A stretch of DNA of 64,000 nucleotides from a virus. Numbering within the stretch: position 1 is the stretch's first letter; each line of letters starts with the position of its first letter. Under the pieces are notes generated by a model. The model was not told where the DNA came from and ran no database searches. It saw nothing but the letters and a program-made list of their open reading frames with translations. This document shows positions 1 to 64,000 of the stretch, piece by piece. The position numbers and the translations under genes are program-made. The stretch is taken from UHGV virus genome UHGV-0096064, one strand, 5' to 3'.

Positions 1-1
1 G

Positions 2-382
2 CAACCCGCCCCGGCGCAGGCTCCGGTTCAGGCCCCGGTTCAGGCTCCGGTTCAGCAACCTGTCCAGCCTGCGCCAGCCCCGGCCCAACCTGCTCCTGCT
101 CAGGCTGCCCCGGCTCCCGCTCCGGCGCAGGCTCAGGCCGCTCCGCTCCTGCAAACGACTCAGGAGGAAGTGATGGCCTCCATCACCCCGGAAGTCGAGG
201 AGATTATGAAGAAGGCGGAAGTGGCTGCGGAAGAAGCTCGGCGGCAGCTTGCTCAGGAACAGGGCTTCGGCACGACCATGACGGTTCAGGCCCCGGCGCA
301 GCCCTCGGCAGGAAGTGAAGATGTAAACTCCGCCCTCTCCAATCTGCTGGCGGCGGCTGGCAGCTACGGCGGACAGGCATAA
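2..382 (+). CDS. 3' end of a CDS truncated by the window start; Pro/Ala/Gln-rich linker then a short charged C-terminal domain
   Basis: Frame 2 is open from nt 2 and runs in frame into the 170..382 ORF (QPAPAQAPVQAPVQ... then MASITPEVEE...). So the ATG at 170 is internal to a longer upstream gene. Sits immediately upstream of the primase-helicase. Confidence 0.5.
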   Translation, partial: QPAPAQAPVQAPVQAPVQQPVQPAPAPAQPAPAQAAPAPAPAQAQAAPLLQTTQEEVMASITPEVEEIMKKAEVAAEEARRQLAQEQGFGTTMTVQAPAQPSAGSEDVNSALSNLLAAAGSYGGQA

Positions 383-407
383 AATGATACGCTAACCTCC
401 AAACAAG

Positions 408-3400
408 TTGGTGGGTATAGTCATGCAACAGAATATCTTCCAGTCTCCAGCATCTCAAATCTCACCAACTGTTTGGCAGACCGCTGTCAACTTCCTGCGG
501 CTGGTCTTGCCTACGGGCGTGGGGTTCTACAGCACCTCCTCGGTGGGGGCGAACCCCGGCTCGTGGCGAGACCAGCCGCATGCCAACATCGAGTCGATGG
601 CCCAAACGGTGCTCTCGCTCTCGGCGCAGCAATGCAACACCTACTTCGCCATGTCCGGCTTCCGTGAAGGACTCCATGAAGAACAGAAGCCGAACGGGAA
701 GACGGCTACAGTCTTCCGCACGCAGGCCAACGCCATAGCGCAGCGTTGCCTCTGGCTCGACATCGACTGCGGGAAGGCGAACAGCGTCTATCCCAACGAT
801 GTCGCCGCCATCAATGCGCTTACAAATTTCCTCAAGCAGACGGGACTCCCTCTTCCTGTCGTCGTCAGCTCCGGCCACGGCCTCCATCTCTACTGGCCTT
901 TCATGGAGTCCGTAAGCACCACGCAGTGGCTGCAAATGGCCGGGATGCTCAAGTCCCTCTGCACCCACTTCCAGTTCGACGCCGACCACAGCCGGACGAT
1001 GGATGCCGCCAGCGTCCTGCGCGTGCCCGGCACCTACAACTACGACTTCAAGGGCAAGTATGACGGGCAGCCCAAGCTGTGCCGCATCCTCATCCTGCCC
1101 AAGACCATATACCATGTGCTGGATATTGCCGGGACTCTGGTCAAGGCCATCAAGTCCAACCGGATAGCCCCGGCTACCTATACGTCGCCGCGCTCCACCT
1201 ATCCTCTCCCGTCCGTAGGAGCCGTGCCTCCCGCTCCCGAAGGGCTGTCCTTCGTCGGGATGGAGGAAGCCTTCAACGGGCCGAAGCGTCATCCCTTCCA
1301 GATTATCAGGAAGTGCCGCCAGATTCAGCAAGCGGGCCTTGGGACGTACACCCAATGGTACAACATGATGCTGGTCATGAAGCACTGCGCCTTCGGCGAG
1401 CAGGCCGTCCACGACATCTCGAAGATGGACAAGGTGCGCTACGACTACAACAACACCCAGACGAAGCTGACGCAGGCCATTGAGGGCGGCTACGGGCCGT
1501 GCCGCTGCGACACCTTCAACGAGAAAGACCCCGGCATCTGCCAGTCGTGTCCTTTCTGGGGGAAGATTACCTCCCCCCTCCAGTTGGGCGACCCGTATGT
1601 GGAACGCAAGCCTGTGAAGCTGGTCGCCGCCGATGTGAACAGCGACTCGCCCGTGGTCACGGCGTCCCCCTGCGCTCCCGTCATGGAGGTCATGCCCTTC
1701 AACAATCAGGAGTTCTCGGTCGTCCCCGGCAAGGGCGTCATCTGGCACAAGAAGACGCTCGTGTCCGCAGCCGAAGCCGGGGCCAACGATGATGAAGACC
1801 ACTACATCACCAAGGACATCCTCATTTGCGATGTGGAAATTTATGTCCATAGCGTCTGCATTGACGACACCGGGCCGGACTTGCAGCGCAGCTACCTCGT
1901 GCGCAAGCAGGCTCCGGGGAAGGCACCGGAAGAACTGCGGCTTAACGTGACCTCGGACTTGGGAACGCAGAAGCTCTGGAACTGGCTGGCGAACAATGCG
2001 ATGCTGCCTGTACACCCCCGTTACAACAAGCAGTTGAGTGACTTTATGAGCACATATCTAGCGTCCATTCAGAACAAGCTGCCGGAAGTTTTTGTCCGCG
2101 ACACGTTCGGTTGGGTGACGAACCATGACGGCGTGACTGGAGAGTCCTATCCCGGCTTCATCGTCGGGCCTGAGATGTTCACGTCCCGTGGCGTCAAGCC
2201 TGTCAAGCTCACGCCCCGCGCCGCACAGGTGGCCGAGTCCTTCTCCCGTGTCGGGAATCTGGAGAAGTGGAAGATGGTACCGCAGATGTACCGCATCCTC
2301 GAACAACCCTTCTCTCAGCTCATGATGCTGACCGGGTTTGGCGCTCCGTTTATGAAGAACGGCGTCGGCACGGCCACCAACGTGGCCTACTCCCTCTGGG
2401 ATGTGAAGGGCGGGAAGGGCAAGTCCACCGTCCTTGAAGCCGTCTCCAGCATATGGGGCTGCCCGAAGCATCTCCTCCAGACGAAGAACGATACCGTCTC
2501 GTCCCGTTTCCAGAAGTACGCGGTTCACAAGAACCTGCCCATCTTCATCGACGAGGTGACGAACATCAGGGAAGCCGACCTCTCCGACCTTATCTACGAC
2601 ATCGTGAACGGACGGGAAAAGAGCCGTTCGCTTGGCTCCGGTACGGCGCTGGCCCGCTCCGGGTCATGGTCGACCACGACTCTGTTCACCTCGAACAAGT
2701 CTCTTTACGAGATGCTCAAGAGCAGCCACATCCAGTCTGACGCCACCTGCATGCGCGTGGTCGAGCACCAGTGCGACTTCAAGGACTATACGGGCACGCC
2801 CTACCAGAAGTACATCGCCAGCGTGCAGAACGTGATGCACACCAACTATGGGCTCGCTGGCCCGGCGTTCCTCCAGTATTGTTTCGACCATCCCGAAGTG
2901 ATGGACGAGATTACCCATAAGGCCAAGGCTTTCGCCCAGACCTATACCGTCCAGTCCGACGAACGGTTCTGGATGTACGGCATCGGCATCCCGCTGGCGG
3001 CTGGTGAAATCGCCGTCCGCGCCGGACTCATCGACTACGACATCCCGTACCTGCGCGAGTGGTGCGTCAAGGTGCTCCTGCCCTCGCTCCGCGAAAAGAT
3101 TCGCGACACGAAGTCCAGCGGCGACAACCTGCTGTCCGAGTTCCTCAACGAGAACATCAGCCACACCCTGTCCGTGAGCTCGGCCAAGCGCCCCTCCAGC
3201 CAGAAAGACCCCGGCATCCAGTCCGGCCTCGACACCTACGTCAAGTTTTACCCGGTCGGCGCTCTCTATATCCGCCACGAACAGGACACGAACACCTACT
3301 ACGTCAGCACGAAGCGGCTGCAATACTGGTGCCGGGACAACCGAATCTCGATGGACGTCATGCTTCAAGAGCTGCGGAACAAGGGCGTCTACCAGAAGAA

Positions 3401-3497
3401 CGACAAGATTCAATACGCCCTCGGCAAGTGGGTGTCGGCTCTTGACCATAGCAGGTCGACGGTCTTCCGGTTCGTCATCCCGCAGGATAAGGAATAG
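408..3497 (+). CDS. bifunctional DNA primase-polymerase (AEP family) fused to an SF3 (D5-like) helicase
   Basis: N-terminal AEP motifs: LWLDIDCGK (hhhDhD) and SSGHGLHLYW (sGxGhH). C-terminal Walker A DVKGGKGKSTVLEA and Walker B IFIDEVT, typical of D5 or P4-alpha-like primase-helicases. The annotated start is GTG at 408; an ATG lies 5 codons downstream. Confidence 0.85.
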   Translation: MVGIVMQQNIFQSPASQISPTVWQTAVNFLRLVLPTGVGFYSTSSVGANPGSWRDQPHANIESMAQTVLSLSAQQCNTYFAMSGFREGLHEEQKPNGKTATVFRTQANAIAQRCLWLDIDCGKANSVYPNDVAAINALTNFLKQTGLPLPVVVSSGHGLHLYWPFMESVSTTQWLQMAGMLKSLCTHFQFDADHSRTMDAASVLRVPGTYNYDFKGKYDGQPKLCRILILPKTIYHVLDIAGTLVKAIKSNRIAPATYTSPRSTYPLPSVGAVPPAPEGLSFVGMEEAFNGPKRHPFQIIRKCRQIQQAGLGTYTQWYNMMLVMKHCAFGEQAVHDISKMDKVRYDYNNTQTKLTQAIEGGYGPCRCDTFNEKDPGICQSCPFWGKITSPLQLGDPYVERKPVKLVAADVNSDSPVVTASPCAPVMEVMPFNNQEFSVVPGKGVIWHKKTLVSAAEAGANDDEDHYITKDILICDVEIYVHSVCIDDTGPDLQRSYLVRKQAPGKAPEELRLNVTSDLGTQKLWNWLANNAMLPVHPRYNKQLSDFMSTYLASIQNKLPEVFVRDTFGWVTNHDGVTGESYPGFIVGPEMFTSRGVKPVKLTPRAAQVAESFSRVGNLEKWKMVPQMYRILEQPFSQLMMLTGFGAPFMKNGVGTATNVAYSLWDVKGGKGKSTVLEAVSSIWGCPKHLLQTKNDTVSSRFQKYAVHKNLPIFIDEVTNIREADLSDLIYDIVNGREKSRSLGSGTALARSGSWSTTTLFTSNKSLYEMLKSSHIQSDATCMRVVEHQCDFKDYTGTPYQKYIASVQNVMHTNYGLAGPAFLQYCFDHPEVMDEITHKAKAFAQTYTVQSDERFWMYGIGIPLAAGEIAVRAGLIDYDIPYLREWCVKVLLPSLREKIRDTKSSGDNLLSEFLNENISHTLSVSSAKRPSSQKDPGIQSGLDTYVKFYPVGALYIRHEQDTNTYYVSTKRLQYWCRDNRISMDVMLQELRNKGVYQKNDKIQYALGKWVSALDHSRSTVFRFVIPQDKE

Positions 3498-3507
3498 GAT
3501 AAAAGAA

Positions 3508-3539
3508 GGGTGCCCCTCCAGTCTCATAAAGGGGCACCC
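3508..3539. terminator. GC-rich hairpin at the convergence point of the two arms; probable bidirectional intrinsic terminator
   Basis: Perfect 9-bp stem GGGTGCCCC...GGGGCACCC with a 14-nt loop, 11 nt after the primase stop. On the minus-strand transcript it is followed by UUCUUUUAU. It lies between convergent genes (408..3497 + and 3607..4320 -). Confidence 0.6.
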
Positions 3540-3606
3540 CGGCGGTGGGTAGCGTCCTGCAACAAGACACCGGGCCAACCATAGGCCAAGTGGCCCGGTG
3601 TGTCAA

Positions 3607-4320
3607 TTACGCCTTTTTACGGCGCGGACGTACCGTGGGCGACTCATCCATCGCGTCAGGCTGGAAAAGGTCTACAGAGGCCGTTTCTGTCGCATTGGCG
3701 GCCACGCTGGAGGTGGACGCAGCCGCTGCCTTGGCGACCTTGACCTTCACTTCCTCGACCACGATGCTGTTGCCCATGCAGTTGGTGGCGGCGACGGACA
3801 CGTTGAACGTCCCGGACGCGGTCGGCGTACCGGAGAGGCGAACCAAATCCTGCTCATACTCGGCGCTCATCCAGTCGGGCATCCCGGTCACATCGTAGTT
3901 GATGGGGAGCGTGCCGTCGAAGGTGACGCGCCCTTCCCATTCCTCATTCACGAGGGCAGTGGGGGAAACGGTCTGCTTGTGGGTCACTTCGACGCACTCG
4001 CAGTCGCCGCCCTCGCAACAGTTGTAATTGCAGATGAGCCACTTGATGACGGGCACGCTGGTCTCGAAGAAGAGGCAGGTGCCGCGAGGGAACTTGCGTG
4101 CCTCGCTCCCGCCGTAGCCCCGCTCCATGACGAGGGTGCCGCACTGGTTCTCAATGTACACCCACTCGGTATACAGGTTGTCCCGCAGGGACAGGATGGT
4201 GGAGTCACCGTCCGGGATGTGGGCCAGCAACCGGGCGTAGTCCCGTGGCGTCAGCGGGAGAAACGAGTCATCGGCATAGAGTACATCGTGGAGCGTGGCG
4301 GAAAATGGTTTGAGAATCAT
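3607..4320 (-). CDS. hypothetical protein, possible Ig-like surface domain
   Basis: 237-aa ORF with ordinary amino-acid composition. C-terminal segment FDGTLPINYDVTGMPDW...GTPTASGTFNVSV resembles putative Ig or dystroglycan-type domains. Last gene of the late arm. Confidence 0.5.
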   Translation of the reverse strand: MILKPFSATLHDVLYADDSFLPLTPRDYARLLAHIPDGDSTILSLRDNLYTEWVYIENQCGTLVMERGYGGSEARKFPRGTCLFFETSVPVIKWLICNYNCCEGGDCECVEVTHKQTVSPTALVNEEWEGRVTFDGTLPINYDVTGMPDWMSAEYEQDLVRLSGTPTASGTFNVSVAATNCMGNSIVVEEVKVKVAKAAAASTSSVAANATETASVDLFQPDAMDESPTVRPRRKKA

Positions 4321-4330
4321 GGTGTCTCCT

Positions 4331-4813
4331 TTAGCAGTCGTCGCTGTTGCAGGGGGTTTGCGTCACCGAAACGGAGTCAATCAGGACAGGGGTCGTGCAA
4401 AGGTCGATGTCCAGTTTGGCGATGAGCCGCCCGTCATTGAACTCAAGGATGCCCCAATACCGTCCGGGCGGAAGGTGCCAGAGCTGGTCGTCAAACCGGA
4501 AGACCGTCTCCCCCTTGTCGTTGGTGTCGAAGGCGGGATACACCAGCGCCGGAAGCTCATGAGGGTAGACGGCGTCCGTCCACGGCGTCTCGTATCCGGG
4601 CCAGCATCCTGTGAAAATCAGTTCTGACTTGAGGCGGCACTTGCAATGGGGCGCTTGGATGACAAGGCGCACATGCTCATAGTCGATAAGCTGCCCGCCG
4701 TTGCACCCCGGCTGTACCAGCTTGACCGCGAGCTCCGGCTGCCCCCAACAGATTCGGGTGATGGTCGATTTCATATCCTTACCTTGACTTCCGATAGTGA
4801 GTGTCGTAAACAA
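4331..4813 (-). CDS. hypothetical protein
   Basis: 160-aa ORF, co-directional with and tightly packed against the neighbouring late genes. Confidence 0.5.
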   Translation of the reverse strand: MFTTLTIGSQGKDMKSTITRICWGQPELAVKLVQPGCNGGQLIDYEHVRLVIQAPHCKCRLKSELIFTGCWPGYETPWTDAVYPHELPALVYPAFDTNDKGETVFRFDDQLWHLPPGRYWGILEFNDGRLIAKLDIDLCTTPVLIDSVSVTQTPCNSDDC

Positions 4814-4885
4814 CCTAGGTCATGTCTCACCATTTGGCAATCCCGAATGGCGTACCACTCTGACATGACACATCACCTGCCACGC

Positions 4886-4929
4886 CCTCCCGGTCTTGCC
4901 TTCGTACCGGGAGGGTTTCTCTTTTTCCT
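4886..4929 (+). terminator. hairpin plus T-tract with plus-strand polarity, embedded in the minus-strand late operon
   Basis: CCCTCCCGGT-(11 nt loop)-ACCGGGAGGG followed by GTTTCTCTTTTTCC on the plus strand. Overlaps the stop-codon region of the giant gene. Coordinates +/-2. Confidence 0.4.
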
Positions 4930-7900
4930 AGTTCATGTACAAGTCCGCTTGATCATCGTGCAGCGCAATGGCGGCCTTCTCCGCAGCCTCCAAGGTGCGG
5001 AACTTGCCGAGATGCTCACCCGTCAACAGGTAGTGCTGCCACGCCTGTTCCGGCGACCACCGCTCCCCATTGGGGCCGATGGACGGGAAGTTGACCCAGA
5101 GGCCGTCCCCATCCTGTTCGGTCATGGTGGCTACCGTACTGATTGTCCCGTCCGCGTTCTTCACCACGGGCCGATTGTAGAGGTCGATGTTGCCGGGGAT
5201 GACCGGGGCGTTGGGCACCTCATGACGCAGCGCCGCCGACGCATCCTCATCCGGTACGTCGAACCGACCACGGTAGCCGCGGTTGAAGTAGTTCAGGCCG
5301 TTCACCGTGTTCTCCTGCACCGCATTGCGGGCAATGCTCCAGTCCGTATACACTTGGCGGATGGCGTCCTCGTCCATGTCTGGGCCGAACAGCGCATCCA
5401 GCGTCTTCCGCGTCTCGCTGTTCAAATCGGACAACTGCCTGTCCGCCACGTAGATGGAGATGTAGTCGTCGGCTTCTTCCTGAGTGAACCCGGCGGACAG
5501 GAGGATGTCCTTCTTCTCGCCCACCGTCCCCTTCAAGGCGTTGCCGATGCCAGCCCTGCGGATGAGGTTCTCGTAGTGCTCACGCGCATTGTAGAAGGAG
5601 GTCTGGGTCACGTTCATGCCCGTGGCGTAGATGGACGTGGCACCGAGCGCCGACCAGAACGGCCCCAATTGCTCCCGTGTGGACTGGTAGATGGGGTTCT
5701 TGTAGAGCGGGTCGTGTTCAATCCAAGCCATGACGCCCTGCAACACGCCGCCCAGATACCCGTTGGCGAGGGCGCGGATTTCTTCCGGGGCCATGTCCAC
5801 GCCGATGGCGTCGTAAAGACCCTTGGCGATGTTCACCCATGTCCTGTCTGTCGTCAGGTTGTAGTGGTCGGACTGGCGCGCCGTCCTGTTGTACGAGTCG
5901 TAGGACAGCTTGGCACCGGAATAGGAGTACCCTGTAGCCACCTGAACGGCAGGCTGCATAATCATGGGCGACATGGTCTGGATGATGAACTGCATCGGGT
6001 TCTGCTTGAACTCGAACGCAGGCATCGAGTTGGGCACGAGCGACTTGCCGAAGACGACCATCATGGTAGCCATGAGGTCGCCGCAGCTCATCTTCCCCCG
6101 CTCCACCCGGTCGAAGCCGTAGGCCGCAAGCGCGCCGAGCATGGCCGGGCCGAAGCCTGTGGGCCACTTCACGTAAGCGCCGCCGCCCGTGCCGACCGGG
6201 ATGAAGGTGCAAACCTGCGACAGCGGCATCATGTCGAGGATGCGCTCGCCTTCTTCCCCTTCTCCGAGGCTGTCCTGAATCAACGGGATGAGCGCCCGGA
6301 TGGAGGCGTAGGATGCGAACAGGACGGCCCATCCACGGATGGCCTTCATCCTGAGCTGCCTCGCCTGCGGATGGTTGCCGAACGTCATGGTGTGCAGGCC
6401 GAGTGCGCCGAGAAGGTTGCTTGCCGTCTGTCCTATCGAGTTGGTGAACGGGAACAGGGGCGAGAGGTAACGGGACGTGAACCGCCCACGCTGCGCCATG
6501 TTCATCAGGGTCGACACCCCGCTCACGGTGTCGCGCATGTTGATGCCGTTCTCCCGCATCTTGATGAACTGCGCGAACGTGGGCAGAGCATAGAAGAAGT
6601 TGCCCCACTCCGTGATGGTGTTGATGGCCTTGCCGATGGTGCCGCTTCCAAGTTTCTTCAACGAGTTGGGGATGACGGCGCGCACATCGGTGGCCGTCCG
6701 GCGCTTGTTCAGACGCAGAAGCTCGTTGTAGTTGGAGGAGGAGTCCACCCCGCTGGCCTTGAAGTCCTGCATCATCCGGTCGATGTAGGCGTTGCCTGAC
6801 GTGCCCGTCGACCAGTACCGCGCAAGCCGGATGAAGTTCATCGGGTTCAGGGCGAAGCCCACCATCTGGCAGGCGATGCGCGCACCCGGCACATTCTCCC
6901 CGCGCTCGTTGGTGAAGTTCCTCGTCGGCAGATAGGACACACGTTCCGTGAAGTCGCGCACGCTGGTCAGGACGGGGAAGTATGGTTTGAACCTCGTATA
7001 GACGCTGGCATAGGAGCGCGTCACCGTCGCCAAAGCCGACAAGACCTTGTCCGGTGCCGCAGCGTAGAACGGGTTGCGGACGGACTCGTGAACCTTGGGG
7101 TCATCGAACATCACCCGGTAGGCTTGGATGACGCTCTGCCCACTCTCGTCCACATCCAGTACGCGGATGACCACGTCCGTGCTGTCCTCGACGTTGCGCG
7201 CCCATTGCTCCGCCTGCTTCGTGTGCTGGCCCGTGCCGTATCGGATACCGTTCACGATGTTCTCAGGCACCATCGCCATGCCGTTGTAGAACTTGGTGTT
7301 CCCCGCCTCGCTCGTGACGTTGCCCTGTTTCTCGAACATGAGGTAGGCTTGGCGCAGGTAGGAGCCGAACTCGGACATCCCGACGCTGCGCGACGCCCGC
7401 GTCCCGTATTGGACAAGCGCCGTCCATGCGTCCTGTGCAGGGGTGCGGGAACCGTAACGGTGGAAGTTCTGCCGGGGGGCATAGTAGGAGATGTCGTTGA
7501 TGCCCCCAGTGCCAGCTTGCTTGTCCGTGGTCATGGCGCAGTAGTAGAGCCACTCGTCGAACCGGGCGAAGTCGGCATCGGAGAGCTGCCCATTCTCAAA
7601 CAGGAATCTTGTTACCCATGAGTAACCATTGCCGAGCATGGCAAGGCCCGCGTTGCACTTCTCCTGTCCATACCGGGCCACGACCTCGGCGATTTCCGCC
7701 TGAGCCTCGGCTACCGTCCGACCGCCGTACAGGTTCACGTCCACATCCTCGCCCGCTTGCCGGGCCAAGTACGCGGAGAGTGCGCTCTTGGCGGCCTTCA
7801 CAGCGTCAATCTTCTCCTGTCCGTTGGGCAGCATGTACGCTTCCTGAACGGCGCGCTCTAGTTCAATCTGCTGCTTCGGCGCGGCCTCAAGCGTATGCTG

Positions 7901-10900
7901 CGCCGTGCGGTAGCGGCCCATATCGGACATGAACTTGTCCACGTCCACGGACTTGCCGTCGATGTCGTAGGCGTTCTCATTGGCCCACTTCATAATGGGC
8001 TCGTAGACGTTGTTCATGAAGAGCCGTGCGGCACCCGTGATGCGATTCTGCAACGTGTTGAACGACTGGAGGAGAGGAGTCTCGTCCGGGTTCGTCCTGC
8101 TGTTCGACAGATGCTTCAAGCAGTACAGCCGGAAGTCGGCCCCGCCGTCGACGAAGTTGCGCCGGATGCTGGTGGCGAACGACGCCCAACGCCCGGCCCG
8201 CCACTCAGGAGAATAGGCCGTCTCAATGAACCCCTTGCGGCGGTACGCCTCCATCTCCTTGCCCTTGCGCAAGGACTCGGCGTTCTCCCGTGCGATGGTG
8301 CTGACAAGCTCGGCGGCGCGGGCAAGCCCATCCTCCTCGACGTCGCCAAGGGGGGCGTACTCGTTCACGTCGAAGGTGCCGTCAGGATTGGCCGTCTCGC
8401 CTGCGTCGCCGGGGGCCATGCCCTCGGACAGCTCGGCGTTGATGGCGTCGCCGAGTTCAATCTTCTCGGCGGCAATCTCTTCCGGCGTGCGGATGACGGG
8501 AGGCTCGGACGCAGTCTCGGCCCCGCGCACCACATCGGAAGTGGAGTCCAGCATGTTGCCGTTCTGCATCCCGTTCACGGACGTGTCGGCCTGCGGAGTC
8601 AGGAGACCGGAGACAAGCTGCTGCGTCACGTAGGTGGGCGTGTTGCCGAGCGTCGCCAGCGGAGAGGTCATGTTCTGCGGGTCGACCATCGCCTCGTTGA
8701 TGGCGTTGTTGTAGAGGCTGTCCGGTGCGGCGTCCGCCATCTCCATCGTCTGCGCGGCGTAGTCGATGGAGGTGTCCAGTGCATTGTCCTGTTCCAGATT
8801 GATTTGCTCTCTGGGGGAAGCGGTCTGCATGCCGACTGCGTCGCGCATGTAGTCGGCGGCGAAAGTGTACGCGGCACGCGGGTCATAGCCAGCCTGCATC
8901 ATGCTGGTCATGACGTTGGTGAACTGGACATCCAGAGCCACGCGGGTTTGCAGGTCGACATCCAGACGCAGCGCGTCGATGATGTCGTTGACCGGAGTGT
9001 TCAGGCCCGTGAGCTGGCGGTCGAAAGCATCCCGCACCTCGACGGGAAGCACGGCATTGTAGATGTCGTTGCGCAGCTCGTAAGCCACCGAGTCCTTCTT
9101 GAGCTGGCGGAAGGAAGAGTATCTCAGGTATTGGTCAATAACCTCCCGAACCTGCACATACCACCGGAGAATGAACTCCTTCACGCGCTCGAAGATGGGC
9201 TGCAATCCGGAGTTCTTGGGCACCGTGCCGTCCATCATGTACCGCTCGAAGGCCGTGGTGATGGACTCATGCGCCCGTGAGCCCCATGTCGGCGGGTTGA
9301 AGAAGTTGGCTTCGGGTACGCCAGCGTACCGGGCCAGCGTCTTCAAGTCCGCAAGAAGCTGCGACGCCATCGGGTTGGACTGGATTTCAGCCTGAGACAT
9401 CCGGGACAGGACAAGCACGCCCTCGTAGATGAAGTAGTGCTCGAACTCGTGCAGGATGGTGTTGACGTCAGCGTCGGGGCGGACGCGGACGGCGCGGTTC
9501 GCAAGGTTGTAGTTCGGGTCGTAGATTCTCTCCGCGACGAAAGACCCACGCTGGTTCTCACTCCGGGTAGTGGGAAGAAGCGTAATCTCGTCGAGCATCT
9601 GGCGCACCGTCTTCTGCGACACCTGCGCCAAGGTGTTGAGCATCCGGTACACAAGGACGGCGGCTGTGTTGGCAGACTGCTCATCCCTTTTCAGTTCCTT
9701 GCGGAAACGGTCGAGGAGATGCTGGAGGTCATTGAAGGCGTCCATAGACTCCGCAGAGTTGCGGATGTCTTGGAGGAAGGCGTTGATGGTGTTGGCGGTA
9801 GCCATGTCCATCTCGGCCTGACGCAACGCCTCGGCATCCGAGTAGCCGCTGCTCTTGTAATACTGCTGACGGTCTCTGCGGAACTGCTCAAGGATGCTGG
9901 TCGTGGACTCTACAGAATCCCCGGATTCCGCAAGGCGGCCAAGGACTCCTGTGAATCGACCATCGCTTGAGCGTTGCTCTGTCGTGCTTGGATAGCCTCC
10001 ATCGCCAACAGCCTGTCCCGCGCCTGCGGTATCATCTGGGCGACCACTTCGTCCGCTGTCGGCTCCGTCTCCGGCCTGCGGCCCCATTGGTTGATTAGGC
10101 TGAACATCGCCAGCAACCGTTCCGGGGTTCGCGTATGCGGCCCCACCAGCCCCTGCGCCTTGAGTTGTTCCACCAGCGCCAACAACATCTTGAGGGCTTC
10201 CGGCGACAACGCCTGCACCATCTGCGGGTTGAGCGGCTGCTGTTTGGCGATTTGCCGCAACGCCGCCTGCACCAGCTTCCGTTGCTGTTCCGGCGTTAGT
10301 TCTAAGAAGTCTGTCATGTTCTACCTTCTTCCATTGCTCAAAGCGGTTCTTGATGTCCTGTCCGGAAAGCTGCGACAAGTTCGCGTCCACGTTGTCGATG
10401 ACGGACTGGACGCTTGCACGCATGCGCTCATCCGGGGCAATCTGGTACGCCCGCGCCAAAAGGGACAGAAGTTCTTCCGTCTTGTCGTAGAAGGACAACC
10501 CATACTCGGATGTCCACGAGGCGGGCGGTTGGCTGCTGGCGATGTCGCGCATGACTTCCCGCGCACGGTTGACCAGCGCGTTGAAGTCTGCGGTACTGGA
10601 CACGGGCACGGTCGGGCGCGGCGCTTCCGGCACAGGCGAAATGGTGGGCTCTACCGGAGTGCTGACAGGCTCGACAGTGGGCTCGACGGTAGGCTCAACA
10701 CGGGGCTCGGTCTGGACTGGAGCAGGCGTCGGGTTCACGGGCGTAAGCGGCGTCACCGGGCGGCCCGTGTTGTTCATCTTCCAGTCCGTATACGCATTGA
10801 CGGCGTTCACCGTCACCATCGGGTTCCGGTTCAGGTAGCCCTGCAACCGGACGAAGACAGGCTCAAGGCGCTTGATGTCGAGGCCAGCGGCTTCGGCGCG

Positions 10901-12478
10901 CTGCATGTTCTCGAACATGGGCGTGAGGTCGGCGATGGACACGGGCGCTTCGGATGCGTCTATCCTGTCCATCTCCTCACTGACCCCGGCGAGGGCCGCA
11001 GTAATCTCACTCTCCCTCGCAGCCTGCTCAGGAGTGTACTTCTGGTTGACGACGCCGCCGGGCAATGCAGGGGCCTGAGAGGGCTCAGGAACGTTGAAGC
11101 CGCCGACCGTACCTTCCGGTTCGGGAGTGCGCGTTCCGCGTCCGGGAGGGGGCGTTGTGGGGCCGGAATCGGCATCCCCTCCACGCAGCCCACCGATGCC
11201 GCCGAGGAACCCGCCGACTGCGGCACCAGTGACGCCCGCTTCAAGCGCACCCTCGGTCAAGGGTCGGGCGTCACCAGTCGCCGCATTGTATGCGTAGTTC
11301 TGGGAGACCTGTTCCGCATACTCGGAAGGGAACTCCTCAGCCGCGCCGAGGGCGACGCCGGAACCGAGGCGGCGGATGATGCCGCCGCGAATGAGCGGGG
11401 CCAGCACACTGGAGCGGGCGATGAGGGCTTCCGGCCCAAGGACGCCGGATGCGGCACCGATGCCCGATGCGATGGGCAGGGCGGCGGCAGCGGCGTCGCG
11501 GGCCATCACAGCGCGGATGTCCGCGTCGCTCATGCCCTGTGCGGCGAGGGCCTGATACTGCGGCACACGGGACAACTTCTCCGTGGGCGCGTCAAAAATC
11601 TCCTGTGCGACCTGAGCGACCACACCTGTGGCAGACTGGACGGCACCAGCCGCAGCCGCGCCTGTAGCCGCGCCGACTGCGGAACCCACGGGGCCGCCCA
11701 CGGAACCGACAGCGGCACCGCCACCTGCGGCACCGATGCTGGTCAGGACATTGGGCCACTGCTCAAGCACGAGGTTCAGGAGAGGACGAAGGCTCCTGTC
11801 CTCATACATGCGGCGGAAGACGACCCAAGAGTCCGAGTCGGCGGCACGCAGCTCCTGTTCGCGGCGGTAGTCGTTAAGGCGCTGCGCATTCTCCGAACGG
11901 CGCTGCACCTCGTTGGCCGCGCTCTGGGAAAGCTCTCTGGCAAGCGCGTCGGCAGACTCGCGCAAGTCCGCGCCTTCGGTCTTGGACATGGCGTCGGCAA
12001 GCAACGGGATGGTGTACCCTTGGTCAATGGCCGTGTCCAACCCCTTCTGCATACTGGCGTAGAAGTTGGACATCATGGCAGGGAACCCGGTAGCTGCCGC
12101 TTCCTGTTCCTCGGCTTCCCGGCGCAAGGGCTGGAGGATGCCGTTCTTGAAACGGTTCGCCGCCGTGGTGTCCTGACCAAACCGCTGCTTGGCGTATTCG
12201 GGCCACACCTGATTCTCGTACTGGTCGAGAATCTCGTACTTCCTCTGGTACGACGCCTCCTGCCACCACGGTTGCCCACGGAGTTCATCAATGACCCGCC
12301 GGGTCTCCTCCATCATGTAGTTCTGCTCAAGTTTCTGAGCGAGCTTGGCCTCCTCTTTCTTGTTGAGTGAGGGGGCCTTGGGAGTGGCGGGGAGCGGCGC
12401 GTGCCTGTAACCCTGCAAGGGGTCGATGGGTTCGGTAAGGATGGAGCCGCTAGGAAGACCCATGTTGTTGCGTGCCAT
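4928..12478 (-). CDS. giant (2516 aa) multidomain virion-associated protein with a zincin-like HExxH motif, a Gly/Ala-rich hydrophobic segment and Pro/Thr-rich linkers
   Basis: Single uninterrupted ORF. Motif ILHEFEHYF (HExxH). Gly/Ala-rich stretch GAAGGGAAVGSVGGPVGSAVGAATGAAAAG. PT-rich linker PVTPLTPVNPTPAPVQTEP. Lies at the distal end of the structural operon, just downstream of a lytic-transglycosylase-domain protein. This placement is analogous to ejected internal or polyvalent proteins or a tape-measure-like protein. No single-subunit RNAP motifs were recognised. Confidence 0.8.
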   Translation of the reverse strand: MARNNMGLPSGSILTEPIDPLQGYRHAPLPATPKAPSLNKKEEAKLAQKLEQNYMMEETRRVIDELRGQPWWQEASYQRKYEILDQYENQVWPEYAKQRFGQDTTAANRFKNGILQPLRREAEEQEAAATGFPAMMSNFYASMQKGLDTAIDQGYTIPLLADAMSKTEGADLRESADALARELSQSAANEVQRRSENAQRLNDYRREQELRAADSDSWVVFRRMYEDRSLRPLLNLVLEQWPNVLTSIGAAGGGAAVGSVGGPVGSAVGAATGAAAAGAVQSATGVVAQVAQEIFDAPTEKLSRVPQYQALAAQGMSDADIRAVMARDAAAAALPIASGIGAASGVLGPEALIARSSVLAPLIRGGIIRRLGSGVALGAAEEFPSEYAEQVSQNYAYNAATGDARPLTEGALEAGVTGAAVGGFLGGIGGLRGGDADSGPTTPPPGRGTRTPEPEGTVGGFNVPEPSQAPALPGGVVNQKYTPEQAARESEITAALAGVSEEMDRIDASEAPVSIADLTPMFENMQRAEAAGLDIKRLEPVFVRLQGYLNRNPMVTVNAVNAYTDWKMNNTGRPVTPLTPVNPTPAPVQTEPRVEPTVEPTVEPVSTPVEPTISPVPEAPRPTVPVSSTADFNALVNRAREVMRDIASSQPPASWTSEYGLSFYDKTEELLSLLARAYQIAPDERMRASVQSVIDNVDANLSQLSGQDIKNRFEQWKKVEHDRLLRTNAGTATEAGAGGVAANRQTAAAQPADGAGVVAGSPQDVVGAGGTTQGAGAGGAAYANPGTVAGDVQPNQPMGPQAGDGADSGRSGRPDDTAGAGQAVGDGGYPSTTEQRSSDGRFTGVLGRLAESGDSVESTTSILEQFRRDRQQYYKSSGYSDAEALRQAEMDMATANTINAFLQDIRNSAESMDAFNDLQHLLDRFRKELKRDEQSANTAAVLVYRMLNTLAQVSQKTVRQMLDEITLLPTTRSENQRGSFVAERIYDPNYNLANRAVRVRPDADVNTILHEFEHYFIYEGVLVLSRMSQAEIQSNPMASQLLADLKTLARYAGVPEANFFNPPTWGSRAHESITTAFERYMMDGTVPKNSGLQPIFERVKEFILRWYVQVREVIDQYLRYSSFRQLKKDSVAYELRNDIYNAVLPVEVRDAFDRQLTGLNTPVNDIIDALRLDVDLQTRVALDVQFTNVMTSMMQAGYDPRAAYTFAADYMRDAVGMQTASPREQINLEQDNALDTSIDYAAQTMEMADAAPDSLYNNAINEAMVDPQNMTSPLATLGNTPTYVTQQLVSGLLTPQADTSVNGMQNGNMLDSTSDVVRGAETASEPPVIRTPEEIAAEKIELGDAINAELSEGMAPGDAGETANPDGTFDVNEYAPLGDVEEDGLARAAELVSTIARENAESLRKGKEMEAYRRKGFIETAYSPEWRAGRWASFATSIRRNFVDGGADFRLYCLKHLSNSRTNPDETPLLQSFNTLQNRITGAARLFMNNVYEPIMKWANENAYDIDGKSVDVDKFMSDMGRYRTAQHTLEAAPKQQIELERAVQEAYMLPNGQEKIDAVKAAKSALSAYLARQAGEDVDVNLYGGRTVAEAQAEIAEVVARYGQEKCNAGLAMLGNGYSWVTRFLFENGQLSDADFARFDEWLYYCAMTTDKQAGTGGINDISYYAPRQNFHRYGSRTPAQDAWTALVQYGTRASRSVGMSEFGSYLRQAYLMFEKQGNVTSEAGNTKFYNGMAMVPENIVNGIRYGTGQHTKQAEQWARNVEDSTDVVIRVLDVDESGQSVIQAYRVMFDDPKVHESVRNPFYAAAPDKVLSALATVTRSYASVYTRFKPYFPVLTSVRDFTERVSYLPTRNFTNERGENVPGARIACQMVGFALNPMNFIRLARYWSTGTSGNAYIDRMMQDFKASGVDSSSNYNELLRLNKRRTATDVRAVIPNSLKKLGSGTIGKAINTITEWGNFFYALPTFAQFIKMRENGINMRDTVSGVSTLMNMAQRGRFTSRYLSPLFPFTNSIGQTASNLLGALGLHTMTFGNHPQARQLRMKAIRGWAVLFASYASIRALIPLIQDSLGEGEEGERILDMMPLSQVCTFIPVGTGGGAYVKWPTGFGPAMLGALAAYGFDRVERGKMSCGDLMATMMVVFGKSLVPNSMPAFEFKQNPMQFIIQTMSPMIMQPAVQVATGYSYSGAKLSYDSYNRTARQSDHYNLTTDRTWVNIAKGLYDAIGVDMAPEEIRALANGYLGGVLQGVMAWIEHDPLYKNPIYQSTREQLGPFWSALGATSIYATGMNVTQTSFYNAREHYENLIRRAGIGNALKGTVGEKKDILLSAGFTQEEADDYISIYVADRQLSDLNSETRKTLDALFGPDMDEDAIRQVYTDWSIARNAVQENTVNGLNYFNRGYRGRFDVPDEDASAALRHEVPNAPVIPGNIDLYNRPVVKNADGTISTVATMTEQDGDGLWVNFPSIGPNGERWSPEQAWQHYLLTGEHLGKFRTLEAAEKAAIALHDDQADLYMN

Positions 12479-12482
12479 ATGC

Positions 12483-13700
12483 TTATCCTAATGCCGTTAC
12501 GGGTACGGCGTCGATTAACGCCAACAATTCATTCTTGTACGGACTGTTCAGGGCATCCACATGGAGGAAGTCCGCCGTGCCGAAGGCGTTGGTGCGGCGA
12601 AGCTCGTTCTCCAAATACTCCAGAGGCGTCGGCTGCGCCGGGGCTGCCGCGACCGGGACAACGTTGCGCGGGTCGGCCAAGAGGTCGGCCATCCCCTGTT
12701 CAAACGAGGTGCCCTTCGGCTGGATGACGTTCCCGTTCGCATCCATAGGCAGGGTCTGGAACTGAGTGGGTGCCGCCGCCATCTGCTGCGGCGGGGCGAG
12801 AAGGAACTCAGGAGTATCCAGAGGGCCGACCGCAACTGGAGCTGGAGCCTGCTGAGGGATAATCTCTACGCCCGTGCTCGTCCTGTCAACATTGGGCTGC
12901 TGGACAAGGGTCGGCTCGTCGATGTGGTACGAGGGATAGGTGTGCCGGGGCGTGAGCGGCGTCGGCGCACGCAGCACGCTGTCGAGCGCGGCGAAGGTAT
13001 CGGGAGTCAGCGGGCCGGGAGCGATGGCAAGAGGCCGCCTCCTGTTGTACCGGGCGTTGAGGGCGTCGCGCACGGAGCTGCGGTTGTAGGCGGGGATGGG
13101 GCCGACCGAGACCTTGGGCATCGGGCGGGCCATAGGCGCAGGCTGCGTCGCTCCGCCGGGCAGGGTGGGATACTTCACATCCTGTCCGTTCGCCCACCGC
13201 TTGAGCGCGGTGTTATAGGCGGTATAGGCGAAGTCGGAAGTCCGTGTGCCGTGCCGTCCTTTTGCGAGGCTGGAGGATGGGAGAGCAGCCCAACGCTGTG
13301 CGAGCTTGGGGAGGGCCGCGTCGAAGTCGCCGCGCATCAACGGGTCGAGGGCACCCGTGTCCATCATGAGCGCAATCGCCATCCTGTCCTGCGCTTCGGG
13401 AGAGAACCCGGAGATGTTGTACCGCTTGGCGAGGTCATCGGCTGTGGACTTGAGAATCTGGTAGCGGCCCGCAGCCGTGGACTTCTGCTGTTTCCCACGC
13501 AGGTCGGTATATGTCCCGGCGACGTTGGGGTGCGCGGAGAAATCGGACATCCGCCCGGCACCGAACAGGGCGTCGTAGCCCTGCCCGGCGGCGTAGGCGT
13601 CCTTGCCGACTTCCGCTTCGGCAATCATGTCCAGAGCGGCACGCACGTAAGGGTTGCGTAACGCCTCTTCCATCCGTGTTGTACGTGACGATGCGGCCAT
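12483..13700 (-). CDS. lambda R-like lytic transglycosylase domain protein (GH104-like) with a ~250-aa Pro-rich C-terminal extension
   Basis: N-terminal 150 aa align by eye to phage lambda R: STAAGRYQILKSTADDLAKRYNISGFSPEAQDRMAIAL...GDFDAALPKLAQRWAALP versus lambda STGAGRYQLLSRWWDAYRKQLGLKDFSPKSQDAVALQ...GDIRQAIDRCSNIWASLP. Located among virion genes next to the giant protein. Confidence 0.8.
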   Translation of the reverse strand: MAASSRTTRMEEALRNPYVRAALDMIAEAEVGKDAYAAGQGYDALFGAGRMSDFSAHPNVAGTYTDLRGKQQKSTAAGRYQILKSTADDLAKRYNISGFSPEAQDRMAIALMMDTGALDPLMRGDFDAALPKLAQRWAALPSSSLAKGRHGTRTSDFAYTAYNTALKRWANGQDVKYPTLPGGATQPAPMARPMPKVSVGPIPAYNRSSVRDALNARYNRRRPLAIAPGPLTPDTFAALDSVLRAPTPLTPRHTYPSYHIDEPTLVQQPNVDRTSTGVEIIPQQAPAPVAVGPLDTPEFLLAPPQQMAAAPTQFQTLPMDANGNVIQPKGTSFEQGMADLLADPRNVVPVAAAPAQPTPLEYLENELRRTNAFGTADFLHVDALNSPYKNELLALIDAVPVTALG

Positions 13701-14854
13701 TATTTCTTCCCTTGCTGCTGCGCGGCTCCGGTATCAATAAGGAACTGAGTCGTGGCGTTGCCCATCTCTGCGTTGATGGGAAACATCCGGTACTGTCCCT
13801 CTTGCGTGCGCAGGACAATGTTGTTGCCAGCGATGACCATGTTGCCGGGGGTGATGCCGTCAAGGACATCCTGAGTCACGCCGATGTTCGCCAAATCGTC
13901 GATGGTGGCGAAGCTGTCGGCCTGCAACGGGTCACGCTCATAGGGCTGCCGCGTCGCATAGGAGGAGACCGGGAGACCCAAAAGGTTGTTGTAGTAGTCC
14001 TCGTTCGAGAACGGCGTCAGGTTGTCCGTGGCCCGGTACTGCCACTTCCCATCGACCATCGTCGGGTTCAGGTTGGGCAGGGCATAGGACGACCGAGTGC
14101 TCGGAGTAATCCCATAGTCCCGATAGAGCTGCTCGACGCGGGCGTTGTAGGCGTTGATGTCCCTCTGCTCCGAGTCGTAGGCCGCACGCTGCTCAGGAGA
14201 AAGCGCCTGATTCGCGTCGATGGTGGGCGTCCGGCGAGGCAGCCCACGGTATTCCGGTTGCTGCTGAGTCGGGACGGTGGCGGCAGTGGGCTTCTGCGTC
14301 GAGGTCGGCGCAGTGGTCGAAGGCTGCGTCGGCTGTCCGCCCGGCTTGAAGTTCGGGATGGACGGGATGGAAGGTATCGTCTGCTGCGGGGAACCCGTCA
14401 GGCTCGGCGTGGTCGCGCCGCCCGGAACAGGATTGCCGTACTTGTCGCGGGGGATGCCCACGTTGTTGGCCGCCCAATCGTAAGCGCGGGTGTCGTACCC
14501 ATATCTGGACAGAGCCGCATTCAGGGCGGCGAGCTCCCCGGTCGCCCGGTCATTGGCGTACTGCGGGGCCACGCTGGTGCGCGCCTGCGAGAGTGCGGAC
14601 TCCTGAGCGAAACGCCCCGGCATGGCCGCTTCTTCCAGAATGTCCTGCCGCTCAAGGGAACGGTTGTTCAGGGCGTGCTTGTCGGTAATCTCGAACTCCC
14701 GGTTGACGCGGGGGGAGAAAGTAGCCAAGGCTTCAAGGTTGTCCAGTTGGCCCTTCTGGACGGTGTTGTATTTCTGCAAGTCATCCCAATTGGCTTTGCG
14801 GGCAAGCTCGGTGCCTTCAATCCAAGGGGTGAACAAATCGGGAATAATCAGCAT
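13700..14854 (-). CDS. hypothetical virion protein, Pro/Thr/Gln-rich
   Basis: 384-aa ORF in the structural block with low-complexity PT-rich middle (PSTTAPTSTQKPTAATVPTQQQ). Confidence 0.55.
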   Translation of the reverse strand: MLIIPDLFTPWIEGTELARKANWDDLQKYNTVQKGQLDNLEALATFSPRVNREFEITDKHALNNRSLERQDILEEAAMPGRFAQESALSQARTSVAPQYANDRATGELAALNAALSRYGYDTRAYDWAANNVGIPRDKYGNPVPGGATTPSLTGSPQQTIPSIPSIPNFKPGGQPTQPSTTAPTSTQKPTAATVPTQQQPEYRGLPRRTPTIDANQALSPEQRAAYDSEQRDINAYNARVEQLYRDYGITPSTRSSYALPNLNPTMVDGKWQYRATDNLTPFSNEDYYNNLLGLPVSSYATRQPYERDPLQADSFATIDDLANIGVTQDVLDGITPGNMVIAGNNIVLRTQEGQYRMFPINAEMGNATTQFLIDTGAAQQQGKK

Positions 14855-14876
14855 ACCAGCCCCCTCACTTCATTAT

Positions 14877-15713
14877 TTAGTTTGCAATCGGCCCCATTGC
14901 CAATACCGTTCCTAAAGAGGAGGACTGCCCCGTCAATGGGGATGCCGACGAGAACTGCGCCGGGTATCGCGTCTCCCGTGCGGTGCTCAGGTATCCGAGA
15001 AGTTTCATAGCACCTTGGGCACCGGAGTCAAGCAAGCCGCCGAGCTGCGCCAAGGCGTCGTTTGCGGCACCAGCGTAGCTTGCGGAAATCTGCTGGATGC
15101 CGCGACCTAGGTTGAGTATCTGCGTCCTGCGGTTCCAACGCTGGTCGCTCTTGATGTACGACCAGAACGCTTCGTCCCGCAGGTTGTAGTTGATGGTGTC
15201 GTCACGGGAGATGGCTTCGGCGTAGTCCATGTCGTTCAGGAGGGACGTATCCACGCAGAGCGCATACTTCTTCGCGAGGTCGGCCATAATCTCATCGGCC
15301 CACCGGAACGCGGAGTTGTTGTAGGAGTTGCCCCGTTCCCGTGCTCCGGGATAGTCCGGTTCATGCTCCTCGGCGTTGCCCGCCTCGTTCAGCATGGCCC
15401 GCTCCAGCGGCGCATAGTTGTCCTTGAAGCGGTTCCATCTGTCCTCGGCTATGTTGGCGTAGTCCTTGGCGATATCATACCGCTTCTCCATGATGGAGAT
15501 TTGCGCGATGGTGTTGGCCGTAGCCACGGCGATAAGCGCCGCCTTCCACAGCATCTTCTCCCACGACTCGCCCGCGTCCCCATATTCCGGCTGCGCCCAA
15601 TTGCACATCTGCTCACGGATGATGGCGATGTCGGCAGCCTGTTGCTGCTGGTAGCCGTCGATGGATGTGGACGATACGGTGACGTTCCCGTTCGGGATGC
15701 AATGGCAGCTCAT
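14877..15713 (-). CDS. hypothetical virion protein, paralog A of a tandem pair
   Basis: 278 aa. Shares blocks with the next gene: DIAKDYANIAEDRWNRF versus EIAKQYLDIAKWWRNYY, RWNRRTQILNLGRG versus RWKRRTEVMNRGRG, and LLGYLS versus LRYLGYS. Confidence 0.6.
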   Translation of the reverse strand: MSCHCIPNGNVTVSSTSIDGYQQQQAADIAIIREQMCNWAQPEYGDAGESWEKMLWKAALIAVATANTIAQISIMEKRYDIAKDYANIAEDRWNRFKDNYAPLERAMLNEAGNAEEHEPDYPGARERGNSYNNSAFRWADEIMADLAKKYALCVDTSLLNDMDYAEAISRDDTINYNLRDEAFWSYIKSDQRWNRRTQILNLGRGIQQISASYAGAANDALAQLGGLLDSGAQGAMKLLGYLSTARETRYPAQFSSASPLTGQSSSLGTVLAMGPIAN

Positions 15714-15716
15714 GGC

Positions 15717-16538
15717 TTATCCTCCTAAAGCATTGCCCCCGGCGGCCTGCATCGAGCCGTCAGGGTTCACGACGACGCCCGACCGGATGGTGGGTTCCGG
15801 CGCAGGCTCAGGAGCGGGCGCGGCGGCAGGGGCCGCCATCGGCATGGGGGCCATCATCTGCTGCGTCCGGCCACGCATCAGGGTGGGATACTGCGTCTCA
15901 TTCTTGTTCCACGAGTAGCCCAGATAGCGAAGGGCTCCGGCGGCACCCTTGCCAGCCTGCTTGCCCAAGTCGCCGAAGATGCCGAACGACAACTGAGAGA
16001 ACTGGATGTTGTTCGCCATCATGCCCCGGCCCCGGTTCATCACCTCGGTGCGCCGCTTCCAGCGCACGTCATTGCGCGCCTCAATGAACGCCCGCTCGTT
16101 GCGGTAGCCGAGACCGGACAGAGCAGCCAAGGTAGTGGCTTCCGAGTTCAGCACGTCCTTGAGGAGCGCCTCACGCAACCCGGTGCAATACTCGCTCGTA
16201 CACTGGATGGACTTCTCAGCCAGCCCCTTGAACTGGAGTCTGCCGTATGTCCGGGAACGACCAACGGCGATGTCGTAGAGAGGCTTCTCTTCCTCCAGCG
16301 CCCACGCTTCTTCCAGTTCCTTGTCTTCCCAAGGCTTGTAGGCAGAGTTGTAATAGTTGCGCCACCACTTGGCGATGTCCAGATATTGCTTGGCGATCTC
16401 ATACTGCCAGTCCGCTATCTTGATGGCAGCCGCCGTATTGATGCCAGCAACGGCGACAGCCGCCGCCTCCATAATCGTATTGACTAGGTTCTTGTTGGAG
16501 TCCGTCTGTCCATGACGGCAAGTGAGTGACGTAGCCAT
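15717..16538 (-). CDS. hypothetical virion protein, paralog B of a tandem pair
   Basis: 273 aa; similarity to 14877..15713 described under that feature. Confidence 0.6.
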   Translation of the reverse strand: MATSLTCRHGQTDSNKNLVNTIMEAAAVAVAGINTAAAIKIADWQYEIAKQYLDIAKWWRNYYNSAYKPWEDKELEEAWALEEEKPLYDIAVGRSRTYGRLQFKGLAEKSIQCTSEYCTGLREALLKDVLNSEATTLAALSGLGYRNERAFIEARNDVRWKRRTEVMNRGRGMMANNIQFSQLSFGIFGDLGKQAGKGAAGALRYLGYSWNKNETQYPTLMRGRTQQMMAPMPMAAPAAAPAPEPAPEPTIRSGVVVNPDGSMQAAGGNALGG

Positions 16539-16548
16539 AGCAACCTAC

Positions 16549-17007
16549 CTAGGCTTTTACATGACGGTCTACGGTAAACGAGTGCTTCTTGGGCCACGGC
16601 ACCGTGGCGTCGCCCGGCACCTCGGAACTAATCCATATCTCATTGATGCCCATGAACCCGATAATGTTCATGAGATACTTGAACAGGCCGTCCTGAATCT
16701 CCCGCGTCCGGCCATAATAAACTTCGGCCTGTACCGCCGTGGCGTTGTACAGGAGGGGGACGAACCGGACGCCGATGAAGAACCCGACAGGCTTGTCGTC
16801 CTCATAGGCAATGATGATGAGGAGACTCCCCATAATCCACATCTGGGTGAACGTGAGCACGTTGAAGCTCATGTCGCACCCGTACATGGACTTGCCCCGT
16901 TGAGCCCAATACTCATTGAGCATCGGCATCAACGTCTTCTGCATGAACTCGATGGCGTCCGAGTGTTCCCTCGGCTCCTCAATGTACTTGTATACAACCT
17001 TGGACAT
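16549..17007 (-). CDS. hypothetical protein
   Basis: 152-aa ORF in the structural block. Confidence 0.5.
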   Translation of the reverse strand: MSKVVYKYIEEPREHSDAIEFMQKTLMPMLNEYWAQRGKSMYGCDMSFNVLTFTQMWIMGSLLIIIAYEDDKPVGFFIGVRFVPLLYNATAVQAEVYYGRTREIQDGLFKYLMNIIGFMGINEIWISSEVPGDATVPWPKKHSFTVDRHVKA

Positions 17008-17020
17008 GCTACCCTACCTT

Positions 17021-18664
17021 TTATCGTCCTGAGTTTACGGTCATTTCCGTCATGCCAATATCGACATAATCAACATCGCCAGTCCCATACAGGCCCACTC
17101 TATAATTAAGATGTCGGCCCACTCGTCCAAGTCGCACAGGTTCTTCATCATGGATGTAACACGCATAAGCCAAATCCGGGTGAGGTGTGAGAAGTTTAAA
17201 CAGCGTCCCTTGCGTCCGTACCTTGGCGGTCGTGGGGGATGCCTTGCCGCCGAACGACAGCTCCCGGCTCTCCCAAATGTAGGGGCGCAGCGTGTCCCCG
17301 GCGTTCCACTGGTAAATCAACCTGTCCGTCTCCAGCATCATAAGCTCACCCGTGCTCGTTGTCACCATGTCCACAGGCTGGTCGCTGATAGTGGAGAGGG
17401 CACCCAACCGGAAGTCGGTGTAAGTATCCCCATCAATCTCCAGCATGAACGAGATGATGTCGGTGACGCAGATGAGGTACCCGCGCCAGTAGGCAAGGCG
17501 CACCGTGTCCGGGCGAATCTTTATCCAGTCGTCCGTACTGAACCACTGCGAGGTGATAATCTGGAACTTGGCATTTGGCATGACAAGGACAAGCCCATCC
17601 TTGGAACTGTACACCATCCCGAACGGCGTGGCGATGGCGGAGTTGGGATAGCCGCAGGCGATGTCCGGGAGAGGGATGTCGGCCTCTTCCGTGTTCCGGC
17701 ACTTGCGGGGCTCGCAGCTCGGCCCCCCGTCGATGACGTAGGGGTAGCCATCCGTCGAGACGAACACCGTCGAGTCCACCGTCACCATATGGACGATGTT
17801 ATACGGCAGAGTCATGTCGTACTCGGCGGGCCAGTTGTACGGCTGGAAGGCGGCGGAGAAGTGTACCTCGTTGTCGGTCACTCCAGTCAGCACGCCCGTT
17901 CCCCGCATGTACCGGATGTACCGGAGATTCTTCGGGGGCACCCTGACCTCACGGGTGTTGCACACGGGGCCAAGGTACATCTCTTTCAGCGTGTCCGTAT
18001 AGGAGTTGGTCGGCAACTGAATCTCGGCCACTTTCAGGAAGTCGGTGGCGGGTTCCTGTTCCTTCGTATGGTCATCCCGGTAGGCCGTCGCCGTCCGGTA
18101 AATCCATATCTCCGTGATACCGTACCCATCCGGGGGAAGCGCCATGTTGCTGACGACCACCGGGTCGCCGTCCTTCACGGTGACGGACGTGCTGATAGGA
18201 CTGGGAGCGGACTCCTCCCCGAAGATGTTCACGTAGGTGTACATATAGCTTCGGGAGGAACAGTCGCGCCCATCCTTCTCCGTGGCGGATACGGTCGGTG
18301 CCGACACCGGGGCCGGGACGCCGAGGAAGTAGTAGGTCGGGATGCAGTCATCCAGCACCATCGTCTCCGGTTGGTCGACGCGCCCGGTGAGGAACAGCCG
18401 CCCGTAGTCGGTGACATACTCGGCGACGGTGACGCACTCGGCCCACGTCAGGGCGTAGCACCCCTTGTAGTACAGGGTCTTGGCATCATTGACCGCCATG
18501 TCCACGGCCTTGCGTTCACGCCATGCCTGCACCTTGCTGTTCCGCAGCTTCACATCATGGGCGACGGTCGCCTCGTTCTCACGCAACAGATGCCACGGGG
18601 TACGCGGTACGATGCCGCCGAAGTTCTGGATGATGGGCATAATGACTCCTACGATGCGCAGCAC
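17021..18664 (-). CDS. hypothetical large structural (tail or baseplate?) protein
   Basis: 547-aa ORF in the structural block; no recognisable catalytic motif. Confidence 0.55.
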   Translation of the reverse strand: MLRIVGVIMPIIQNFGGIVPRTPWHLLRENEATVAHDVKLRNSKVQAWRERKAVDMAVNDAKTLYYKGCYALTWAECVTVAEYVTDYGRLFLTGRVDQPETMVLDDCIPTYYFLGVPAPVSAPTVSATEKDGRDCSSRSYMYTYVNIFGEESAPSPISTSVTVKDGDPVVVSNMALPPDGYGITEIWIYRTATAYRDDHTKEQEPATDFLKVAEIQLPTNSYTDTLKEMYLGPVCNTREVRVPPKNLRYIRYMRGTGVLTGVTDNEVHFSAAFQPYNWPAEYDMTLPYNIVHMVTVDSTVFVSTDGYPYVIDGGPSCEPRKCRNTEEADIPLPDIACGYPNSAIATPFGMVYSSKDGLVLVMPNAKFQIITSQWFSTDDWIKIRPDTVRLAYWRGYLICVTDIISFMLEIDGDTYTDFRLGALSTISDQPVDMVTTSTGELMMLETDRLIYQWNAGDTLRPYIWESRELSFGGKASPTTAKVRTQGTLFKLLTPHPDLAYACYIHDEEPVRLGRVGRHLNYRVGLYGTGDVDYVDIGMTEMTVNSGR

Positions 18665-19995
18665 ATTTCCAGAACGCTCTGGTTCTCGAATGCGGTCTCA
18701 TCCACCTTGGTGACGCTAATGGTGTAGGTACCCGGCTGCTGGTTGTCCAGCTTGCACCGGACTTCAACGAGGGCAATCTCAATGCTCTTCAACACGCCAG
18801 CGGCGGTGAAAGTGTAGTCCTTGCGGAAGATGCCCATGTAGTCGTTGGTCTCCTGTTCATTCACCGTGACATTGATGTACGCCTTGCACTTGTCGGTGTA
18901 CTTGTTATAGTCCAAATCGGGAAGAACAGGTTCGGTGCCGGAAGTGCCGCCGATGGTAATCGTCGAGATGACCTCGTACCCAAACCACGACACGTAGATG
19001 GAACCACTCCGGTCGGTGTTGAAGGAATCGGAAACAGTCGTCTGGCCCACGGAGTGCGTATGGTGCCGCCCGATGTTCGCCGTCTCCCGGACAACCGGAG
19101 TGACCGCCGTGATAGAGCCGAGCCCATTCACGGTGATGGCGTTGTCGTAGGGGTCGAAGGTCTGCTCGGTGATGTCGATGATTTGGTCGACGCCGATGAC
19201 GCGCCCGGCAAGGTCAAGGCTCAGGTCATAGCCGCCGCAGACGTAGTGCCCGGCATCAATCCCGGACTCGGACAGGGACACGGTGACGATGCCAGCCGTG
19301 TTCACCGCTTCGATGCCGGGGCCAGCCACCACACCGAGCACAGAGGTGGAACCATCCGGTGCCGCGTACTTCGTGATTTGCCCGTACTCGTTCACGGTGA
19401 ACCCTACATAAGTGCCGGGGTTCGCCATCACGGGAACAAGGCCGAGGATGTAGGGGTCAGTCAGGCTACCCTGTCCAGTTACGGTGAGCGCGCCCGTGTC
19501 CTCGGACTGGACATAGGTCTTCGACGCCTCGACGGGATTGGAGGAAATGACCAGCGGACTGCTCGTGCTGCCGCACCCGGAGATGTTGATGCCGCTGCCA
19601 GCCGTTACCGAGAGGTAGGTGCCGAGACGCCCCGCCCCGTCGAGCGAGGAGAGGTTGCAGGCATTGGGTTGCAGGTCGATGGAGCCGCCGCCGGAACCCC
19701 CTCCAGAATCGCCGCAGGAGGCCGCTGCTGGCGCGCAAGGGCCGGGGGTATACTCGAACACGGGATTGGGGCGTGCGCTCACGATACAGCCGTTCTCGAC
19801 GACAATGACGCCATATTCCCCATCCGGGATGTTGGCGTCGCCCTCGACCGACAGGCACTCCCCATTGTACACCAGCGACCGACCGAACGGCAGGCATACG
19901 CTGAACGGTTCGCAGACAGGTTTGGTGTGCTCGCCCCCAAGCGACGTGGGCTCGCATTGGGTCACACGCTTCTGTTTCCTACAAAGGTCATTCAT
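18649..19995 (-). CDS. putative tail fibre or receptor-binding-like protein
   Basis: 448 aa with a Gly-rich linker GDSGGGSGGGS. Beta-rich, Ser/Thr/Gly-rich composition typical of fibre or spike proteins. Confidence 0.45.
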   Translation of the reverse strand: MNDLCRKQKRVTQCEPTSLGGEHTKPVCEPFSVCLPFGRSLVYNGECLSVEGDANIPDGEYGVIVVENGCIVSARPNPVFEYTPGPCAPAAASCGDSGGGSGGGSIDLQPNACNLSSLDGAGRLGTYLSVTAGSGINISGCGSTSSPLVISSNPVEASKTYVQSEDTGALTVTGQGSLTDPYILGLVPVMANPGTYVGFTVNEYGQITKYAAPDGSTSVLGVVAGPGIEAVNTAGIVTVSLSESGIDAGHYVCGGYDLSLDLAGRVIGVDQIIDITEQTFDPYDNAITVNGLGSITAVTPVVRETANIGRHHTHSVGQTTVSDSFNTDRSGSIYVSWFGYEVISTITIGGTSGTEPVLPDLDYNKYTDKCKAYINVTVNEQETNDYMGIFRKDYTFTAAGVLKSIEIALVEVRCKLDNQQPGTYTISVTKVDETAFENQSVLEMCCAS

Positions 19996-20004
19996 ATCAG
20001 CTCC

Positions 20005-20658
20005 CTACAGGACACGGGGGCGTTTCGCCCGGAGTGCGCCGCGCTGCCCGTTCATCATTGCTTGTACCGACGCCGTGCGGATGCCCTGAATAAACCGGGC
20101 CTCTGACTCCTGTGCCCGGTTGACGCTCGACCACGGCTTCGACGCCATACTGTACAGGTAGAACTTCGTCCCGTCCATTATGACATCATAGAAAGTGGTG
20201 AGCAATACGGAGTCCACCTCGCAGGCGTCATAGGTAGGAGCCACGGACATCGTCACCTTGAACACGTCCTTGCATTTCACAGGGCTGAAATGGATGACGT
20301 TGGGTTCCTCGAACCACGAGTAGGTGCCGCAGGGCAGGCGGCACGGCTCAGACGTCACGCGCACGACAGGACTGGAGCAGATGCAATGGCTGGTCTGGCA
20401 CACGCTCAGAACGGCCACGATGTCCATACAGTCCTGCGGCTCCAGCAAATAGTTCTCCACGCAGGGCTGCGCGAAGATGGTGGCCGTGCGCCGCAGGGCG
20501 TTGCTGTTCCTAGCGAAGCGATTGATGGCCCTAAGCAGGAAATGGGGGAAGGCATCGGACGGCATCTCGTTGAACTCGAAGGCCAGCTCCGGGACGAACT
20601 CCTGTAGGGACACCTTGGGGTAGGCGTCGAACACGACACTAGTTTGAGGGTCTTGCAT
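20005..20658 (-). CDS. hypothetical structural protein
   Basis: 217-aa ORF; position only. Confidence 0.5.
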   Translation of the reverse strand: MQDPQTSVVFDAYPKVSLQEFVPELAFEFNEMPSDAFPHFLLRAINRFARNSNALRRTATIFAQPCVENYLLEPQDCMDIVAVLSVCQTSHCICSSPVVRVTSEPCRLPCGTYSWFEEPNVIHFSPVKCKDVFKVTMSVAPTYDACEVDSVLLTTFYDVIMDGTKFYLYSMASKPWSSVNRAQESEARFIQGIRTASVQAMMNGQRGALRAKRPRVL

Positions 20659-21301
20659 CGTCCTTCTCCGCGATGATGTCCTTGCTGTTTACCTGCGCAT
20701 TGAGCAGTTCCCAGAACGCCGTCCGGTGGTCTTTGGCTACGGAGATGATGTTGGTGTTGTTCTCCCCATCCACCATCTTTGCCCGGTACAGAACCCACTG
20801 GACGACTGCGGCCCTAATCTCGATGGGCACGTCAAAATCCCCACCAAAATCCTTCGGCATCACGGCACATTCCACAGAGACGTAGACGTCCACACCAGCC
20901 GGGACTTGAGGATAAACCCAGAGCTTGTCGGTCACGTTGTCGATGGAATACTCGGTAAGCTCGAAGTCCTTGGGAGACCGGAGACATTTCCTCCCCGTCC
21001 ACTGGAGCTTGTCGTCATTCTTCCTCGGACGCAGGGGACGGATGAGCCGTCCGTCTTTGGTAGTCTGGCCGATGACCCGGCGCACATGCGTGCAATCGCA
21101 TGTATCATGCACCACGGTGCAAGGTTGCAGCTTAATGACGCGAATCTCCGTAAACAAATCAGGGCGCTCTATGAAGGCGGTTTGAATCGCCTCTTCCAGA
21201 TACGCCCTAAGTTGCGCCCGTGACCATGTGGTAAACTCATGGCCCGGAGCCGCGTCGTTCAAGTCTACTGCAATCTCGTAAAGCAGCGACTCAACACTCA
21301 T
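20639..21301 (-). CDS. hypothetical structural protein
   Basis: 220-aa ORF; position only. Confidence 0.5.
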   Translation of the reverse strand: MSVESLLYEIAVDLNDAAPGHEFTTWSRAQLRAYLEEAIQTAFIERPDLFTEIRVIKLQPCTVVHDTCDCTHVRRVIGQTTKDGRLIRPLRPRKNDDKLQWTGRKCLRSPKDFELTEYSIDNVTDKLWVYPQVPAGVDVYVSVECAVMPKDFGGDFDVPIEIRAAVVQWVLYRAKMVDGENNTNIISVAKDHRTAFWELLNAQVNSKDIIAEKDDARPSN

Positions 21302-21310
21302 TATATACTC

Positions 21311-21943
21311 CTAGCAGCGGTTCTGTCTGGTGAAAAATTCCTTAATGGCATCCCCGACCGGGGCGTTGGATGTCCCTACGGCGGACAAGGGCATGGCCGC
21401 CTGTACAGCCGAAGCCTCGGCATAATTCTGCGTGAAGTCCTGCGGGATGCCAAGCGTCGCGCTTGCCATCGTCATATCGGGAACCGCGCCCTGCGTGTCG
21501 CCAAGACTGAACTGCTCAGGGTAAAAGCACAGGCCGGGAGGAGTAGGAGGCAGAGGGGCCGAAGGTTCCTGTTCCGCCCGCTTGGGCAGAGGCTTTTCCT
21601 CCTTCGGCTCCTCATCAACCTTCTTCGCGTCGATGGAGAGCTTCACCCTCTGGATGTCGTCAAGGGTAGCCGGGGAACGGCCACGCCAAGCAGATGGCTC
21701 CGTGTTCCCCTGCTCATCACAGTTCTCGCAAAGGTCAGGACGGCTGGCGAAGAACTCAGACCAGACATGGATTTCTCCGGTCGCCTTCACCCGCACACAT
21801 GGAGACACGGGAAGAGGGGGCTGTTCCCAATTCTTGGCCCCCATCTTCCTCAAGTCTGCCATGCGTTCCTCATAGTCCTCAGAGAAGGAGAAGTTCCCCA
21901 TGATGCGGTCTTGTTGCATTTGTCTAACCACCGGATGTTGCAT
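21311..21943 (-). CDS. hypothetical structural protein
   Basis: 210-aa ORF; position only. Confidence 0.5.
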   Translation of the reverse strand: MQHPVVRQMQQDRIMGNFSFSEDYEERMADLRKMGAKNWEQPPLPVSPCVRVKATGEIHVWSEFFASRPDLCENCDEQGNTEPSAWRGRSPATLDDIQRVKLSIDAKKVDEEPKEEKPLPKRAEQEPSAPLPPTPPGLCFYPEQFSLGDTQGAVPDMTMASATLGIPQDFTQNYAEASAVQAAMPLSAVGTSNAPVGDAIKEFFTRQNRC

Positions 21944-21952
21944 GTGTATATC

Positions 21953-22132
21953 CTAACGGCGCGAGGCGCGGGTTCCGCGAACCTTACGTTCGCCGTTGCC
22001 GCCCACGGTCGACTCGTTGCTCATGGAAGTCGTCGCATGGAGGCGCAGCTTCGAGGGACGGGTCGTGGTGTCGCGGGCGATGTCGCCGACAGGGGGCTTC
22101 GGGAAGCCGTTGAAAGTACGAGAGTCAGCCAT
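21953..22132 (-). CDS. small basic protein (59 aa), absent from the ORF track
   Basis: Hand translation of the 200-bp gap between two virion genes gives MADSRTFNGFPKPPVGDIARDTTTRPSKLRLHATTSMSNESTVGGNGERKVRGTRASRR, preceded by an RBS AAAGGAGG 8 nt upstream of ATG. Falls below the 60-aa cutoff of the ORF track. Confidence 0.4.
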   Translation of the reverse strand: MADSRTFNGFPKPPVGDIARDTTTRPSKLRLHATTSMSNESTVGGNGERKVRGTRASRR

Positions 22133-22144
22133 TATGGGCCTCCT

Positions 22145-22852
22145 TTAGTAATGGGTCGGGCACTCGAACGCCTGCGTCTTGGCGGACAGGTACCACCCGT
22201 TCTGCGCCATCCAAATCTTCACGTTGCTGTTGGAGGGCAGGGACACAATCTTGAGTCCGAGGTAGATGGTACGACCCGGAACCAGAGAACCGGAGTCGTC
22301 CGCCGGGGGCAGGGTCGGGTTGGCATACAGCGGCACGGCGTAGCCGCCCGTCACCTTCGTCAGAGAGACAAAAGCGTTATAGGGCTTGTCCACGGGAATG
22401 GGAGTGGTGATGGCCTGCGCGGTCACGGCATCGTCCACGTCATTGATTTCAGTGAAGGTGAAGGAACCGGAGTCCTCATCGTAGGACACGGCGCGGGCGG
22501 TCAGGGCCACCGTGCAGCCAGCAAGCTGCGGATCAGGCTCGACAATCTTGAAGTTGATGCCAGTGACGAAGTGGTCTTCGGGCACGGCAATCAGGTCGAT
22601 GATGTTGTCCACCTGCGGGTTCTTGTCCCGCAGCATATCGCGCTGCCAGAACATGCCGACGCCGTTCGGACGGAAAGGCATCCCAAGGGTGAAGTAGCCG
22701 AGGTTGTAGGCCCCGTCAGAGTGGGAGTCGTAGGGCGGCGATTTCAGGATATTGTGTTCGGAGTGGGGCGGGAGGAACTGCGGATAGTCCCCTTCACACC
22801 ACATATAACGGACGACAGGAGTACCGCCACGGATGAAAGAAACGTCTGCCAT
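22145..22852 (-). CDS. hypothetical virion protein immediately downstream of the capsid gene
   Basis: 235-aa ORF; position only. Confidence 0.5.
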   Translation of the reverse strand: MADVSFIRGGTPVVRYMWCEGDYPQFLPPHSEHNILKSPPYDSHSDGAYNLGYFTLGMPFRPNGVGMFWQRDMLRDKNPQVDNIIDLIAVPEDHFVTGINFKIVEPDPQLAGCTVALTARAVSYDEDSGSFTFTEINDVDDAVTAQAITTPIPVDKPYNAFVSLTKVTGGYAVPLYANPTLPPADDSGSLVPGRTIYLGLKIVSLPSNSNVKIWMAQNGWYLSAKTQAFECPTHY

Positions 22853-22864
22853 GAGAATGTCTCC

Positions 22865-23824
22865 TTAGTTGGTCTTGAAAGTCCAGTACGCCACGGCCAT
22901 CGCTTCGGGGTACAGCATCTTGCCGCCCCAAACGGCCAGCATCTGGTACTCGACGCCGAAGGTACGGGGCGAGGGCATGATGCGACCGTCGATGATGTCG
23001 GAAGCGTAGGCGAACGCACCACGGTGGCCCGCGATGACATAGAAGCACACACGCCCATCCGGTTCGACAACGTAAGGAGCATGGGTGGTTTCGATGACGT
23101 TGAAGCCGCCAAGGGGCACATTCCAGAGGCCGTCGATGCCGAAGCTGCACGGCTTGCAGGAACCCGTCCAAGCGGCGTTGGCGAAGTTGGACATGGACAG
23201 GACAGGACGGAAGGCCACGGGCATGACGACGAACATCTCGCCGTCCTTCCACATGAGCTGTTCAGTCAGCACCTGCTGGAGCTGCGCCATACGCAGGGGG
23301 ATGTTGTCCTTGTCCACGACCACCGGGTTGCCACGGGAGCCGAGGTCGACGGTGCCGAACTTGCCAGCGGCGGAACCCTTGTTCTGGGTGCTGGCTTCGA
23401 GAATCATGGCGGTGAGAACCCATTCGCGCTGCATGGCGACGTAGGTTTCATATACGCTGTCGAGGAACTTTTCTTCCCAAGCGGCCCAACGCTCGCAGGC
23501 GAAATGGATGTCCGTCTGGTCAATCTTGATGGCGTTGTAGGCCGCGTTGCAGATGGACAGACAGATGGCCTGCGCACTGACCTGATTGGGCACCATCTCC
23601 TGATTCTTCTGGTAGGCACGCCACGGGCCGACTTCGGGAGCTTTCAGAATCTGCACCTGCTGGTTGCATTGCAGGATGCGTTCGTCAATCTCGGAGTTGG
23701 TGATTTCCGGCAGGAAGTCACGTTCGTACACCCGTGCGATGATTTCATTGTAATAGCCGGGACGTGCAAGCGGGGTAGCCTCAAGACCACCATACCCGGA
23801 GGAAGACTGCAAAATCATAGACAC
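22865..23824 (-). CDS. putative major capsid protein
   Basis: 319-aa ORF directly downstream of a scaffold-like coiled-coil protein and downstream of terminase and portal. Inferred from gene order; no motif confirmation. Confidence 0.45.
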   Translation of the reverse strand: MSMILQSSSGYGGLEATPLARPGYYNEIIARVYERDFLPEITNSEIDERILQCNQQVQILKAPEVGPWRAYQKNQEMVPNQVSAQAICLSICNAAYNAIKIDQTDIHFACERWAAWEEKFLDSVYETYVAMQREWVLTAMILEASTQNKGSAAGKFGTVDLGSRGNPVVVDKDNIPLRMAQLQQVLTEQLMWKDGEMFVVMPVAFRPVLSMSNFANAAWTGSCKPCSFGIDGLWNVPLGGFNVIETTHAPYVVEPDGRVCFYVIAGHRGAFAYASDIIDGRIMPSPRTFGVEYQMLAVWGGKMLYPEAMAVAYWTFKTN

Positions 23825-23844
23825 CTCTACAAAGTTTACGGACG

Positions 23845-24930
23845 CTATCTAAGAGCGTCGCGATGTTTCTTCATGACAGACCGGAAATCCTCACGGCTCA
23901 TCTGTCCCGTCTGCACCATGAACTTATACTGTGCAATCTGGTCACTCGTCAAACGCCCACCTTCCTCAGCCGCAGGCGCGGGGGCAGTGGTTGCCGCAGC
24001 CGGACTCACGCTCGCAACATTGGCGAGGTCGGGCACCGACTGCTTCACCTGATTCAAGACGTTGATGACGTAGTCGGCATTACCCCGCTGGTACTCGGCA
24101 GCCACAAGCTGACCGACGAGAAGCCCCGCGTTGCCGCCGATGGGCGACATCATCATCTGCTGGTAGGCCGGAGTCTTCTGGAGGGACTCCAAATCGGGAT
24201 GGGCTTTGAGGATAGCATCCCGCGTTTTATTGAGACGGGCCGTGAACTTCTCGTCATCCAGCTTGCGGAACCGCTCTTGCAGCTCCTGCTCAAGCTGCTG
24301 GACACGAGCTTCGGAATCCTTCACGGCACGGTTGGCTTGTTCCCGCACGGTACGAACAATAGGAGCAAGCAGCTTCTTCGCGTCTTCCTTGTCGATGGTG
24401 GTAAATTCAGTTTCGGACGAAGACAGGAGCTGCTCAATCTCCCGTTCTTCCTTCATCCGAGCCAGCTCATCAGGAAGGCGACGCGCTTCCTCAAGCTGCC
24501 TACGAGCCTCCTCCAGTTCGCGGCGAAGCGCCACGTTGTCGTCCGGCTCCGTGTGAGTAGGCGCGGCCTGACGCTGCTGTTCAAGGTTGGGATGCGCGTT
24601 CGTGTTGGAGTGGCCCATAACCACGGACAGGGCATCCACATAATTCTCCGGCAGCTTCACGGAAGCGACAGGAGTGAGCGTAGGCTCCGTACTGTTCTGA
24701 GCGGTTTGGACAGGTTCCGTGATGGGTGGGATGGGCGGCACCACGGGAGGCTGAACCGGAGGCTGGACGACAGGCTGCGGGTTCGCCACAGCGGTCGTCT
24801 GCGCCGGGTTGCCGCCGCGCAGGTGGGCCGTCTCTTCACGGAACTTGGCAGCCGCAGCCGCAGCGGGATGCGGGTGCCGTACTTTCGGTTGTACCACAGG
24901 AGCCTGTGGCTGGATTGGCATCGTCGACAT
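23845..24930 (-). CDS. putative scaffolding protein (Pro-rich N-terminus plus long charged coiled coil)
   Basis: 361 aa; PVVQPPVQPPVVPPIPPI followed by RRELEEARRQLEEARRLPDELARMKEEREIEQLL, typical of scaffold proteins preceding a capsid gene. Confidence 0.5.
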   Translation of the reverse strand: MSTMPIQPQAPVVQPKVRHPHPAAAAAAKFREETAHLRGGNPAQTTAVANPQPVVQPPVQPPVVPPIPPITEPVQTAQNSTEPTLTPVASVKLPENYVDALSVVMGHSNTNAHPNLEQQRQAAPTHTEPDDNVALRRELEEARRQLEEARRLPDELARMKEEREIEQLLSSSETEFTTIDKEDAKKLLAPIVRTVREQANRAVKDSEARVQQLEQELQERFRKLDDEKFTARLNKTRDAILKAHPDLESLQKTPAYQQMMMSPIGGNAGLLVGQLVAAEYQRGNADYVINVLNQVKQSVPDLANVASVSPAAATTAPAPAAEEGGRLTSDQIAQYKFMVQTGQMSREDFRSVMKKHRDALR

Positions 24931-24945
24931 GGAGCTACCCTCTCA

Positions 24946-25221
24946 TTATTTGGCTGTAGACCTAAGCTGTACAAGCCTTGTAAAAAGCATCTCGACCCCT
25001 TTCTTGATGCCATGCTTATGCACTGCATCCATTCTGGCGTCAGGGTCGAATGCGGCTTTTCTCGCGGCTTTATCGAAGTCTTGATCTGCTTTCTGCACCG
25101 CCGTTTCCAAAAAGTCAATCAACCCTTGCAGGGCTGCGGCGTCGGCAAGCAACGGACGGAGCTGGCTTGTCTCCATCTGTTCCGCTGCTTGCCTGATAGC
25201 GACGCTACTTTTTGGGAGCAT
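24946..25221 (-). CDS. hypothetical small protein
   Basis: 91-aa ORF between the portal and scaffold genes. Confidence 0.4.
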   Translation of the reverse strand: MLPKSSVAIRQAAEQMETSQLRPLLADAAALQGLIDFLETAVQKADQDFDKAARKAAFDPDARMDAVHKHGIKKGVEMLFTRLVQLRSTAK

Positions 25222-25377
25222 ACGTCAGGCCCGTGATGCGGCTACGCTGGTCGCCGGAACCGGAAGTCCCGGACTGGGCGCGCCCATTGCCGGGGGCGAC
25301 GGTCGTCCCCGCAGGCGGCGTGATGATGGAAGGCTTACGGTACGTCCTCGGCTTACGGCAAGTAGAACACATAGTCC

Positions 25378-25578
25378 TCACCTCTTATCGTAGCGCAGTT
25401 CGTCCAACTTCTCGAAACCGGGGCGGCGTCTGCGCAATTCACACCGCCTCGCTTCCTCCTCAAAACGCCTGTCCTCATCCTGTTGCTTGAGGTAGTCCAT
25501 CCGGGAGCAGGACTCGCCGTCAAAGAGACGCCCAAGCATGGGGAACTGAGGACGCTTTCTCACAGGGCCAGTGTACAT
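25378..25578 (-). CDS. hypothetical small charged protein
   Basis: 66-aa ORF, co-directional with the late arm. Confidence 0.35.
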   Translation of the reverse strand: MYTGPVRKRPQFPMLGRLFDGESCSRMDYLKQQDEDRRFEEEARRCELRRRRPGFEKLDELRYDKR

Positions 25579-25587
25579 AGGCTCTTC

Positions 25588-26061
25588 CTATTCGGCGGTA
25601 TACGCCGGGATAAGGTACTTCCCTACCTTGAGGTACGCGGCAGGGCGGCCAAGGAGCTGGTCACGGAAGGAACCCACAATCGTGGTGGGCACATCATTCT
25701 CCACGGTGGCTTCCGTGACCTGCGGCGATTCAGAAGCTACCACAGGCTCAACGGCCTCGGCAATAGCTTCCTGCATCTCGGCGCAGGTGGGCACTTGGGC
25801 ATTCGGCACATGGGCCTTGCCAGCGCAGTCCTTGAATACGGCAGCCACATCCTCGGCGGGGAACTCGACGCAGCCCTTGACGTATTCGCAAAGGAACTGC
25901 GCAAGCTGTTTCGCCACGGCATCGTCCACTTTCACGGAACCCGTGAGGGACACGCCCGACAACTCGGAACCAGTGACGGTGCCGCCGCTGACATCCGGCG
26001 TCTTGATAATCGGGTCAACCCAAGTTCCGCCGTCGAAAGGCCCGGTATTGGTGCAACTCAT
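25588..26061 (-). CDS. hypothetical protein
   Basis: 157-aa ORF in the head-morphogenesis block. Confidence 0.5.
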   Translation of the reverse strand: MSCTNTGPFDGGTWVDPIIKTPDVSGGTVTGSELSGVSLTGSVKVDDAVAKQLAQFLCEYVKGCVEFPAEDVAAVFKDCAGKAHVPNAQVPTCAEMQEAIAEAVEPVVASESPQVTEATVENDVPTTIVGSFRDQLLGRPAAYLKVGKYLIPAYTAE

Positions 26062-26063
26062 AG

Positions 26064-26528
26064 TTACTCCCCAAGAAGAAATTTAGAGTCCCAAGGGAAC
26101 TCATCCTTTGTAACGATGCGCAGATAAATCCGTGCATCCCCTACAGCCGTCTGGTCATTCAGGATGAACCTGTATGAACCGGGGATATGCAGCAACATGA
26201 TGTTGTTGCACTTCGACAGTTCGTAAGTGCAGTCATTATGCCGCATGGTTTCTTTCGCAAGAAGCTGCGTCTGGTACTGGCGCAAATCCCACACAGGGCA
26301 GGTCTCGGCCTTGCGCTTGGGGATGACCCCTTCTTTGAACAGGAGCATCTCAAGGCAGGCCACCTGCGGGGCAAGCAACTCGGACTTGTCCGCACGTTCC
26401 TTGTAGTCCTTGAAGCCGAACGCCTGAATGATAGCCACTTCACCGGGGAACACATGGAAGAAGGGGCTTTCCACGGACAAAGACGTTTCCGTCATGATAG
26501 GGACATAAATACTCTTGTCGATAGCCAT
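26064..26528 (-). CDS. hypothetical protein
   Basis: 154-aa ORF in the head-morphogenesis block. Confidence 0.5.
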   Translation of the reverse strand: MAIDKSIYVPIMTETSLSVESPFFHVFPGEVAIIQAFGFKDYKERADKSELLAPQVACLEMLLFKEGVIPKRKAETCPVWDLRQYQTQLLAKETMRHNDCTYELSKCNNIMLLHIPGSYRFILNDQTAVGDARIYLRIVTKDEFPWDSKFLLGE

Positions 26529-26531
26529 GAC

Positions 26532-27200
26532 TTAATTCGCCACCTTGTAATTACCGGGATAGTAGAATGCAGGCATGTGCATGATGGAAGCCAACGGAAC
26601 GACCATGTATTCCACTTCCATATCCCCAAGCATGTCGGTATCACTCAATTCCAACTCATACGTGCCGGGAATCATGACAATCAACTGGAGGATGGGCTGC
26701 TGTACAATACCGAGAAAGTGCTTTCCCAAACCCCAATATTGTCCGCCAAGCGTCATCTTTTCACGGAACAGAATACGGCCATCGGTGCCGTAGGCACCAT
26801 CCATAGCGCAAGGGTCGCAAGTGTCCCCGGTCGTCGGCCCGGTCGTAGACTTCACCAGACGATTCACCCAAATCATACCGTTATCCGGCATGTTGTAGGT
26901 GTCGATGATGATGGCCTCACCGGGATTCACAGTGAAACTGCGAGAATAGATGGTGCCATGCCGGGTCTCCGGACTGAACAGGATAACCTTCCCCGGTGCC
27001 GCCATGAGCGCCGTATCGTCCGGGCCACAACGCATGGGATTGATGGGATACCCGGTAGAGATTTTACTTCCGCACTTCATACAATACCCCAAAGCCAACT
27101 GCCCGCCACCCCAAGGATAACCCCGTAGATGACGCCGCGCACCGACGCGCAGCACCAGCAAGGGTCTTCCATCCACGGGATAGGCCAGAACAGCCAACAC
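26532..27200 (-). CDS. hypothetical protein (start uncertain)
   Basis: 222-aa ORF starting at GTG with no Shine-Dalgarno sequence. An internal ATG (MKCGSK, ~27080) is preceded by only a weak GGGG stretch. Confidence 0.45.
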   Translation of the reverse strand: MLAVLAYPVDGRPLLVLRVGARRHLRGYPWGGGQLALGYCMKCGSKISTGYPINPMRCGPDDTALMAAPGKVILFSPETRHGTIYSRSFTVNPGEAIIIDTYNMPDNGMIWVNRLVKSTTGPTTGDTCDPCAMDGAYGTDGRILFREKMTLGGQYWGLGKHFLGIVQQPILQLIVMIPGTYELELSDTDMLGDMEVEYMVVPLASIMHMPAFYYPGNYKVAN

Positions 27201-27287
27201 CAGAAGTCATAGAACAACGAGGGTTCTTTCGTCTGACCATTGCTCAACACCGGATGGCACCAGTTGATATGGTCGAGGAAAAAATCC

Positions 27288-27605
27288 TTAGCCTTTTTCC
27301 ACAGCTTTTCCAGCATCTTCATCCTCGCCCAACTTGTAGAACACGGACACTTGGCTGAACAGAGCTTGCGCCACCTTGACGAAAGCACGCCACAGGCGGC
27401 GGTTCTTGGGCGGAACGACAATCATCGGGTCGGCCCAATAAACGCGGCGCTGATTGCCCACGTATCCGCCGGAACGGTAGTAGGCTTCACCATTCCCGGT
27501 ACGGACGGTGAACCCGCCATCGTTGTTGACGGCGACCACATTGCCCGTCCCGATGCCAAGCACGTATACGGTGTCGCCAAGCTCTACAGGATAACCATCA
27601 ATCAT
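27288..27605 (-). CDS. hypothetical small protein
   Basis: 105-aa ORF immediately downstream of the putative portal. Confidence 0.45.
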   Translation of the reverse strand: MIDGYPVELGDTVYVLGIGTGNVVAVNNDGGFTVRTGNGEAYYRSGGYVGNQRRVYWADPMIVVPPKNRRLWRAFVKVAQALFSQVSVFYKLGEDEDAGKAVEKG

Positions 27606-27621
27606 CTCTCATACCTCTTGG

Positions 27622-29592
27622 TTACATGCTACCCGCAGGCAGTTGCGCGGCATCCTGCGATGGGGCGGCTGCCGCAGCCGACATATCTCCTGCATCCCCT
27701 GCGGGCAACGCCGTCGCCCCGTTGGGGCCGGGCGTACTGGATGGAACGGGCGAAACAGGCGTGAGGAACTCTTTCGGAACACCCATATTGCCAAGCACGT
27801 TATTCAAAGCCCACGCCATAATCGCCATCCCATTCGGCATCTGGGCAAGCTGCTGCCCGGCGGAAGCAGTCAACTGCAAAATCTCATACGAATTTTGACG
27901 GTCTATTTCCCGTTGTAACAGACCAGTTGCCCCCTGTGCAAGCACCTTGCAGTCGCCCTTCACGGACGGGTCTTTGCTGTAGACCATGTTGTAGTTGTAC
28001 AACAACTGGCCCAACGGAGCGAATACGGACTGGTCGATGTTGGCGACGGCGGCCTGCAATGCTTTCTCCGCATTGCCTTGAAGCATCGCGGCACCACGGA
28101 AGGTACGGTTCACACCGGAACCCTGCGCCGTCCCGTGCAGCGCCGCCGGGATATTGGACACTCTGTCCACCAAAGCCATAAAGTATTCAAGGACTTGGAG
28201 GTAGGAACCCATGACGCTTGGGATGTCGTAGAACCGCAGGGCCGGGTTGTTTCCGCTGACCTCCCCATCCGCCAAGTAGACGGTGTTGGGGACAAGCCGG
28301 GCGATGTCCTCGTCCGTCATGTACTTGCTCAAGCGGGCGTAATCGGCTTCCACGATGGGGCCGGATGAACTGGCCGCGTTCATCACCAGATACCGCAGAA
28401 CCGTGAGGTAGCAACGCTCCACGTCCCGGATACGCTGCGGGATGCTGAAACTTGGGATGCGGTCATGGGTCTTGTAAAAGCTCGCCGTGAACACCGGACG
28501 GACATTCAGATTCGGATTCGGCTGGACAACCACCTGAACCGTATGTCCTTTGATGACCGTCACCATCGCGTTGTAAAATTCCAAATCCTCAACGTGGGTG
28601 ATGCCATACGTCCGCAGCTCCTTACCGCTGAAATACCCATAGTGGATGAGCACGTCGATGGTGGCAGAGCAGTTGGCCCACAGGACAAGGCGGTTATCCG
28701 GCTGGTCGGGGTTCTCGGACAACCACTGGAACTCATAGTTGCTGTCCTTCTCCGCTTCCTCCAGAACCTTGATGATGTTCTCCTTGATGTAACTGTTCAT
28801 CCGGGCAGCTTCCATCAACTTCTGCCGCGTCCACCGCTGGCGAAGGAAGATGCCCGTGCCCCGCTGTGTGTCGGGACTGTCAGGAGAATACCAGAAATCC
28901 CACGGGGATACGGAGTGGAACTCGTAGAACGTCTCCAGTTTGGTGGCGAGCTTGTCCCCATCCCACTGGAGGCGCGGCCTGCGAGTCGGCACCGGGCCAT
29001 GCAGGACAGCGAACGGGTAGACGGTGAAGTCCGTGGCGAACCCATACATCGCCGTATTCCATCCGCCCTCAATGCACTGGTCGGTCATGAGCTTTTCCAT
29101 GCCGTCAGCCGCACGCTTGGCGAAGTCGTACTCCTTCCGCATCACCGCAGTCTTCAACGACCGGACAAGTTCAGTAAGGTCGCCCGTATACTGGTTGTTG
29201 AAGATTTCATTCTGCAACTGAGAGAGCACCTCGTACCGCCCGGACTCGGACAGGGACGGGATGGGAGTAGGCTGAATCGTCCAAGGCAAGGCGTTGCCCT
29301 GAACCAACGTCTCGGTAAGATACGACTGGACAAGACCGGACTTCATCGCCGTGATGTTGACGTAGGCATCCACCCCAATCTCATCGGCAATCTGCCTGTC
29401 CGGGCCGGAAAGGTTCCCATTGAACTGGTCGTAGCATTCGCGCAAAACCTGACGAAGAGGCTTGTCGCCCACAAGTTCCTGCGACTGCCAACGGATGGCC
29501 TCATTGAACCGCGTGAGCGTGATGTGGGCCAGAGGGTCGCGAGCTTTCGGCGGCACTTCTATGGTTTTTGCATAATTATATACATCTGCCAT
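27622..29592 (-). CDS. putative portal protein
   Basis: 656-aa acidic protein. Its start overlaps the stop of the large terminase. Size and position fit a portal; no motif confirmation. Confidence 0.5.
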   Translation of the reverse strand: MADVYNYAKTIEVPPKARDPLAHITLTRFNEAIRWQSQELVGDKPLRQVLRECYDQFNGNLSGPDRQIADEIGVDAYVNITAMKSGLVQSYLTETLVQGNALPWTIQPTPIPSLSESGRYEVLSQLQNEIFNNQYTGDLTELVRSLKTAVMRKEYDFAKRAADGMEKLMTDQCIEGGWNTAMYGFATDFTVYPFAVLHGPVPTRRPRLQWDGDKLATKLETFYEFHSVSPWDFWYSPDSPDTQRGTGIFLRQRWTRQKLMEAARMNSYIKENIIKVLEEAEKDSNYEFQWLSENPDQPDNRLVLWANCSATIDVLIHYGYFSGKELRTYGITHVEDLEFYNAMVTVIKGHTVQVVVQPNPNLNVRPVFTASFYKTHDRIPSFSIPQRIRDVERCYLTVLRYLVMNAASSSGPIVEADYARLSKYMTDEDIARLVPNTVYLADGEVSGNNPALRFYDIPSVMGSYLQVLEYFMALVDRVSNIPAALHGTAQGSGVNRTFRGAAMLQGNAEKALQAAVANIDQSVFAPLGQLLYNYNMVYSKDPSVKGDCKVLAQGATGLLQREIDRQNSYEILQLTASAGQQLAQMPNGMAIMAWALNNVLGNMGVPKEFLTPVSPVPSSTPGPNGATALPAGDAGDMSAAAAAPSQDAAQLPAGSM

Positions 29593-31199
29593 TACATTAC
29601 CTTTCGCAAAATTTTGCGGCGTTGCGCCAACCTACGGACGACTTGCGAAGCCTTTACGTCATTGGCTGTTTCTTCCCGGCAAATATACATGGCCCCATAC
29701 TGGACGGCGTCTGCGATGTGGGAGTACATATTTTTCTCAGGCTTGGCATCATATGCCGCGCCCACGGAACCCATAACCCGCAAACGCTTATACCTATACC
29801 CACCCTGAAACGCCTTGATTGTCAAGCTGCAATGTGGCGATATGATGATGCCGCCAGCATTTTTGTTCAAGAGCTGGTCGACGGCACGGATACGAGTCTT
29901 CGGGTCATTGGTCTTCGGCATATACACCTCGAACCCTTTCTGCTCAAGGTGGGTACTTGGAGCCAATCCCGTATAGGCGTCCTTGGCGTTGGCCGGGTCA
30001 CAGGCAACAATGATGTTGCACTTCGGATACTTGGACAGGATAAGGGGCATGAACGCCTGTTCAATGAACGCCTCCATCCCAAGGCCCTCACCATACAGCT
30101 CATCGACAATAGCCCACCGTCCCTGATTCTGTTGGAAGAAAACCGCGCCCGGATGGATGCCGGAAGTGTCGTACCCGATAATGGTGGTGCTGTACGGAAT
30201 GGGCTCAATCTCGTTCCGGGCGACATGGGTGTCGTACTTGAACATGGGCCACACGGGTTTACCATCCCTCATCGGGACGTCGAGCATACAGAACAGGGAG
30301 TCGATTTTATCCGTCCGGCCTTCAAGCTGCCACGCCGCCATCTGGTTCCGGTAGTAGTCCATCCCCTTCTCACGAAGAAACTCTTCCTGTTTCTCGACGG
30401 GCCATTCGTTGAAATCGTCCGGCTTCGCCTTGGCTCCGAGATTCCGCAGGTTCTCGGCGTTGGGGTTCGTCTCGTACCGGACATTACCCAAGTCGTCTTC
30501 AATCTTGAACGCTGCCGGGGGCTGCTCGAATATCTCCCAATTCGGCTCAGGGTGAGCTTTCATGTGCAGGAGGAAGTGACCCTGCGGCGGCTGGTTGGTA
30601 TCAATCAGGAGGCCAGCATAGGAGCAACCGCCCATGTCATCAGAAGGATAACGACCCACACGGCCCAGAGCACTGACGAGGATTTCATAGTCGATACTGG
30701 TCGCTTCGTTGATGATGGCGAATGACCAGTTCTTTGACTTTAATTTTTCAGCATCCTCGGCAGCTTGGAGGGCAATCAGCTCGAACTCGACCTGCGCGAT
30801 TGTCCCCATTCCCGGCTGCCACGGCTGGTGGAATTGCAGCCACTCATAGGAACCATCACCCACCGGGAAACGATAGACCCCCTTGATGGGAGAACCACCG
30901 AGACGGATGGTGCCGAACTTCGACGGAAAAACCTCCAGAATGCTCTCTCGCGTCGTGGAAACGAGTTCAGGATATGTACCACGGATAACCCCGATTCGTG
31001 TGTACCTGACCCCATCAGGGGCCGGATTTTGGGCAAGACAATAAAACTTCGCGTCGTTCATAATCATGCAGGTCTTGCCCGAACCATACGGCCCGAAAAT
31101 CAACTTCACGACTGCATCCGAGTCGTGGAACTTTATCCCCGTAGGAGAGGGTATGTAATTGAAATCAGGAATAAACATGAGGTTACTCCGTATAATCAA
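29592..31199 (-). CDS. terL: terminase large subunit
   Basis: Walker A GPYGSGKT near the N-terminus, Walker B-like VDELYGEG, and an Asp-rich C-terminal nuclease-like region. 535 aa. Confidence 0.85.
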   Translation of the reverse strand: MIIRSNLMFIPDFNYIPSPTGIKFHDSDAVVKLIFGPYGSGKTCMIMNDAKFYCLAQNPAPDGVRYTRIGVIRGTYPELVSTTRESILEVFPSKFGTIRLGGSPIKGVYRFPVGDGSYEWLQFHQPWQPGMGTIAQVEFELIALQAAEDAEKLKSKNWSFAIINEATSIDYEILVSALGRVGRYPSDDMGGCSYAGLLIDTNQPPQGHFLLHMKAHPEPNWEIFEQPPAAFKIEDDLGNVRYETNPNAENLRNLGAKAKPDDFNEWPVEKQEEFLREKGMDYYRNQMAAWQLEGRTDKIDSLFCMLDVPMRDGKPVWPMFKYDTHVARNEIEPIPYSTTIIGYDTSGIHPGAVFFQQNQGRWAIVDELYGEGLGMEAFIEQAFMPLILSKYPKCNIIVACDPANAKDAYTGLAPSTHLEQKGFEVYMPKTNDPKTRIRAVDQLLNKNAGGIIISPHCSLTIKAFQGGYRYKRLRVMGSVGAAYDAKPEKNMYSHIADAVQYGAMYICREETANDVKASQVVRRLAQRRKILRKVM

Positions 31200-31755
31200 T
31201 CACATTGGTCTGCGGCTGCGCCATGATGTGCGCCAACTTCTTGTTGGTCGGCAGCTTCGGGATATTGAAAGAAATGTTCACAGCCGTCTGGTTCACGTTC
31301 CCGCCCTCGTTCTTGTTCTCGACAGGAGCATCCATGCCCGCGCTCCGCATCAGGATGGACAAGAGCTGGAGCATGGCCTTGTCTTCCATCTCGCCGCTCT
31401 TGGCCCGGAGATACAGGCGCTCCTGCAAGTCGCTGACCAATGACTCGGTACGGATACGGTAGCTGGCGAACGGCCCAAGTTCCCGCAGCCTAGCCATCTC
31501 GGACTTCACGAGGTCGACGAAGACCGGGAGCTTCATCAGGTGGACGAAGTCCTCAGCCGGGATGTCATAAGACTTGGCGATGTCCGAGGCCGTATATACG
31601 GTGCCCGATTGCGGTTGGGACATCAGAGCGATGTCCCGCGCAATCATGGGCCACTGATGCTGCTTTTTCAACAGCAACGGCGATAAATCCAAGGGTGTAT
31701 TCATTGCAGGCATAACCAACCACCTAGGGAGAAAGGGGGCCTTTCGACCCCCCAT
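31183..31755 (-). CDS. putative terminase small subunit
   Basis: 190-aa protein immediately upstream of and overlapping terL. Called from position only. Confidence 0.4.
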   Translation of the reverse strand: MGGRKAPFLPRWLVMPAMNTPLDLSPLLLKKQHQWPMIARDIALMSQPQSGTVYTASDIAKSYDIPAEDFVHLMKLPVFVDLVKSEMARLRELGPFASYRIRTESLVSDLQERLYLRAKSGEMEDKAMLQLLSILMRSAGMDAPVENKNEGGNVNQTAVNISFNIPKLPTNKKLAHIMAQPQTNVIDYTE

Positions 31756-31759
31756 TTGC

Positions 31760-34700
31760 TTACTTGAACCGGATGAGGGCCGCAGCTGCAGTCTGGTTCG
31801 TGTTACCGGACACGCTAATCTTCACAGCCTTGCCAGCCAGCGCGGAGATGGCGGTGGCGCGGGTGCCAATCGTCACCGCAGAACCCGAAGAGAACTCAGG
31901 CTCAATGGAGAACGTCAGCGCATTGGCCCCGGCACCGTCCGCTTCCTTGGCGATAAGCTGCACCGTGGAGCGATCACCCGGAATGAAGGTGTGGATGATC
32001 GGAATCGTAGCACTGGACTCGAAGGTGTAGTACAGCGGCATGTCGGCATAATCAGCCGCATCCACAGCATTCGTGACCTGAGTCTTCAGCCAATCCGCAT
32101 TCACAGACACCCCGGCAGCTTCCACCTTGATACCGCCGTTGACCTTGGCATTCACCGCCACAGACTTGGTGCCCGTACCGGAGATGGTCACACCGTTCCC
32201 GGCGGCCACCTTATCGCCCGTGTCCACGTTTTCCGCCAACCATGTGGTGTTGACGGAGATACCGCGGGCGTCGACGGTGATACCACCATCGGCCTTAGCC
32301 TTGGCAGTGATGGTCTTCGTGGTCGTACCGGAAATGATCACACCGTTCCCGGCGGCTACCTTGTCGCCAGTATCCACGTTTTTAGCCAGCCAATCGACGC
32401 TGACCGAGATACCCGTGGAGTCGACCAGAATACCGCCGTCCGGCTTCGCCTTGGCAGCCACGGTCTTCGTCCCGGTTCCGGTCAGGGTGATGCCGTTGCC
32501 AGCCGTAACCTTGTCGCCGACCTTACCGGCCAGCCAAGATGCATCGACATAAACACCACTGGCATCGACCACGAGACCACTGGCAGCCTTCACCTTGACG
32601 GTAATCGTCTTAGTGTCAGTACCCTTAACGATCACACCGTTACCCGCAGCGACCTTGTCCCCGGCGGTAGTATGTTTGGCAAGCCATGCGGCATCAACAG
32701 AGACACCCGTTTCATCAACGACAATGCCGCCGTCAGTTTTGGCCTTGACTTGGAAAGTCGAAAGCGCCAGTTCAAGACCATCACCCGCTTCATAATCACG
32801 CACATGCTTCTTGAAGAAGCTATACGTGATAATAGCCTCATTAATGGGATTCTGAGGCGTCATCGGCGCGACACCGTAAGGTGAAGGTGTATCTCGCAAT
32901 TCCGTAAAAATAGGAAGCACAACACCGAGAGAAGCCACTTGGTCATCCGCAGCTCCCTGAACAATATTCATCAGGATAGTGTGGTCTGTGGGAGAGACAT
33001 TATGGCTAATGCTGGACAGCAACTTGCCGCCACCAACCCCGTAAGTCGTAACCAGATTGGCCCGGCCTGTTTCCTTAGTCAGAGCCGAACTCACCACAGC
33101 AATATGCTGAGTAATAGTCCCGTCCTGATTCAGCTTACCAGTAAAAGCCTTAAGGTCGGCAATGGTCTGATCACCGGAAGTACGGACAACCGTATCATCC
33201 ACGGCGATGCCAGCGGCAGCCACCTCGATACCGTCACCCGCCTTGGCGGAGATAGTATCGGAAGCAATGGCAATACCATTGCCAGCCTTGTAGTTGCTGG
33301 CCGCATGCTCAGACAGCCACTCGGTGTCCACGGAGATGCCGTCAGCGTCCACGATGATGCCGCCCTCAGCCTTGGCCTTGGCCGCAACCGTCTTGTTCGT
33401 CCCGTTCGCCGTGATGGACACGCCGTTACCAGCGACCACGGTGTCACCGCCAGCATGGTCTTTCAACCACTCCTCGTCGATGAACACGCCGTTCTCGTTG
33501 ACGATAAGGCCGCCATCAGCACCCGGCTTCACGGAAATGTTTTTGGTGGTATCTTGATCAACGATGGTAACACCGCTACCAGCGGAAACGATGTCACCCT
33601 TGTCATGCTGCGCCAGCCAGTCCGTATCAATGTGGAGGCCATAGCTGTCGACCAACAGGCCCGCATCCAGCTTGACCTTGGCGTTGATGGTGGTGGTGGT
33701 GTCAGTCTCGGCACTGAAACTGATACCGTCGCCCGGCTTGTACTCCATCACCTTGGGCAAATCGTCGGCAGACAGGTACGCACCCTTGTCAGAGCCTACG
33801 TTGATGAGGTTGCCCTCATCACTGGAGACCACGTTGACGGTGAACTTCCCTTCGGAGTCGAACGTCAGAGCGTTTTCCTCGTCTTTGGTGGACACCATCG
33901 TCGACATATCGACACTCAGCTCATCAGCTTCGGTGAAGCTCAGGTGTCCATCAGCGGCAGCCTTCACGGAAATCTTGAACCCGTTGAAGATGATACCGTT
34001 GCCAGCGACATAATCGCCGCCCAAGCAGTGTTCCTCAATCCACTTCTCGTCGATGTAAACGCCGGAATCGTCGATGAGGATACCGCCAGCATCCTTCGGC
34101 TTGACCGCGATGGACTTGGCATCCTCGCCCTCGGTCACGGTAATGCCGAGACCAGCGTCGACCTTGTCGCCAAGCTGAGGCGTGAGCCACTCGGTGTCCA
34201 CACCCACGCCATTCTCGCCGACAGTCAGGCCGCCTTCGGGGTCAACCTTAACGGAAACGGTCGCATCAGAACCGGACAGGGAGACGTTGATACCATCCCC
34301 GGCCACAGGTTTCGGCGCATGTTCGCCAAGCCACTCCTCATCCACATAAACGCCATCGGCATCGGTACGGATACCGCCGCCAGCTTTCGTCTTCGTGGCA
34401 ACGCCATCGGCGTCCTTGCGCAGACCCCCAAGGGGATTCAGCTTCACGGCCAGACCACCCTGAGAACCTTCGGAAGAGGCACCAGCGGCGAGGCACTCAA
34501 GGCCGGACGTGTTGTCGTTGGCGGCGGTCAAGTCCATCTTCACGGCGATAGTCTTGACGAACTCGTCATCCCCAGTAAGGGCGATACCACAACCCGCCTG
34601 AACCTTGTCGGAACGCTTGGCGAGCCAGTCCTCATCAATACTCAGACCATTGGCCGCGTTGCACAGGATACCACCGTCTTCATGGAGACGGACGATAATC

Positions 34701-36175
34701 TGCTTCCCGTCCATCTCGATGCCGCAACCGGAAGTGTACGGGTCAACCCGAAGCTGACCGGACTCGTCGACATACAGGTCGTTATCGTCGCCACCAGTAC
34801 CCACAATCTTGCTGGTGTCCACGGCGATGCCGCCGTCTTCACCGAGCTTGAGGGTGCCGTCCTCGCTCAGATGCACCATGATGGGAGACACCGACGCACC
34901 GGAAATGGTCTGAGCCGCACCGAACATGAGGCCGGACTTGGCGATGAGGGGCAGGTCGAGGTACCCATTGTGGCAGGCAAGGCCGTTGTAGGGCTTGCCC
35001 GTGGTGCCGTCGCCGCGCAGGAGCACGGAGATGACATCGTTGGCAACCTTGATGCCGCAGCCACCAGTGTAGTTGTCGATGAAATCATCCACGTTCACAT
35101 ACACATCGACCACGTTGCCGTTCGACAGGAGATAGACGAAGCGCATATACTTGCCGGGGATGATGCCGACGCCGGGGGTGAAAGTGGCGGAACCCGTCAG
35201 CTTCATGCCAGTCAGCGCCTTCCAGTTGATGGTCAGGAGAGACCCGTCAGCGAACCGGAAGGTGGTCGGCTGCGTGGAGACAACGGCGGACTCACGGTGG
35301 TCTTCGAGGAAGGAGGCGCGGGCCACTTCGGGCCACAGGCCGGAGTGCTCGGCATCAAGCTCATACTCGAAGTCGATGGTCTGTTCGACGTTCAGCTTCG
35401 TGTGGAACTTGAGGCCCATCCCGCCGTCGAAGTCGTAGTCGCCGTACTTCATCGCGATGGACAGCATGTAGTCGCCTACCGTGTCCTCTTCGCCGGAAGC
35501 GTCAGGTTTGCCGTCCACGATGTAAACGGCGCGCAGGGAAGAGGTCGAGGTCATGATGGTCACGGTATCAACCACGACCCCATCATGCCCGGTGATGTTG
35601 AGCTTGCCAGTGTTGGCATCGTACTCAACGCCGACCTCGGAAGAAATCTTCCCGTTGTTCCCCTCGTAGAGAATCTTGTCGTTGCGGTTGACCAGCGAGT
35701 CGAAGTCGGCGTAAGCGCCGCCGTCTTCACCGCGTTCGAGAAGGTTGCCGTCATCCTTGGAGATGACTTCGAGAACCTCGAACACGTCCTCACGGGTCAG
35801 CTTGATTTTGCCGTCCACCTCACTGATTGTCAGAAGGTTGATGACGGCGTTGGACAGGATGTCGTTCCCGTCAATCTTGACGCCGCCATCGGAACCGAAG
35901 CCGAGCATGTTGTCCGCGTCGGCGGAAATCTTCGGTTCGGCGGGCAGGGCGAACAGCTTGCCGTCCACACCGAGCTTGATGATGTTGTTGTCCGTCGCGC
36001 TGACGAAATCGTCAGCCTTCACGGACAGGCCGTCAGCAAGGTTCTTGAGCAGGTTCACGCCGTCCGTGGACACGGGGACGAAAACGGGACTGAGGAGGGA
36101 ACCCTCGGTCGCCGATACGTGTTTCTTCCCATCGACAGACAGCGTAACCGGAGTAAAAAAGATAGCCACAGGCAT
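31760..36175 (-). CDS. tail fibre or appendage protein (1471 aa) with many tandem ~42-aa beta-repeats
   Basis: Repeated units of the form DGGIxVDxxGVxVDxxWLaxhxxxGDKVAAGNGVxIxGTxTKTITxKAKA occur 8-10 times (e.g. GGIVVDETGVSVDAAWLAKH, GGILVDSTGISVSVDWLAKN, GGITVDARGISVNTTWLAEN). Lies upstream of the terminase genes. Confidence 0.75.
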   Translation of the reverse strand: MPVAIFFTPVTLSVDGKKHVSATEGSLLSPVFVPVSTDGVNLLKNLADGLSVKADDFVSATDNNIIKLGVDGKLFALPAEPKISADADNMLGFGSDGGVKIDGNDILSNAVINLLTISEVDGKIKLTREDVFEVLEVISKDDGNLLERGEDGGAYADFDSLVNRNDKILYEGNNGKISSEVGVEYDANTGKLNITGHDGVVVDTVTIMTSTSSLRAVYIVDGKPDASGEEDTVGDYMLSIAMKYGDYDFDGGMGLKFHTKLNVEQTIDFEYELDAEHSGLWPEVARASFLEDHRESAVVSTQPTTFRFADGSLLTINWKALTGMKLTGSATFTPGVGIIPGKYMRFVYLLSNGNVVDVYVNVDDFIDNYTGGCGIKVANDVISVLLRGDGTTGKPYNGLACHNGYLDLPLIAKSGLMFGAAQTISGASVSPIMVHLSEDGTLKLGEDGGIAVDTSKIVGTGGDDNDLYVDESGQLRVDPYTSGCGIEMDGKQIIVRLHEDGGILCNAANGLSIDEDWLAKRSDKVQAGCGIALTGDDEFVKTIAVKMDLTAANDNTSGLECLAAGASSEGSQGGLAVKLNPLGGLRKDADGVATKTKAGGGIRTDADGVYVDEEWLGEHAPKPVAGDGINVSLSGSDATVSVKVDPEGGLTVGENGVGVDTEWLTPQLGDKVDAGLGITVTEGEDAKSIAVKPKDAGGILIDDSGVYIDEKWIEEHCLGGDYVAGNGIIFNGFKISVKAAADGHLSFTEADELSVDMSTMVSTKDEENALTFDSEGKFTVNVVSSDEGNLINVGSDKGAYLSADDLPKVMEYKPGDGISFSAETDTTTTINAKVKLDAGLLVDSYGLHIDTDWLAQHDKGDIVSAGSGVTIVDQDTTKNISVKPGADGGLIVNENGVFIDEEWLKDHAGGDTVVAGNGVSITANGTNKTVAAKAKAEGGIIVDADGISVDTEWLSEHAASNYKAGNGIAIASDTISAKAGDGIEVAAAGIAVDDTVVRTSGDQTIADLKAFTGKLNQDGTITQHIAVVSSALTKETGRANLVTTYGVGGGKLLSSISHNVSPTDHTILMNIVQGAADDQVASLGVVLPIFTELRDTPSPYGVAPMTPQNPINEAIITYSFFKKHVRDYEAGDGLELALSTFQVKAKTDGGIVVDETGVSVDAAWLAKHTTAGDKVAAGNGVIVKGTDTKTITVKVKAASGLVVDASGVYVDASWLAGKVGDKVTAGNGITLTGTGTKTVAAKAKPDGGILVDSTGISVSVDWLAKNVDTGDKVAAGNGVIISGTTTKTITAKAKADGGITVDARGISVNTTWLAENVDTGDKVAAGNGVTISGTGTKSVAVNAKVNGGIKVEAAGVSVNADWLKTQVTNAVDAADYADMPLYYTFESSATIPIIHTFIPGDRSTVQLIAKEADGAGANALTFSIEPEFSSGSAVTIGTRATAISALAGKAVKISVSGNTNQTAAAALIRFK
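32140..32650. repeat. nucleotide-level tandem repeats (~126-bp unit, ~4 copies) inside the tail fibre gene
   Basis: Near-identical stretches recur at 126-nt spacing, e.g. gataccgttcccggcggcNaccttRtcgcc...gtccacgtttt...gccaRccaNNc. They correspond to the 42-aa protein repeat. Confidence 0.5.
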
Positions 36176-36355
36176 CTCCTGATACTAAAGGTACGTTACT
36201 AGTAAATGACCATATATCATTAATCGCCGCTGCAAGCACAACTGCAATCACAGGAACTGTCACACGCACAATCCCCGGCAGTATGGCCTGCATCAGCGAC
36301 ACCATTGGATGCAATCATAGCGGCGCAAGCTGCAACAGTGAGGGTCACGGTATCG

Positions 36356-36706
36356 TCAGTCGTCCGAAACCGTTCGTACCACAGCTTCTTCGTTTGCCGC
36401 TTGGATGAATCTGATTTCCTCAAACCTGTCATTGGCAACCTCCAGCTTGTCGTCATACTGACGAATGATAAGGAGTAAATCCTCAACCGTACAGATGGTA
36501 TCACCCACGACAGGATGAGGAATAGGAGCAAGCAAATACTCCGGCACCCGCGTCGTATTCACCTTACTCACTTTCAGGGAAGGCGTGCAGCCCACGCACA
36601 AGCTCAGGAGGGATAACAACAGACAGCACGCTGCGAACCTCTTGGCTCTGCGCAGCCATTTTAGACAGACGCTTCTCGAAAGATAGGAACTGTGTCTGGC
36701 GTTCAT
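36356..36706 (-). CDS. putative o-spanin (outer-membrane lipoprotein Rz1-like), overlapped with the i-spanin gene
   Basis: Signal-peptide-like LRRAKRFAACCLLLSLLSLCVGC with a lipobox-like CVGC. Overlaps 36564..36923 by ~143 nt in a different frame. Follows the holin. Protein size and true start are uncertain. Confidence 0.45.
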   Translation of the reverse strand: MNARHSSYLSRSVCLKWLRRAKRFAACCLLLSLLSLCVGCTPSLKVSKVNTTRVPEYLLAPIPHPVVGDTICTVEDLLLIIRQYDDKLEVANDRFEEIRFIQAANEEAVVRTVSDD

Positions 36707-36923
36707 GCTCTCTATTCTCCAACCGTTGCGTCGCTTCTTCCACCCGTGCCGAACGAGCTATTTCTTCTGTCAACACCATATTCATGTCTTGCAGGGATTC
36801 TGTCAACAGCTCGTTGCGCTCACGCAAACTCTCCAACTCCCTGTACCCAAAATAAACCGCCAAGGCAACGACGCCGACAAACACCGCGCCTATGACGGCG
36901 GCAACCTTTTCCACTTCGGACAT
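36564..36923 (-). CDS. putative i-spanin (Rz-like)
   Basis: N-terminal transmembrane helix VAAVIGAVFVGVVALAVYFGY followed by a charged coiled coil (RELESLRERNELLTESLQD...). 119 aa. Immediately downstream of the holin. Confidence 0.55.
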   Translation of the reverse strand: MSEVEKVAAVIGAVFVGVVALAVYFGYRELESLRERNELLTESLQDMNMVLTEEIARSARVEEATQRLENREHERQTQFLSFEKRLSKMAAQSQEVRSVLSVVIPPELVRGLHAFPESE

Positions 36924-37471
36924 GGCGGCACCTTCCCGTTGAGGGCCTCTTCGACATGGCGGCGCACTTCCGGGTCATTCAACTCCACGCTGATATGCGC
37001 GGCCACCCGCTGCCGAAGGACGCCCATAATCTTCTCCAGCACCGGATGGATGGGACAGCCGAGGCTCCGCAGGTTGTTGATGATGCTCGCGGCTTCGGTG
37101 AGGCAGCAACAGAACAGACCCCAATTCACGGCGTAGATGATGACCCCGGAAGTTCGGAAAAAGGCATAGCAAAGAAGCCCCGTGATGACCACCAGCGCCA
37201 TATAGGTCAGGAACTTGCGCATCCAGTGGAACAGGTACTTGGGGTCGAACGTCCCGTAGACTCTGGACTTCAACACGCCCAAGACGAGATCGGCGGATGC
37301 GAACAGGATGTAGATGCCGAAGACGTTGACATCACCATAAAGCACCTCGGTGAAGAATGTAGCGACAGCGGCTATAACCATTTTAGCGTAGTAACCAAAC
37401 ATAAGCTGTCCTGCATAATATACGGTGCTGTCCCGAAGGCTCTCCAAGGACTCTATTACTGCATTCTTCAT
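36890..37471 (-). CDS. putative holin (multi-pass membrane protein)
   Basis: 193 aa with 3-4 hydrophobic helices (MVIAAVATFFTEVLY, GIYILFASADLVLGVL, LTYMALVVITGLLCYAFF, VIIYAVNWGLFCCCL). Sits between the putative hydrolase and the spanins. Confidence 0.5.
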   Translation of the reverse strand: MKNAVIESLESLRDSTVYYAGQLMFGYYAKMVIAAVATFFTEVLYGDVNVFGIYILFASADLVLGVLKSRVYGTFDPKYLFHWMRKFLTYMALVVITGLLCYAFFRTSGVIIYAVNWGLFCCCLTEAASIINNLRSLGCPIHPVLEKIMGVLRQRVAAHISVELNDPEVRRHVEEALNGKVPPCPKWKRLPPS

Positions 37472-37474
37472 AGA

Positions 37475-38083
37475 TTACCCCTCGAAATCCGAACGCTCAA
37501 GCAACGTATACGTAAAAGAATTTCCATAGACCGACCGCGCTTTCTCCAATACTTCAATGAACTTCTTGTATTCCGCCGCCCCCGCGCCCACCGTGCAGCC
37601 CTCTGACCAGTTGTCCACCTGAATGGAGGTGTGGGTCTTGGACGACCAGTGAATGTTGATGCCGAACATCCCCCACTGGATGTCCCCATAGTCCATATAC
37701 AAGTCCATGTTCTTGTCCCGGTATACGGCCACAGGCTTTATCTGGACGAGAGCCTTCTCCTTGCCCTTGTGCAAGCCCAGAGCATAGGCACCCCTGTATT
37801 GCCCCGGCACCATAACGGCCCGGCCATAGGATGGCGGGCTTATCATCGGCCCCTTGCCGGGGTCGGTGGTGCAGGCGAACCTGTCATCCACCCATTCACC
37901 ATCCACCTTATATAACAGGCACAGCGTATCGTCAAATTTGTTGGTGACTTGGCGGCTGTTTCGGATGCCTACCACGTTGGTATTGTAGTCGCCCTCGGTA
38001 AACACGGCATACCCCTTGCGGCGCATGACCGAGAAAATATCGTCAAGGCTGTAGTCGACCATAGGATTCTCCTTTTGGAGCAC
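37475..38083 (-). CDS. putative peptidoglycan hydrolase (endolysin candidate), family unresolved
   Basis: 202 aa, first gene of the lysis cassette. Contains IHWSSKTH...WSEGCTVG, reminiscent of the YkuD (L,D-transpeptidase-fold) H..S.GC catalytic signature. No canonical lysozyme, amidase or CHAP motif seen. Confidence 0.35.
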   Translation of the reverse strand: MLQKENPMVDYSLDDIFSVMRRKGYAVFTEGDYNTNVVGIRNSRQVTNKFDDTLCLLYKVDGEWVDDRFACTTDPGKGPMISPPSYGRAVMVPGQYRGAYALGLHKGKEKALVQIKPVAVYRDKNMDLYMDYGDIQWGMFGINIHWSSKTHTSIQVDNWSEGCTVGAGAAEYKKFIEVLEKARSVYGNSFTYTLLERSDFEG

Positions 38084-38301
38084 AGGGTAAAATAATTATG
38101 GGAAACCCTCAACAAAACCGTTGACATCCGGGACGAATGCGTCTATATATGGCTCACCGAAAAGGGAATGAACCACGAGCGGCCTGCCGAAGCTGGCTGG
38201 ATTGACGGGGACTCGTAATGGAAGACGGTCAGCTTGATGCTTCCCGCAACCGGTTTATATCTCTCTTTCGTAGAACTGCGCGATACCCACTATCAGCAGA
38301 A

Positions 38302-38356
38302 CCCCCTTGGAAGGGTTTTACCACCAACTTGTTCCTTCCAAGGGGGCTTTCTTTTG
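38302..38356. terminator. strong intergenic hairpin between the LRR paralog (38368..39474) and the lysis cassette; T-tract on the plus strand
   Basis: Perfect 13-bp stem CCCCCTTGGAAGG...CCTTCCAAGGGGG with a 19-nt loop, followed on the plus strand by CTTTCTTTTG. Both flanking genes are on the minus strand. Coordinates +/-2. Confidence 0.45.
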
Positions 38357-38367
38357 CCTATTGGCGC

Positions 38368-39474
38368 CTACCGCCAACTAGCTGGAATGTTTGAATAATT
38401 TGCCGCATTGGTACAATTCATGAAAGTGAAGTCATGGGTCGGCGTGTTCGGGTACTTCGACCACAAGGCCGGGACGCTCGACGTAATGGCGGCATCATAC
38501 GAGAACGAATGGGTGAAGTCCTCGACCGATTTGGTCGTATCGAACAACGATTCCGGCACCGTGATTAACCCTGTACAATTATTGAACACATAGGCGAAGT
38601 TGGTCACTTTGGTCGTGGTGCTGAACAGGCCAGACGGGACGACGATAATCTCAGGACACTCCATGAACGTGCCGTAAAAGCTGGTCGCCTCGGTGTTATT
38701 CTTGAAAAGCGTCGACGGGACTTGAACCAGATTGCTGCACCGGGCGAACGTCCCGGCGAAAAGCTGCGCCTTGGAGTTGTTGGCGAACAGATTCTGCGGC
38801 ACCTCACGCAACCCGTCGCAGCCGTCGAAGCAATAGGAAAAGTCCACGACATTGGGGTTCCCCGCGAACAGGTCAGCCGGAATGTCCGTCACCTTCACCA
38901 GCCCATGGAAGCAGTTCTGGAACCCGGTCGCCGCCTTGCAATTGGCAAACAAATTCTCCGGGATGGATGAAATCAGGGAACAGCCGTTGAAGCTGTTGGA
39001 GAACCCGGTACACTCCGTCCACAGGTCAAAGAGGCCCACCGGGATGGAGCGGAGATGCGAGCAGCCGTAGAAGTGGGAATAGGGGTCGGTCAGCACCGGG
39101 GGCAAGCTGTAGGTCTCGGCACCATCCGGCCCGATGTTGACAAGGGTCTCCCGAAAGAATTGGGTATGCGGGATAGCCGCCCGTTCAGGGTTGCTTCCCA
39201 CGAACTGGACTTGGCGCATGTCCTTTGCCCAGATGCGCATGGTGTAAACGCCGGACTGGTCATAGTCGTGGATGAGCTGGTCGGTATCGCTGCTTCCGGC
39301 CTTGACGGTCGTGACCTTGCCATCTCCCCACTCAATGAAGGTATCAATCAGGAATACCCCCCTCTCGTCTTCCAGATAACCGAGCGGCGCGCTCGTCCGC
39401 TTTCCCCCGGATGTGGTGGCCCCGGTGTCCACGACGAACACCATCGGCATCATATTGTCTCTGTATCCATACAT
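38368..39474 (-). CDS. BspA-type leucine-rich-repeat protein, paralog 3 (368 aa from the MYGYRDN start)
   Basis: C-terminal ~23-aa repeats F.GC..L..IP..LF.NN....F...F..C. N-terminal domain (TGATTSG..., WGDGKVTTV) and C-terminal ending YSNIPASWR are shared with the other two paralogs. The ORF track extends to 39567, but the homologous start MYGY lies at 39474 with an AGGA RBS. Confidence 0.75.
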   Translation of the reverse strand: MYGYRDNMMPMVFVVDTGATTSGGKRTSAPLGYLEDERGVFLIDTFIEWGDGKVTTVKAGSSDTDQLIHDYDQSGVYTMRIWAKDMRQVQFVGSNPERAAIPHTQFFRETLVNIGPDGAETYSLPPVLTDPYSHFYGCSHLRSIPVGLFDLWTECTGFSNSFNGCSLISSIPENLFANCKAATGFQNCFHGLVKVTDIPADLFAGNPNVVDFSYCFDGCDGLREVPQNLFANNSKAQLFAGTFARCSNLVQVPSTLFKNNTEATSFYGTFMECPEIIVVPSGLFSTTTKVTNFAYVFNNCTGLITVPESLFDTTKSVEDFTHSFSYDAAITSSVPALWSKYPNTPTHDFTFMNCTNAANYSNIPASWR

Positions 39475-39488
39475 AACGGCATATCCTA

Positions 39489-39504
39489 TGTGTGTGTGTG
39501 TGTG
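39489..39504. repeat. (TG)8 / (CA)8 dinucleotide microsatellite immediately upstream of the RBS of the LRR paralog 38368..39474
   Basis: tgtgtgtgtgtgtgtg read directly from the sequence. On the coding strand of the LRR gene it reads gggatg(CA)8 TAGGATatgccgttATG. Confidence 0.85.
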
Positions 39505-39584
39505 CATCCCTTGACGAATCTGCCTGGCAGTGCATACTACCCCCAAAGAACACCCATTGTCCAACACCCAATACAGGAGCCAAT

Positions 39585-40172
39585 ATGGACAGACTCATTT
39601 GCGGCTACCCGGTCGTGCCCAAGGCGAAAACGCTCATGGTGTACTCCGACCCCGACTATACCAGCCCCTACCCCGGATATGCTCTGGAAGAAGTCATGAA
39701 CTTCCGTGCGGACGACAAGCCCTATGTCGGCCCCGTCGAGTTTGAATACGACGACAGCATCACTGGCCCCGCGTCCGTGACGACCGACAGCAAAGGGAAA
39801 GCCACCGTCACCCTCACGCCGAACAGAGATGGCCTCTCCATCATCACATGCAAATTCGGGGGGGGAGAGTACGAACTCAGGTACAGTGTGCTAAACCATC
39901 AGGTGAGGTTCGGCGTCAGAACCATCTACCAGAACCGGAACACCTCCACAACGCTCTGGGTCAACAATAACTTGCAGGAATACAACGGGACGGTCTCCAT
40001 CAAGTACCCGGCAGGGCTTACCGGGCCGACCAGCGGTAAGATAAGCGCCGGGGCGATGGCAATCACCATCAACGGCTCCACGCTCGGACGCAAACAGGTC
40101 GACGTCCAGTTCGGCGTGCAGACCGCCTACTGCGCCGTGGAAGTCATTAAAGACCCGATGCCTCCTCAGTAA
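39585..40172 (+). CDS. hypothetical secreted or Ig-like beta-sandwich protein (cargo gene on the opposite strand)
   Basis: 195 aa from the ATG with a CAGGAG RBS (the ORF-track start at 39492 is upstream of this). Followed by its own intrinsic terminator. Opposite orientation to the flanking LRR genes. Confidence 0.5.
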   Translation: MDRLICGYPVVPKAKTLMVYSDPDYTSPYPGYALEEVMNFRADDKPYVGPVEFEYDDSITGPASVTTDSKGKATVTLTPNRDGLSIITCKFGGGEYELRYSVLNHQVRFGVRTIYQNRNTSTTLWVNNNLQEYNGTVSIKYPAGLTGPTSGKISAGAMAITINGSTLGRKQVDVQFGVQTAYCAVEVIKDPMPPQ

Positions 40173-40180
40173 CCCGTACA

Positions 40181-40213
40181 CCCCCTGTCATTCCGGCAGG
40201 GGGTTTCGTTTTG
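40181..40213 (+). terminator. rho-independent terminator after 39585..40172
   Basis: CCCCCTG-tcattccgg-CAGGGGG followed by TTTCGTTTTG, 9 nt after the stop codon. Confidence 0.55.
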
Positions 40214-40281
40214 AACAGGATTGACTATCCATTACCCCCCTTAAAATCCTTTGATAAACCCTATCATCAAAGGATGGAACC

Positions 40282-40914
40282 ATGTACGGATATTTGGAAA
40301 ACAAGGGCAGGGTCATGGGAAAACTCGCCTTCTCCTGCTCTTGGAACTTCGTCGGCGACCTCGCCAACAACCCCCGGTACAACGCGCTAGTGACGACGCC
40401 GAACCTCCTCTTCCTCTCGACGTCCTATGAAGAGCCGGGAGCGGATGACGGGATGGAGTTCACCTCAAACGGCCTTGTCTGCACCGAGGGGTCGATTGCC
40501 ACGAAGACGCAAACGGATTCAAGCTGGACAATCTCAGGACTTACGGGGTCACAAATCAACATGGGCGCGGGTTCGGCCAATGCCTTCAACATCATCAACT
40601 ACCTGACCGCATGGGTCTGGAGTCCGAAGAAGGAACAGTGGTATTCTCTGGGCACACTCCCCTCGTATGCACCGGGGTCTCCGACTTCCGTCAACACCGA
40701 CCAGCACCTGTCGATGGATAGGCAAGGCGAGGTGAGCTACCTCGAAGCCAAGGAACCCTCTGACGACCACCGCATCATCCGGTGGGAAGACTTCGACTTC
40801 CACTTCCAGATGACGGCGGTCTATACGGACAAGTACGAGAGCTGCAACTTCAAGGAACCCATCGTGAACGTGCGCTTCGGCGCGCCCTACGAGTTCGACC
40901 CCGACTACTTCTAG
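40282..40914 (+). CDS. hypothetical protein whose N-terminus MYGYLENKG echoes the LRR paralog starts
   Basis: 210-aa plus-strand ORF between minus-strand LRR genes. Begins MYGY, as do the three LRR proteins (MYGYRDN, MYAYLNHKD, MYGYRDNEPRES). Confidence 0.5.
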   Translation: MYGYLENKGRVMGKLAFSCSWNFVGDLANNPRYNALVTTPNLLFLSTSYEEPGADDGMEFTSNGLVCTEGSIATKTQTDSSWTISGLTGSQINMGAGSANAFNIINYLTAWVWSPKKEQWYSLGTLPSYAPGSPTSVNTDQHLSMDRQGEVSYLEAKEPSDDHRIIRWEDFDFHFQMTAVYTDKYESCNFKEPIVNVRFGAPYEFDPDYF

Positions 40915-41020
40915 AAAAGGCCGGAATGGGGCCTAGGATGGCGATAACGGGTCAAGATAGCGTTGGATAAGGGATGAGGGATTGCGAGGCTCTGGAGGGC
41001 GTTTCTGCCCCGGAAAAGGT

Positions 41021-41053
41021 GAACCCCTCTCAAGTTGCAGTTGAGAGGGGTTC
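41021..41053. terminator. perfect 13-bp hairpin between the converging plus-strand cargo genes and the minus-strand small genes
   Basis: GAACCCCTCTCAA-gttgcag-TTGAGAGGGGTTC. Confidence 0.45.
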
Positions 41054-41158
41054 GGAGGACTGGTCATGTCCATACGTTGGAGTACGTATACGGCAGGAGA
41101 CCGAAATCAGGATGTTTCCTTAATTACCCCGCCAGTATACCCCGGACGGGGCTTGAAG

Positions 41159-41293
41159 TCAACAGCCGCCCCATCGCTCCATCGCGTAGATGAGGATGCA
41201 GGCTATCACCCATCCCCAGAAGATGCCGCTGCACGCGGCCCAGAACGGGACGCACAGGAAGACGAACGTGAGGAACAAGATGTAAGCCATACT
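41159..41293 (-). CDS. possible 44-aa hydrophobic peptide (below the ORF-track cutoff)
   Basis: Hand translation: MAYILFLTFVFLCVPFWAACSGIFWGWVIACILIYAMERWGGC. Two predicted transmembrane segments. Tandem with 41292..41483. Confidence 0.3.
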   Translation of the reverse strand, partial: SMAYILFLTFVFLCVPFWAACSGIFWGWVIACILIYAMERWGGC

Positions 41294-41483
41294 AAAGAGT
41301 TCTCGTGGCCCAAAGGATGAAGGCGATGCAGGCCAAAAGGCTCACCAGCACGGCGCAGGCAATCGCGAAATCATCCGAGGGCACGGCCTCCCGGTTCTGG
41401 CAGGGGCACTGGACGACGATGGTTTGGCACACAGGCTGGCACTGGACAGGCATCGGATACTGAACGGACGGAGAAGCATTCAT
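41292..41483 (-). CDS. possible small Cys-rich membrane protein
   Basis: 63 aa. Cys-rich N-terminus (CQPVCQTIVVQCPCQ) and C-terminal transmembrane helix ACAVLVSLLACIAFILWA. Downstream of the disrupted LRR gene. Confidence 0.35.
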   Translation of the reverse strand: MNASPSVQYPMPVQCQPVCQTIVVQCPCQNREAVPSDDFAIACAVLVSLLACIAFILWATRTL

Positions 41484-41523
41484 ATCGAGGACTCCTTTGG
41501 GTTAAATGGTTCGAGAACGGATG

Positions 41524-43135
41524 TTACTTCCAATCGTCGGGAATGTCAACGTAGTTGGAAGCACTGGTCACGTTGCGGAAACACCTGCCATGGTCGGCGA
41601 CATCAGGGTATGTCGTCCATAGCGTGGGTACGGCGCTTGTTACCTGTGAGCAACCGAGGAATGTACTTACAAAACTTTCCACTTTGCTCTTATTGTCAAA
41701 CAACCCGGACGGGATGCTCTTTAGAACCTGCCAATTCGCGAACGTATTCTGGAAAGATGTGACATCCGGCTGGTTCCTGAACAGTCCGGCGGGAATCTCC
41801 ACACCAGCCCACCACTCGGAAAAGGCGTTATAGAAGTTGGTCGCCTTGATATTGTTGGCAAATATGTCTTCCGGTATATGCGTCATCTTGGACAAACCGG
41901 CAAACACGCTGCCGAAGTTAGTAACCTTGGTGTTCTTAGCGAAAAGGTTCGCAGGGATTTCTCCCACGATACTCTGACATCCGCTGAACGTGGCGAAGAA
42001 CACCGTGGCATCCGGCTAGTTGTCGAACAGTCCTTCGGGTATCCCCGTTATCAGGCTGCAATCGGAGAACACATAGGAGAAATCGGTAATCTTGGGATTG
42101 TTGGCGAACAATTCCGCCGGGATAGTACCCGTCACCTTGTAGCAGCTTTCAAACAGATACTCGACATCCACGAGTTCCGTCATGGCGCTCAGGAGATTGC
42201 CCGGAATGGAACCCGTGAGGTTCCTGCAATTGTCGAACAGATGGGCCACGGTGGTGACTTTCGTATGCTTGGAGAACATGGAGGGCATGGGATTGGCCCA
42301 ACTCGAACAATTTTGGAAGGTCGATGCAAACGAAGTCACTTCGAGATTGGTGTCGAATAATGTCGTGGGCACCGAAACCAGCGAGGTGCAACCATAGAAC
42401 GTGTTGGTGAAGTCGACGACTCTGGTGTTCTTGGCGAAAAGTCTGGACGGGATGGTGGTGATGCCGCACGTTGAGAATGTACCGTAAAAAAGTCGTGACG
42501 TCCGGGCAATTATCAAAGAGGTTGTTGGGAATGGCCTTGATGCCGAGGCATCCATAAAAACAATCGGAAAAACTGTTGACCTTGACGGTCTTGTCGAAGA
42601 GACCGGATGGGATTTCCGTCAAACCGGAACAGGTGTGGAACGTGGAGTTGAAGGTCTCGGTGTTCGGATTGCCGTCGAAAATCCCGGCGGGGATGGCCTT
42701 CAATTTGGAGCAGCCGTAGAACGCGCCCTTGAACGCGGTCGGGACAAGTTCCGGAAAGCTGTATCCGGTAGGGTCTTTCGGCACGATGCCGACAAGCGTG
42801 TCCTGCCACAAGTCCATGTTCTTTATGGCGTTCGTAAACGAGCACTTGCCGAGGTCGTCCGCCGTCACTCCTATGACGTACTCGCCCGGCGTCGCGTAAG
42901 TATGCGTGGCGTACTCGTCGAAATAGGCATCACTATACTCGATGCCCTTGGGGATGGTCGTAATGGTGCCGTCGCCCCAATCCACTTGTACGGCAGTCTG
43001 CGTTTTATAACCAGACATCATATTCTCGAACGCATGGATGGAGCTCATGGCTTTCGTATTGCCCGATGTCGTAGCCTCGGTATTCACGACACAATAGACG
43101 TATTCCCTATCCTTATGATTCAAATAAGCATACAT
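41524..43135 (-). pseudogene. BspA-type LRR paralog 2, disrupted by a +1 frameshift in a T6 run (~42484) and an in-frame TAG (~42013)
   Basis: Three consecutive ORF-track pieces (42149..43159, 42016..42555 and 41524..42003) together make one LRR protein homologous to its neighbours. The frame changes at gtcacgacTTTTTTacgg (VTTF|LRY versus the expected VTTFYGTFSTCG). Then LFDN-TAG-PDATV(M)FFATFSGC. Confidence 0.7.
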
Positions 43136-43157
43136 AATGATACTCTCCTTATTTTCC

Positions 43158-43167
43158 ATATATATAT
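43158..43167. repeat. (AT)5 tract in the upstream region of LRR paralog 2
   Basis: On the coding strand: cgctcTTTGACTgaatccccATATATATATggaaaatAAGGAGagtatcattATG(MYAY...). A TTGACT -35-like hexamer lies 9 nt upstream of the tract. Confidence 0.6.
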
Positions 43168-43211
43168 GGGGATTCAGTCAAAGAGCGACGCCATGTGAGG
43201 TCAGGAGGGGA

Positions 43212-44927
43212 CTACTTCCAGTCGTCAGGAATGTCGGCGTAGTTGGTCAACTTGCTGCAATTTCTGAAACATTTAGTTCCATTGGCGTCAGGATGAGTGA
43301 CCCACAAGTCGGGAGCTGTTCCAACCAGCTTGTAACAATTCTCGAATATCTGGTGGAAATCCTTGATATTCGGATTGTTCACGAAGAGGTTCGTTGGCAG
43401 CGTCGTCAAATTGGTGCATCCATTAAACATCATCTCCACGTCATCCAGAGCAGGATTGTTGTCAAACAACCCTTCCGGGATGGCACCCTCCAACGTGTTC
43501 AAACTATAGAAAGCGTAAGCCAAATTCTTTAACTTGGGGTTGTTGGCGAACAGCTTGGCGGGAATGGAGCCGTTGAAATCACAACCGTAGAACACGCTGT
43601 CGAGATACGTTAGCTCCGGGCAATTGGCAAAAAGATTCTCAGGAATGGGGCCGTTCAAATTGCATACCCTGAACAAACCGGAAAAAATCTCGGCAAGCGG
43701 GTTATGAGCGAACAACCCTTCCGGAATGGGGCCCACCAAACCATCACAACCATAGAAACAGCCGGAGAAGTTCGTCACTTCGGGGCAATTGGCAAAAAGG
43801 TTTTCAGGGATAGTTCCTGTGAGTCCCTCGCAGAACCGGAAGGTATCCGAAAACGTCTGCACCTTCGTGCAATTGGCAAAGAAGTTCTCAGGAATGGCAC
43901 CAGTGAGCTTCTCACATTCATAGAACGTCGCCTCGAAAGAAATAACTTCGGGGCAATTGGCGAACAAACCCGCAGGCAGGGAACCCGTCAGGCCCTTGCA
44001 ACCGTAGAATGCAGAGACAAAGGTACCCGCCTTCCGGTTATTGGCGAAAAGATTCTCAGGAATGGAGCCAGTGATATTTTCGTCAAAATAGAACAATCGG
44101 TCAAAAGTGTAAGCTATGGTGTTGTGGGCAAAAAGGTTTTCAGGGATAGGCCCTGTCAATCCAGGGCAGTGGCTGAATACATAGGCGAACGATGTCACAT
44201 TGGGATTGTTGGCGAAGAGATTCTCAGGAATTTCAGTCAGTCCCTCACAACCATTGAACACGCTGTCAAACTTGTAAACTTTTGGACAATTGGCAAAAAG
44301 GTTTTCAGGGATAGACGTGATATTTTCACAGCTATAGAATGTGGAAGCAAACGACTCGACCTTGGTGTTCTTGGTGAAAAGGTCTTCGGGAAGCGCACCC
44401 GTAAGTCCAAGACAATAATAGAACGTATTTTCAAAAGTGGTGGCGTCTACGTTTTTGTAGAATATGCCTTTAGGAACCTGCGTCAACTTCTTGCAACTAT
44501 AAAAGGCATAAGCAAGTCCGTCATGCCGGAAAACAGGCAGCGAATAGGACTCGGCACCCTTGGGGCCAATCCCGATAAGAGTTCTTCTATAGACATTCCA
44601 TTCACTCTGGTTGATGTCATAACCATGCAACTTGCAGACGCTGAAATCATCAGCGTAAACAGTCACAGTATATTCGCCGGGGGTGGCATAGTCATGCGTG
44701 GAATATTTATCCCAATACTGTGAATAAAACTCCGTACCCTTGGGAATTTCGGAAATTGAACCATCACCCCAATCAATAGTAATTGCCGTCAGGGATTGCT
44801 CATCAAGACCAAAGCTATTGAATGAATATACTGGAACCACAAACTCGGTATCACCCTCGTTGGTGGCCTCGGTATTTATAAGAAAGATAAGGCTTTCACG
44901 CGGCTCATTGTCACGATAACCATACAT
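43212..44927 (-). CDS. BspA-type leucine-rich-repeat protein, paralog 1 (571 aa from the MYGYRDN start)
   Basis: Long array of ~23-aa repeats (FxxCxxLTGxIPENLFANNxxxxxFxxxF). The N-terminal domain and the C-terminal YADIPDDWK are shared with the paralogs. The ORF track extends 78 codons further upstream (to 45161) through the promoter-like sequence. The homologous start with an AAAGGAG RBS is at 44927. Confidence 0.75.
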   Translation of the reverse strand: MYGYRDNEPRESLIFLINTEATNEGDTEFVVPVYSFNSFGLDEQSLTAITIDWGDGSISEIPKGTEFYSQYWDKYSTHDYATPGEYTVTVYADDFSVCKLHGYDINQSEWNVYRRTLIGIGPKGAESYSLPVFRHDGLAYAFYSCKKLTQVPKGIFYKNVDATTFENTFYYCLGLTGALPEDLFTKNTKVESFASTFYSCENITSIPENLFANCPKVYKFDSVFNGCEGLTEIPENLFANNPNVTSFAYVFSHCPGLTGPIPENLFAHNTIAYTFDRLFYFDENITGSIPENLFANNRKAGTFVSAFYGCKGLTGSLPAGLFANCPEVISFEATFYECEKLTGAIPENFFANCTKVQTFSDTFRFCEGLTGTIPENLFANCPEVTNFSGCFYGCDGLVGPIPEGLFAHNPLAEIFSGLFRVCNLNGPIPENLFANCPELTYLDSVFYGCDFNGSIPAKLFANNPKLKNLAYAFYSLNTLEGAIPEGLFDNNPALDDVEMMFNGCTNLTTLPTNLFVNNPNIKDFHQIFENCYKLVGTAPDLWVTHPDANGTKCFRNCSKLTNYADIPDDWK

Positions 44928-44957
44928 ATTGGTTCTCCTTTTTGTCCTTTCTATACA

Positions 44958-44967
44958 AGAGAGAGAG
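44958..44967. repeat. (AG)5 / (CT)5 tract in the spacer between -35-like and -10-like hexamers of the LRR paralog 1 promoter
   Basis: Coding strand: ccagtccTTGCCAgCTCTCTCTCTtgTATAGAaaggacaaaAAGGAGaaccaatATG. The spacer between TTGCCA and TATAGA is only 13 nt. Gaining two CT units would give 17 nt. Confidence 0.6.
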
Positions 44968-45257
44968 CTGGCAAGGACTGGAGCGGGACAGGGTGTGGGC
45001 CGGGAACTGGACTGGAAATTTCTCCGAAAAAATTTTGGAGGGGGTGAATGCTGTGGATTCAGACGGGGGTCAACGAAGCCCCCACCCCCCCTCGGACTGG
45101 ACTCATCTACGAACTCGGCGTCGACGGTGTCGCGCAATGTAGGTTGGCACAGGAATTGCATAGGAAAAGTTGCTCGAAGTCGCGAGCGTTCCTATATATG
45201 GAGTGGCCGGGGCGCGCCAAGTCCTTCGTCCAAATCCCCCGCCGGGCCGTCCCTACC

Positions 45258-45285
45258 CTCGACGCCCTCGACGCCCTCGACGCCC
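45258..45285. repeat. 3x direct 9-bp repeat CGACGCCCT
   Basis: acgccctcgacgccctcgacgccctc, at the leftward edge of the control region. Confidence 0.5.
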
Positions 45286-45427
45286 TCCCGCCCGCCTCAC
45301 TCCATCACCTTGATGAAGCGGCCTGACGCGCCGCCTGCTCCACGTTCGCGGCTCATCCCTACCTTATATATACCCTGACCTTTTCGCCGCAAGCTGACGC
45401 GCTTCCCGTCCTGCTATGTCATCAGCT

Positions 45428-45459
45428 CCATCCAGTCCCGCCAGTCCCGCCAGTCCTAC
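45428..45459. repeat. 3x direct repeat CCAGTCC(C/T)(G/A)
   Basis: tccagtcccgccagtcccgccagtcctaccag. The core TCCAGTYC also recurs upstream of several early genes. Confidence 0.5.
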
Positions 45460-45469
45460 CAGACAACCA

Positions 45470-45780
45470 AGTGCACAATGTAATATCAACAAACCTATAT
45501 TACATTGTTACCTACACTGTAGTATTACACTGTTACAGGTGTTATATTGTAGCATTACACTGTAACGCGCAATGTACTTTTACAATGTAACACCTGTTAC
45601 AATGTAATGTTATTGTAAATTACATTGCACACTTGCTTACATTGTTATGGCATTGTTTTTTACATTGTTGCAGGTGTTACATTGTTTTTTACAATGTAAG
45701 TTACACTGTAAGTGTAATTACATTGCATGTAACATTGCGTCGCGCAATGTAAATTTTTACAATGTAATTACACACAGCGC
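45470..45780. repeat. dense array (>20 copies in ~300 bp) of a palindromic motif TTACA(A/T)TGTAA; iteron or operator array and candidate replication origin or master control region
   Basis: Read directly from the sequence: ...ttacattgttacc tacactgtagtattacactgttacagg...ttacactgtaacgcgcaatgtacttttacaatgtaacacctgttacaatgtaatgttattgtaaattacattgc...tttttacattgttgcaggtgttacattgttttttacaatgtaagttacactgtaagtgtaattacattgcatgtaacattgcgtcgcgcaatgtaaatttttacaatgtaattaca. GC content drops from ~60% to ~35% here. Confidence 0.7.
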
Positions 45781-45788
45781 GGGTTCCT

Positions 45789-45806
45789 TATTGATAATGG
45801 ATTATC
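45789..45806. promoter_or_regulatory. perfect 8-2-8 palindrome TTGATAATggATTATCAA (operator-like)
   Basis: Read directly from the sequence. Sits between the two iteron-rich blocks. Confidence 0.45.
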
Positions 45807-45899
45807 AACTTGCAACTTTTGCAAAAAACGAGATTCCGTAAGTTGTTGAATTTGTTGACCCGGAAAAATTTTCGCAAACCCCAAAAAGTGGTGAAAAAA

Positions 45900-46460
45900 T
45901 TACACAGGGAGAAAGTTACATTGTAAAAACGGGGACGAACGGGAGGACAGGAAGAGTAGAAAAATCAAGGGTTTATATATATTATTTTTTAAAAAAGAAT
46001 AAAATATATATATGTACTATGTAACTTTTTACCCCCTTACAATGTAACGGCCTATCCTAGTCGGCAAAAATGCAAAATGCTTTTTTCCAAATCGCCGAAC
46101 TTGATTGTGAAAATTTTCACCACTCAGGCGGCCTCGATTTACATAAGCTGCTATGTAACTTTTTGCGGAACCCCCCAAAAAAAACTTGCAAATTTGCATA
46201 CCCCCTTGAAAATCAGCGTAACACTTCAACGATTTCAACAACTTGCAACCAATTTTAAAATGCAAGTGAATTTTTTCACACTTGCAACTAGTTGGAATAT
46301 ATTAGGATACATCTTGCAAGTCAATTTGCAACCCCATTTTTACATTGTAAAAAGTAAAATCGTGTTACTCGTTTACATTGCGCAACACCGTCGACGCCGC
46401 CTTACACTGCATAACGCAATGTAAAAACAATGCAACAATCCTCACTATGTAATTACATTG
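45900..46460. repeat. second, sparser block of TTACATTGTAA-family motifs plus five ACTTGCAA(C) repeats, flanking a ~60-bp A/T stretch
   Basis: gttacattgtaaaaacg, ccttacaatgtaacgg, tttttacattgtaaaaag, gtttacattgcgcaa, cttacactgcataacgcaatgtaaaaacaatgcaacaat, and aacttgcaaatttgcatacc, caacttgcaacc, cacacttgcaact, catcttgcaagtcaatttgcaacc. Confidence 0.6.
45961..46020. promoter_or_regulatory. ~60-bp nearly pure A/T stretch; candidate DNA-unwinding element of the origin
   Basis: aaaatcaagggtttatatatattattttttaaaaaagaataaaatatatatatgtactat, in a ~60% GC genome. Flanked by the iteron-like motifs. Confidence 0.4.
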
Positions 46461-46648
46461 TTCTGCCCCTTGTCCAGTTCTGAGCGCGACACACGCGACG
46501 CCGTCCCCAAGTCCTGAGCTCCGCCCTGTCGCCTCTGCCTTCCGAATCCGGTTTCACTATCCCCAATAATCCAGTTCACCTTAACATCTTGATATTCCTA
46601 CTCAATCCAGTTCAACAAAAATAATTCCGAAAATTTTCGCTACAACTC

Positions 46649-46677
46649 TTGACAACATTTCAGTAACTCCTTATCTT
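46649..46677 (+). promoter_or_regulatory. sigma70-like promoter for the rightward (early) arm
   Basis: TTGACA-17 nt-TATCTT, ~90 nt upstream of the first early gene. Position +/-2. Confidence 0.45.
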
Positions 46678-46762
46678 GGCATCAACAACGGCGAACAACG
46701 CCGCCGGTTGCTACCGTAGCAACCCGATAACTTCACCTAATCCTATTCAAAGGAGTTCCCCA

Positions 46763-47113
46763 ATGGCTATGAGCTTTATGCTTTCCGTCCAGTCCACGTT
46801 CGCGCCTGAGCCCATTACGGGCATCGTCAAGGGTGATCTTGTCGTCTACCATCATGACGGCACGGTTGTCGCCGTCTATCACAAGGGCTCTGTCCTGTTC
46901 GCTCCGGTCTATTCGGATTCCCATATCGAGGCCGTGAACTTCTTGATGCACCTGTTCGCCATCCCCTTTTTTGTCCGGAACATGAACGGGACGAACTGGA
47001 TAACGTCCCGGCTCACGGGGGAAACCCGGTATACCGTGAAGCCATACCTTGTCGCTCTTGCCGACTATCAGCTTGAGTTCCTCGACAACCTTGAAGCAAT
47101 CGTCAACGCGTGA
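46763..47113 (+). CDS. early protein, member 1 of a tandem paralog array
   Basis: 116 aa from an ATG with an AAAGGAG RBS (the ORF-track start at 46676 is upstream). Related in layout to the next genes. Confidence 0.5.
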   Translation: MAMSFMLSVQSTFAPEPITGIVKGDLVVYHHDGTVVAVYHKGSVLFAPVYSDSHIEAVNFLMHLFAIPFFVRNMNGTNWITSRLTGETRYTVKPYLVALADYQLEFLDNLEAIVNA

Positions 47114-47535
47114 GGAATCCAGTCATGAGAACAAACATCCCCGATAGAATTATCAGGGCTATCCACGCTTATTCCCCGTGGGCTTGCGAGACTGTGCAAG
47201 TTGTCGTCGAATGCCGTCGACTGGCGAACGGACGAATTGTTTCATCTCTCACTGTCCGGTATAAGGGGTTCGCCATTGCTTGCTATGATTCCGAAACCGG
47301 AACGCTTTCCATTATCCGGTGCCACAACTTTGACGGGATGGCGGCGGCTCGAATCAATTCCGTACTGCGTGCCTTCAAGTTGAATGAACGGCTGGCATAT
47401 CATAAGGGGGAATGCCTGATTCTTACCAGTGACGCCAACGTCCCTATGGAACCTTATGACGTATTCAACTTGTACGTCCCTATTGACAACCGTCCTGTTG
47501 TCCCTTACTATGGATTACAGTTGACCGACAACTGA
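47110..47535 (+). CDS. early protein, paralog array member 2
   Basis: 141 aa. Shared block VRYKGFAIACYDSETGTLSIIRCHNFDGMAAARINSVLRAF, compared with members 3 and 4. Confidence 0.55.
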   Translation: MRNPVMRTNIPDRIIRAIHAYSPWACETVQVVVECRRLANGRIVSSLTVRYKGFAIACYDSETGTLSIIRCHNFDGMAAARINSVLRAFKLNERLAYHKGECLILTSDANVPMEPYDVFNLYVPIDNRPVVPYYGLQLTDN

Positions 47536-47574
47536 CTTGCAACTATCCAGTTCAACCACACTGGCACCAAAGGA

Positions 47575-47976
47575 GTGTGTACCATGCGGCAGATTACTAA
47601 GGAAATGGTGGAAGCGATACGAGCCCCCCGGCGGTACTGGAAGGACAACACGCTTGTTTCCGTCATACACAACGAGGCAACCGGACTGTTCAGCTTGTCC
47701 GTCTACCTCCATGACCACCTGATTGCCCGGTACGTCAACACCGACAACACCTTGTGCATATCCACGGCGGGGTGGTCTACCATGACCACAAGGGAGAGGC
47801 TCAACGGCGTCCTTCACGCTTTCGGACTCCCGCACTATACCCGCCGCATTTGCCATAACCTTTGGCTGTTCGACGAGAACGAGAACCGGGAGGTGATGAA
47901 GGGCAATAACTTCTATGACATTCCCATTGACCGGGACAAGTGCCCCGTCAACCTCCCCCCGCTCGTCAAGCCCTGA
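47575..47976 (+). CDS. early protein, paralog array member 3
   Basis: 133 aa. VYLHDHLIARYVNTDNTLCISTAGWSTMTTRERLNGVLHAFGL aligns with members 2 and 4. Confidence 0.55.
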   Translation: MCTMRQITKEMVEAIRAPRRYWKDNTLVSVIHNEATGLFSLSVYLHDHLIARYVNTDNTLCISTAGWSTMTTRERLNGVLHAFGLPHYTRRICHNLWLFDENENREVMKGNNFYDIPIDRDKCPVNLPPLVKP

Positions 47977-48078
47977 CCCCGAACTTTCATCCAGTCCAGT
48001 ACCCGGCGGACAAGCGGACTCTACATCCGCCCGCCGTCACGCGAACCCTAACGCCCATGCCAAGCATGGAGGTACATC

Positions 48079-48885
48079 ATGCAACAAGTTATCCGCCACT
48101 CCGTCCAGTCCTTCATGGCCTGCACCCCCTACCGTCACCGGGATACCGAGATTGCCGTTTCCCATGACGACAACGGCACCCCGTCCGTCCGCCTCAACTA
48201 CTACGGCAACCGCGTAGCCCTCTACTCTCAGGGCGTGCTCATGGTTTCCCCATGCGGATACGCCACCCGCTCGACTGTCGTCCGCATCAACGCCGTGCTT
48301 GACGCTTGCGGCATCCCCGCCCGCTTCATCCTTAAGCGCACCCCCTCCAATCGGAACCAGCTCCATATCAGCCACAAGGGGAAGACCTCCCTTGTCGGGA
48401 ACCTCCACGCATCCCACGCTTTCAACGTCCCTGACGGCTATCAGCCGGGGTTCAACGGCTACTCCCATTCAAGCCCTGACCCCCTCCCTACCCGTGAACA
48501 GCCCACGCCCAACCGTTCCTATTCGTCCATGAAGACGTGGCGCATGGCCGCACAAGCCCTCTCCGCTTTCCGGGAGTACGACTCCCGCCATGTCCATGTC
48601 CGATACGTCGACTACGACACGCCCGCTCAACAGGCGCGCCTCTATATGCACAAGACGAACCTTGTCTATCTTACCCACGGTTCCGTTGGCTTCTTCCCTC
48701 CCGAATCCAAGACGCAAGCTGAGTGCCTGTCCGTTGTCCTCCCCATCATCGACGTACCCGCCACCGTCCGGTGGAACGGCGGGCATCCTGTCGTCGTACC
48801 GAATGACGTCGACCAGCCGCCATTCCATTTCCCCGACAAGCAAGCCCCTGTCGTCTTTGTCAGGGCTTCCCAAATTTTCGTCTAG
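48079..48885 (+). CDS. early protein, paralog array member 4 (longer, 268 aa)
   Basis: LNYYGNRVALYSQGVLMVSPCGYATRSTVVRINAVLDACGI aligns with members 2 and 3. Has an extra C-terminal domain. Confidence 0.55.
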   Translation: MQQVIRHSVQSFMACTPYRHRDTEIAVSHDDNGTPSVRLNYYGNRVALYSQGVLMVSPCGYATRSTVVRINAVLDACGIPARFILKRTPSNRNQLHISHKGKTSLVGNLHASHAFNVPDGYQPGFNGYSHSSPDPLPTREQPTPNRSYSSMKTWRMAAQALSAFREYDSRHVHVRYVDYDTPAQQARLYMHKTNLVYLTHGSVGFFPPESKTQAECLSVVLPIIDVPATVRWNGGHPVVVPNDVDQPPFHFPDKQAPVVFVRASQIFV

Positions 48886-48935
48886 CCCTCGTCCAGTCCA
48901 TCCCTTGAACCCATACCCAGACAGGAGAATACCCA

Positions 48936-49358
48936 ATGGAAGACCAGCGACTTGACCTGTCCCTGTGGGAGTGCCGCCACTTCCCGAACATCTTCAACGC
49001 TCTGAGGAATCGCGAATGGCGGTACGCCGCCGCCGACTACCTCGTTGCCACCGACAACGACAGGATACAGGTGACCCGCGCTCTCTATGACGGCTTCACC
49101 ATCCTGTCCCTGTCGAACGGGAATACCCTGCACTTTCCCAACCCCCAACCCCCGGCGGATTCCGTCCCGTTCATCCGGTTTACGCTCATGCAATGCCGCG
49201 TTCCGTTCGCCGTCGAACTCCTCCCGTCCGGGCAACTGGAGTTCAGGACGAAAAACAACATGCGGATTGACCCGTCCGGGTTGCCCCTCGTGCTGAACTC
49301 CGAGTTCCGCATGTCCCGCAATACCTTTGTTCAAACCATGTTGAAGGCGTGGAGGTAG
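48936..49358 (+). CDS. early protein, possible divergent paralog array member 5
   Basis: 140 aa. Same size class and upstream TCCAGTCCA element. Sequence similarity to the other members is weak. Confidence 0.45.
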   Translation: MEDQRLDLSLWECRHFPNIFNALRNREWRYAAADYLVATDNDRIQVTRALYDGFTILSLSNGNTLHFPNPQPPADSVPFIRFTLMQCRVPFAVELLPSGQLEFRTKNNMRIDPSGLPLVLNSEFRMSRNTFVQTMLKAWR

Positions 49359-49359
49359 C

Positions 49360-49716
49360 ATGTCACACAAGCCGCCAGTCATTGCGCCATATGTCGACGC
49401 CTTCATCAAGCGCCATATCCTACGGCATCGGCAAGTGGTCATACAGAACTTCACCAGCGAGGAAGGACAACGGACGACTTGGCTATACAACAAGGGCAAT
49501 CTTGTCCTTATGTTATCCAACTTCCAGTTGTCCATCCATACTTATCACCTGACCGAATTTACTGAGGCACTTGCCAACGGCGTGCTGAAAGCCTATGATA
49601 TGGGTATCCATATTCATGCTACCGACAGGTATGTTTATATTCAGTATGACAATGGGCATACCGTGAAGAAAGATAAAGGCAATATTTTTTCCGTCTTTGT
49701 CCCGTTAAAGGATTGA
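49360..49716 (+). CDS. early protein, possible divergent paralog array member 6
   Basis: 118 aa. Block LYNKGNLVLMLSNFQLSIHTYHLTEFTEALANGVLKAYDMG resembles the Y.G..h....(n)...T..R.N.VL.AF pattern. Confidence 0.45.
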   Translation: MSHKPPVIAPYVDAFIKRHILRHRQVVIQNFTSEEGQRTTWLYNKGNLVLMLSNFQLSIHTYHLTEFTEALANGVLKAYDMGIHIHATDRYVYIQYDNGHTVKKDKGNIFSVFVPLKD

Positions 49717-49786
49717 CAACCACAAGCCGTTGTGCCATAACCGAGACAAGGCAAGCAACCAAACCTTTATTACAGGAGTTTCCGTT

Positions 49787-50128
49787 ATGTATATGACTCT
49801 TTCTGTTGACGATTTCCTGGATGCGTTCAATGACGCCGGGCGTGGCAACCAGTTTTCCAGTCAGGGCTTGCGCGCCATGTTCGATTACTTCACGGACTTG
49901 GAAGACCAGACAGGCGAACCGATGGAACTGGATGTTGTGGCTATCTGCTGCGACTATACCGAGTATGATAGCGCCCTCGACGCCGCTTCCGAATACGGAT
50001 TCGAGCCGGAAGAAGACGACTCCCCCGAAGACGTCGAAGATTCCGCTTTCGACTGGTTGCAGGAAAGGACGATGGTCATTCCTGTCGGCGAGGAGACAAG
50101 CGGGGGCGTGATTATCGCCGCGTTCTAG
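49787..50128 (+). CDS. small highly acidic early protein; candidate DNA-mimic or anti-restriction-type protein
   Basis: 113 aa with ~30% Asp+Glu (DVVAICCDYTEYDSALDAASEYGFEPEEDDSPEDVEDSAFDW). CAGGAG RBS. The ORF-track start at 49730 is upstream of this ATG. Confidence 0.45.
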   Translation: MYMTLSVDDFLDAFNDAGRGNQFSSQGLRAMFDYFTDLEDQTGEPMELDVVAICCDYTEYDSALDAASEYGFEPEEDDSPEDVEDSAFDWLQERTMVIPVGEETSGGVIIAAF

Positions 50129-50141
50129 TTGTGGCCTCTAC

Positions 50142-50170
50142 CCTATCCCGTTCATCCCGGACGGGGTAGG
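50142..50170 (+). terminator. conserved intergenic hairpin, copy A (CCTATCCCG...CGGGGTAGG)
   Basis: cctatcccgttcatcccggacggggtagg, 14 nt after a stop codon. Nearly identical element at 51565..51591. Confidence 0.45.
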
Positions 50171-50222
50171 CTGTGAGTTCACAACAACCCGTCAACCAAA
50201 GGAGAAACCCCTGTTCAACCTG

Positions 50223-50519
50223 TTGGCTCACACAATCGACGAGACTATGCTTGAGCTTATCGACAAGCAAATCAAGCGATTCGTTTCCGGGAAGTGCGAC
50301 GCCGTCCACGCTATGGTTGTCATTGAAAATCTTGTGGACAAGTACGCCAACTATCGGACGGCGCAACGGGTGGCGGATGAAGCCAAGACCACCGTCGACG
50401 AACTGAACGCGCAAGCTGAGGCCACCGCTGTTGCCTACGACAAGGCGCGGACTGATGCAGAACTGCATTATGGCTTGTTGCTCAAGGGCTTGTCCCAAGC
50501 CAACGACCTGAACAATTAA
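50223..50519 (+). CDS. hypothetical early protein
   Basis: 98-aa ORF, helical and charged. Confidence 0.5.
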   Translation: MAHTIDETMLELIDKQIKRFVSGKCDAVHAMVVIENLVDKYANYRTAQRVADEAKTTVDELNAQAEATAVAYDKARTDAELHYGLLLKGLSQANDLNN

Positions 50520-50546
50520 CCATCCAATCACAAGTGAGGTATCGCC

Positions 50547-51176
50547 ATGAGGACTGAACAGATTACCCGTACATGGTACAAGTTCGAGGAACTTCCGGAA
50601 GACGACCAGCAAAAGATTATGGATGATATGTTGCTGCGTTCTGATCTTGCTCAAAGAGAAATGGAATACGTGCAGGATAGGGATTTTTGGAGTGACCTTG
50701 AAAAGCAATTCCATTTGGGTGTACAGGTTGACCAGCATATATACTATGACGTTGCCCGTTACGTGGATGTTGTCGCCTACCATCGGGAAGATTTCTATGA
50801 GCATGTCCTGTCTTTGTACGCCCGCAAGTTTACGGACGATGAACGCAAGTTTATCAATCAGCTCATTGATGCGGATGTTCTGTCGTTTTCTATCGACCGT
50901 CGCCATAAGTATTCTTGTAGCGGCGTCCGCGTCGAGTGTGCTCTCCGGTACATGAGCGAACTTACGGAGTTTGAAGATAACTATGACGAGGCCGTGGACA
51001 TGGCGGACAAGTTCCTGTCTGTCGTCGAGGAATACGCTGAGGACTTTCTTGAGGAAGCGCGCCTCGCCATCCGCCGCCTCTATGAGTACGCCACAAGCGA
51101 GGAATATATCCGGGACTGCTGCATCAACTTGGATAGCGAATACACCTATGACGATCAGGGGAGGCTTGTCTTATGA
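50547..51176 (+). CDS. acidic early protein (209 aa)
   Basis: Asp/Glu-rich (EELPEDDQQKIMDDM, EFEDNYDEAVDMADKFLSVVEEYAEDFLEE). Contains YDVARY. Confidence 0.45.
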   Translation: MRTEQITRTWYKFEELPEDDQQKIMDDMLLRSDLAQREMEYVQDRDFWSDLEKQFHLGVQVDQHIYYDVARYVDVVAYHREDFYEHVLSLYARKFTDDERKFINQLIDADVLSFSIDRRHKYSCSGVRVECALRYMSELTEFEDNYDEAVDMADKFLSVVEEYAEDFLEEARLAIRRLYEYATSEEYIRDCCINLDSEYTYDDQGRLVL

Positions 51177-51550
51177 GCCACGTACTTGGTTCCTTCTTCC
51201 GGGGCATCCCATGCACTGACGGCACCCTGACTTGTTCCGTTGACGGGTTCTCCGTTCTCGACAGGAAAGACGTCACGCTTGCCTATTGCAAGGACGGTTG
51301 CGTTACCGTCTTTACCAGCCCCTCCATCCTTAACGATTTCAGGAACCGCGCCGCCGTCAACCGGATGTTGGCTTACGCTAGGACTAAGTACAACTGGAAG
51401 GTATCCTACATTTTCCACGGTATGCGTCCTTTCAACAATTACCTGAGTTCCGTTAGGGACGACAACACCGAGTCCTCTTGTTTCAGGATGGACGGCATAA
51501 GCTCCATCAAGTTCAGTCTTCAAACGGGTGACATTTACATCTTCAACTAA
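51173..51550 (+). CDS. hypothetical early protein
   Basis: 125-aa ORF overlapping the previous stop by 4 nt. Confidence 0.5.
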   Translation: MSHVLGSFFRGIPCTDGTLTCSVDGFSVLDRKDVTLAYCKDGCVTVFTSPSILNDFRNRAAVNRMLAYARTKYNWKVSYIFHGMRPFNNYLSSVRDDNTESSCFRMDGISSIKFSLQTGDIYIFN

Positions 51551-51564
51551 CTGATTGTTCCTCA

Positions 51565-51591
51565 CCTATCCCGGTCATGTTCCGGGGTAGG
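51565..51591 (+). terminator. conserved intergenic hairpin, copy B (CCTATCCCGG-tcatgtt-CCGGGGTAGG)
   Basis: 15 nt after the stop codon. 9/10-bp stem. Same motif as 50142..50170. Confidence 0.45.
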
Positions 51592-51760
51592 GCATGGAGC
51601 AGGCAGAAATGGCCCGCTGAGGCGCTTTCCTGTCCGTCCCCAACCCAGACAAGGGGACAGGAGAGAATGCCCCGGAGAATCCGTCTACGGCGGAACAAGT
51701 ACGGGCCGTTGACAGGCCGCCGGATGCGGCGCAATCTTTCAAACACGGAGGCAAGAAGTC

Positions 51761-52102
51761 ATGGCGAGAAGACAACTCTTTGAAACGGGCGGCATCCCCA
51801 AGCATATTAGGGTTTACGACAACGGCGGGGAGACTACCGACAGGTATACTATCGTATTCACCTACGCCCACAGGATAGGGTTCAAGGGCCGCGTCCCGTT
51901 CATGGGTAGCGGCGTTGACCCACGGGGCATGTCCTACTTCACCGACTTGGCGCGGGAGATGTTCGCTCTGGAGAAGGGGAACAAGCGCATCCGGTTTACG
52001 GATTTGCCCGACGCCGTGCAGCGTGAGGTTCTCCACCTGTACCGGGAGTTGTGGAACGTGAAGCCTGACGTTACCCTTATGGACGGGGAAGCGGACGCAT
52101 GA
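51761..52102 (+). CDS. hypothetical early protein
   Basis: 113-aa ORF (VYDNGGETTDRYTIVFTY). Confidence 0.5.
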   Translation: MARRQLFETGGIPKHIRVYDNGGETTDRYTIVFTYAHRIGFKGRVPFMGSGVDPRGMSYFTDLAREMFALEKGNKRIRFTDLPDAVQREVLHLYRELWNVKPDVTLMDGEADA

Positions 52103-52176
52103 CGTGGCTTACAGCCATTATCCTGTGCATGCTCATTGCGCTTTCCGAACGCTAACTTTCAACGGTAGGTGTACAA

Positions 52177-52689
52177 GTGATGATAGGGCTATTCATTCAA
52201 GCAACCAGCATGGAGGGGACGCGCAACGTCCTGCTTGTCCTGACCGGACAACAGGAGAAAGTCCTGAACCTTCAAGGCAACGAGTCGTTGATTGCCACGG
52301 TTATCAACGGTATGGACTTGGCTTTGCCTGAGACTCCTCCTGTTCCAGACAACGGGATGGGAGAGCCCCGGCAAGTCTGCATTCCTCATACCCTGTCTGA
52401 GCTTACGCCAACGGACAAGTTCAAGCTGGTCATGAGCAACCCCCCCCTGTATGCGGACGGGGAAGACGTCGACTTGCTGGACGTGGACTGGTCATGGGTT
52501 ATCCCCCATCCCATACGGGCATCCCGGTTTGTTCGTATCTTGCAGAAGCTAGGCATCCATACCGTGGCGGATATGTCCATCCCGTCCCGTGCCGACTACA
52601 TGCACACGCCGGGGATTGGGAGGATAAGCCTCATGGCTATCGAGGGCGTGCTCCATATGTACGGCTACACCTTGAGCGCGGGGGATTGA
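52177..52689 (+). CDS. protein with an RNA-polymerase alpha-subunit C-terminal-domain-like helix-hairpin-helix module
   Basis: C-terminus FVRILQKLGIHTVADMSIPSRADYMHTPGIGRISLMAIEGVL matches the alpha-CTD pattern L..LGI.TV.DL.......L...PG.G..SL.EI. Confidence 0.5.
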   Translation: MMIGLFIQATSMEGTRNVLLVLTGQQEKVLNLQGNESLIATVINGMDLALPETPPVPDNGMGEPRQVCIPHTLSELTPTDKFKLVMSNPPLYADGEDVDLLDVDWSWVIPHPIRASRFVRILQKLGIHTVADMSIPSRADYMHTPGIGRISLMAIEGVLHMYGYTLSAGD

Positions 52690-52690
52690 T

Positions 52691-53014
52691 ATGAGAGAGC
52701 CCATTAAGCACGCCGTCGCCTCGTTGCGTAAGGACAAGGAGAAATACTTTGCCCAACTTAGACAGGCGCAAGACAGGTACGAGGCCAGCGCCCGGCTGTT
52801 GGCTGTAGCCGCTTCCCCGTACCAGATTGGGGACAGGCTCCGCTATTACCGTCCCGACATCGGAGACGAGGCCGCCGGGATTGTGGTCGACATTATTGCC
52901 CCTGCTGTGGGCAAGGGTGACTTCTGCCTGACCGTGCGCCGCCGTCTCCGCAACGGCGCGTTCTACCCATACGTCGAGTTCGTCCACAAGGAGGACATTA
53001 TATGCGAGAAGTAA
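52691..53014 (+). CDS. hypothetical protein, tandem paralog 1
   Basis: 107 aa. Similar architecture to 53002..53346: a helical N-terminus ending in RQAQDRYE or RARQDYS, then P(Y)..GD..RY....G.I.... Confidence 0.5.
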   Translation: MREPIKHAVASLRKDKEKYFAQLRQAQDRYEASARLLAVAASPYQIGDRLRYYRPDIGDEAAGIVVDIIAPAVGKGDFCLTVRRRLRNGAFYPYVEFVHKEDIICEK

Positions 53015-53346
53015 ATGTAGAGGAAGCCATCCAGTCTATGGTTGGCGTACAGCGCATGGCGGACAGGCTGAACCGTGCCCGTCAGGACTACAGCGTGGTC
53101 GTCCATGAGTTTCTGGATAAGTTCTGCCCTTACGAGGTGGGAGATGTTGTCCGGTACAGGGAGAAGCATACCCAACGCACTCTGATAGGACGCATTATCA
53201 AGGTCGTCCCGAACCTGTCGGGCAACATCAATCAGGGGCTCTACAAACTGGAGATATGCAAGCGGACGGGCATCGGCACCTATCGCCGGGTGCCGGATAT
53301 TGTGGACATGGGATATGTCATGGAGGTTTTCAATGGCGGTTACTGA
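53002..53346 (+). CDS. hypothetical protein, tandem paralog 2
   Basis: 114 aa. See 52691..53014. Confidence 0.5.
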   Translation: MREVNVEEAIQSMVGVQRMADRLNRARQDYSVVVHEFLDKFCPYEVGDVVRYREKHTQRTLIGRIIKVVPNLSGNINQGLYKLEICKRTGIGTYRRVPDIVDMGYVMEVFNGGY

Positions 53347-53680
53347 TTATCTCCGTCCGGTGAAACACCACACTTGCGGCATCCCGCCTCTCGTGATGAT
53401 GAGCTTGCGCAACTTCTCCCTCGCCGCTCCCAAGCGGCTGGTGGACTTGGCACGGGAGACCTATGACAACCTGTGCGGACGGATAGAGGACTGCCTGTCC
53501 GGTCGTGGGGTGCCCGTCGACAAGGAGGAACTCGCCGCCGAGATTGCGGCGCACCTTATCATTGACGCCGCCTATCTCCACGACAGGCTCAGGGTGGCGG
53601 GTGCCCTCGTCGGGCCATTCCCCTATGACTACCTCGCCGACCGTATCATGCCGAGGAAAGACAAGGAGATAATCCAATGA
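53333..53680 (+). CDS. hypothetical protein
   Basis: 115 aa from an ATG with a GGAGG RBS (the ORF-track start at 53300 is upstream). Confidence 0.45.
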   Translation: MAVTDYLRPVKHHTCGIPPLVMMSLRNFSLAAPKRLVDLARETYDNLCGRIEDCLSGRGVPVDKEELAAEIAAHLIIDAAYLHDRLRVAGALVGPFPYDYLADRIMPRKDKEIIQ

Positions 53681-54123
53681 CTTACTATGTGTTGGGATTC
53701 GTCCTCGACCTTGAGCGCAACAAGGCGTGGCTCATTGAGAAGCGCCGCCCGGAGTGGCAGTGCGGGAAACTGAACGGCATCGGCGGACACGTCGAGCCGG
53801 GGGAGGCACCCCTCGCCGCCATGCAGCGGGAGTGTTACGAAGAATCAGGATATGACACGGGAGACTGGGTAAATGTAGGCGTACTGGAAGGTAACAACTT
53901 TGTTATCAACGTCTATTATACCCTTGTAAATCCAGAGGTTAAGCTGAGGACAGCGACGGATGAGAACATTCATCTCGTCGATATGTACAAGGTAATGACC
54001 ATCGGTTCCCGTGGGGTTGAACATCTCCCCCTCTGCTTGGGGTTGTGCTTGGCGCATATCCAAACTGGCGGGGCTGTTGATGCCCACATAACTTTTTCCG
54101 ATTTTTATCCGCATAACGGTTGA
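53677..54123 (+). CDS. Nudix hydrolase
   Basis: Complete Nudix box GGHVEPGEAPLAAMQRECYEESG (Gx5Ex7REUxEExGU). Confidence 0.8.
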   Translation: MTYYVLGFVLDLERNKAWLIEKRRPEWQCGKLNGIGGHVEPGEAPLAAMQRECYEESGYDTGDWVNVGVLEGNNFVINVYYTLVNPEVKLRTATDENIHLVDMYKVMTIGSRGVEHLPLCLGLCLAHIQTGGAVDAHITFSDFYPHNG

Positions 54124-54202
54124 CATTAGGTTCCCGTTCCAGTATCCAGTACGTAAGGGTGGGCACTGCCACCAGCAACAAAACACTTTAAGGAGAAACG
54201 TC

Positions 54203-54646
54203 ATGTCTGACTATCGTGAAATGGCTCTGGACTTCATGAACAAGCAGGCTACCATTCGTGAAATGACTCCCGCCGAATACGTCGCCGGGGTTAAGGAAGC
54301 CGAGAAGCAGTTCGAGCTGCTCGATCAGGTCGAGGAGGAATCCTCTGACCAGACCATGCTCGTCGCTGACCCCGCCACTGCCATCAAGGAACGCACCATC
54401 ACTTGCTGCTGCTGCGGGAACCAGTACCGCCTGCTGACCCGCAAGCACCTTGCCAGCCACGGGTTGGACTATGAACAATACCGCCAGCTTTGCGGCTACA
54501 AGCCTGACCTTCCCCTTATCGCCAAGTCCTTGCAGCGTGAGCGCCGCAACCGCATGCGCGAGATGCGCCTGTGGCAGAAGAAGGAAGGCGCTCAGGGTCA
54601 TGAGCAGGCTCAGGTTCTCCCCAAGCCCAAGGCTTTAGAGGACTAG
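54203..54646 (+). CDS. MucR/Ros-family zinc-finger transcriptional regulator
   Basis: ITCCCCGNQYRLLTRKHLASHGLDYEQYRQLCGYKPDLPLIA matches the Ros/MucR C-x2-C-x9-H-x4-H finger and the following ..PEEYR.KWGLP.DYP block. 147 aa. Confidence 0.75.
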   Translation: MSDYREMALDFMNKQATIREMTPAEYVAGVKEAEKQFELLDQVEEESSDQTMLVADPATAIKERTITCCCCGNQYRLLTRKHLASHGLDYEQYRQLCGYKPDLPLIAKSLQRERRNRMREMRLWQKKEGAQGHEQAQVLPKPKALED

Positions 54647-54656
54647 GAGGCTGGTC

Positions 54657-55520
54657 ATGGAACAGCAAGAACTTGAACAGCGGATAGTCCAGTTGGAGGC
54701 TACCGTAAACGCTCTGGTCACGCAGTTCCTTCCCCCCGTCACGGAACGGCTCGCCGCCTTGGAACGCATCGTCCGGGTTATCAAGCCGGAAGGGACAGAG
54801 GGAGAGGAGAAGCCAGCGGCTGAACCGCGCAAGCGTTCCGCCCTGTCCTACCGGATGTACCAGATGGTGAAGCTCCTGCATGAGCAGGGCGCTCCCGTGA
54901 AGGAAATCGTCAGTCGGTGCGACTTGCCCTATACGACCGTGCGGGCGTACATCAATCTCTCTCCCGAACGTGTCGAGCAGCTTCGGCAGAAGCAGGAGAA
55001 GAAGGATGCGGAAGCGGCGGAACGTGCGCTGCGTGCGATGCGCAAGCAGGCGAAAGAGATGGGCAACGACATGCCCGTACCTCCTCCGCCCGCTGGTGCC
55101 GATGCTGACGTGGACGCTCCGGCTGGCGTGGTGGTAGGCACGGTCGACCCGAAGACGCCTCGTGAGGAGGCGTATGTGGCGGCCCAGAACCAGTCCGTCC
55201 TGTCTGCCGAGGGGACGCTCGCCAACCCCACGGTGGCGGCGGAACCCGTGCCGACCGAGGCCGTAGCCGAGGACAGCTATCAGGTCGAGTGCCCCCGTTC
55301 GATGGAGCCCTACGGTTCCGCCGGATGGTATGACTGGACGCATGAGCTGCGGACGTTCGCTCAGTCTCACCAGTTCCCCGATGGGTTCCCTCGTTTCTAT
55401 CCCGTCGACAGGGGTACGCTGGTCTACGTCCAGTACATGAACGAGCAGGTGGAGCCGACGCCTGTCGCCGCTGGCGCGGTCGATTGGGCCTTCTCCGTAC
55501 TGCGTTGGAAGTTGGTATAG
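54657..55520 (+). CDS. hypothetical coiled-coil protein with a putative helix-turn-helix
   Basis: 287 aa. N-terminal coiled coil. Possible HTH LSYRMYQMVKLLHEQGAPVKEIVSRCDLPYTTVRAYI. Pro/Ala-rich linker. Confidence 0.45.
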   Translation: MEQQELEQRIVQLEATVNALVTQFLPPVTERLAALERIVRVIKPEGTEGEEKPAAEPRKRSALSYRMYQMVKLLHEQGAPVKEIVSRCDLPYTTVRAYINLSPERVEQLRQKQEKKDAEAAERALRAMRKQAKEMGNDMPVPPPPAGADADVDAPAGVVVGTVDPKTPREEAYVAAQNQSVLSAEGTLANPTVAAEPVPTEAVAEDSYQVECPRSMEPYGSAGWYDWTHELRTFAQSHQFPDGFPRFYPVDRGTLVYVQYMNEQVEPTPVAAGAVDWAFSVLRWKLV

Positions 55521-55567
55521 TTTTATCGGTGGCGGCACACGCTGCCGCTACCCATTAAAATTGTGCG

Positions 55568-57676
55568 GTGGGTACAATGCGTTGCGTCTATCTGGACATC
55601 GAGACTTACTACGACTCCGAGTATACGCTCAAGAAGCTGTCGATGGAGTCCTATATCCGAGACCCACGGTTCGAGCTGTACCTTCTCGGCGTCGCCGTGG
55701 ACGACTATCCTGTCCATATGGTCGACGCGGCACAGGTGCCAGCCGCATTGAAGGCTCTTGCCCTCGACGCCCCGGACTGCATCACCTTCATCCAGAACGC
55801 CAAGTTCGACGCGAGCGCCCTCGTGTGGAGGTACGGCGTAAGGATAGCCAACCCCGTATGCACGCGGGCAATGGCCCGGTGGGTGGGCATCAGCCGCCTT
55901 ACGCAGGAGTCGCTGGCGGCGCAGTGCGAGTTCCTCGGCACGGGCGTCAAGGGAGACTTCATCCAGAACATGCAGGGCAAGCGCGTCGCCGACCTCACAG
56001 CCGACGAGTACGCCGCCTACAAGCTGTACTGCACGCATGACGTGGAGCAGCTCAGGTCGAACGTGAAGAAGATGCTCCCGTTCATGACGGTCGACGCGCT
56101 CCGGTTCATCATCCTGACCACCAAGATGTACACCGACCTCGTGTTCGACTTGGACAGGAACCTGCTCTCCAAGTATTACCAACAGTTGAAGGACAACCAC
56201 AGGCGGGCGCAACAGGAGCTCCAGCGCCTGTTCCGGTTCGACTCGCCGGAAGAATTTCTCAAGGCCATCCGCAGCAAGAAGAAGTTCTGCGAGATGCTGG
56301 AGTCCATCGGCGGCGTAGTGCCCTACAAGGAGAGTGAGAAGAAGACGGCGACGAGGCTCAAGCAACTCCAGCTTGAACTGGAGGCGCTCCCTCAAGGCTC
56401 GCCGGAAGCCGCCGCCATCAACCGGACGATTGAGGAAGGGACGTATGTGGTCATGGAACCAGCCCTCGCCAAGAATGACTTGGCTTTCATCGAGCTCATG
56501 AACTCTCCCAATCCCGACATCGCCGCGCTTGCCACGGCACGGGCGGAGAACAACAGCTCCATCTCCATGTCCCGTGCGGCGACGTTCCTCGACGTGTCCA
56601 CACGGGGCAAGCTCCCCGTTCCGCTTGAAGCGTTCCACGCATGGACGGGACGCTACGCTGCGGGGAGTGGCGAGGATGCCAAGTCCGATGGGCTGAACCT
56701 CCAGAACCTAGCCAAGAGGACGGGAGACAAGACGCTTCGCAAGTGTGTCCGTGCGCCGCAGGGCTGCAAGATTGTGGCTGCCGACTCCTCCCAGATTGAG
56801 GCCCGTACCTTGGCATGGCTTGCCAACGAGAATGACCTCTTGGAAGACTTCCGTTCCGGTGCCGACCCGTACTGCCGCATGGCTGCGGTCGCCTACTCCG
56901 AACCGTATGACACCATCCTGTATTGGGCCAAGGGTGCCGGGGCCAAAGACCCTGACGGAGACCCGGAGCTGAAAGCTAAGTACAAGCAGTACCGCAACAT
57001 AGGCAAGACGATGGTGCTCCAGCTTGGGTACTACAGCGGCGGGGCCAAGCTCTCCCTGTACATGATGCAGAGCGGCATCCAGTTGAAGCCTACCAAAGAG
57101 GAACACGATGCCGAATGCAAGCGCCTCGTCCAGACTTATCGGCAGACCAACCGTGCCATCCGCGCCTTCTGGACTATATGCGATGACGTCATCGTCCAGT
57201 TGGTGAACGGGAACACGGGATACTTCGGCGGCCCGGAAGGGAAGACGTACTACTATGACGGGCGGCATCAGGTCTTCGGGCGGACGGTGCCCGGCATCCT
57301 GTTCCCTGACGGGTACTGGTTGCTCTATCCCAACTTGCGGACATCCATAGACGAGAACACGCAGCGGCCCATTTACGTTTACGACAAGATGGAAAAAGGT
57401 CGCAAGGTAACTGTACAATTGCATAGCGGTGTGTTATGTAACAACATCACGCAAGGGCTGGCGTTCTCATTGATGCGTTGGCAGGCGCTTCTCATTAACG
57501 AGAAGTATCCAGTTCGTATCAACATCCATGACGCATGGGGCGTTGTGGTTGAGGAAGCGGAAGCTGACGAGGCCGTGGCCTATATGCGCAAGTGTATGAA
57601 GTCCCTGCCTGATTGGGCCAATGGGTTGCCTGTCAACTGCGACGTTGAAATGGGCGATGATTTCACCATAGTATAG
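55568..57676 (+). CDS. family-A DNA polymerase with an N-terminal 3'-5' exonuclease (T7 or Pol I-like)
   Basis: Exo I-like YLDIETY; motif B-like KQYRNIGKTMVLQLGYYSG; motif C-like INIHDAWGV. 702 aa. Confidence 0.8.
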   Translation: MGTMRCVYLDIETYYDSEYTLKKLSMESYIRDPRFELYLLGVAVDDYPVHMVDAAQVPAALKALALDAPDCITFIQNAKFDASALVWRYGVRIANPVCTRAMARWVGISRLTQESLAAQCEFLGTGVKGDFIQNMQGKRVADLTADEYAAYKLYCTHDVEQLRSNVKKMLPFMTVDALRFIILTTKMYTDLVFDLDRNLLSKYYQQLKDNHRRAQQELQRLFRFDSPEEFLKAIRSKKKFCEMLESIGGVVPYKESEKKTATRLKQLQLELEALPQGSPEAAAINRTIEEGTYVVMEPALAKNDLAFIELMNSPNPDIAALATARAENNSSISMSRAATFLDVSTRGKLPVPLEAFHAWTGRYAAGSGEDAKSDGLNLQNLAKRTGDKTLRKCVRAPQGCKIVAADSSQIEARTLAWLANENDLLEDFRSGADPYCRMAAVAYSEPYDTILYWAKGAGAKDPDGDPELKAKYKQYRNIGKTMVLQLGYYSGGAKLSLYMMQSGIQLKPTKEEHDAECKRLVQTYRQTNRAIRAFWTICDDVIVQLVNGNTGYFGGPEGKTYYYDGRHQVFGRTVPGILFPDGYWLLYPNLRTSIDENTQRPIYVYDKMEKGRKVTVQLHSGVLCNNITQGLAFSLMRWQALLINEKYPVRINIHDAWGVVVEEAEADEAVAYMRKCMKSLPDWANGLPVNCDVEMGDDFTIV

Positions 57677-57686
57677 GAGTGGTAAC

Positions 57687-58439
57687 GTGGCTGAAAAGAA
57701 GCAATACGGTATCGGCATGGGTGTCTTGTCGCCTACGGCGTTGAAGACATTCGCCACTTGTCCGAGGAAATATCAGGCAATGTACATCACCAAAGAGGTG
57801 AAGTATACGCAATCTCCCGCCGCCGTCCGAGGCGACAAGCTCCACACCTTGATGGAAGCGGCGTGCCGGGAAGGATGGAACACCATCCAGTGGCCCGAAG
57901 CGGGCAACATGCAGCATGCCCGTGGGTTCGTTCAGGCCGTCGCCAACTTGAAGGCCGCCGGGTGGCTTGTCCGTCCCGAACTCCAGACCGCCGTCAGCCG
58001 TGACGGGAAGACGAAGGACTGGTTCGACAAGGCACCGGAAAGTTTCCTTCGCAGCCGCATCGACATCTGCGCCACCAACCCGGCGTTCCCCTACGCCATC
58101 GTCATCGACTGGAAGACGGGGAAGAAGTACGATGTGGACACCATCCAGTTGGCTATCAACGCCATGTGCTTGCAGCCCCAAACTGGAATCTCCGATTACA
58201 AGATGATGTTCGCCTACCTCGACAGCGGGGATGTGGTCGAACACTCTTGCCACCTCCCCCCTGTCCCTTTCTCCCGGTATGGGGAGGTGGTTCATCAGCT
58301 CCATCCTGACGTGGCGAAAGTGTACGAGCTCATCGGCACGTTGGAGGAACAATACAAGGTCGACGTGTGGCCTGAGAAGGCCAACCGTTTCTGTGACTGG
58401 TGCGATGTCCAGTCGTGCCCCAAAAAACAAGGCAGGTGA
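57687..58439 (+). CDS. Cas4-like or RecB-family PD-(D/E)xK exonuclease with a 4-Cys cluster
   Basis: IVIDWKTGKK (D-x-K). N-terminal Cys (ATCPRKY) plus C-terminal C-x2-C-x4-C (FCDWCDVQSC) matches Cas4-type Fe-S nucleases. Confidence 0.7.
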   Translation: MAEKKQYGIGMGVLSPTALKTFATCPRKYQAMYITKEVKYTQSPAAVRGDKLHTLMEAACREGWNTIQWPEAGNMQHARGFVQAVANLKAAGWLVRPELQTAVSRDGKTKDWFDKAPESFLRSRIDICATNPAFPYAIVIDWKTGKKYDVDTIQLAINAMCLQPQTGISDYKMMFAYLDSGDVVEHSCHLPPVPFSRYGEVVHQLHPDVAKVYELIGTLEEQYKVDVWPEKANRFCDWCDVQSCPKKQGR

Positions 58440-58441
58440 TA

Positions 58442-58729
58442 ATGGCTATAGTGGATGTAGTTTACGTCCCCGGTACCAATGGAGTGGCAACGACCCCGTT
58501 GGCTGCGATGTTCGATAATGTGTACAATATCATGCGCTCGTTGAACGGAACCACGCAGCCCATTGAACGAGTTCAGTTCAACACGGAGGTTCATAGTTTC
58601 TACATCACGACGCATGTGAACGGTGAGAAACTTCGTATCCAGATGGATATGACCGACCTCGTCGTGGTTCAGATAGACAGCGAGCTGACGCGGAACCTTT
58701 TCAAGCAGTATTACAAACAGTTCAATTAG
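58442..58729 (+). CDS. hypothetical protein
   Basis: 95 aa from an ATG with an AGGTGA RBS. Confidence 0.45.
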   Translation: MAIVDVVYVPGTNGVATTPLAAMFDNVYNIMRSLNGTTQPIERVQFNTEVHSFYITTHVNGEKLRIQMDMTDLVVVQIDSELTRNLFKQYYKQFN

Positions 58730-58738
58730 GAGGACATT

Positions 58739-59050
58739 ATGACTCATAACGTGCTTATCGAAATTCACATGGATGAACCCAAGACCCTGCTGGACAAATG
58801 CTTCATTGATTTGAAAAGGGGGTTCGACGCCATCTGCACGGACGTGGACGGCTTTGGCGACATCCTGCTCGACACGGGTACCCATATCCTCCAGATTCCG
58901 CTGGTGATGGGCAACAATACCCGGACGCTTGCCATCAACGTGGCGCTCTTGGCGCAGCTCACCATCGACTTCGATGAACTGTGCCGCATCCTCAAGCGGT
59001 ATATGGAGTGGCGAGACGAAAAGGAGGGTAAGGGTTGTGGCAATCAGTAG
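58739..59050 (+). CDS. hypothetical protein
   Basis: 103-aa ORF. Confidence 0.45.
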   Translation: MTHNVLIEIHMDEPKTLLDKCFIDLKRGFDAICTDVDGFGDILLDTGTHILQIPLVMGNNTRTLAINVALLAQLTIDFDELCRILKRYMEWRDEKEGKGCGNQ

Positions 59051-59429
59051 TCTGTATGATGAAGAAACCCGGATGTACAACATCTATGGGGAGAACCTCT
59101 CCAACCGGGCCATCGAGTTTCTTGAGTTCGCCACCGAGGTGTTGCGTCATATCGAACATTATACGGTGCCTCAGTATGGAGACGCTCCTAGCGACCAGAT
59201 GAGCACGGCGACGGAACAGGATGCCAAGTTCAGCATCCAGCGGTACTTGAACCGGATGGGGCAGAACAGCCGGGGCGCTGGCGAACAGGCCCGTGACCTG
59301 CTCAAGATAGCCCACTACGCTGCCATCATCTGGGGAATGCGTGGCCTCAATTCCATTAACCCCGTCATCTATCAGGGCGTCAATGAACTGGAACCCCTGA
59401 CTATGGAGGATGCACATGCCCGTTCTTAA
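59037..59429 (+). CDS. hypothetical protein (GTG start with a strong RBS)
   Basis: AAGGAGGG lies 9 nt upstream of a GTG inside the 58929..59429 ORF. 130 aa. Confidence 0.45.
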   Translation: MAISSLYDEETRMYNIYGENLSNRAIEFLEFATEVLRHIEHYTVPQYGDAPSDQMSTATEQDAKFSIQRYLNRMGQNSRGAGEQARDLLKIAHYAAIIWGMRGLNSINPVIYQGVNELEPLTMEDAHARS

Positions 59430-59907
59430 CACTCCCGAAGGTAAGGTAAAGCGCGCTGGTCGTGCCATTTGCAAGGAAGTCGGCGTCTACCATTTCCCCG
59501 TCCAACAGGGCGGCACCAGCAACGCGGGCATCCCTGACGATGTGGTGTGCGCTTGGGGCCTCTTCCTCCAGATTGAGTACAAGCACCACATGGTCTGGGA
59601 CAAGCGTACCGTGACGGCCTACCGCTCCCTCCCCTCTGACCGTCAGGTCTGGATGATGGAGAAGTGCCGCCGGGGTCTGGGCGTGACGTGGGTCATCGAC
59701 GATACCAACCTGCACCTTCTCGAACCGAGCCTGCGGGCCATTGAGGAAGTGGCTGGCGAACCCGTCGCCTTTATCTGGCAGACGGCGATGAACGCTCCGG
59801 TGGTGTGGGATTGGTCGTATGCCGACTTCGCCATGTACAAGAAGGGCATAGGCTCCGTCGAGCGCTGCCTCGGACGCAGCATTCCCGTCTACGTCAAGGG
59901 GATGTAA
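59410..59907 (+). CDS. VRR-NUC-like PD-(D/E)xK nuclease
   Basis: GIPDDVVCAWGLFLQIEYK matches the VRR-NUC G.PD...(n)...hE.K signature. Confidence 0.55.
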   Translation: MHMPVLNTPEGKVKRAGRAICKEVGVYHFPVQQGGTSNAGIPDDVVCAWGLFLQIEYKHHMVWDKRTVTAYRSLPSDRQVWMMEKCRRGLGVTWVIDDTNLHLLEPSLRAIEEVAGEPVAFIWQTAMNAPVVWDWSYADFAMYKKGIGSVERCLGRSIPVYVKGM

Positions 59908-59909
59908 TC

Positions 59910-60578
59910 ATGCCAAGCAGTCTCTTGCCAGCAAATGAATACTTTGTCGAGTTCATCCCGCAGGCCGGGAGTTCCGCTCATGTCGTCATTGACCTTGAGA
60001 CCTTGGATACGAAGCCGTCCGCTGCCGTCATCGCCGTGGGCGCAGCCGCCGTCATCCCGGATTCACGCAAGACGTACCTCTTCTACTATCCGGTCACGCT
60101 CGACTCCAACCTTGAGGTCGGACGCACCATCAACGGCGACACGCTCGGCTGGTGGATGCGGCTGGTTCCTCAAAGCCCCGAAGCCGCCAAGCTCATGGAA
60201 GTGGTCAGCCTGTCCGGGGAGGAGAACACCCATTACGGATTGGGGCATGTGCTCATCAAGCTCTTCGACTGGTTGCATAATCTCGTAAAGGATAAGTCCA
60301 ACCTGTACGTGTGGGGCAACGGTGCCGACTTCGACATCGCCATCCTGAACAGCGCCTTTGCTGGCTGCGGTCTGGACATCCCGTGGTACTACGGGAATGT
60401 ACGATGCTTGCGTACACTTCGGTTCGTGTCCGGATTCCACGACAAGTGGCCTGACTACTACGATATGGTCAAGCCTATGGTTCCCCATCACGCCATGTAT
60501 GATGCACTAGCCGAGGCCCTGTGGCTCGACGTCATCCTCGACAACCTCAACCACCAGAAGTTCCAACATGCTGATTGA
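59910..60578 (+). CDS. DEDDh 3'-5' exonuclease (DnaQ-like)
   Basis: Exo I VVIDLETLD, Exo II WGNGADFDIAIL, Exo III HHAMYDALAEA. 222 aa from the internal ATG. Confidence 0.75.
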   Translation: MPSSLLPANEYFVEFIPQAGSSAHVVIDLETLDTKPSAAVIAVGAAAVIPDSRKTYLFYYPVTLDSNLEVGRTINGDTLGWWMRLVPQSPEAAKLMEVVSLSGEENTHYGLGHVLIKLFDWLHNLVKDKSNLYVWGNGADFDIAILNSAFAGCGLDIPWYYGNVRCLRTLRFVSGFHDKWPDYYDMVKPMVPHHAMYDALAEALWLDVILDNLNHQKFQHAD

Positions 60579-60978
60579 CAGATACAACGAAGACGACCTC
60601 ACCATATCTTTCGATGCGGCCTATGATGTCTTCAAGAAGGCTACCGAGTATTGGCTGAACAAATTCGGTATGCACGATTGGGAAGTGTACATCGACTGCA
60701 AGAACCAGCCGGGGTACTACGCCCACTTCGACATCAATTGGGAAGGGAAGATGGTTCAGATTGACATCTCCAATGCCCCGGAAACGGTATGGACTGAGGA
60801 GCGCGCCAAGCAGACGGCGTTCCATGAAGTGCTTGAGGTACTCCTGTTCGAGCAGAAGCACATCATGGAGACCATCAAGGACGAGGACGCCCGGCTGGAG
60901 GCTCTGGAAGCCAACCGCCACGAGCTCATCCACAGGTTGATGCCCATCTGCCTGACGGCAAAAGCTGCGGGATACTAG
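60568..60978 (+). CDS. hypothetical protein
   Basis: 136-aa ORF. Confidence 0.45.
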   Translation: MLIDRYNEDDLTISFDAAYDVFKKATEYWLNKFGMHDWEVYIDCKNQPGYYAHFDINWEGKMVQIDISNAPETVWTEERAKQTAFHEVLEVLLFEQKHIMETIKDEDARLEALEANRHELIHRLMPICLTAKAAGY

Positions 60979-60979
60979 T

Positions 60980-61270
60980 ATGCAGGGCCGTTTCTTTTTC
61001 CGGGTTGAGCCAAGGGTAGGCAAGGACATGGTGGTGTATGCTTACCACATCAGCCATGCCGTGCTTATCTTCCGGGAAGTGGTAACGCATAACTTCTACT
61101 GCGACATCGACAGCGCCGTGCTGCGGAAGATTGAACTGGATGACCCCGTAAACTTCGCCTATCGTACCATAACCCGTGTCTCGTTGAAGCAGCTCCCCAA
61201 CGATACGACGATATGGGCCGTGGACGATGACGACAACGTGTTGAGATTCAAGCCTGACGAGTGGGTATAG
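60980..61270 (+). CDS. hypothetical protein
   Basis: 96-aa ORF. Confidence 0.45.
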   Translation: MQGRFFFRVEPRVGKDMVVYAYHISHAVLIFREVVTHNFYCDIDSAVLRKIELDDPVNFAYRTITRVSLKQLPNDTTIWAVDDDDNVLRFKPDEWV

Positions 61271-61271
61271 C

Positions 61272-62960
61272 ATGGATGCCATGAACGATTTGTTGGTTGT
61301 GCCTGATACTGGCGTCATCATCGACAAGGCTCACAACAACTACATCCTGAACATCACCGACCCTGCCATCACAGCGCAGATTAAGGAGGCTGTTCCGTTT
61401 GTAATGACGCGAGCTTACGACAAGGGGGAACTCGTCCTTCTCCCTGTCCATGATGACACGCTCCGGTTGCTCCGTAACATGAAGCTCCCCACGGCGGGGA
61501 TGGAGCCGCTCCGGTGGCAGTACCATGCCCCGTTGATTGAGGGTGAGTTTAAAGCTATGGTGCATCAGGTCACATCGGCTGCGTTCATGGCATCCCATAA
61601 TCGGTGCTTCAATACCAGTACCATGCGAACAGGCAAGACTGGCAGCGTTATAATGTGTACCGATTATCTCCAGTCGGTAAAGGGAGTTACTGGAGCTGTC
61701 CTTATCGTGGCTACAGTTTCTAACTTGACAGGCGTGTGGAAGCGGACTATAGATAAGACACTGCCGAATAGAATAGCGGTAGTGGTTCATGGTGGTACAG
61801 GCAAGGCCGACCGTGTTCGTCGGCTTAATACTCCGGCTGATTATTATATCATTAACTACGATGGGGTTAAGATTGCTCATGATGAAATTAAGGCGATGGT
61901 ACTTGACGGACGCATCAACATTGTTGTAGTGGATGAATTAACCCATTACGGCAACCCCGACTCCGGCAGGTTTATCGCTATGAACGACATCGTGAACAAA
62001 GGCCCCCGCACCCCGGACTATGTCTACGGACTCACCGGGTCTCCGGGAAAGAACCCCATCCCCATCTTCGGGTTCGTCAAGCTCATCAACCCGGAGAAGC
62101 TCCCGTGCAAGCGGCTCAGTGTGTGGCAAGACTACACACAGTACCGCTTCGGTCGGGAGACGTGGCAGTGGAGGAACCGCCCCGGCTGCGACAAGATTAT
62201 CTTCGAGACCATGCAGCCCAACATCCGGTTCGACAAGGCCGACATCATGGACTTGCCCCCGGTCGTCCGTCAGACGCGGGACTGCGACCTGTCGAAAGAA
62301 CAGAAGGTCGCCTACAAGAAGATGCGGGAAGACATGATGGCTCTGACCCAAGACGGGACGGTCATCGAAGCCGTCCACAAGGCGAGCCTCACCCACAAGC
62401 TGTTCCAGATTGCGCTCGGTACGGCGATTGGCGCGGACAAGAAGGCCCTCATCCAGTTGGACAACGGCCCCCGGATTGCCACCATCGTCGAGGTCATCAA
62501 GGAAGCGGCTGCCAAGGTCGTCATCTTCTGCACCTACACCGGAGTCATCGACAGGCTGGCGAAACAGCTCAAGGACAAGGGCTATACGGTCGGCGTCGTG
62601 GATGGGCGCGTCACCGGGAAGAAGCGGGACACCCTGTTCCACGACTTCCAGAACAGGAAAGACCCCCACATCCTGATTGTCCACCCCCAGACGGTGGCGT
62701 TCGGTGTGGAGCTGGCGGCGGCGGACACCATGATATTCAACGGCCCGCCCCTGTCCGGGGACTTCATATACGAGCAGGCGCTTGAACGGCTGTCGAGCCT
62801 GAAACAGAAGGCGAGGCAAATATCCATCATCCAGATAGTTGCAACGGAAGAAGAACGGAACTTCTTTTCGGGTCTGGATATGGGGGTCAAGTCGAGCAAG
62901 CTGGTCAACGACCTCTTCGCCGAGGTCACGAAGGCAGGAAACAAGGGAGGTTCCCAATGA
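61272..62960 (+). CDS. SF2 helicase, SNF2/Rad54-like
   Basis: Motif I-like TMRTGKTGS, motif II VVVDELTHYGN (DExH), and C-terminal helicase-domain blocks (VVIFCTYTGVIDRL, ILIVHPQTVAFGVELAAADTMIFNGP). Confidence 0.6.
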   Translation: MDAMNDLLVVPDTGVIIDKAHNNYILNITDPAITAQIKEAVPFVMTRAYDKGELVLLPVHDDTLRLLRNMKLPTAGMEPLRWQYHAPLIEGEFKAMVHQVTSAAFMASHNRCFNTSTMRTGKTGSVIMCTDYLQSVKGVTGAVLIVATVSNLTGVWKRTIDKTLPNRIAVVVHGGTGKADRVRRLNTPADYYIINYDGVKIAHDEIKAMVLDGRINIVVVDELTHYGNPDSGRFIAMNDIVNKGPRTPDYVYGLTGSPGKNPIPIFGFVKLINPEKLPCKRLSVWQDYTQYRFGRETWQWRNRPGCDKIIFETMQPNIRFDKADIMDLPPVVRQTRDCDLSKEQKVAYKKMREDMMALTQDGTVIEAVHKASLTHKLFQIALGTAIGADKKALIQLDNGPRIATIVEVIKEAAAKVVIFCTYTGVIDRLAKQLKDKGYTVGVVDGRVTGKKRDTLFHDFQNRKDPHILIVHPQTVAFGVELAAADTMIFNGPPLSGDFIYEQALERLSSLKQKARQISIIQIVATEEERNFFSGLDMGVKSSKLVNDLFAEVTKAGNKGGSQ

Positions 62961-63418
62961 CGTTCGACATTACCGAGGCCGTCGAGAAGTGGCGCGAATA
63001 CCGCAAGTCCCGGCTCGAACTGGAAGACCTCGCCAAGAAGATCAAGAATGGCCCCGAAGCGCAGATGCGTGCCGCCATCCTCATGTACCTTGACTCGCAG
63101 GGCATGAATGGGTCAAAGACAGCGGCTGGCACCGTGTCGAAGACGAGCAAGGATCACCTTGAAGTGGTCGACACCGAGGCCTTGCTCCGCTTCATGCTCT
63201 CCAATATGATAACCGCGCTCAAGGAAGGACGCCCGCTGGCGGATGCCCTCATCCTCCAGAAGACGCCCCTCAAGAGCGGCATCACGGAACTGGTTCGCCA
63301 ACGTCTCGACGTGGATGGGGGCACTCCCCTGACCGACGAACAGTTCAACGGTATCGCGGCGCAGTTCGGAATCAAGCGCGTTTCCGAACCGGACATCAGT
63401 TTCTCAAAGAACTCTTAA
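62957..63418 (+). CDS. hypothetical protein
   Basis: 153-aa ORF. Confidence 0.45.
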   Translation: MTFDITEAVEKWREYRKSRLELEDLAKKIKNGPEAQMRAAILMYLDSQGMNGSKTAAGTVSKTSKDHLEVVDTEALLRFMLSNMITALKEGRPLADALILQKTPLKSGITELVRQRLDVDGGTPLTDEQFNGIAAQFGIKRVSEPDISFSKNS

Positions 63419-63430
63419 AGGAGAATGAGT

Positions 63431-64000
63431 TATGACTCAGGACAACAACACCCCGGCTGTCATCCCTTCCGCCATGCAGAACCTCATCATGTCCCCGCCT
63501 GCTGAACTCATGGGGATGCTTGCCTCGAACTTCGACGGGGCCTATGCCGACTTCGGCGGCGTGTTCCGCTCCATCTCGTTTAAGGGGTTCCAGTTCACGT
63601 TGAAGGAATCCGGTTCGTCCACCGTTCATCCTCTGCAATACCTGCCCATCGTCATCCTCGGCATGGCCCACGACAACCACTGCGTGTGGTACGGCAAGGC
63701 TTACGGTTCCGCGACCGAAGGCGAACGTCCTGACGCCGTGTGGTGGGAGAAGCAGGGCGCTCCGGCGAACGTCCCCGCTTCCGCTCTCGTGAAGGATGCC
63801 AATGGCCGCAACCAGTATCAGATTCAGCGCCGCCTTGCCGTGGCTCTGCTTCGCCAGAACCACAATGACGGCTCCATGTTCATCGACCTTGAGAATCCCT
63901 TCGTCATGGACATCGGTGCCATGTCCATCTTCGGTGCCGACATGCCGAACCAGTGGGCTTTCTCCCTCGCCGGACTCATCCGCTTCTGCTCCCGCAGCCG
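63431..64000 (+). CDS. 5' part of a CDS that runs off the window end
   Basis: Open frame from an ATG at 63431 (MTQDNNTPAVIPSAMQNLIMSPP...) with a GGAG RBS and no stop before nt 64000. The overlapping minus-strand ORF 63396..63863 looks like an antisense artifact. Confidence 0.5.

Follow-up and report, generated by a model that had tools for sequence, protein, structure and literature searches.

Length-variable simple repeats at the LRR genes of an uncultured human-gut phage, a candidate contingency-type locus

The window, a 64,000-nt (~64 kb) stretch of an uncultured human-gut phage (UHGV-0096064), carries three LRR paralogs on its minus strand: paralog 1 (P1; 43212..44927, 571 aa, intact), paralog 2 (P2; 41524..43135) and paralog 3 (P3; 38368..39474, 368 aa, in frame). 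P1 and P3 matched phrog_9915 with E values of 7.7e-91 and 2.1e-41, respectively, and P1 gave weak Pfam matches to PKD and to LRR_5, the latter at 26.6 bits, just below the cut-off of 27.7. P1 has a PKD-like N-terminal beta-sandwich followed by BspA-type LRRs. The AlphaFold model of P3 (mean pLDDT 89.6) has an N-terminal beta-sandwich and then an LRR solenoid, with block-mean pLDDT values of 89–99, mostly 96–99, over residues 141–368, and the Foldseek matches of P3 include TpLRR (6mlx) and 4h09. Membership in the BspA-type LRR family was thus established from the family-model match and the solenoid fold. The preliminary description had named three LRR paralogs; the family was confirmed, with the correction that the window's copy of P2 is a pseudogene: a T6 run (42486-42491) carries a +1 frameshift, and an in-frame TAG (42016-42018) interrupts the gene as well.

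LRR homologues with E <= 1e-20 numbered 1326, and PF03382 or PF13306 was present in many. A ‘PKD domain-containing protein’ from an uncultured phage was also among the Foldseek matches, with a TM of 0.73. Neither phrog_9915 nor the BFVD matches carry a functional annotation, and the sole support for a virion or tail link is LRR-domain similarity to a tail protein encoded by a P2-like phage of Klebsiella. These accessory PKD-plus-LRR proteins probably bind a ligand or a cell surface.

Divergent from P3 lies a plus-strand gene for an Ig-like protein of 195 aa (39585..40172; sub-threshold Pfam matches to Big_1 and Big_3_5), with a terminator at its 3' side (40180-40204). The promoter scan predicted a promoter for it, TTGACG-N16-CATACT (39511..39538, plus strand), whose -10 overlaps the -10 of the predicted P3 promoter on the opposite strand. 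The Ig-like gene is followed by a gene for a 210-aa protein (40282-40914, plus strand), preceded by a promoter-like TTGACT-N15-TAAAAT (40221..40247, plus strand) whose spacer contains a C6 run (40235-40240). Sigma-70-like sites were over-represented in the region (20 versus 9.5 +/- 3.4 in the promoter scan), and a Shine-Dalgarno (SD) motif was found in 24 of 31 genes, so that the host probably uses classical promoters.

Each LRR gene is preceded by a different dinucleotide tract on its coding strand, and re-inspection of the sequence placed all three where the preliminary description had put them. These are (CT)5 before P1 (44958..44967, minus strand; (AG)5 on the plus strand), 31-40 nt upstream of the ATG (44927); (AT)5 before P2 (43158..43167, minus strand), 23-32 nt upstream of the ATG (43135); and (CA)8 before P3 (39489..39504, minus strand), 15-30 nt upstream of the ATG (39474). 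Read on the plus strand, the last is a (TG)8 positioned 6 nt before the -35 of the promoter predicted for the Ig-like gene. Other tracts of variable length were also encountered at the locus, namely a G-run in the predicted P3 promoter (G4-6), the C-run of the 210-aa gene and a poly-G tract inside P3.

The tracts are non-randomly placed. Four dinucleotide tracts of at least five units occur in the window, against 0.61 +/- 0.66 expected from first-order Markov simulations, and three of the four, all minus-strand, sit 15-40 nt 5' of the LRR gene starts; one tract has at least eight units, a length that the simulations never produced. If four tracts are scattered at random over the non-coding DNA of the 31.8-55.5 kb interval, which amounts to 3.67 kb, the probability that all three 60-nt LRR upstream regions are struck is about 1e-4. 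The three motifs differ and were therefore not inherited with a duplicated promoter. These observations bear on the reading that the tracts are neutral slippage hot spots, unstable but without regulatory role, in dispensable and decaying accessory DNA under weak intergenic constraint. We consider this reading possible, though on balance doubtful. Against it stand the low chance of tracts before all three paralogs even within non-coding DNA, the independent origin implied by three distinct motifs, the (CA)8-10 lengths absent from the simulations, and the nearby intergenic regions of 305 and 388 nt, which are free of comparable tracts. More distant relatives (L007-L010), whose LRR gene is not preceded by a tract, speak for it.

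For comparative analysis, nine related lineages were collected from public assemblies by exact-protein look-ups and a scan of IMG/VR; the evidence consists of assembled consensus sequences, and some lineages may share a person or sample. The preliminary description had proposed looking for length heterogeneity in metagenomic reads; in the assemblies of these nine lineages all three tracts were heterogeneous. The unit numbers observed are 4, 5, 6, 7 and 9 for (CT)n and 3, 5, 6, 8 and 10 for (CA)n, five alleles each in 7-8 lineages, while (AT)n ranges over 3-5 units (with the forms (AT)4A, T(AT)3 and T(AT)5). For (CT)n and (CA)n this polymorphism among close relatives is well above background: 47 of the 57 simple tracts in 32.3-45.7 kb were invariant, and (CT)n, (CA)n and the P3 poly-G were tied at the top in number of alleles. 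The multi-allelic tracts comprise these three and two promoter-spacer homopolymers. Further non-coding runs of A, T and C (at 44939, 45027 and 40199) vary as well, and such variation in unrelated homopolymers would be expected of neutral hot spots.

Tract length differs even between near-identical strains, the pattern to be expected of slippage-driven on/off or volume switches. Two contigs from a second sample, L095 (3.8 kb compared) and L096 (2.8 kb), have zero substitutions relative to the window, and their only differences from it are (CA)8 to (CA)5 and G5 to G6 in the predicted P3 promoter. L108 differs from the window by 185 substitutions and a single indel, which falls at the (CA) tract. 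Lineages with 99.98%, 99% and 95% identity to the window all have (CA)5, which points to recurrent change and would be indirect support for frequent, reversible switching within a clonal population. The locus is hypermutable and contingency-like.

That assembly or sequencing errors lie behind the length differences is extremely improbable. Some lengths, such as G9 versus G10 in P3, do rest on single assemblies, one of them (L110) at about 3x, and all are consensus sequences; but the same alleles were recovered from independent ENA, JGI and Logan assemblies of apparently the same samples, the tracts (8-20 nt) are much shorter than one read, and a G8 run inside the Ig-like gene (39858-39865) was identical in 13 of 13 covering assemblies.

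At P1 the tract would lie within a promoter spacer, where the (CT)5 separates -35-like and -10-like hexamers in a putative promoter TTGCCA-N13-TATAGA (44950..44974, minus strand; TTGCCA 44974-44969, spacer G(CT)5TG, TATAGA 44955-44950), with an SD, GGAGAA, at 44938-44933. The putative spacer is 2n+3 nt long and would measure 11, 13, 15, 17 or 21 nt among the observed alleles. It had been suggested that two more CT units would give 17 nt, and a (CT)7 allele does exist, in L005 (about 94-95% identical); the commonest allele gives 13 nt and the 17-nt form occurs in only one of seven lineages. Both hexamers are unchanged in seven contigs, including L005 and the more diverged L109, as the sequence just upstream diverges, and this retention of flanking hexamers and ribosome-binding site in diverged strains amid changing neighbours argues against neutrality. 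The consensus promoter scan never reported TTGCCA/TATAGA, owing to its spacing and to the missing final T of TATAGA, the conserved T at -7; an extended -10 is absent too. Alleles with spacers of 11, 13, 15 and 21 nt would be poor promoters, and with 13 nt the commonest, most strains would be ‘off’, although the ORF is kept intact. Spacers so unfit for a working sigma-70 promoter, together with the weak -10, count in favour of the neutral reading.

At P3 the preliminary description had taken the (CA)n for a promoter tract adjoining TAGGAT (39488-39483) and the ribosome-binding site. It does adjoin both, but it is not a spacer tract: a better predicted promoter, TGGACA-N18-TAGTAT (39534..39563, minus strand), found by the promoter scan, lies further upstream, and the (CA)n falls in the predicted leader. 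A G5 run (39540-39544) forms the 3' end of that promoter's spacer; relatives have G4, G5 or G6 there, for spacer lengths of 17, 18 or 19 nt, and the -35 variants found there (TGGACA, TTGACG and TGAACA) each match the consensus at five of six positions. The spacer run of the 210-aa gene is C7 in L109 and L110 (16 nt) and CCCTC9 in L107 (22 nt). The predicted promoter-spacer geometry fits the P1 (CT)n, the P3 G-run and the C-run of the 210-aa gene; it does not fit (CA)n or (AT)n.

The position of the (CA)n, which adjoins the SD and follows the best of the predicted P3 promoters, favours another explanation, post-transcriptional tuning, by which tracts in 5' leaders would affect translation initiation or mRNA stability rather than promoter spacing. 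The (CA)n might serve as a structure-free spacer, or as an enhancer, ahead of the P3 SD, and the (CT)n as the loop of a P1 hairpin; in a hypothetical long P1 leader it does form the loop of a conserved 6-bp stem (GTCCTT/AAGGAC) upstream of the SD. The predicted accessibility of that SD is nearly flat, however, with an unpaired probability going from 0.23 to 0.20 for n = 3-11, and no Rfam family match was found at the tracts. We regard this explanation as improbable.

At P2 the proposed arrangement is present in the window, with TTGACT (43181-43176) and (AT)5 separated by the 8 nt gaatcccc, but the -35 is not conserved among relatives: TTGACT is missing in L109, L110 and L127, three of the gene-bearing lineages, and the AT tract there lies at a recombination junction. 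Homology between the window and L005 stops where the (AT) tract ends on its downstream side, and homology to L109, L110 and L127 stops at its upstream edge. Such breaks raise the possibility that the tracts are recombination linkers, marking or promoting junctions of LRR cassette exchange, with length variation as the scar of exchange. Mosaic LRR genes are in keeping with it: P1 is chimeric in L127 and L099, switching to another paralog after codon 57, and in L094 a deletion fuses P1 and P2. But the P1 mosaic junctions lie inside the ORF, away from the tract; the flanks of (CT)n and (CA)n are homologous on both sides in every strain; and in L095, L096 and L108 length changed with no recombination or substitution nearby. 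We regard the linker explanation as very improbable.

Variation also reaches the reading frames. A G tract at codons 37-40 of P3 (39357..39364, minus strand), interrupted in the window (G-A-G6) and in frame, ranges from G5 to G10 among relatives. Alleles G5, G8 and G-A-G6 are in frame and give 367-368 aa; G7, G9 and G10 are frameshifted and run into a stop at aa 41-43. Frameshifted and in-frame P3 alleles thus coexist among lineages, the former in three lineages represented by four assemblies (L109, L110, L111 and L127), and the poly-G is an intragenic homopolymer with both classes of allele. It is the sole difference between L109 and L110 over 5,279 nt, which hints at an elevated mutation rate of the tract; coverage of L110 is only about 3x. 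In P2, relatives have T5 and CAG at the sites of the window's two lesions and the gene is intact (536 aa) in L127; L109 and L110 have an independent +1 frameshift at a second T run (42568-42572), so that T5 to T6 frameshifts are found at two different runs in two lineages. P1 of L091 has a nonsense change, GAG to TAG, at 43616. L005 and L108 do not have the 210-aa gene, and in L127 it is frameshifted. The P2 frameshifts and nonsense codon, the P1 nonsense change, the L094 fusion, the frameshifted P3 alleles and the loss of the 210-aa gene are also what neutral decay would produce, and the inactivating mutations in all three LRR genes fit decay as well as switching.

Returning to the contingency reading, we judge it an evenly balanced proposition that the LRR region (about 38.3-45.0 kb) is a contingency-type locus with slippage-driven switching of expression and frame. 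In the proposed mechanism, slipped-strand mispairing would add or remove tract units much faster than bases are substituted. Unit changes would alter promoter spacing at the P1 (CT)n, at the P3 G-run (TGGACA/TAGTAT) and at the C-run of the 210-aa gene (TTGACT/TAAAAT); changes in (CA)n would alter the length of the mRNA leader next to the P3 ribosome-binding site; and changes in the P3 poly-G and the T5/T6 runs of P2 would alter the reading frame. Phage populations would then be heritable, reversible mixtures of expression states of PKD-plus-LRR proteins. The tracts may plausibly have a regulatory effect on expression. We infer that the hexamers may be real promoters, that repeat number would alter expression, and that switching would be frequent within a population and adaptive. 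The phase-variable expression put forward in the preliminary description thus gains from the variable tracts and loses from the unconserved P2 -35, the (CA)n outside the spacer and the weak TATAGA. (CT)5 and (AT)5 are also short for high-rate slippage; in Haemophilus influenzae most 5-unit dinucleotide tracts are invariant in length (PMC2651432).

Poly-G/C tracts are known from the porA, opc and fetA promoters of Neisseria, and poly-A tracts from the vlp promoters of Mycoplasma. In the hifA/hifB system of H. influenzae, as summarised in PMC2651432 citing van Ham 1993, (TA)9-11 in overlapping divergent promoters controls fimbriae. The P1 (CT)n, the P3 G-run and the C-run of the 210-aa gene resemble such bacterial promoter-spacer repeats in lying between -35-like and -10-like hexamers, and the P3/Ig-like pair has, by prediction, divergent overlapping promoters like those of hifA/hifB. 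As in bacterial phase variation, the targets are paralogous proteins of surface-adhesin type and the alleles differ between close strains. Unlike the bacterial cases, these tracts lie in a phage genome and are shorter (4-10 units), the promoters are predicted only, TATAGA is a poor -10, and the (CA)n is in a leader.

Among phages, poly-G switching in receptor-binding protein genes has been described for the Fletchervirus phages of Campylobacter (Sorensen 2021, cited in PMC12633550). Contingency loci based on homopolymers have also been described, in T2, T4 and further phages (Gomez, Barrick and Waters 2025, PMC12633550). The earlier view that the mechanism is essentially undescribed in phages accordingly falls for intragenic poly-G and other homopolymers; it holds up to the extent that the latter preprint never mentions promoters or dinucleotide tracts. 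A related LRR protein is known from Klebsiella phage ST16-OXA48phi5.4, a 1008-aa ‘tail protein’ encoded after the baseplate genes, in a tail/baseplate context, with an LRR C-terminus. It has the same type of repeat and the same C-terminal ...IPxxWK motif (tblastn, 31-34% identity over the LRR region), but the genes of the window are short, stand by themselves between the early region and the lysis cassette, and show no fusion to a tail protein; their products resemble PKD+LRR proteins of uncultured phages. Like the published phage contingency loci, the region has intragenic homopolymers with in-frame and out-of-frame alleles (P3 G5-G10, P2 T5/T6), and as in Fletchervirus, T2 and T4 the product is a candidate ligand-binding protein to which a bet-hedging logic would apply. 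It differs from those loci, which are intragenic homopolymers, in that dinucleotide repeats of 5' regulatory DNA are its most polymorphic tracts, in that several kinds of tract are clustered in one paralogous family, and in that the evidence here is comparative only.

The three paralogous LRR genes lie on the minus strand, and each is preceded on the coding strand by a dinucleotide tract: (CT)5 for paralog 1 (43212-44927), (AT)5 for paralog 2 (41524-43135) and (CA)8 for paralog 3 (38368-39474). All three match exactly the positions in the preliminary description, which had proposed phase-variable LRR expression through slippage in promoter tracts. The window has four dinucleotide tracts with 5 or more units, where simulations gave 0.61 ± 0.66 and never one of 8 or more; three of the four are the tracts upstream of the LRR genes. 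If four tracts are placed at random in the non-coding part of 31.8-55.5 kb (3.67 kb), they reach all three 60-nt LRR upstream regions with a probability of ~1e-4. The tracts are non-randomly placed and, since their motifs differ, did not spread by promoter duplication.

Tract lengths were compared across nine lineages 95-99.98% identical to the window, some possibly from one person. These lineages came from looking up small neighbouring genes by their exact protein sequences, from one protein match (P0014) and from one IMG/VR scan. A search with the full-length paralog 1 protein returned only distant LRR proteins, among them P0014, later the route to a complete relative. The N-terminal-domain protein search for close relatives gave no match, a metagenome scan with the N-domain alignment gave only distant proteins among the matches listed, and IMG/VR pattern scans for both promoters returned only a contig already known. 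Length variation in natural populations, the check originally proposed, was found at all three tracts. Upstream of paralog 1, (CT)5 is shared by the window, the SAMEA5814426 group and SRR32963743, and the other alleles have 4 (SRR5788526), 6 (SAMN06164583), 7 (IMG 3300045988) and 9 units (ERR9710631). Upstream of paralog 3, (CA)8 is found in the window and SRR32963743, with 3 units in the IMG lineage, 5 in three lineages, 6 in ERR9710631 and 10 in ERR13276073. At the (AT)5 of paralog 2, relatives have (AT)4A, T(AT)3 or T(AT)5. The tracts are multi-allelic between near-identical strains.

Two assemblies (L095 and L096) have zero substitutions relative to the window over 3.8 and 2.8 kb, their sole differences being (CA)8 to (CA)5 and G5 to G6, 36 nt apart. 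In a third (L108), with 185 substitutions, the single indel is at the (CA) tract. Simple tracts, defined as homopolymers of at least 5 nt or dinucleotides of at least 3 units, are constant in length in 47/57 cases within 32.3-45.7 kb; among these 57, five alleles each were found for (CA)n, (CT)n and one G tract inside paralog 3. From these comparisons with the background we are highly confident that the tracts are hypermutable relative to their surroundings. Assembly artefacts are an unlikely source of the length differences, since independent assemblers give the same alleles for apparently identical samples, and 13/13 covering assemblies agree on a G8 run of the adjacent Ig-like ORF (39585-40172, plus strand). 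This coding run (39858-39865) keeps its length while shorter runs nearby vary, which makes it a useful internal control and suggests purifying selection on the Ig-like gene.

The window (~64 kb) is an essentially complete phage genome, encoding a large terminase (TerL), portal-like protein, holin (PF05105), endolysin, family-A DNA polymerase, DUF927 primase/helicase and SNF2 helicase; no tRNA genes were found in it. Human-stool assemblies (ENA ERZ28661800/SAMEA3449165, Logan ERR911970 and JGI 3300029552) carry its sequence at 99.995-100% identity. Megablast of 38.0-46.5 kb against GenBank phages gave no match and TerL is only ~30% identical to podovirus terminases; these comparisons yielded no close cultured relative, so that neither a cultured relative nor a host could be named. 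Of two endolysin-based genome scans for the host, the first gave no match and the second scattered unrelated taxa only. Minus-strand genes run from ~45.0 kb down to 4.9 kb, and plus-strand early genes begin beyond a 1.4-kb non-coding region (45.3-46.8 kb). GGAG, GAGG or AGGA stands upstream of 24/31 called genes and sigma-70-like sites are enriched (20 observed, 9.5 ± 3.4 expected), which makes the use of classical promoters and Shine-Dalgarno (SD) initiation in the host probable. The non-coding region (45327-46762) also holds, at 45500-46350, 12 copies (at most one mismatch) of the palindrome TTACANTGTAA, with 0.56 expected in the whole window. Many copies form longer inverted repeats. Sitting amid strong sigma-70-like promoters where the late genes give way to the early ones, the array resembles a set of operators or iterons, as in a regulator-binding region or an origin; the LRR promoters lack the motif.

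Upstream of paralog 1, TTGCCA and TATAGA are separated by 2n+3 nt, or 11, 13, 15, 17 or 21 nt in the observed alleles; the predicted 17-nt spacer occurs in the related contig L005. The block CCAGTCCTTGCCAG(CT)nTGTATAGAAAGGAC...GGAGAACCAATATG is otherwise conserved in 7 contigs save one A5/A4 change, and the sequence directly upstream of it diverges among them. The hexamers, initially rated as good, are conserved in these contigs, but TATAGA lacks the conserved last T and there is no extended -10; most (CT)n alleles would give a poor promoter. A role of (CT)n as an anti-SD element was rejected, and a purely RNA-level role is not supported, since the predicted accessibility of the SD stays level between n = 3 and n = 11. 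No Rfam family matched at the tracts. For paralog 2, the TTGACT-(AT)5 arrangement is present in the window as described, but its reading as a promoter is weak: TTGACT occurs only in the window lineage and L005, and in L109, L110 and L127 it is gone, the upstream sequence being unrelated to the window and homology beginning at the AT tract. In L005 homology to the window ends at this tract, which, judged from these alignments, coincides with a cassette junction.

The (CA)8 of paralog 3 does directly abut TAGGAT and the ribosome-binding site, as had been noted, but does not lie in a promoter spacer. A consensus scan gave a better predicted promoter upstream of the tract, TGGACA-N18-TAGTAT (39563-39534), whose -35 keeps 5/6 matches through three different variants; if this prediction holds, (CA)n would sit in the leader directly before the SD. 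A variable G run forms the 3' end of the predicted spacer, which measures 17, 18 or 19 nt with G4, G5 or G6. The divergent Ig-like gene has the predicted promoter TTGACG-N16-CATACT (39511-39538), and (CA)n also lies 6 nt upstream of its -35. As the predicted -10 elements, CATACT (plus strand, Ig-like) and TAGTAT (minus strand, paralog 3), overlap almost completely at 39533-39539, RNA polymerase may be drawn to one promoter at the expense of the other, and the variable G/C run would then tip the outcome. Not mentioned in the preliminary description is a further promoter-like sequence, TTGACT-N15-TAAAAT, ahead of the plus-strand 210-aa gene; its spacer includes a C6 run that appears as C7 in L109 and L110 and as CCCTC9 in L107. 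With its own predicted promoter and flanking terminators, this unit (40211-40925) resembles a moron-like cassette; L005 and L108 lack the gene, and in L127 a 1-nt deletion at 40549 shifts its frame. The adjacent Ig-like gene is also a promoter-gene-terminator unit, on the strand opposite to the late genes.

Unstable tracts, which the preliminary description did not mention, are found inside the LRR genes as well. Codons 37-40 of paralog 3 (368 aa, intact in the window) contain a G tract (39357-39364), for which G8 (three lineages), G5 and the G-A-G6 of the window are in frame; with G7, G9 or G10 the protein ends early, at residues 41-43. In-frame and out-of-frame alleles coexist among the lineages; over 5,279 nt, the only difference between L109 and L110, the latter a low-coverage contig, is G9 versus G10. 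In the window, paralog 2 has become a pseudogene: a T6 run (42486-42491) shifts the frame by +1, and an in-frame TAG stands at 42016-42018. Relatives carry T5 and CAG instead and L127 has an intact copy of 536 aa, so the gene is inactivated and not recoded; reassignment of TAG was also rejected because the ORFs of 1471 and 2516 aa are open under the standard code. A different +1 T-run frameshift (42568-42572) inactivates paralog 2 in L109 and L110, so that two different T5 runs are shifted in two lineages. Together, the G tract and T-run frameshifts show the classical signatures of intragenic contingency tracts.

Ordinary knock-outs also collect in all three LRR genes, and these speak for the main rival explanation, neutral tract instability in a decaying accessory region, which we regard as possible without favouring it. 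Besides the TAG in paralog 2, they include a GAG to TAG nonsense change at 43616 in paralog 1 (571 aa, intact in the window) of L091, and a deletion in L094 (SRR32963743) that joins paralog 1 (43456) to paralog 2 (41716) in a 545-aa hybrid. In L127 (SRR5788526) and L099 (ERR9710631), only the first 57 codons of paralog 1 are retained, and the gene then runs on as another paralog, which L005 has too; by these alignments with L094, L127 and L099 the LRR genes are mosaic (41716-44761). The distant relatives L007-L010, which share the N-domain at 45% identity, have a terminator hairpin only and no tract upstream of the LRR gene, which indicates that the tracts are specific to this species-level lineage and likewise agrees with the rival. 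Over 14 kb, L091 (ERZ28640557/SAMEA5814426) has just 3 substitutions relative to the window, one being the nonsense change, and just two indels, both in the region upstream of paralog 3. The study labels of both samples are of TwinsUK style, so the difference may reflect within-family or within-person evolution.

The LRR proteins match phrog_9915 (E 7.7e-91 and 2.1e-41), with weak Pfam LRR_5 and PKD matches. The AlphaFold model of paralog 3 (mean pLDDT 89.6) has an N-terminal beta-sandwich followed by an LRR solenoid of very high confidence. Structure searches place it next to LRR proteins and to unannotated phage proteins labelled 'PKD domain' or 'BspA-family'. These searches confirmed the solenoid and PKD-like N-domain and gave no functional lead. 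In a P2-like Klebsiella phage, the same LRR type forms the C-terminus of a tail protein adjoining baseplate genes; this single functional hint makes a structural or host-range role plausible. A fibre-like protein of 1471 aa (31760-36175, minus strand), with weak BppL_N and adenovirus-fibre matches, is a more obvious candidate for receptor binding in this phage; a (TGG)4 at 33688-33699 inside its gene gains one unit in L127, with the frame kept. The 2516-aa ORF (4928-12478, minus strand) has LPD38 (large polyvalent protein) as its sole domain match and may encode an internal or ejected virion protein.

Whether repeat number really affects expression in the LRR region is, in our estimation, evenly balanced. 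For the switching reading we infer that the tract hexamers are real promoters and that switching is frequent within populations and beneficial. A wider and rather unlikely extension is a 'phasome' of three LRR ligand-binding proteins and two small opposite-strand accessory genes, each gated by its own slippage-prone tract, which would act from promoter spacer, leader or ORF, depending on the gene. If true, each burst would release a combinatorial mix of virions or expression states, a form of bet-hedging over host range or adhesion through promoter-located dinucleotide repeats.

To our knowledge, phage contingency loci have been recognised only recently, and to date just as homopolymers inside ORFs. 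The present locus would add promoter-spacing and leader-length switches, dinucleotide repeats as the unstable element, and, in an uncultured phage of the human gut, such control over an entire family of paralogous candidate ligand-binding proteins; the tract evidence is drawn from natural populations and not from laboratory lysates. If the LRR proteins bind host or mucosal ligands, this suggests a route for gut phages to diversify adsorption or adhesion with protein sequence unchanged. Such tracts had been called essentially undescribed in phages; this stands for the promoter-located dinucleotide switch, as a full-text search on promoter-spacer simple sequence repeats in phage genomes found no relevant report, but not for the intragenic type, which is already published (PMC12633550, citing Sorensen 2021). 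That preprint makes no mention of promoters or dinucleotide repeats, and the poly-G of paralog 3 is like the phage cases published. In mechanism, the predicted layouts of paralog 1, the paralog 3 G run and the 210-aa gene are akin to switches in which a promoter spacer changes length at bacterial contingency loci, a likeness that is not a claim of membership in the transcriptional phase-variation class. The predicted promoters of paralog 3 and the Ig-like gene, divergent and overlapping, are like those of hifA/hifB, in which (TA)9-11 is described as setting promoter spacing (PMC2651432).

What the first reader, a model, noticed from the sequence alone, without database searches (positions are those of the whole stretch)
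45470..46460. AT-rich 1.6-kb control region with >30 palindromic TTACA(A/T)TGTAA sites, ACTTGCAA repeats and a ~60-bp pure A/T element: candidate origin plus operator array
This region lies between the divergently transcribed late and early arms, and GC content falls to ~35%. Within ~300 bp (45470-45780) the 11-bp palindrome TTACATTGTAA and variants (TTACACTGTAA, TACAATGTAA) occur more than 20 times, often overlapping or back to back. Another ~8 copies plus five ACTTGCAA(C) repeats flank a ~60-bp almost pure A/T stretch (45961-46020). A perfect 8-2-8 palindrome TTGATAATggATTATCAA lies at 45789. This iteron plus DNA-unwinding-element layout is typical of theta or iteron origins. Such a density of one palindromic half-site also suggests cooperative binding by a phage-encoded dimeric DNA-binding protein (candidates: the MucR/Ros protein at 54203 or the HTH protein at 54657). 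The motif is not a known LexA, DnaA or CI operator.
Basis: seen in the sequence. Interest (0 to 1): 0.65.

Follow-up and report, generated by a model that had tools for sequence, protein, structure and literature searches.

The report
Phage origin-like repeat control region
A 1.8-kb gene-free stretch between the two divergent gene arms of an uncultured human-gut phage carries about two dozen copies of one short palindrome around a pure A/T block, an arrangement that most resembles a replication origin of the kind used by self-loading primase-helicases and that is conserved in two distant relatives.

Summary
The gap 44928-46762 has no convincing gene. Its AT-rich part (45460-46460, 28-42% GC against about 57%) holds 23 TTACANTGTAA sites (2 mismatches or fewer), against 1.95 expected from shuffles of the region itself and 3 in the other 62 kb.

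Two syntenic relatives (DNA polymerase 64% and 50% identical) share the layout: GC-rich tandem repeats, an array with the same TACANTGTA core, a purine-rich tract, a 45-60-bp A/T block flanked by sites, then the early genes.

The phage encodes a 1029-aa PrimPol-helicase. Its model matches the SaPIbov1 Rep initiator and SCCmec Cch. Published SaPI origins are iterons split by a central AT-rich region.

My best reading (about 0.45) is a replication origin plus an auxiliary iteron/operator array inside the early/late control region. The binding protein is unresolved:
- The initiator's C-terminal domain and a conserved coiled-coil HTH protein (54657-55520) are both candidates.
- MucR is unlikely to be the sequence-specific reader.

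Nothing tested here shows that replication starts in this region.

The parts
44928..46762 (.). Whole gene-free control region between the divergent late (-) and early (+) arms
   Evidence: Identical in five assemblies.
45116..45141 (+). Left arm of a 26-nt inverted repeat (CGGCGTCGACGGTGTCGCGCAATGTA). It ends in a motif half-site.
   Evidence: pair I2: 96% complementary, 1232 nt between the arms.
45145..45160 (+). Exact sigma-54-type promoter TGGCACAGGAATTGCA (-24 GG, -12 GC), pointing toward the array and the early genes
   Evidence: Only exact match in the 64 kb. Conserved in variant L197. Relative L216 has three. Fits the Desulfovibrio consensus tGGcacg/tTGCt (PMC4641369).
45257..45285 (.). 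GC-rich 9-bp tandem repeat CCTCGACGC x3. A second one, CCAGTCCCG x3, lies at 45432-45458.
   Evidence: Relatives carry other GC-rich tandem repeats at the same place.
45473..45767 (.). Dense array of 16 TTACANTGTAA-type sites, spaced 12-25 bp, with a 17/23 alternation (period 40) in the middle
   Evidence: Units are gained and lost in variant L197 (-12 bp, +41 bp).
45732..45750 (+). 8-bp-stem hairpin ACATTGCG/CGCAATGT followed by a T run (terminator-like). It is made of two motif half-sites.
   Evidence: DNA fold -7.5 kcal/mol, z = -2.9.
45791..45808 (.). Perfect 8-2-8 palindrome TTGATAATGGATTATCAA
   Evidence: In L197 both arms carry a change at mirrored positions that is not complementary.
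45808..46321 (.). Span holding five ACTTGCAA repeats: 45808, 46184, 46241 and 46280 on +, 46314 on -
   Evidence: Related CTTGCAGTTG repeats occur in L200.
45916..45926 (.). Exact site TTACATTGTAA on the left flank of the A/T block. Part of an inverted pair with 46015-46033.
   Evidence: pair I17.
45927..45971 (+). Purine-rich tract (AAAACGGGGACGAACGGGAGGACAGGAAGAGTAGAAAAATCAAGG) directly before the A/T block
   Evidence: GC skew up to +0.5 and AT skew up to +0.39 in the 100-bp windows covering 45850-45999. A like tract stands at the same position in L200 and L216.
45972..46016 (.). A/T block, 45 bp with 2 G/C. Candidate DNA-unwinding element.
   Evidence: Equivalent blocks of 59 bp (L200) and 48 bp (L216).
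46014..46047 (.). Two sites on the right flank of the A/T block: GTACTATGTAA at 46014 and exact TTACAATGTAA at 46037
46107..46120 (.). Palindrome GTGAAAATTTTCAC. A second one, GTGAATTTTTTCAC, lies at 46266-46279. Possible host-factor sites.
   Evidence: Read from the sequence. Their resemblance to CRP/FNR or Rex boxes is from memory and was not tested.
46275..46324 (.). Overlapping divergent sigma-70-like promoters that share the AATATATT -10 region
   Evidence: 10 of 12 matches each. Consensus match only.
46340..46463 (.). Right-hand group of sites (46340, 46374, 46402, 46413, 46442, 46453), including the right arm of the 26-nt inverted repeat (46374-46399)
46649..46677 (+). Sigma-70-like promoter TTGACA-17-TATCTT, about 85 nt before the first early gene
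408..3497 (+). 1029-aa PrimPol (AEP) fused to a SaPI-Rep/Cch-like helicase (DUF927) with a C-terminal helix/strand domain. Candidate origin-binding initiator.
54657..55520 (+). 287-aa protein with an N-terminal long helix and a tri-helical HTH. Candidate reader of the palindrome.
   Evidence: Kept next to MucR and the DNA polymerase gene in L200, L206 and L216.
54203..54646 (+). Ros/MucR zinc-finger protein. A possible coat of the AT-rich island, unlikely to be the specific reader.

Best explanation
The AT-rich core of the gap is most likely the phage's replication origin, embedded in the region that also starts early and late transcription.

Proposed mechanism (all steps inferred):
1. A sequence-specific protein binds the TACANTGTA sites that face each other across the 45-bp A/T block (45916; 46014 and 46037).
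2. The block melts.
3. The phage's own PrimPol-helicase, a relative of the SaPI Rep and SCCmec Cch self-loading initiator helicases, assembles there and primes synthesis.
4. Rightward transcription from the sigma-54 promoter at 45145, or from local sigma-70-like promoters, passes through the purine-rich tract just before the A/T block and may help opening.
5. The dense 300-bp array (45473-45767) and the right-hand group (46340-46463) are extra copies of the same site. They would act as an auxiliary cluster that concentrates or titrates the binding protein, as auxiliary iteron clusters do in other iteron replicons. Because sites also lie near the promoters at both edges, they could couple replication to the early/late switch.

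Shown: the elements, their enrichment, their conservation in relatives, and the fold of the initiator.
Inferred: who binds the sites, and that replication starts here.
For: 1. The site is enriched about 12-fold over shuffles of the region itself and is almost absent elsewhere in the genome.
2. Sites sit on both sides of the A/T block as parts of an inverted pair (I17).
3. The 1029-aa protein models at pLDDT 88. Its best PDB matches are SCCmec Cch (5dgk, E 2e-18, target TM 0.68) and the SaPIbov1 replication initiator (8tch, E 1.5e-15, target TM 0.64). The N-terminal part matches AEP PrimPol and RepB' primases. Sequence searches agree.
4. SaPI origins are described as 6-12 iterons with a central AT-rich region and at least two iterons on each side pointing in opposite directions, bound by the Rep C-terminal winged helix (PMC9371898).
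5. Relatives L200 (DNA polymerase 64% identical) and L216 (50%) keep the same order of elements and the same core. L200 has 32 ACATTG cores in 2.26 kb against 11 in the other 18 kb, and its first eight units are spaced 11-13 bp in one orientation.
6. In the 94%-identical variant L197 the core 45800-46400 is 96-100% identical. The array gains and loses units, and the neighbouring first early gene is replaced.
7. The same palindrome serves as tandem repeats inside replisome-organiser (Phage_rep_org_N) genes of gut Clostridia prophage-like contigs. So it occurs as tandem repeats at putative origins elsewhere.
Against: - No replication data exist for this phage.
- The cumulative GC-skew minimum is at 49578, about 3 kb to the right, not in the region.
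- The region is about 18 kb from the primase-helicase gene, whereas SaPI origins lie directly after rep.
- About 24 sites is far more than the 6-12 of SaPI origins, and the sites are near-palindromes of 9-11 bp rather than 5-6-bp iterons.
- The helices of the initiator's C-terminal domain are not more conserved between the window and the L200-lineage protein than in other family members.
- A dimeric HTH regulator would explain a palindrome equally well.
- Only three lineages could be compared, and all three encode every candidate binder.
Confidence: 0.45

Rival explanations
1. A purely transcriptional operator array. The conserved coiled-coil HTH protein (54657-55520) binds the palindromes as a dimer and spreads cooperatively. 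It would shut off or switch the divergent early and late promoters. The A/T block would be only a bendable or UP-like element.
For: - The HTH protein has a confident tri-helical HTH after a long helix.
- Its putative recognition helix is invariant in all three lineages that keep the motif, although overall identity falls to 24%.
- In L200 a site overlaps the -10 of the proximal early promoter.
- Sites lie within about 200 bp of the promoters at both edges of the gap.
Against: - In the window no site overlaps the sigma-70-like early promoter.
- About 24 sites spread over 1 kb is far more than an operator needs.
- It does not account for the conserved A/T block with facing sites, or for the purine tract.
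Confidence: 0.25
2. An enhancer for sigma-54 transcription. The palindromes would be upstream activating sequences for a host or phage enhancer-binding ATPase that fires the sigma-54 promoter(s) and so starts the early programme.
For: - There is an exact sigma-54 promoter at 45145-45160, the only one in 64 kb. From base composition I estimate about 0.02 exact matches by chance; that figure was not computed with a tool.
- L216 has three exact ones, all pointing toward the early genes. One is about 50 nt before the first early gene, with a site about 170 bp upstream.
- They fit the Desulfovibrio sigma-54 consensus.
Against: - No sigma-54 activator AAA+ domain was found in any protein scanned, though not every ORF was scanned.
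- In the window the array lies downstream of the promoter, not upstream.
- No sigma-54 promoter is visible in L200, whose left part has an assembly gap.
- The window's proximal early promoter looks sigma-70-like.
Confidence: 0.12
3. A genome end or packaging site. The phage has an N4-like layout, so the gap could hold the physical termini or terminal repeat. The repeats would then be terminase or end-processing sites.
For: - The late arm runs terminase, portal, capsid and onward to a 2516-aa virion protein whose N-terminus matches the N4 virion RNA polymerase family. That this is the N4 gene order is from memory.
- Several contigs stop in the GC-rich left part: the IMG/VR contig at about 45085-45105, L197 at 45103, L069 at 45205. 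The L216 contig ends in its tandem repeat, and L200 has a scaffold gap there.
Against: - Five assemblies read straight through.
- The 64.2-kb contigs are broken at other, differing places, which is consistent with a circular assembly (coordinates, arithmetic mine).
- Tandem repeats and a poly-G run would break assemblies on their own.
- No small terminase subunit was identified.
Confidence: 0.1
4. A MucR nucleation site. The phage Ros/MucR protein would recognise TTACA/TGTAA half-sites and oligomerise over the AT-rich island to silence or protect it.
For: - MucR is present in all three lineages that have the array.
- The family oligomerises and binds AT-rich DNA.
- The Agrobacterium Ros-box arms end in TT(T/A)CA and TGTAA. 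The arm sequences occur in the review PMC9779718; the comparison is mine.
Against: - The family is described as a low-consensus minor-groove binder, whereas this motif is sharply defined.
- Eight other MucR-encoding viral contigs (L212-L215, L217-L220), a MucR-bearing prophage-like contig and chromosomal mucR loci have no such arrays.
- A related lineage (L297) has an HU-like gene, not MucR, before its DNA polymerase gene.
Confidence: 0.07

Closest known systems
SaPI replication origins with Rep/PriRep self-loading helicases (S. aureus pathogenicity islands), and SCCmec Cch
   Same: - Short repeated binding sites lie on both sides of a central AT-rich region, in opposite orientation.
- The element encodes its own primase plus an MCM-like DUF927 helicase with a C-terminal DNA-binding domain. 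The fold match is strong and the origin layout is as published.
   Different: - The sites are 9-11-bp near-palindromes, not 5-6-bp iterons.
- There are about 24 copies rather than 6-12.
- The region is about 18 kb from the helicase gene instead of directly after it.
- The primase is an AEP PrimPol.
- Binding was not tested.
Satellite phage P4 ori/crr with the alpha primase-helicase
   Same: A fused primase-helicase initiator, an origin with repeats next to an AT-rich stretch, and a second separate cluster of the same repeats needed in cis.
   Different: - The P4 repeats are the octamer TGTTCACC.
- crr lies kilobases away from ori.
- P4 alpha belongs to a different helicase lineage.
- No homology was tested here.
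Origin-in-gene iterons of phage replisome organisers (Phage_rep_org_N, SPP1 G38P type)
   Same: The same palindrome GTTACA(A/T)TGTAAC occurs as 4-5 tandem copies inside replisome-organiser genes of three gut Clostridia prophage-like contigs.
   Different: - No such protein was found in the window (and the Pfam scans).
- Here the sites are intergenic and far more numerous.
- The shared motif is probably convergent.
matS/MatP of Photorhabdus
   Same: GTTACNNNGTAAC (for example GTTACATTGTAAC) is bound by the dimeric ribbon-helix-helix protein MatP (PMC8669397). This shows that a small dimer can read this palindrome.
   Different: - matS sites are single and dispersed in a chromosome terminus region.
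- MatP is, to my knowledge, confined to enteric and related gamma-proteobacteria.
- No MatP-like match appeared in the Pfam or NCBIfam scans of the phage proteins checked; these did not cover every ORF.
Phage T7 primary origin (promoters followed by an AT-rich stretch)
   Same: Promoter(s) directed into an AT-rich block, suggesting opening helped by transcription. (From memory.)
   Different: - T7 uses its own RNA polymerase and has no iteron array.
- Here the promoters are of host sigma-54 and sigma-70 types.

Membership tests
Iteron origin of the SaPI Rep / self-loading helicase class | Central AT-rich unwinding region | tested here: met
   45972-46016 is 45 bp with 2 G/C. It contains the two longest A/T-only runs in the window, 25 and 16 bp.
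Iteron origin of the SaPI Rep / self-loading helicase class | [quoted passage not shown] | tested here: met
   Sites at 45916 versus 46014 and 46037, within inverted pair I17. Because the sites are near-palindromes, orientation rests on their flanks.
Iteron origin of the SaPI Rep / self-loading helicase class | Element encodes a Rep/Cch-type initiator helicase with a C-terminal DNA-binding domain | tested here: met
   Foldseek: 5dgk E 2e-18, 8tch E 1.5e-15, with target TM 0.64-0.69 over nearly the whole target. DUF927. The winged-helix nature of residues ~960-1023 is inferred from secondary structure only.
Iteron origin of the SaPI Rep / self-loading helicase class | Origin lies directly downstream of the rep gene | tested here: not met
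   The helicase gene is at 408-3497. The region is about 18 kb upstream along the early arm, and there is no array next to the gene.
Iteron origin of the SaPI Rep / self-loading helicase class | The initiator binds the repeats and melts the AT-rich region; replication starts there | not testable with these tools
   Needs EMSA or footprinting, melting assays and marker-frequency data.
Ros/MucR operator | Target array co-occurs with the MucR gene across elements | tested here: not met
   Arrays occur only in the three syntenic phage lineages. They are absent from L208-L215 and L217-L220.
Ros/MucR operator | Low-consensus AT-rich target with T-A steps | tested here: inconclusive
   The island is AT-rich, but the repeated element is a sharply defined palindrome with fixed C and G positions.
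Sigma-54 promoter with upstream enhancer | -24 GG and -12 GC elements at exact spacing | tested here: met
   TGGCACAGGAATTGCA at 45145-45160. Three exact matches in L216.
Sigma-54 promoter with upstream enhancer | Cognate AAA+ enhancer-binding protein, with binding sites about 80-200 bp upstream | tested here: inconclusive
   No Sigma54_activat hit in the roughly 40 phage proteins scanned. A host activator cannot be excluded. In the window the array is downstream of the promoter; in L216 one site is about 170 bp upstream of the third promoter.
N4-type hairpin early promoters for a virion RNA polymerase | Stable 5-7-bp stem, 3-nt loop DNA hairpins, and a virion RNA polymerase domain | tested here: not met
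   Single sites fold at 0 to -0.1 kcal/mol as DNA. The 2516-aa protein matches only the N-terminal part of the N4 vRNAP profile and no solved polymerase.
Replisome-organiser (Phage_rep_org_N) origin | Organiser protein encoded, with the repeats inside its gene | tested here: not met
   phmmer of four proteins from these contigs, three of them Phage_rep_org_N organisers, against all window ORFs gave no hit. Pfam scans were negative.
Known RNA families | Match to an Rfam model at its gathering score | tested here: not met
   None in the window. Only sub-threshold miRNA-hairpin noise over the inverted repeats.

The most novel reading that the evidence does not exclude
The region may be a combined replication and transcription switch that a virulent gut phage runs on the host's sigma-54 machinery. 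Sigma-54 promoters (one here, three in a relative, one of them directly before the first early gene) would be activated through the palindrome array acting as an enhancer. The resulting purine-rich transcript would open the adjacent A/T block for the self-loading PrimPol-helicase. Early phage development gated by sigma-54 and an enhancer array has, to my knowledge, not been described.
Probability: 0.12. Interest if true: 0.7.

Novelty: new variant of a known kind. Interest (0 to 1): 0.45.

Why it matters
- The phage belongs to an uncultured family of ~60-65-kb podovirus-like phages from the human gut. The host is probably Desulfovibrio-like. This rests on the nearest cellular MucR (Pseudodesulfovibrio, 42% identity), the sigma-54 consensus and the GC content, and is an inference. 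No control elements are known for this family.
- A defined candidate origin with a defined 9-11-bp site and a short list of three candidate binding proteins makes the replication start of this family directly testable.
- If confirmed, it would give a minimal replicon for hosts with few genetic tools.
- It would also extend the SaPI/SCCmec type of self-loading initiator and split-iteron origin from Gram-positive islands to a lytic phage of a Gram-negative anaerobe.
- Exact sigma-54 promoters at the head of the early arm are, to my knowledge, unusual for a phage and worth mapping.

Tried and rejected
- **DNA similarity to sequenced phages:** none.
- **tRNA genes and Rfam families:** none.
- **Motif scans of IMG/VR:** only unrelated AT-rich or simple tandem-repeat hits.
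- **Motif scan of genomes:** Vibrionaceae ATTTACAGTGTAAAT clusters and Prevotella 22-bp tandem repeats were judged unrelated. The Clostridia replisome-organiser iterons were kept only as an analogy.
- **Relatives found through the terminase (L001-L016):** they have a one-direction gene order or do not reach the region, so they were of no use.
- **Early proteins:** no detectable relatives.
- **Promoter-array idea** (TTACA as -35, TACAAT as -10, from the 17/23 spacing): dropped, because the L200 array has 11-13-bp spacing.
- **Hairpin or cruciform promoters:** single sites do not fold.
- **Invertible segment between the 26-nt inverted repeats:** no assembly shows the opposite orientation.
- **GC skew:** the minimum is 3 kb away.
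- **MatP/matS:** sequence resemblance only.
- **HTH protein:** the single-sequence model was confident only for residues 1-30 and 61-130, so no fold search was run on it. It has no relatives in sequenced phages or elsewhere in IMG/VR.
- **Comparison of the initiator's C-terminal helices across relatives:** not informative.
Full report
**What the window is.** The window is nearly a whole phage genome. Terminase (29592-31199), a portal-like connector protein (27622-29592; weak Pfam portal hit, PHROG head-tail adaptor), major capsid protein, internal virion proteins and a 2516-aa virion protein lie on the minus strand. This arm runs down from 44927. The plus-strand arm starts at 46763. It holds small early proteins, a NUDIX protein, a Ros/MucR protein, an HTH protein, a family-A DNA polymerase, nucleases and an SNF2 helicase. 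It wraps to a 1029-aa primase-helicase at 408-3497. Exact copies of the early proteins lie on 64.2-kb contigs from human-gut metagenome assemblies. From the coordinates the tool returned, I calculate that these contigs are broken at different places, as expected for a circular assembly. No sequenced phage is similar at the DNA level. The nearest isolates by DNA polymerase are Pseudomonas phages KPP25 and phiR18 at 28% identity.

**Checking the observation.** The gene-free gap is 44928-46762. Its left 500 bp is GC-rich and holds 9-bp tandem repeats. The part from 45460 to 46460 falls to 28-42% GC.
- TTACANTGTAA occurs 9 times exactly and 23 times with 2 mismatches or fewer in 45470-46460. Shuffles of that stretch alone give 0.01 and 1.95. 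Only 3 such sites lie in the rest of the window.
- Sixteen sites lie in 45473-45767, spaced 12-25 bp.
- Degenerate copies keep TTACAYTG and lose the other half, so the unit is really an 8-mer that often overlaps its own reverse complement.
- ACTTGCAA is enriched (5 of the 7 window copies).
- The A/T block is 45972-46016, and the 8-2-8 palindrome is at 45791-45808.
- The same sequence appears in five independent assemblies.

- A 26-nt inverted repeat (45116-45141 and 46374-46399) brackets the whole AT-rich part.
- Directly after its left arm is an exact sigma-54-type promoter, TGGCACAGGAATTGCA (45145-45160). It points right and is the only exact match in 64 kb.
- A hairpin with a T run lies at 45732-45750, built from two half-sites.
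- A purine-rich tract precedes the A/T block.
- Two GTGAA-N4-TTCAC palindromes lie at 46107 and 46266.
- A sigma-70-like promoter TTGACA-17-TATCTT lies at 46649-46677, before the first early gene.

**Relatives.** A 2.3-kb contig (L197) is a 94%-identical variant. The array differs by a 12-bp loss, a 41-bp gain and many substitutions. The first early gene is replaced. The stretch 45800-46400 is 96-100% identical.

Two more distant lineages were reached through the MucR protein. L200 is a 59.3-kb gut contig with DNA polymerase 64% identical. L216 is a 65.3-kb IMG/VR contig with DNA polymerase 50% identical. Both keep the gene order MucR, HTH protein, DNA polymerase, PD-(D/E)XK nuclease. Both have the same kind of gap at the head of the early arm, with elements in the same order:
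1. GC-rich tandem repeats.
2. A cluster of sites with the core TACANTGTA.
3. A purine-rich tract.
4. An A/T block of 48-59 bp with sites beside it.
5. Further sites, then the early genes.

In L200 about 22 units of 11-13 bp stand head to tail. The first eight share one orientation and the later ones are mostly inverted. One site overlaps the -10 of the proximal early promoter. L216 has three exact sigma-54 promoters, all pointing at the early genes. The last one is about 50 nt before the first early gene. They fit the published Desulfovibrio consensus. The nearest cellular MucR is from Pseudodesulfovibrio. The host is therefore probably in that group. This is an inference.

**What it most likely does.** The 1029-aa protein gave a confident model (pLDDT 88).
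- Its best solved-structure matches are the SCCmec Cch helicase and the SaPIbov1 replication initiator. These cover most of each target chain (target TM 0.64-0.69).
- The N-terminal part matches AEP PrimPol and RepB' primases.
- Sequence searches agree.
- SaPI Rep proteins are self-loading helicases that also act as initiators. Their C-terminal winged helix binds 6-12 short iterons arranged around a central AT-rich region, with at least two on each side in opposite directions. They melt the origin without ATP (PMC9371898).

The core of this region has that layout, and it is the best-conserved part of the gap. I therefore favour a replication origin at about 45900-46060. The 300-bp array and the right-hand sites would be auxiliary copies of the same site. 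The same palindrome is used as tandem repeats inside replisome-organiser genes of gut Clostridia prophage-like contigs. This shows it occurs as tandem repeats at putative origins elsewhere, although that protein family is absent here.

**Who binds.** This is unresolved.
- The initiator's C-terminal domain is the candidate by analogy, but comparison across relatives was not informative.
- The 287-aa protein at 54657 has a long N-terminal helix and a confident tri-helical HTH. Its putative recognition helix PYTT[VI]R.Y is invariant in the three lineages that share the motif, although overall identity drops to 24%. A dimeric HTH suits a palindrome.
- MucR is the weakest candidate as a specific reader. 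The family binds low-consensus AT-rich DNA, and other MucR-encoding elements lack such arrays. It could still coat the AT-rich island.

**Against the origin reading.**
- No replication data exist.
- The GC-skew minimum is 3 kb away.
- The helicase gene is about 18 kb from the region.
- The number and size of the sites exceed those of SaPI origins.
- An operator array for the HTH protein, a sigma-54 enhancer, and a terminus or packaging site remain open. The last is suggested by the N4-like gene order and by several contigs stopping near 45100. These readings do not exclude one another.

**Verdict.** This is a real, conserved, multi-part control region. It is best read as a new variant of the split-iteron origin used by self-loading primase-helicases, placed between divergent early and late promoters and combined with sigma-54 promoters. 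The MucR idea is not supported, and the HTH idea remains open.

Noticed in passing
window 45145-45160 (+); L216 270, 311, 1206 (+): Exact sigma-54-type promoters at the head of the early arm. There is one in the window and three in relative L216, one of them about 50 nt before L216's first early gene. No enhancer-binding ATPase was found among the phage proteins scanned.
   Followed up: partly
window 45116-45141 and 46374-46399: A 26-nt inverted repeat (96% complementary) brackets the whole AT-rich core. Two independent contigs (IMG/VR 3300045988_120807 and L197) stop within about 20 bp of its left arm. No assembly shows the segment inverted.
   Followed up: partly
window 46107-46120 and 46266-46279: Two palindromes, GTGAAAATTTTCAC and GTGAATTTTTTCAC. 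They recall CRP/FNR- or Rex-type boxes (from memory) and could be host-factor sites. They are fully conserved in variant L197.
   Followed up: no
window 46763-49716: A run of small early proteins that look like paralogues of one another. One of them (47575-47976) matches Pfam Kyano_Gp96. In variant L197 the first one is replaced by unrelated sequence.
   Followed up: partly
window 38368-44927 (-): Four paralogous proteins with BspA-type leucine-rich repeats and a PKD-like domain (phrog_9915) stand at the head of the late arm, with internal DNA repeats of about 84 and 165 bp. They are probably variable host-binding proteins.
   Followed up: no
window 4928-12478 (-): A 2516-aa virion protein. 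Only its N-terminal ~350 residues match the N4 virion RNA polymerase family. It also has an LPD38 domain. No polymerase domain was detected by sequence.
   Followed up: partly
L216 10799-13342: The DNA polymerase of this relative is about 135 residues longer. The insert begins with Cys and ends with His-Asn followed by Cys, which is the signature of a mini-intein.
   Followed up: no
L201 5971-7746; L297 358-945: One variant of the L200 lineage has two opposite-strand genes where the DNA polymerase gene should be. A more distant lineage (NCBI contig CBDLDI010000005.1) has an HU-like gene in place of MucR and the HTH protein before its polymerase.
   Followed up: no
L078 544-620, L093 6523-6590, L129 556-608: In gut Clostridia prophage-like contigs the palindrome GTTACA(A/T)TGTAAC is repeated 4-5 times inside replisome-organiser genes. 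There it is translated as ALHCN/ALQCN peptide repeats.
   Followed up: partly
L070, L071, L073, L090, L111 and other Vibrionaceae loci: Clusters of 3-4 copies of ATTTACAGTGTAAAT at irregular spacing occur in many Vibrio, Photobacterium and Aliivibrio genomes and in one Psychromonas plasmid. Their gene context was not examined.
   Followed up: no
L200 1397-1600: The control region of relative L200 contains a small 67-aa gene with its own ribosome-binding site and terminator. The window has no counterpart.
   Followed up: no
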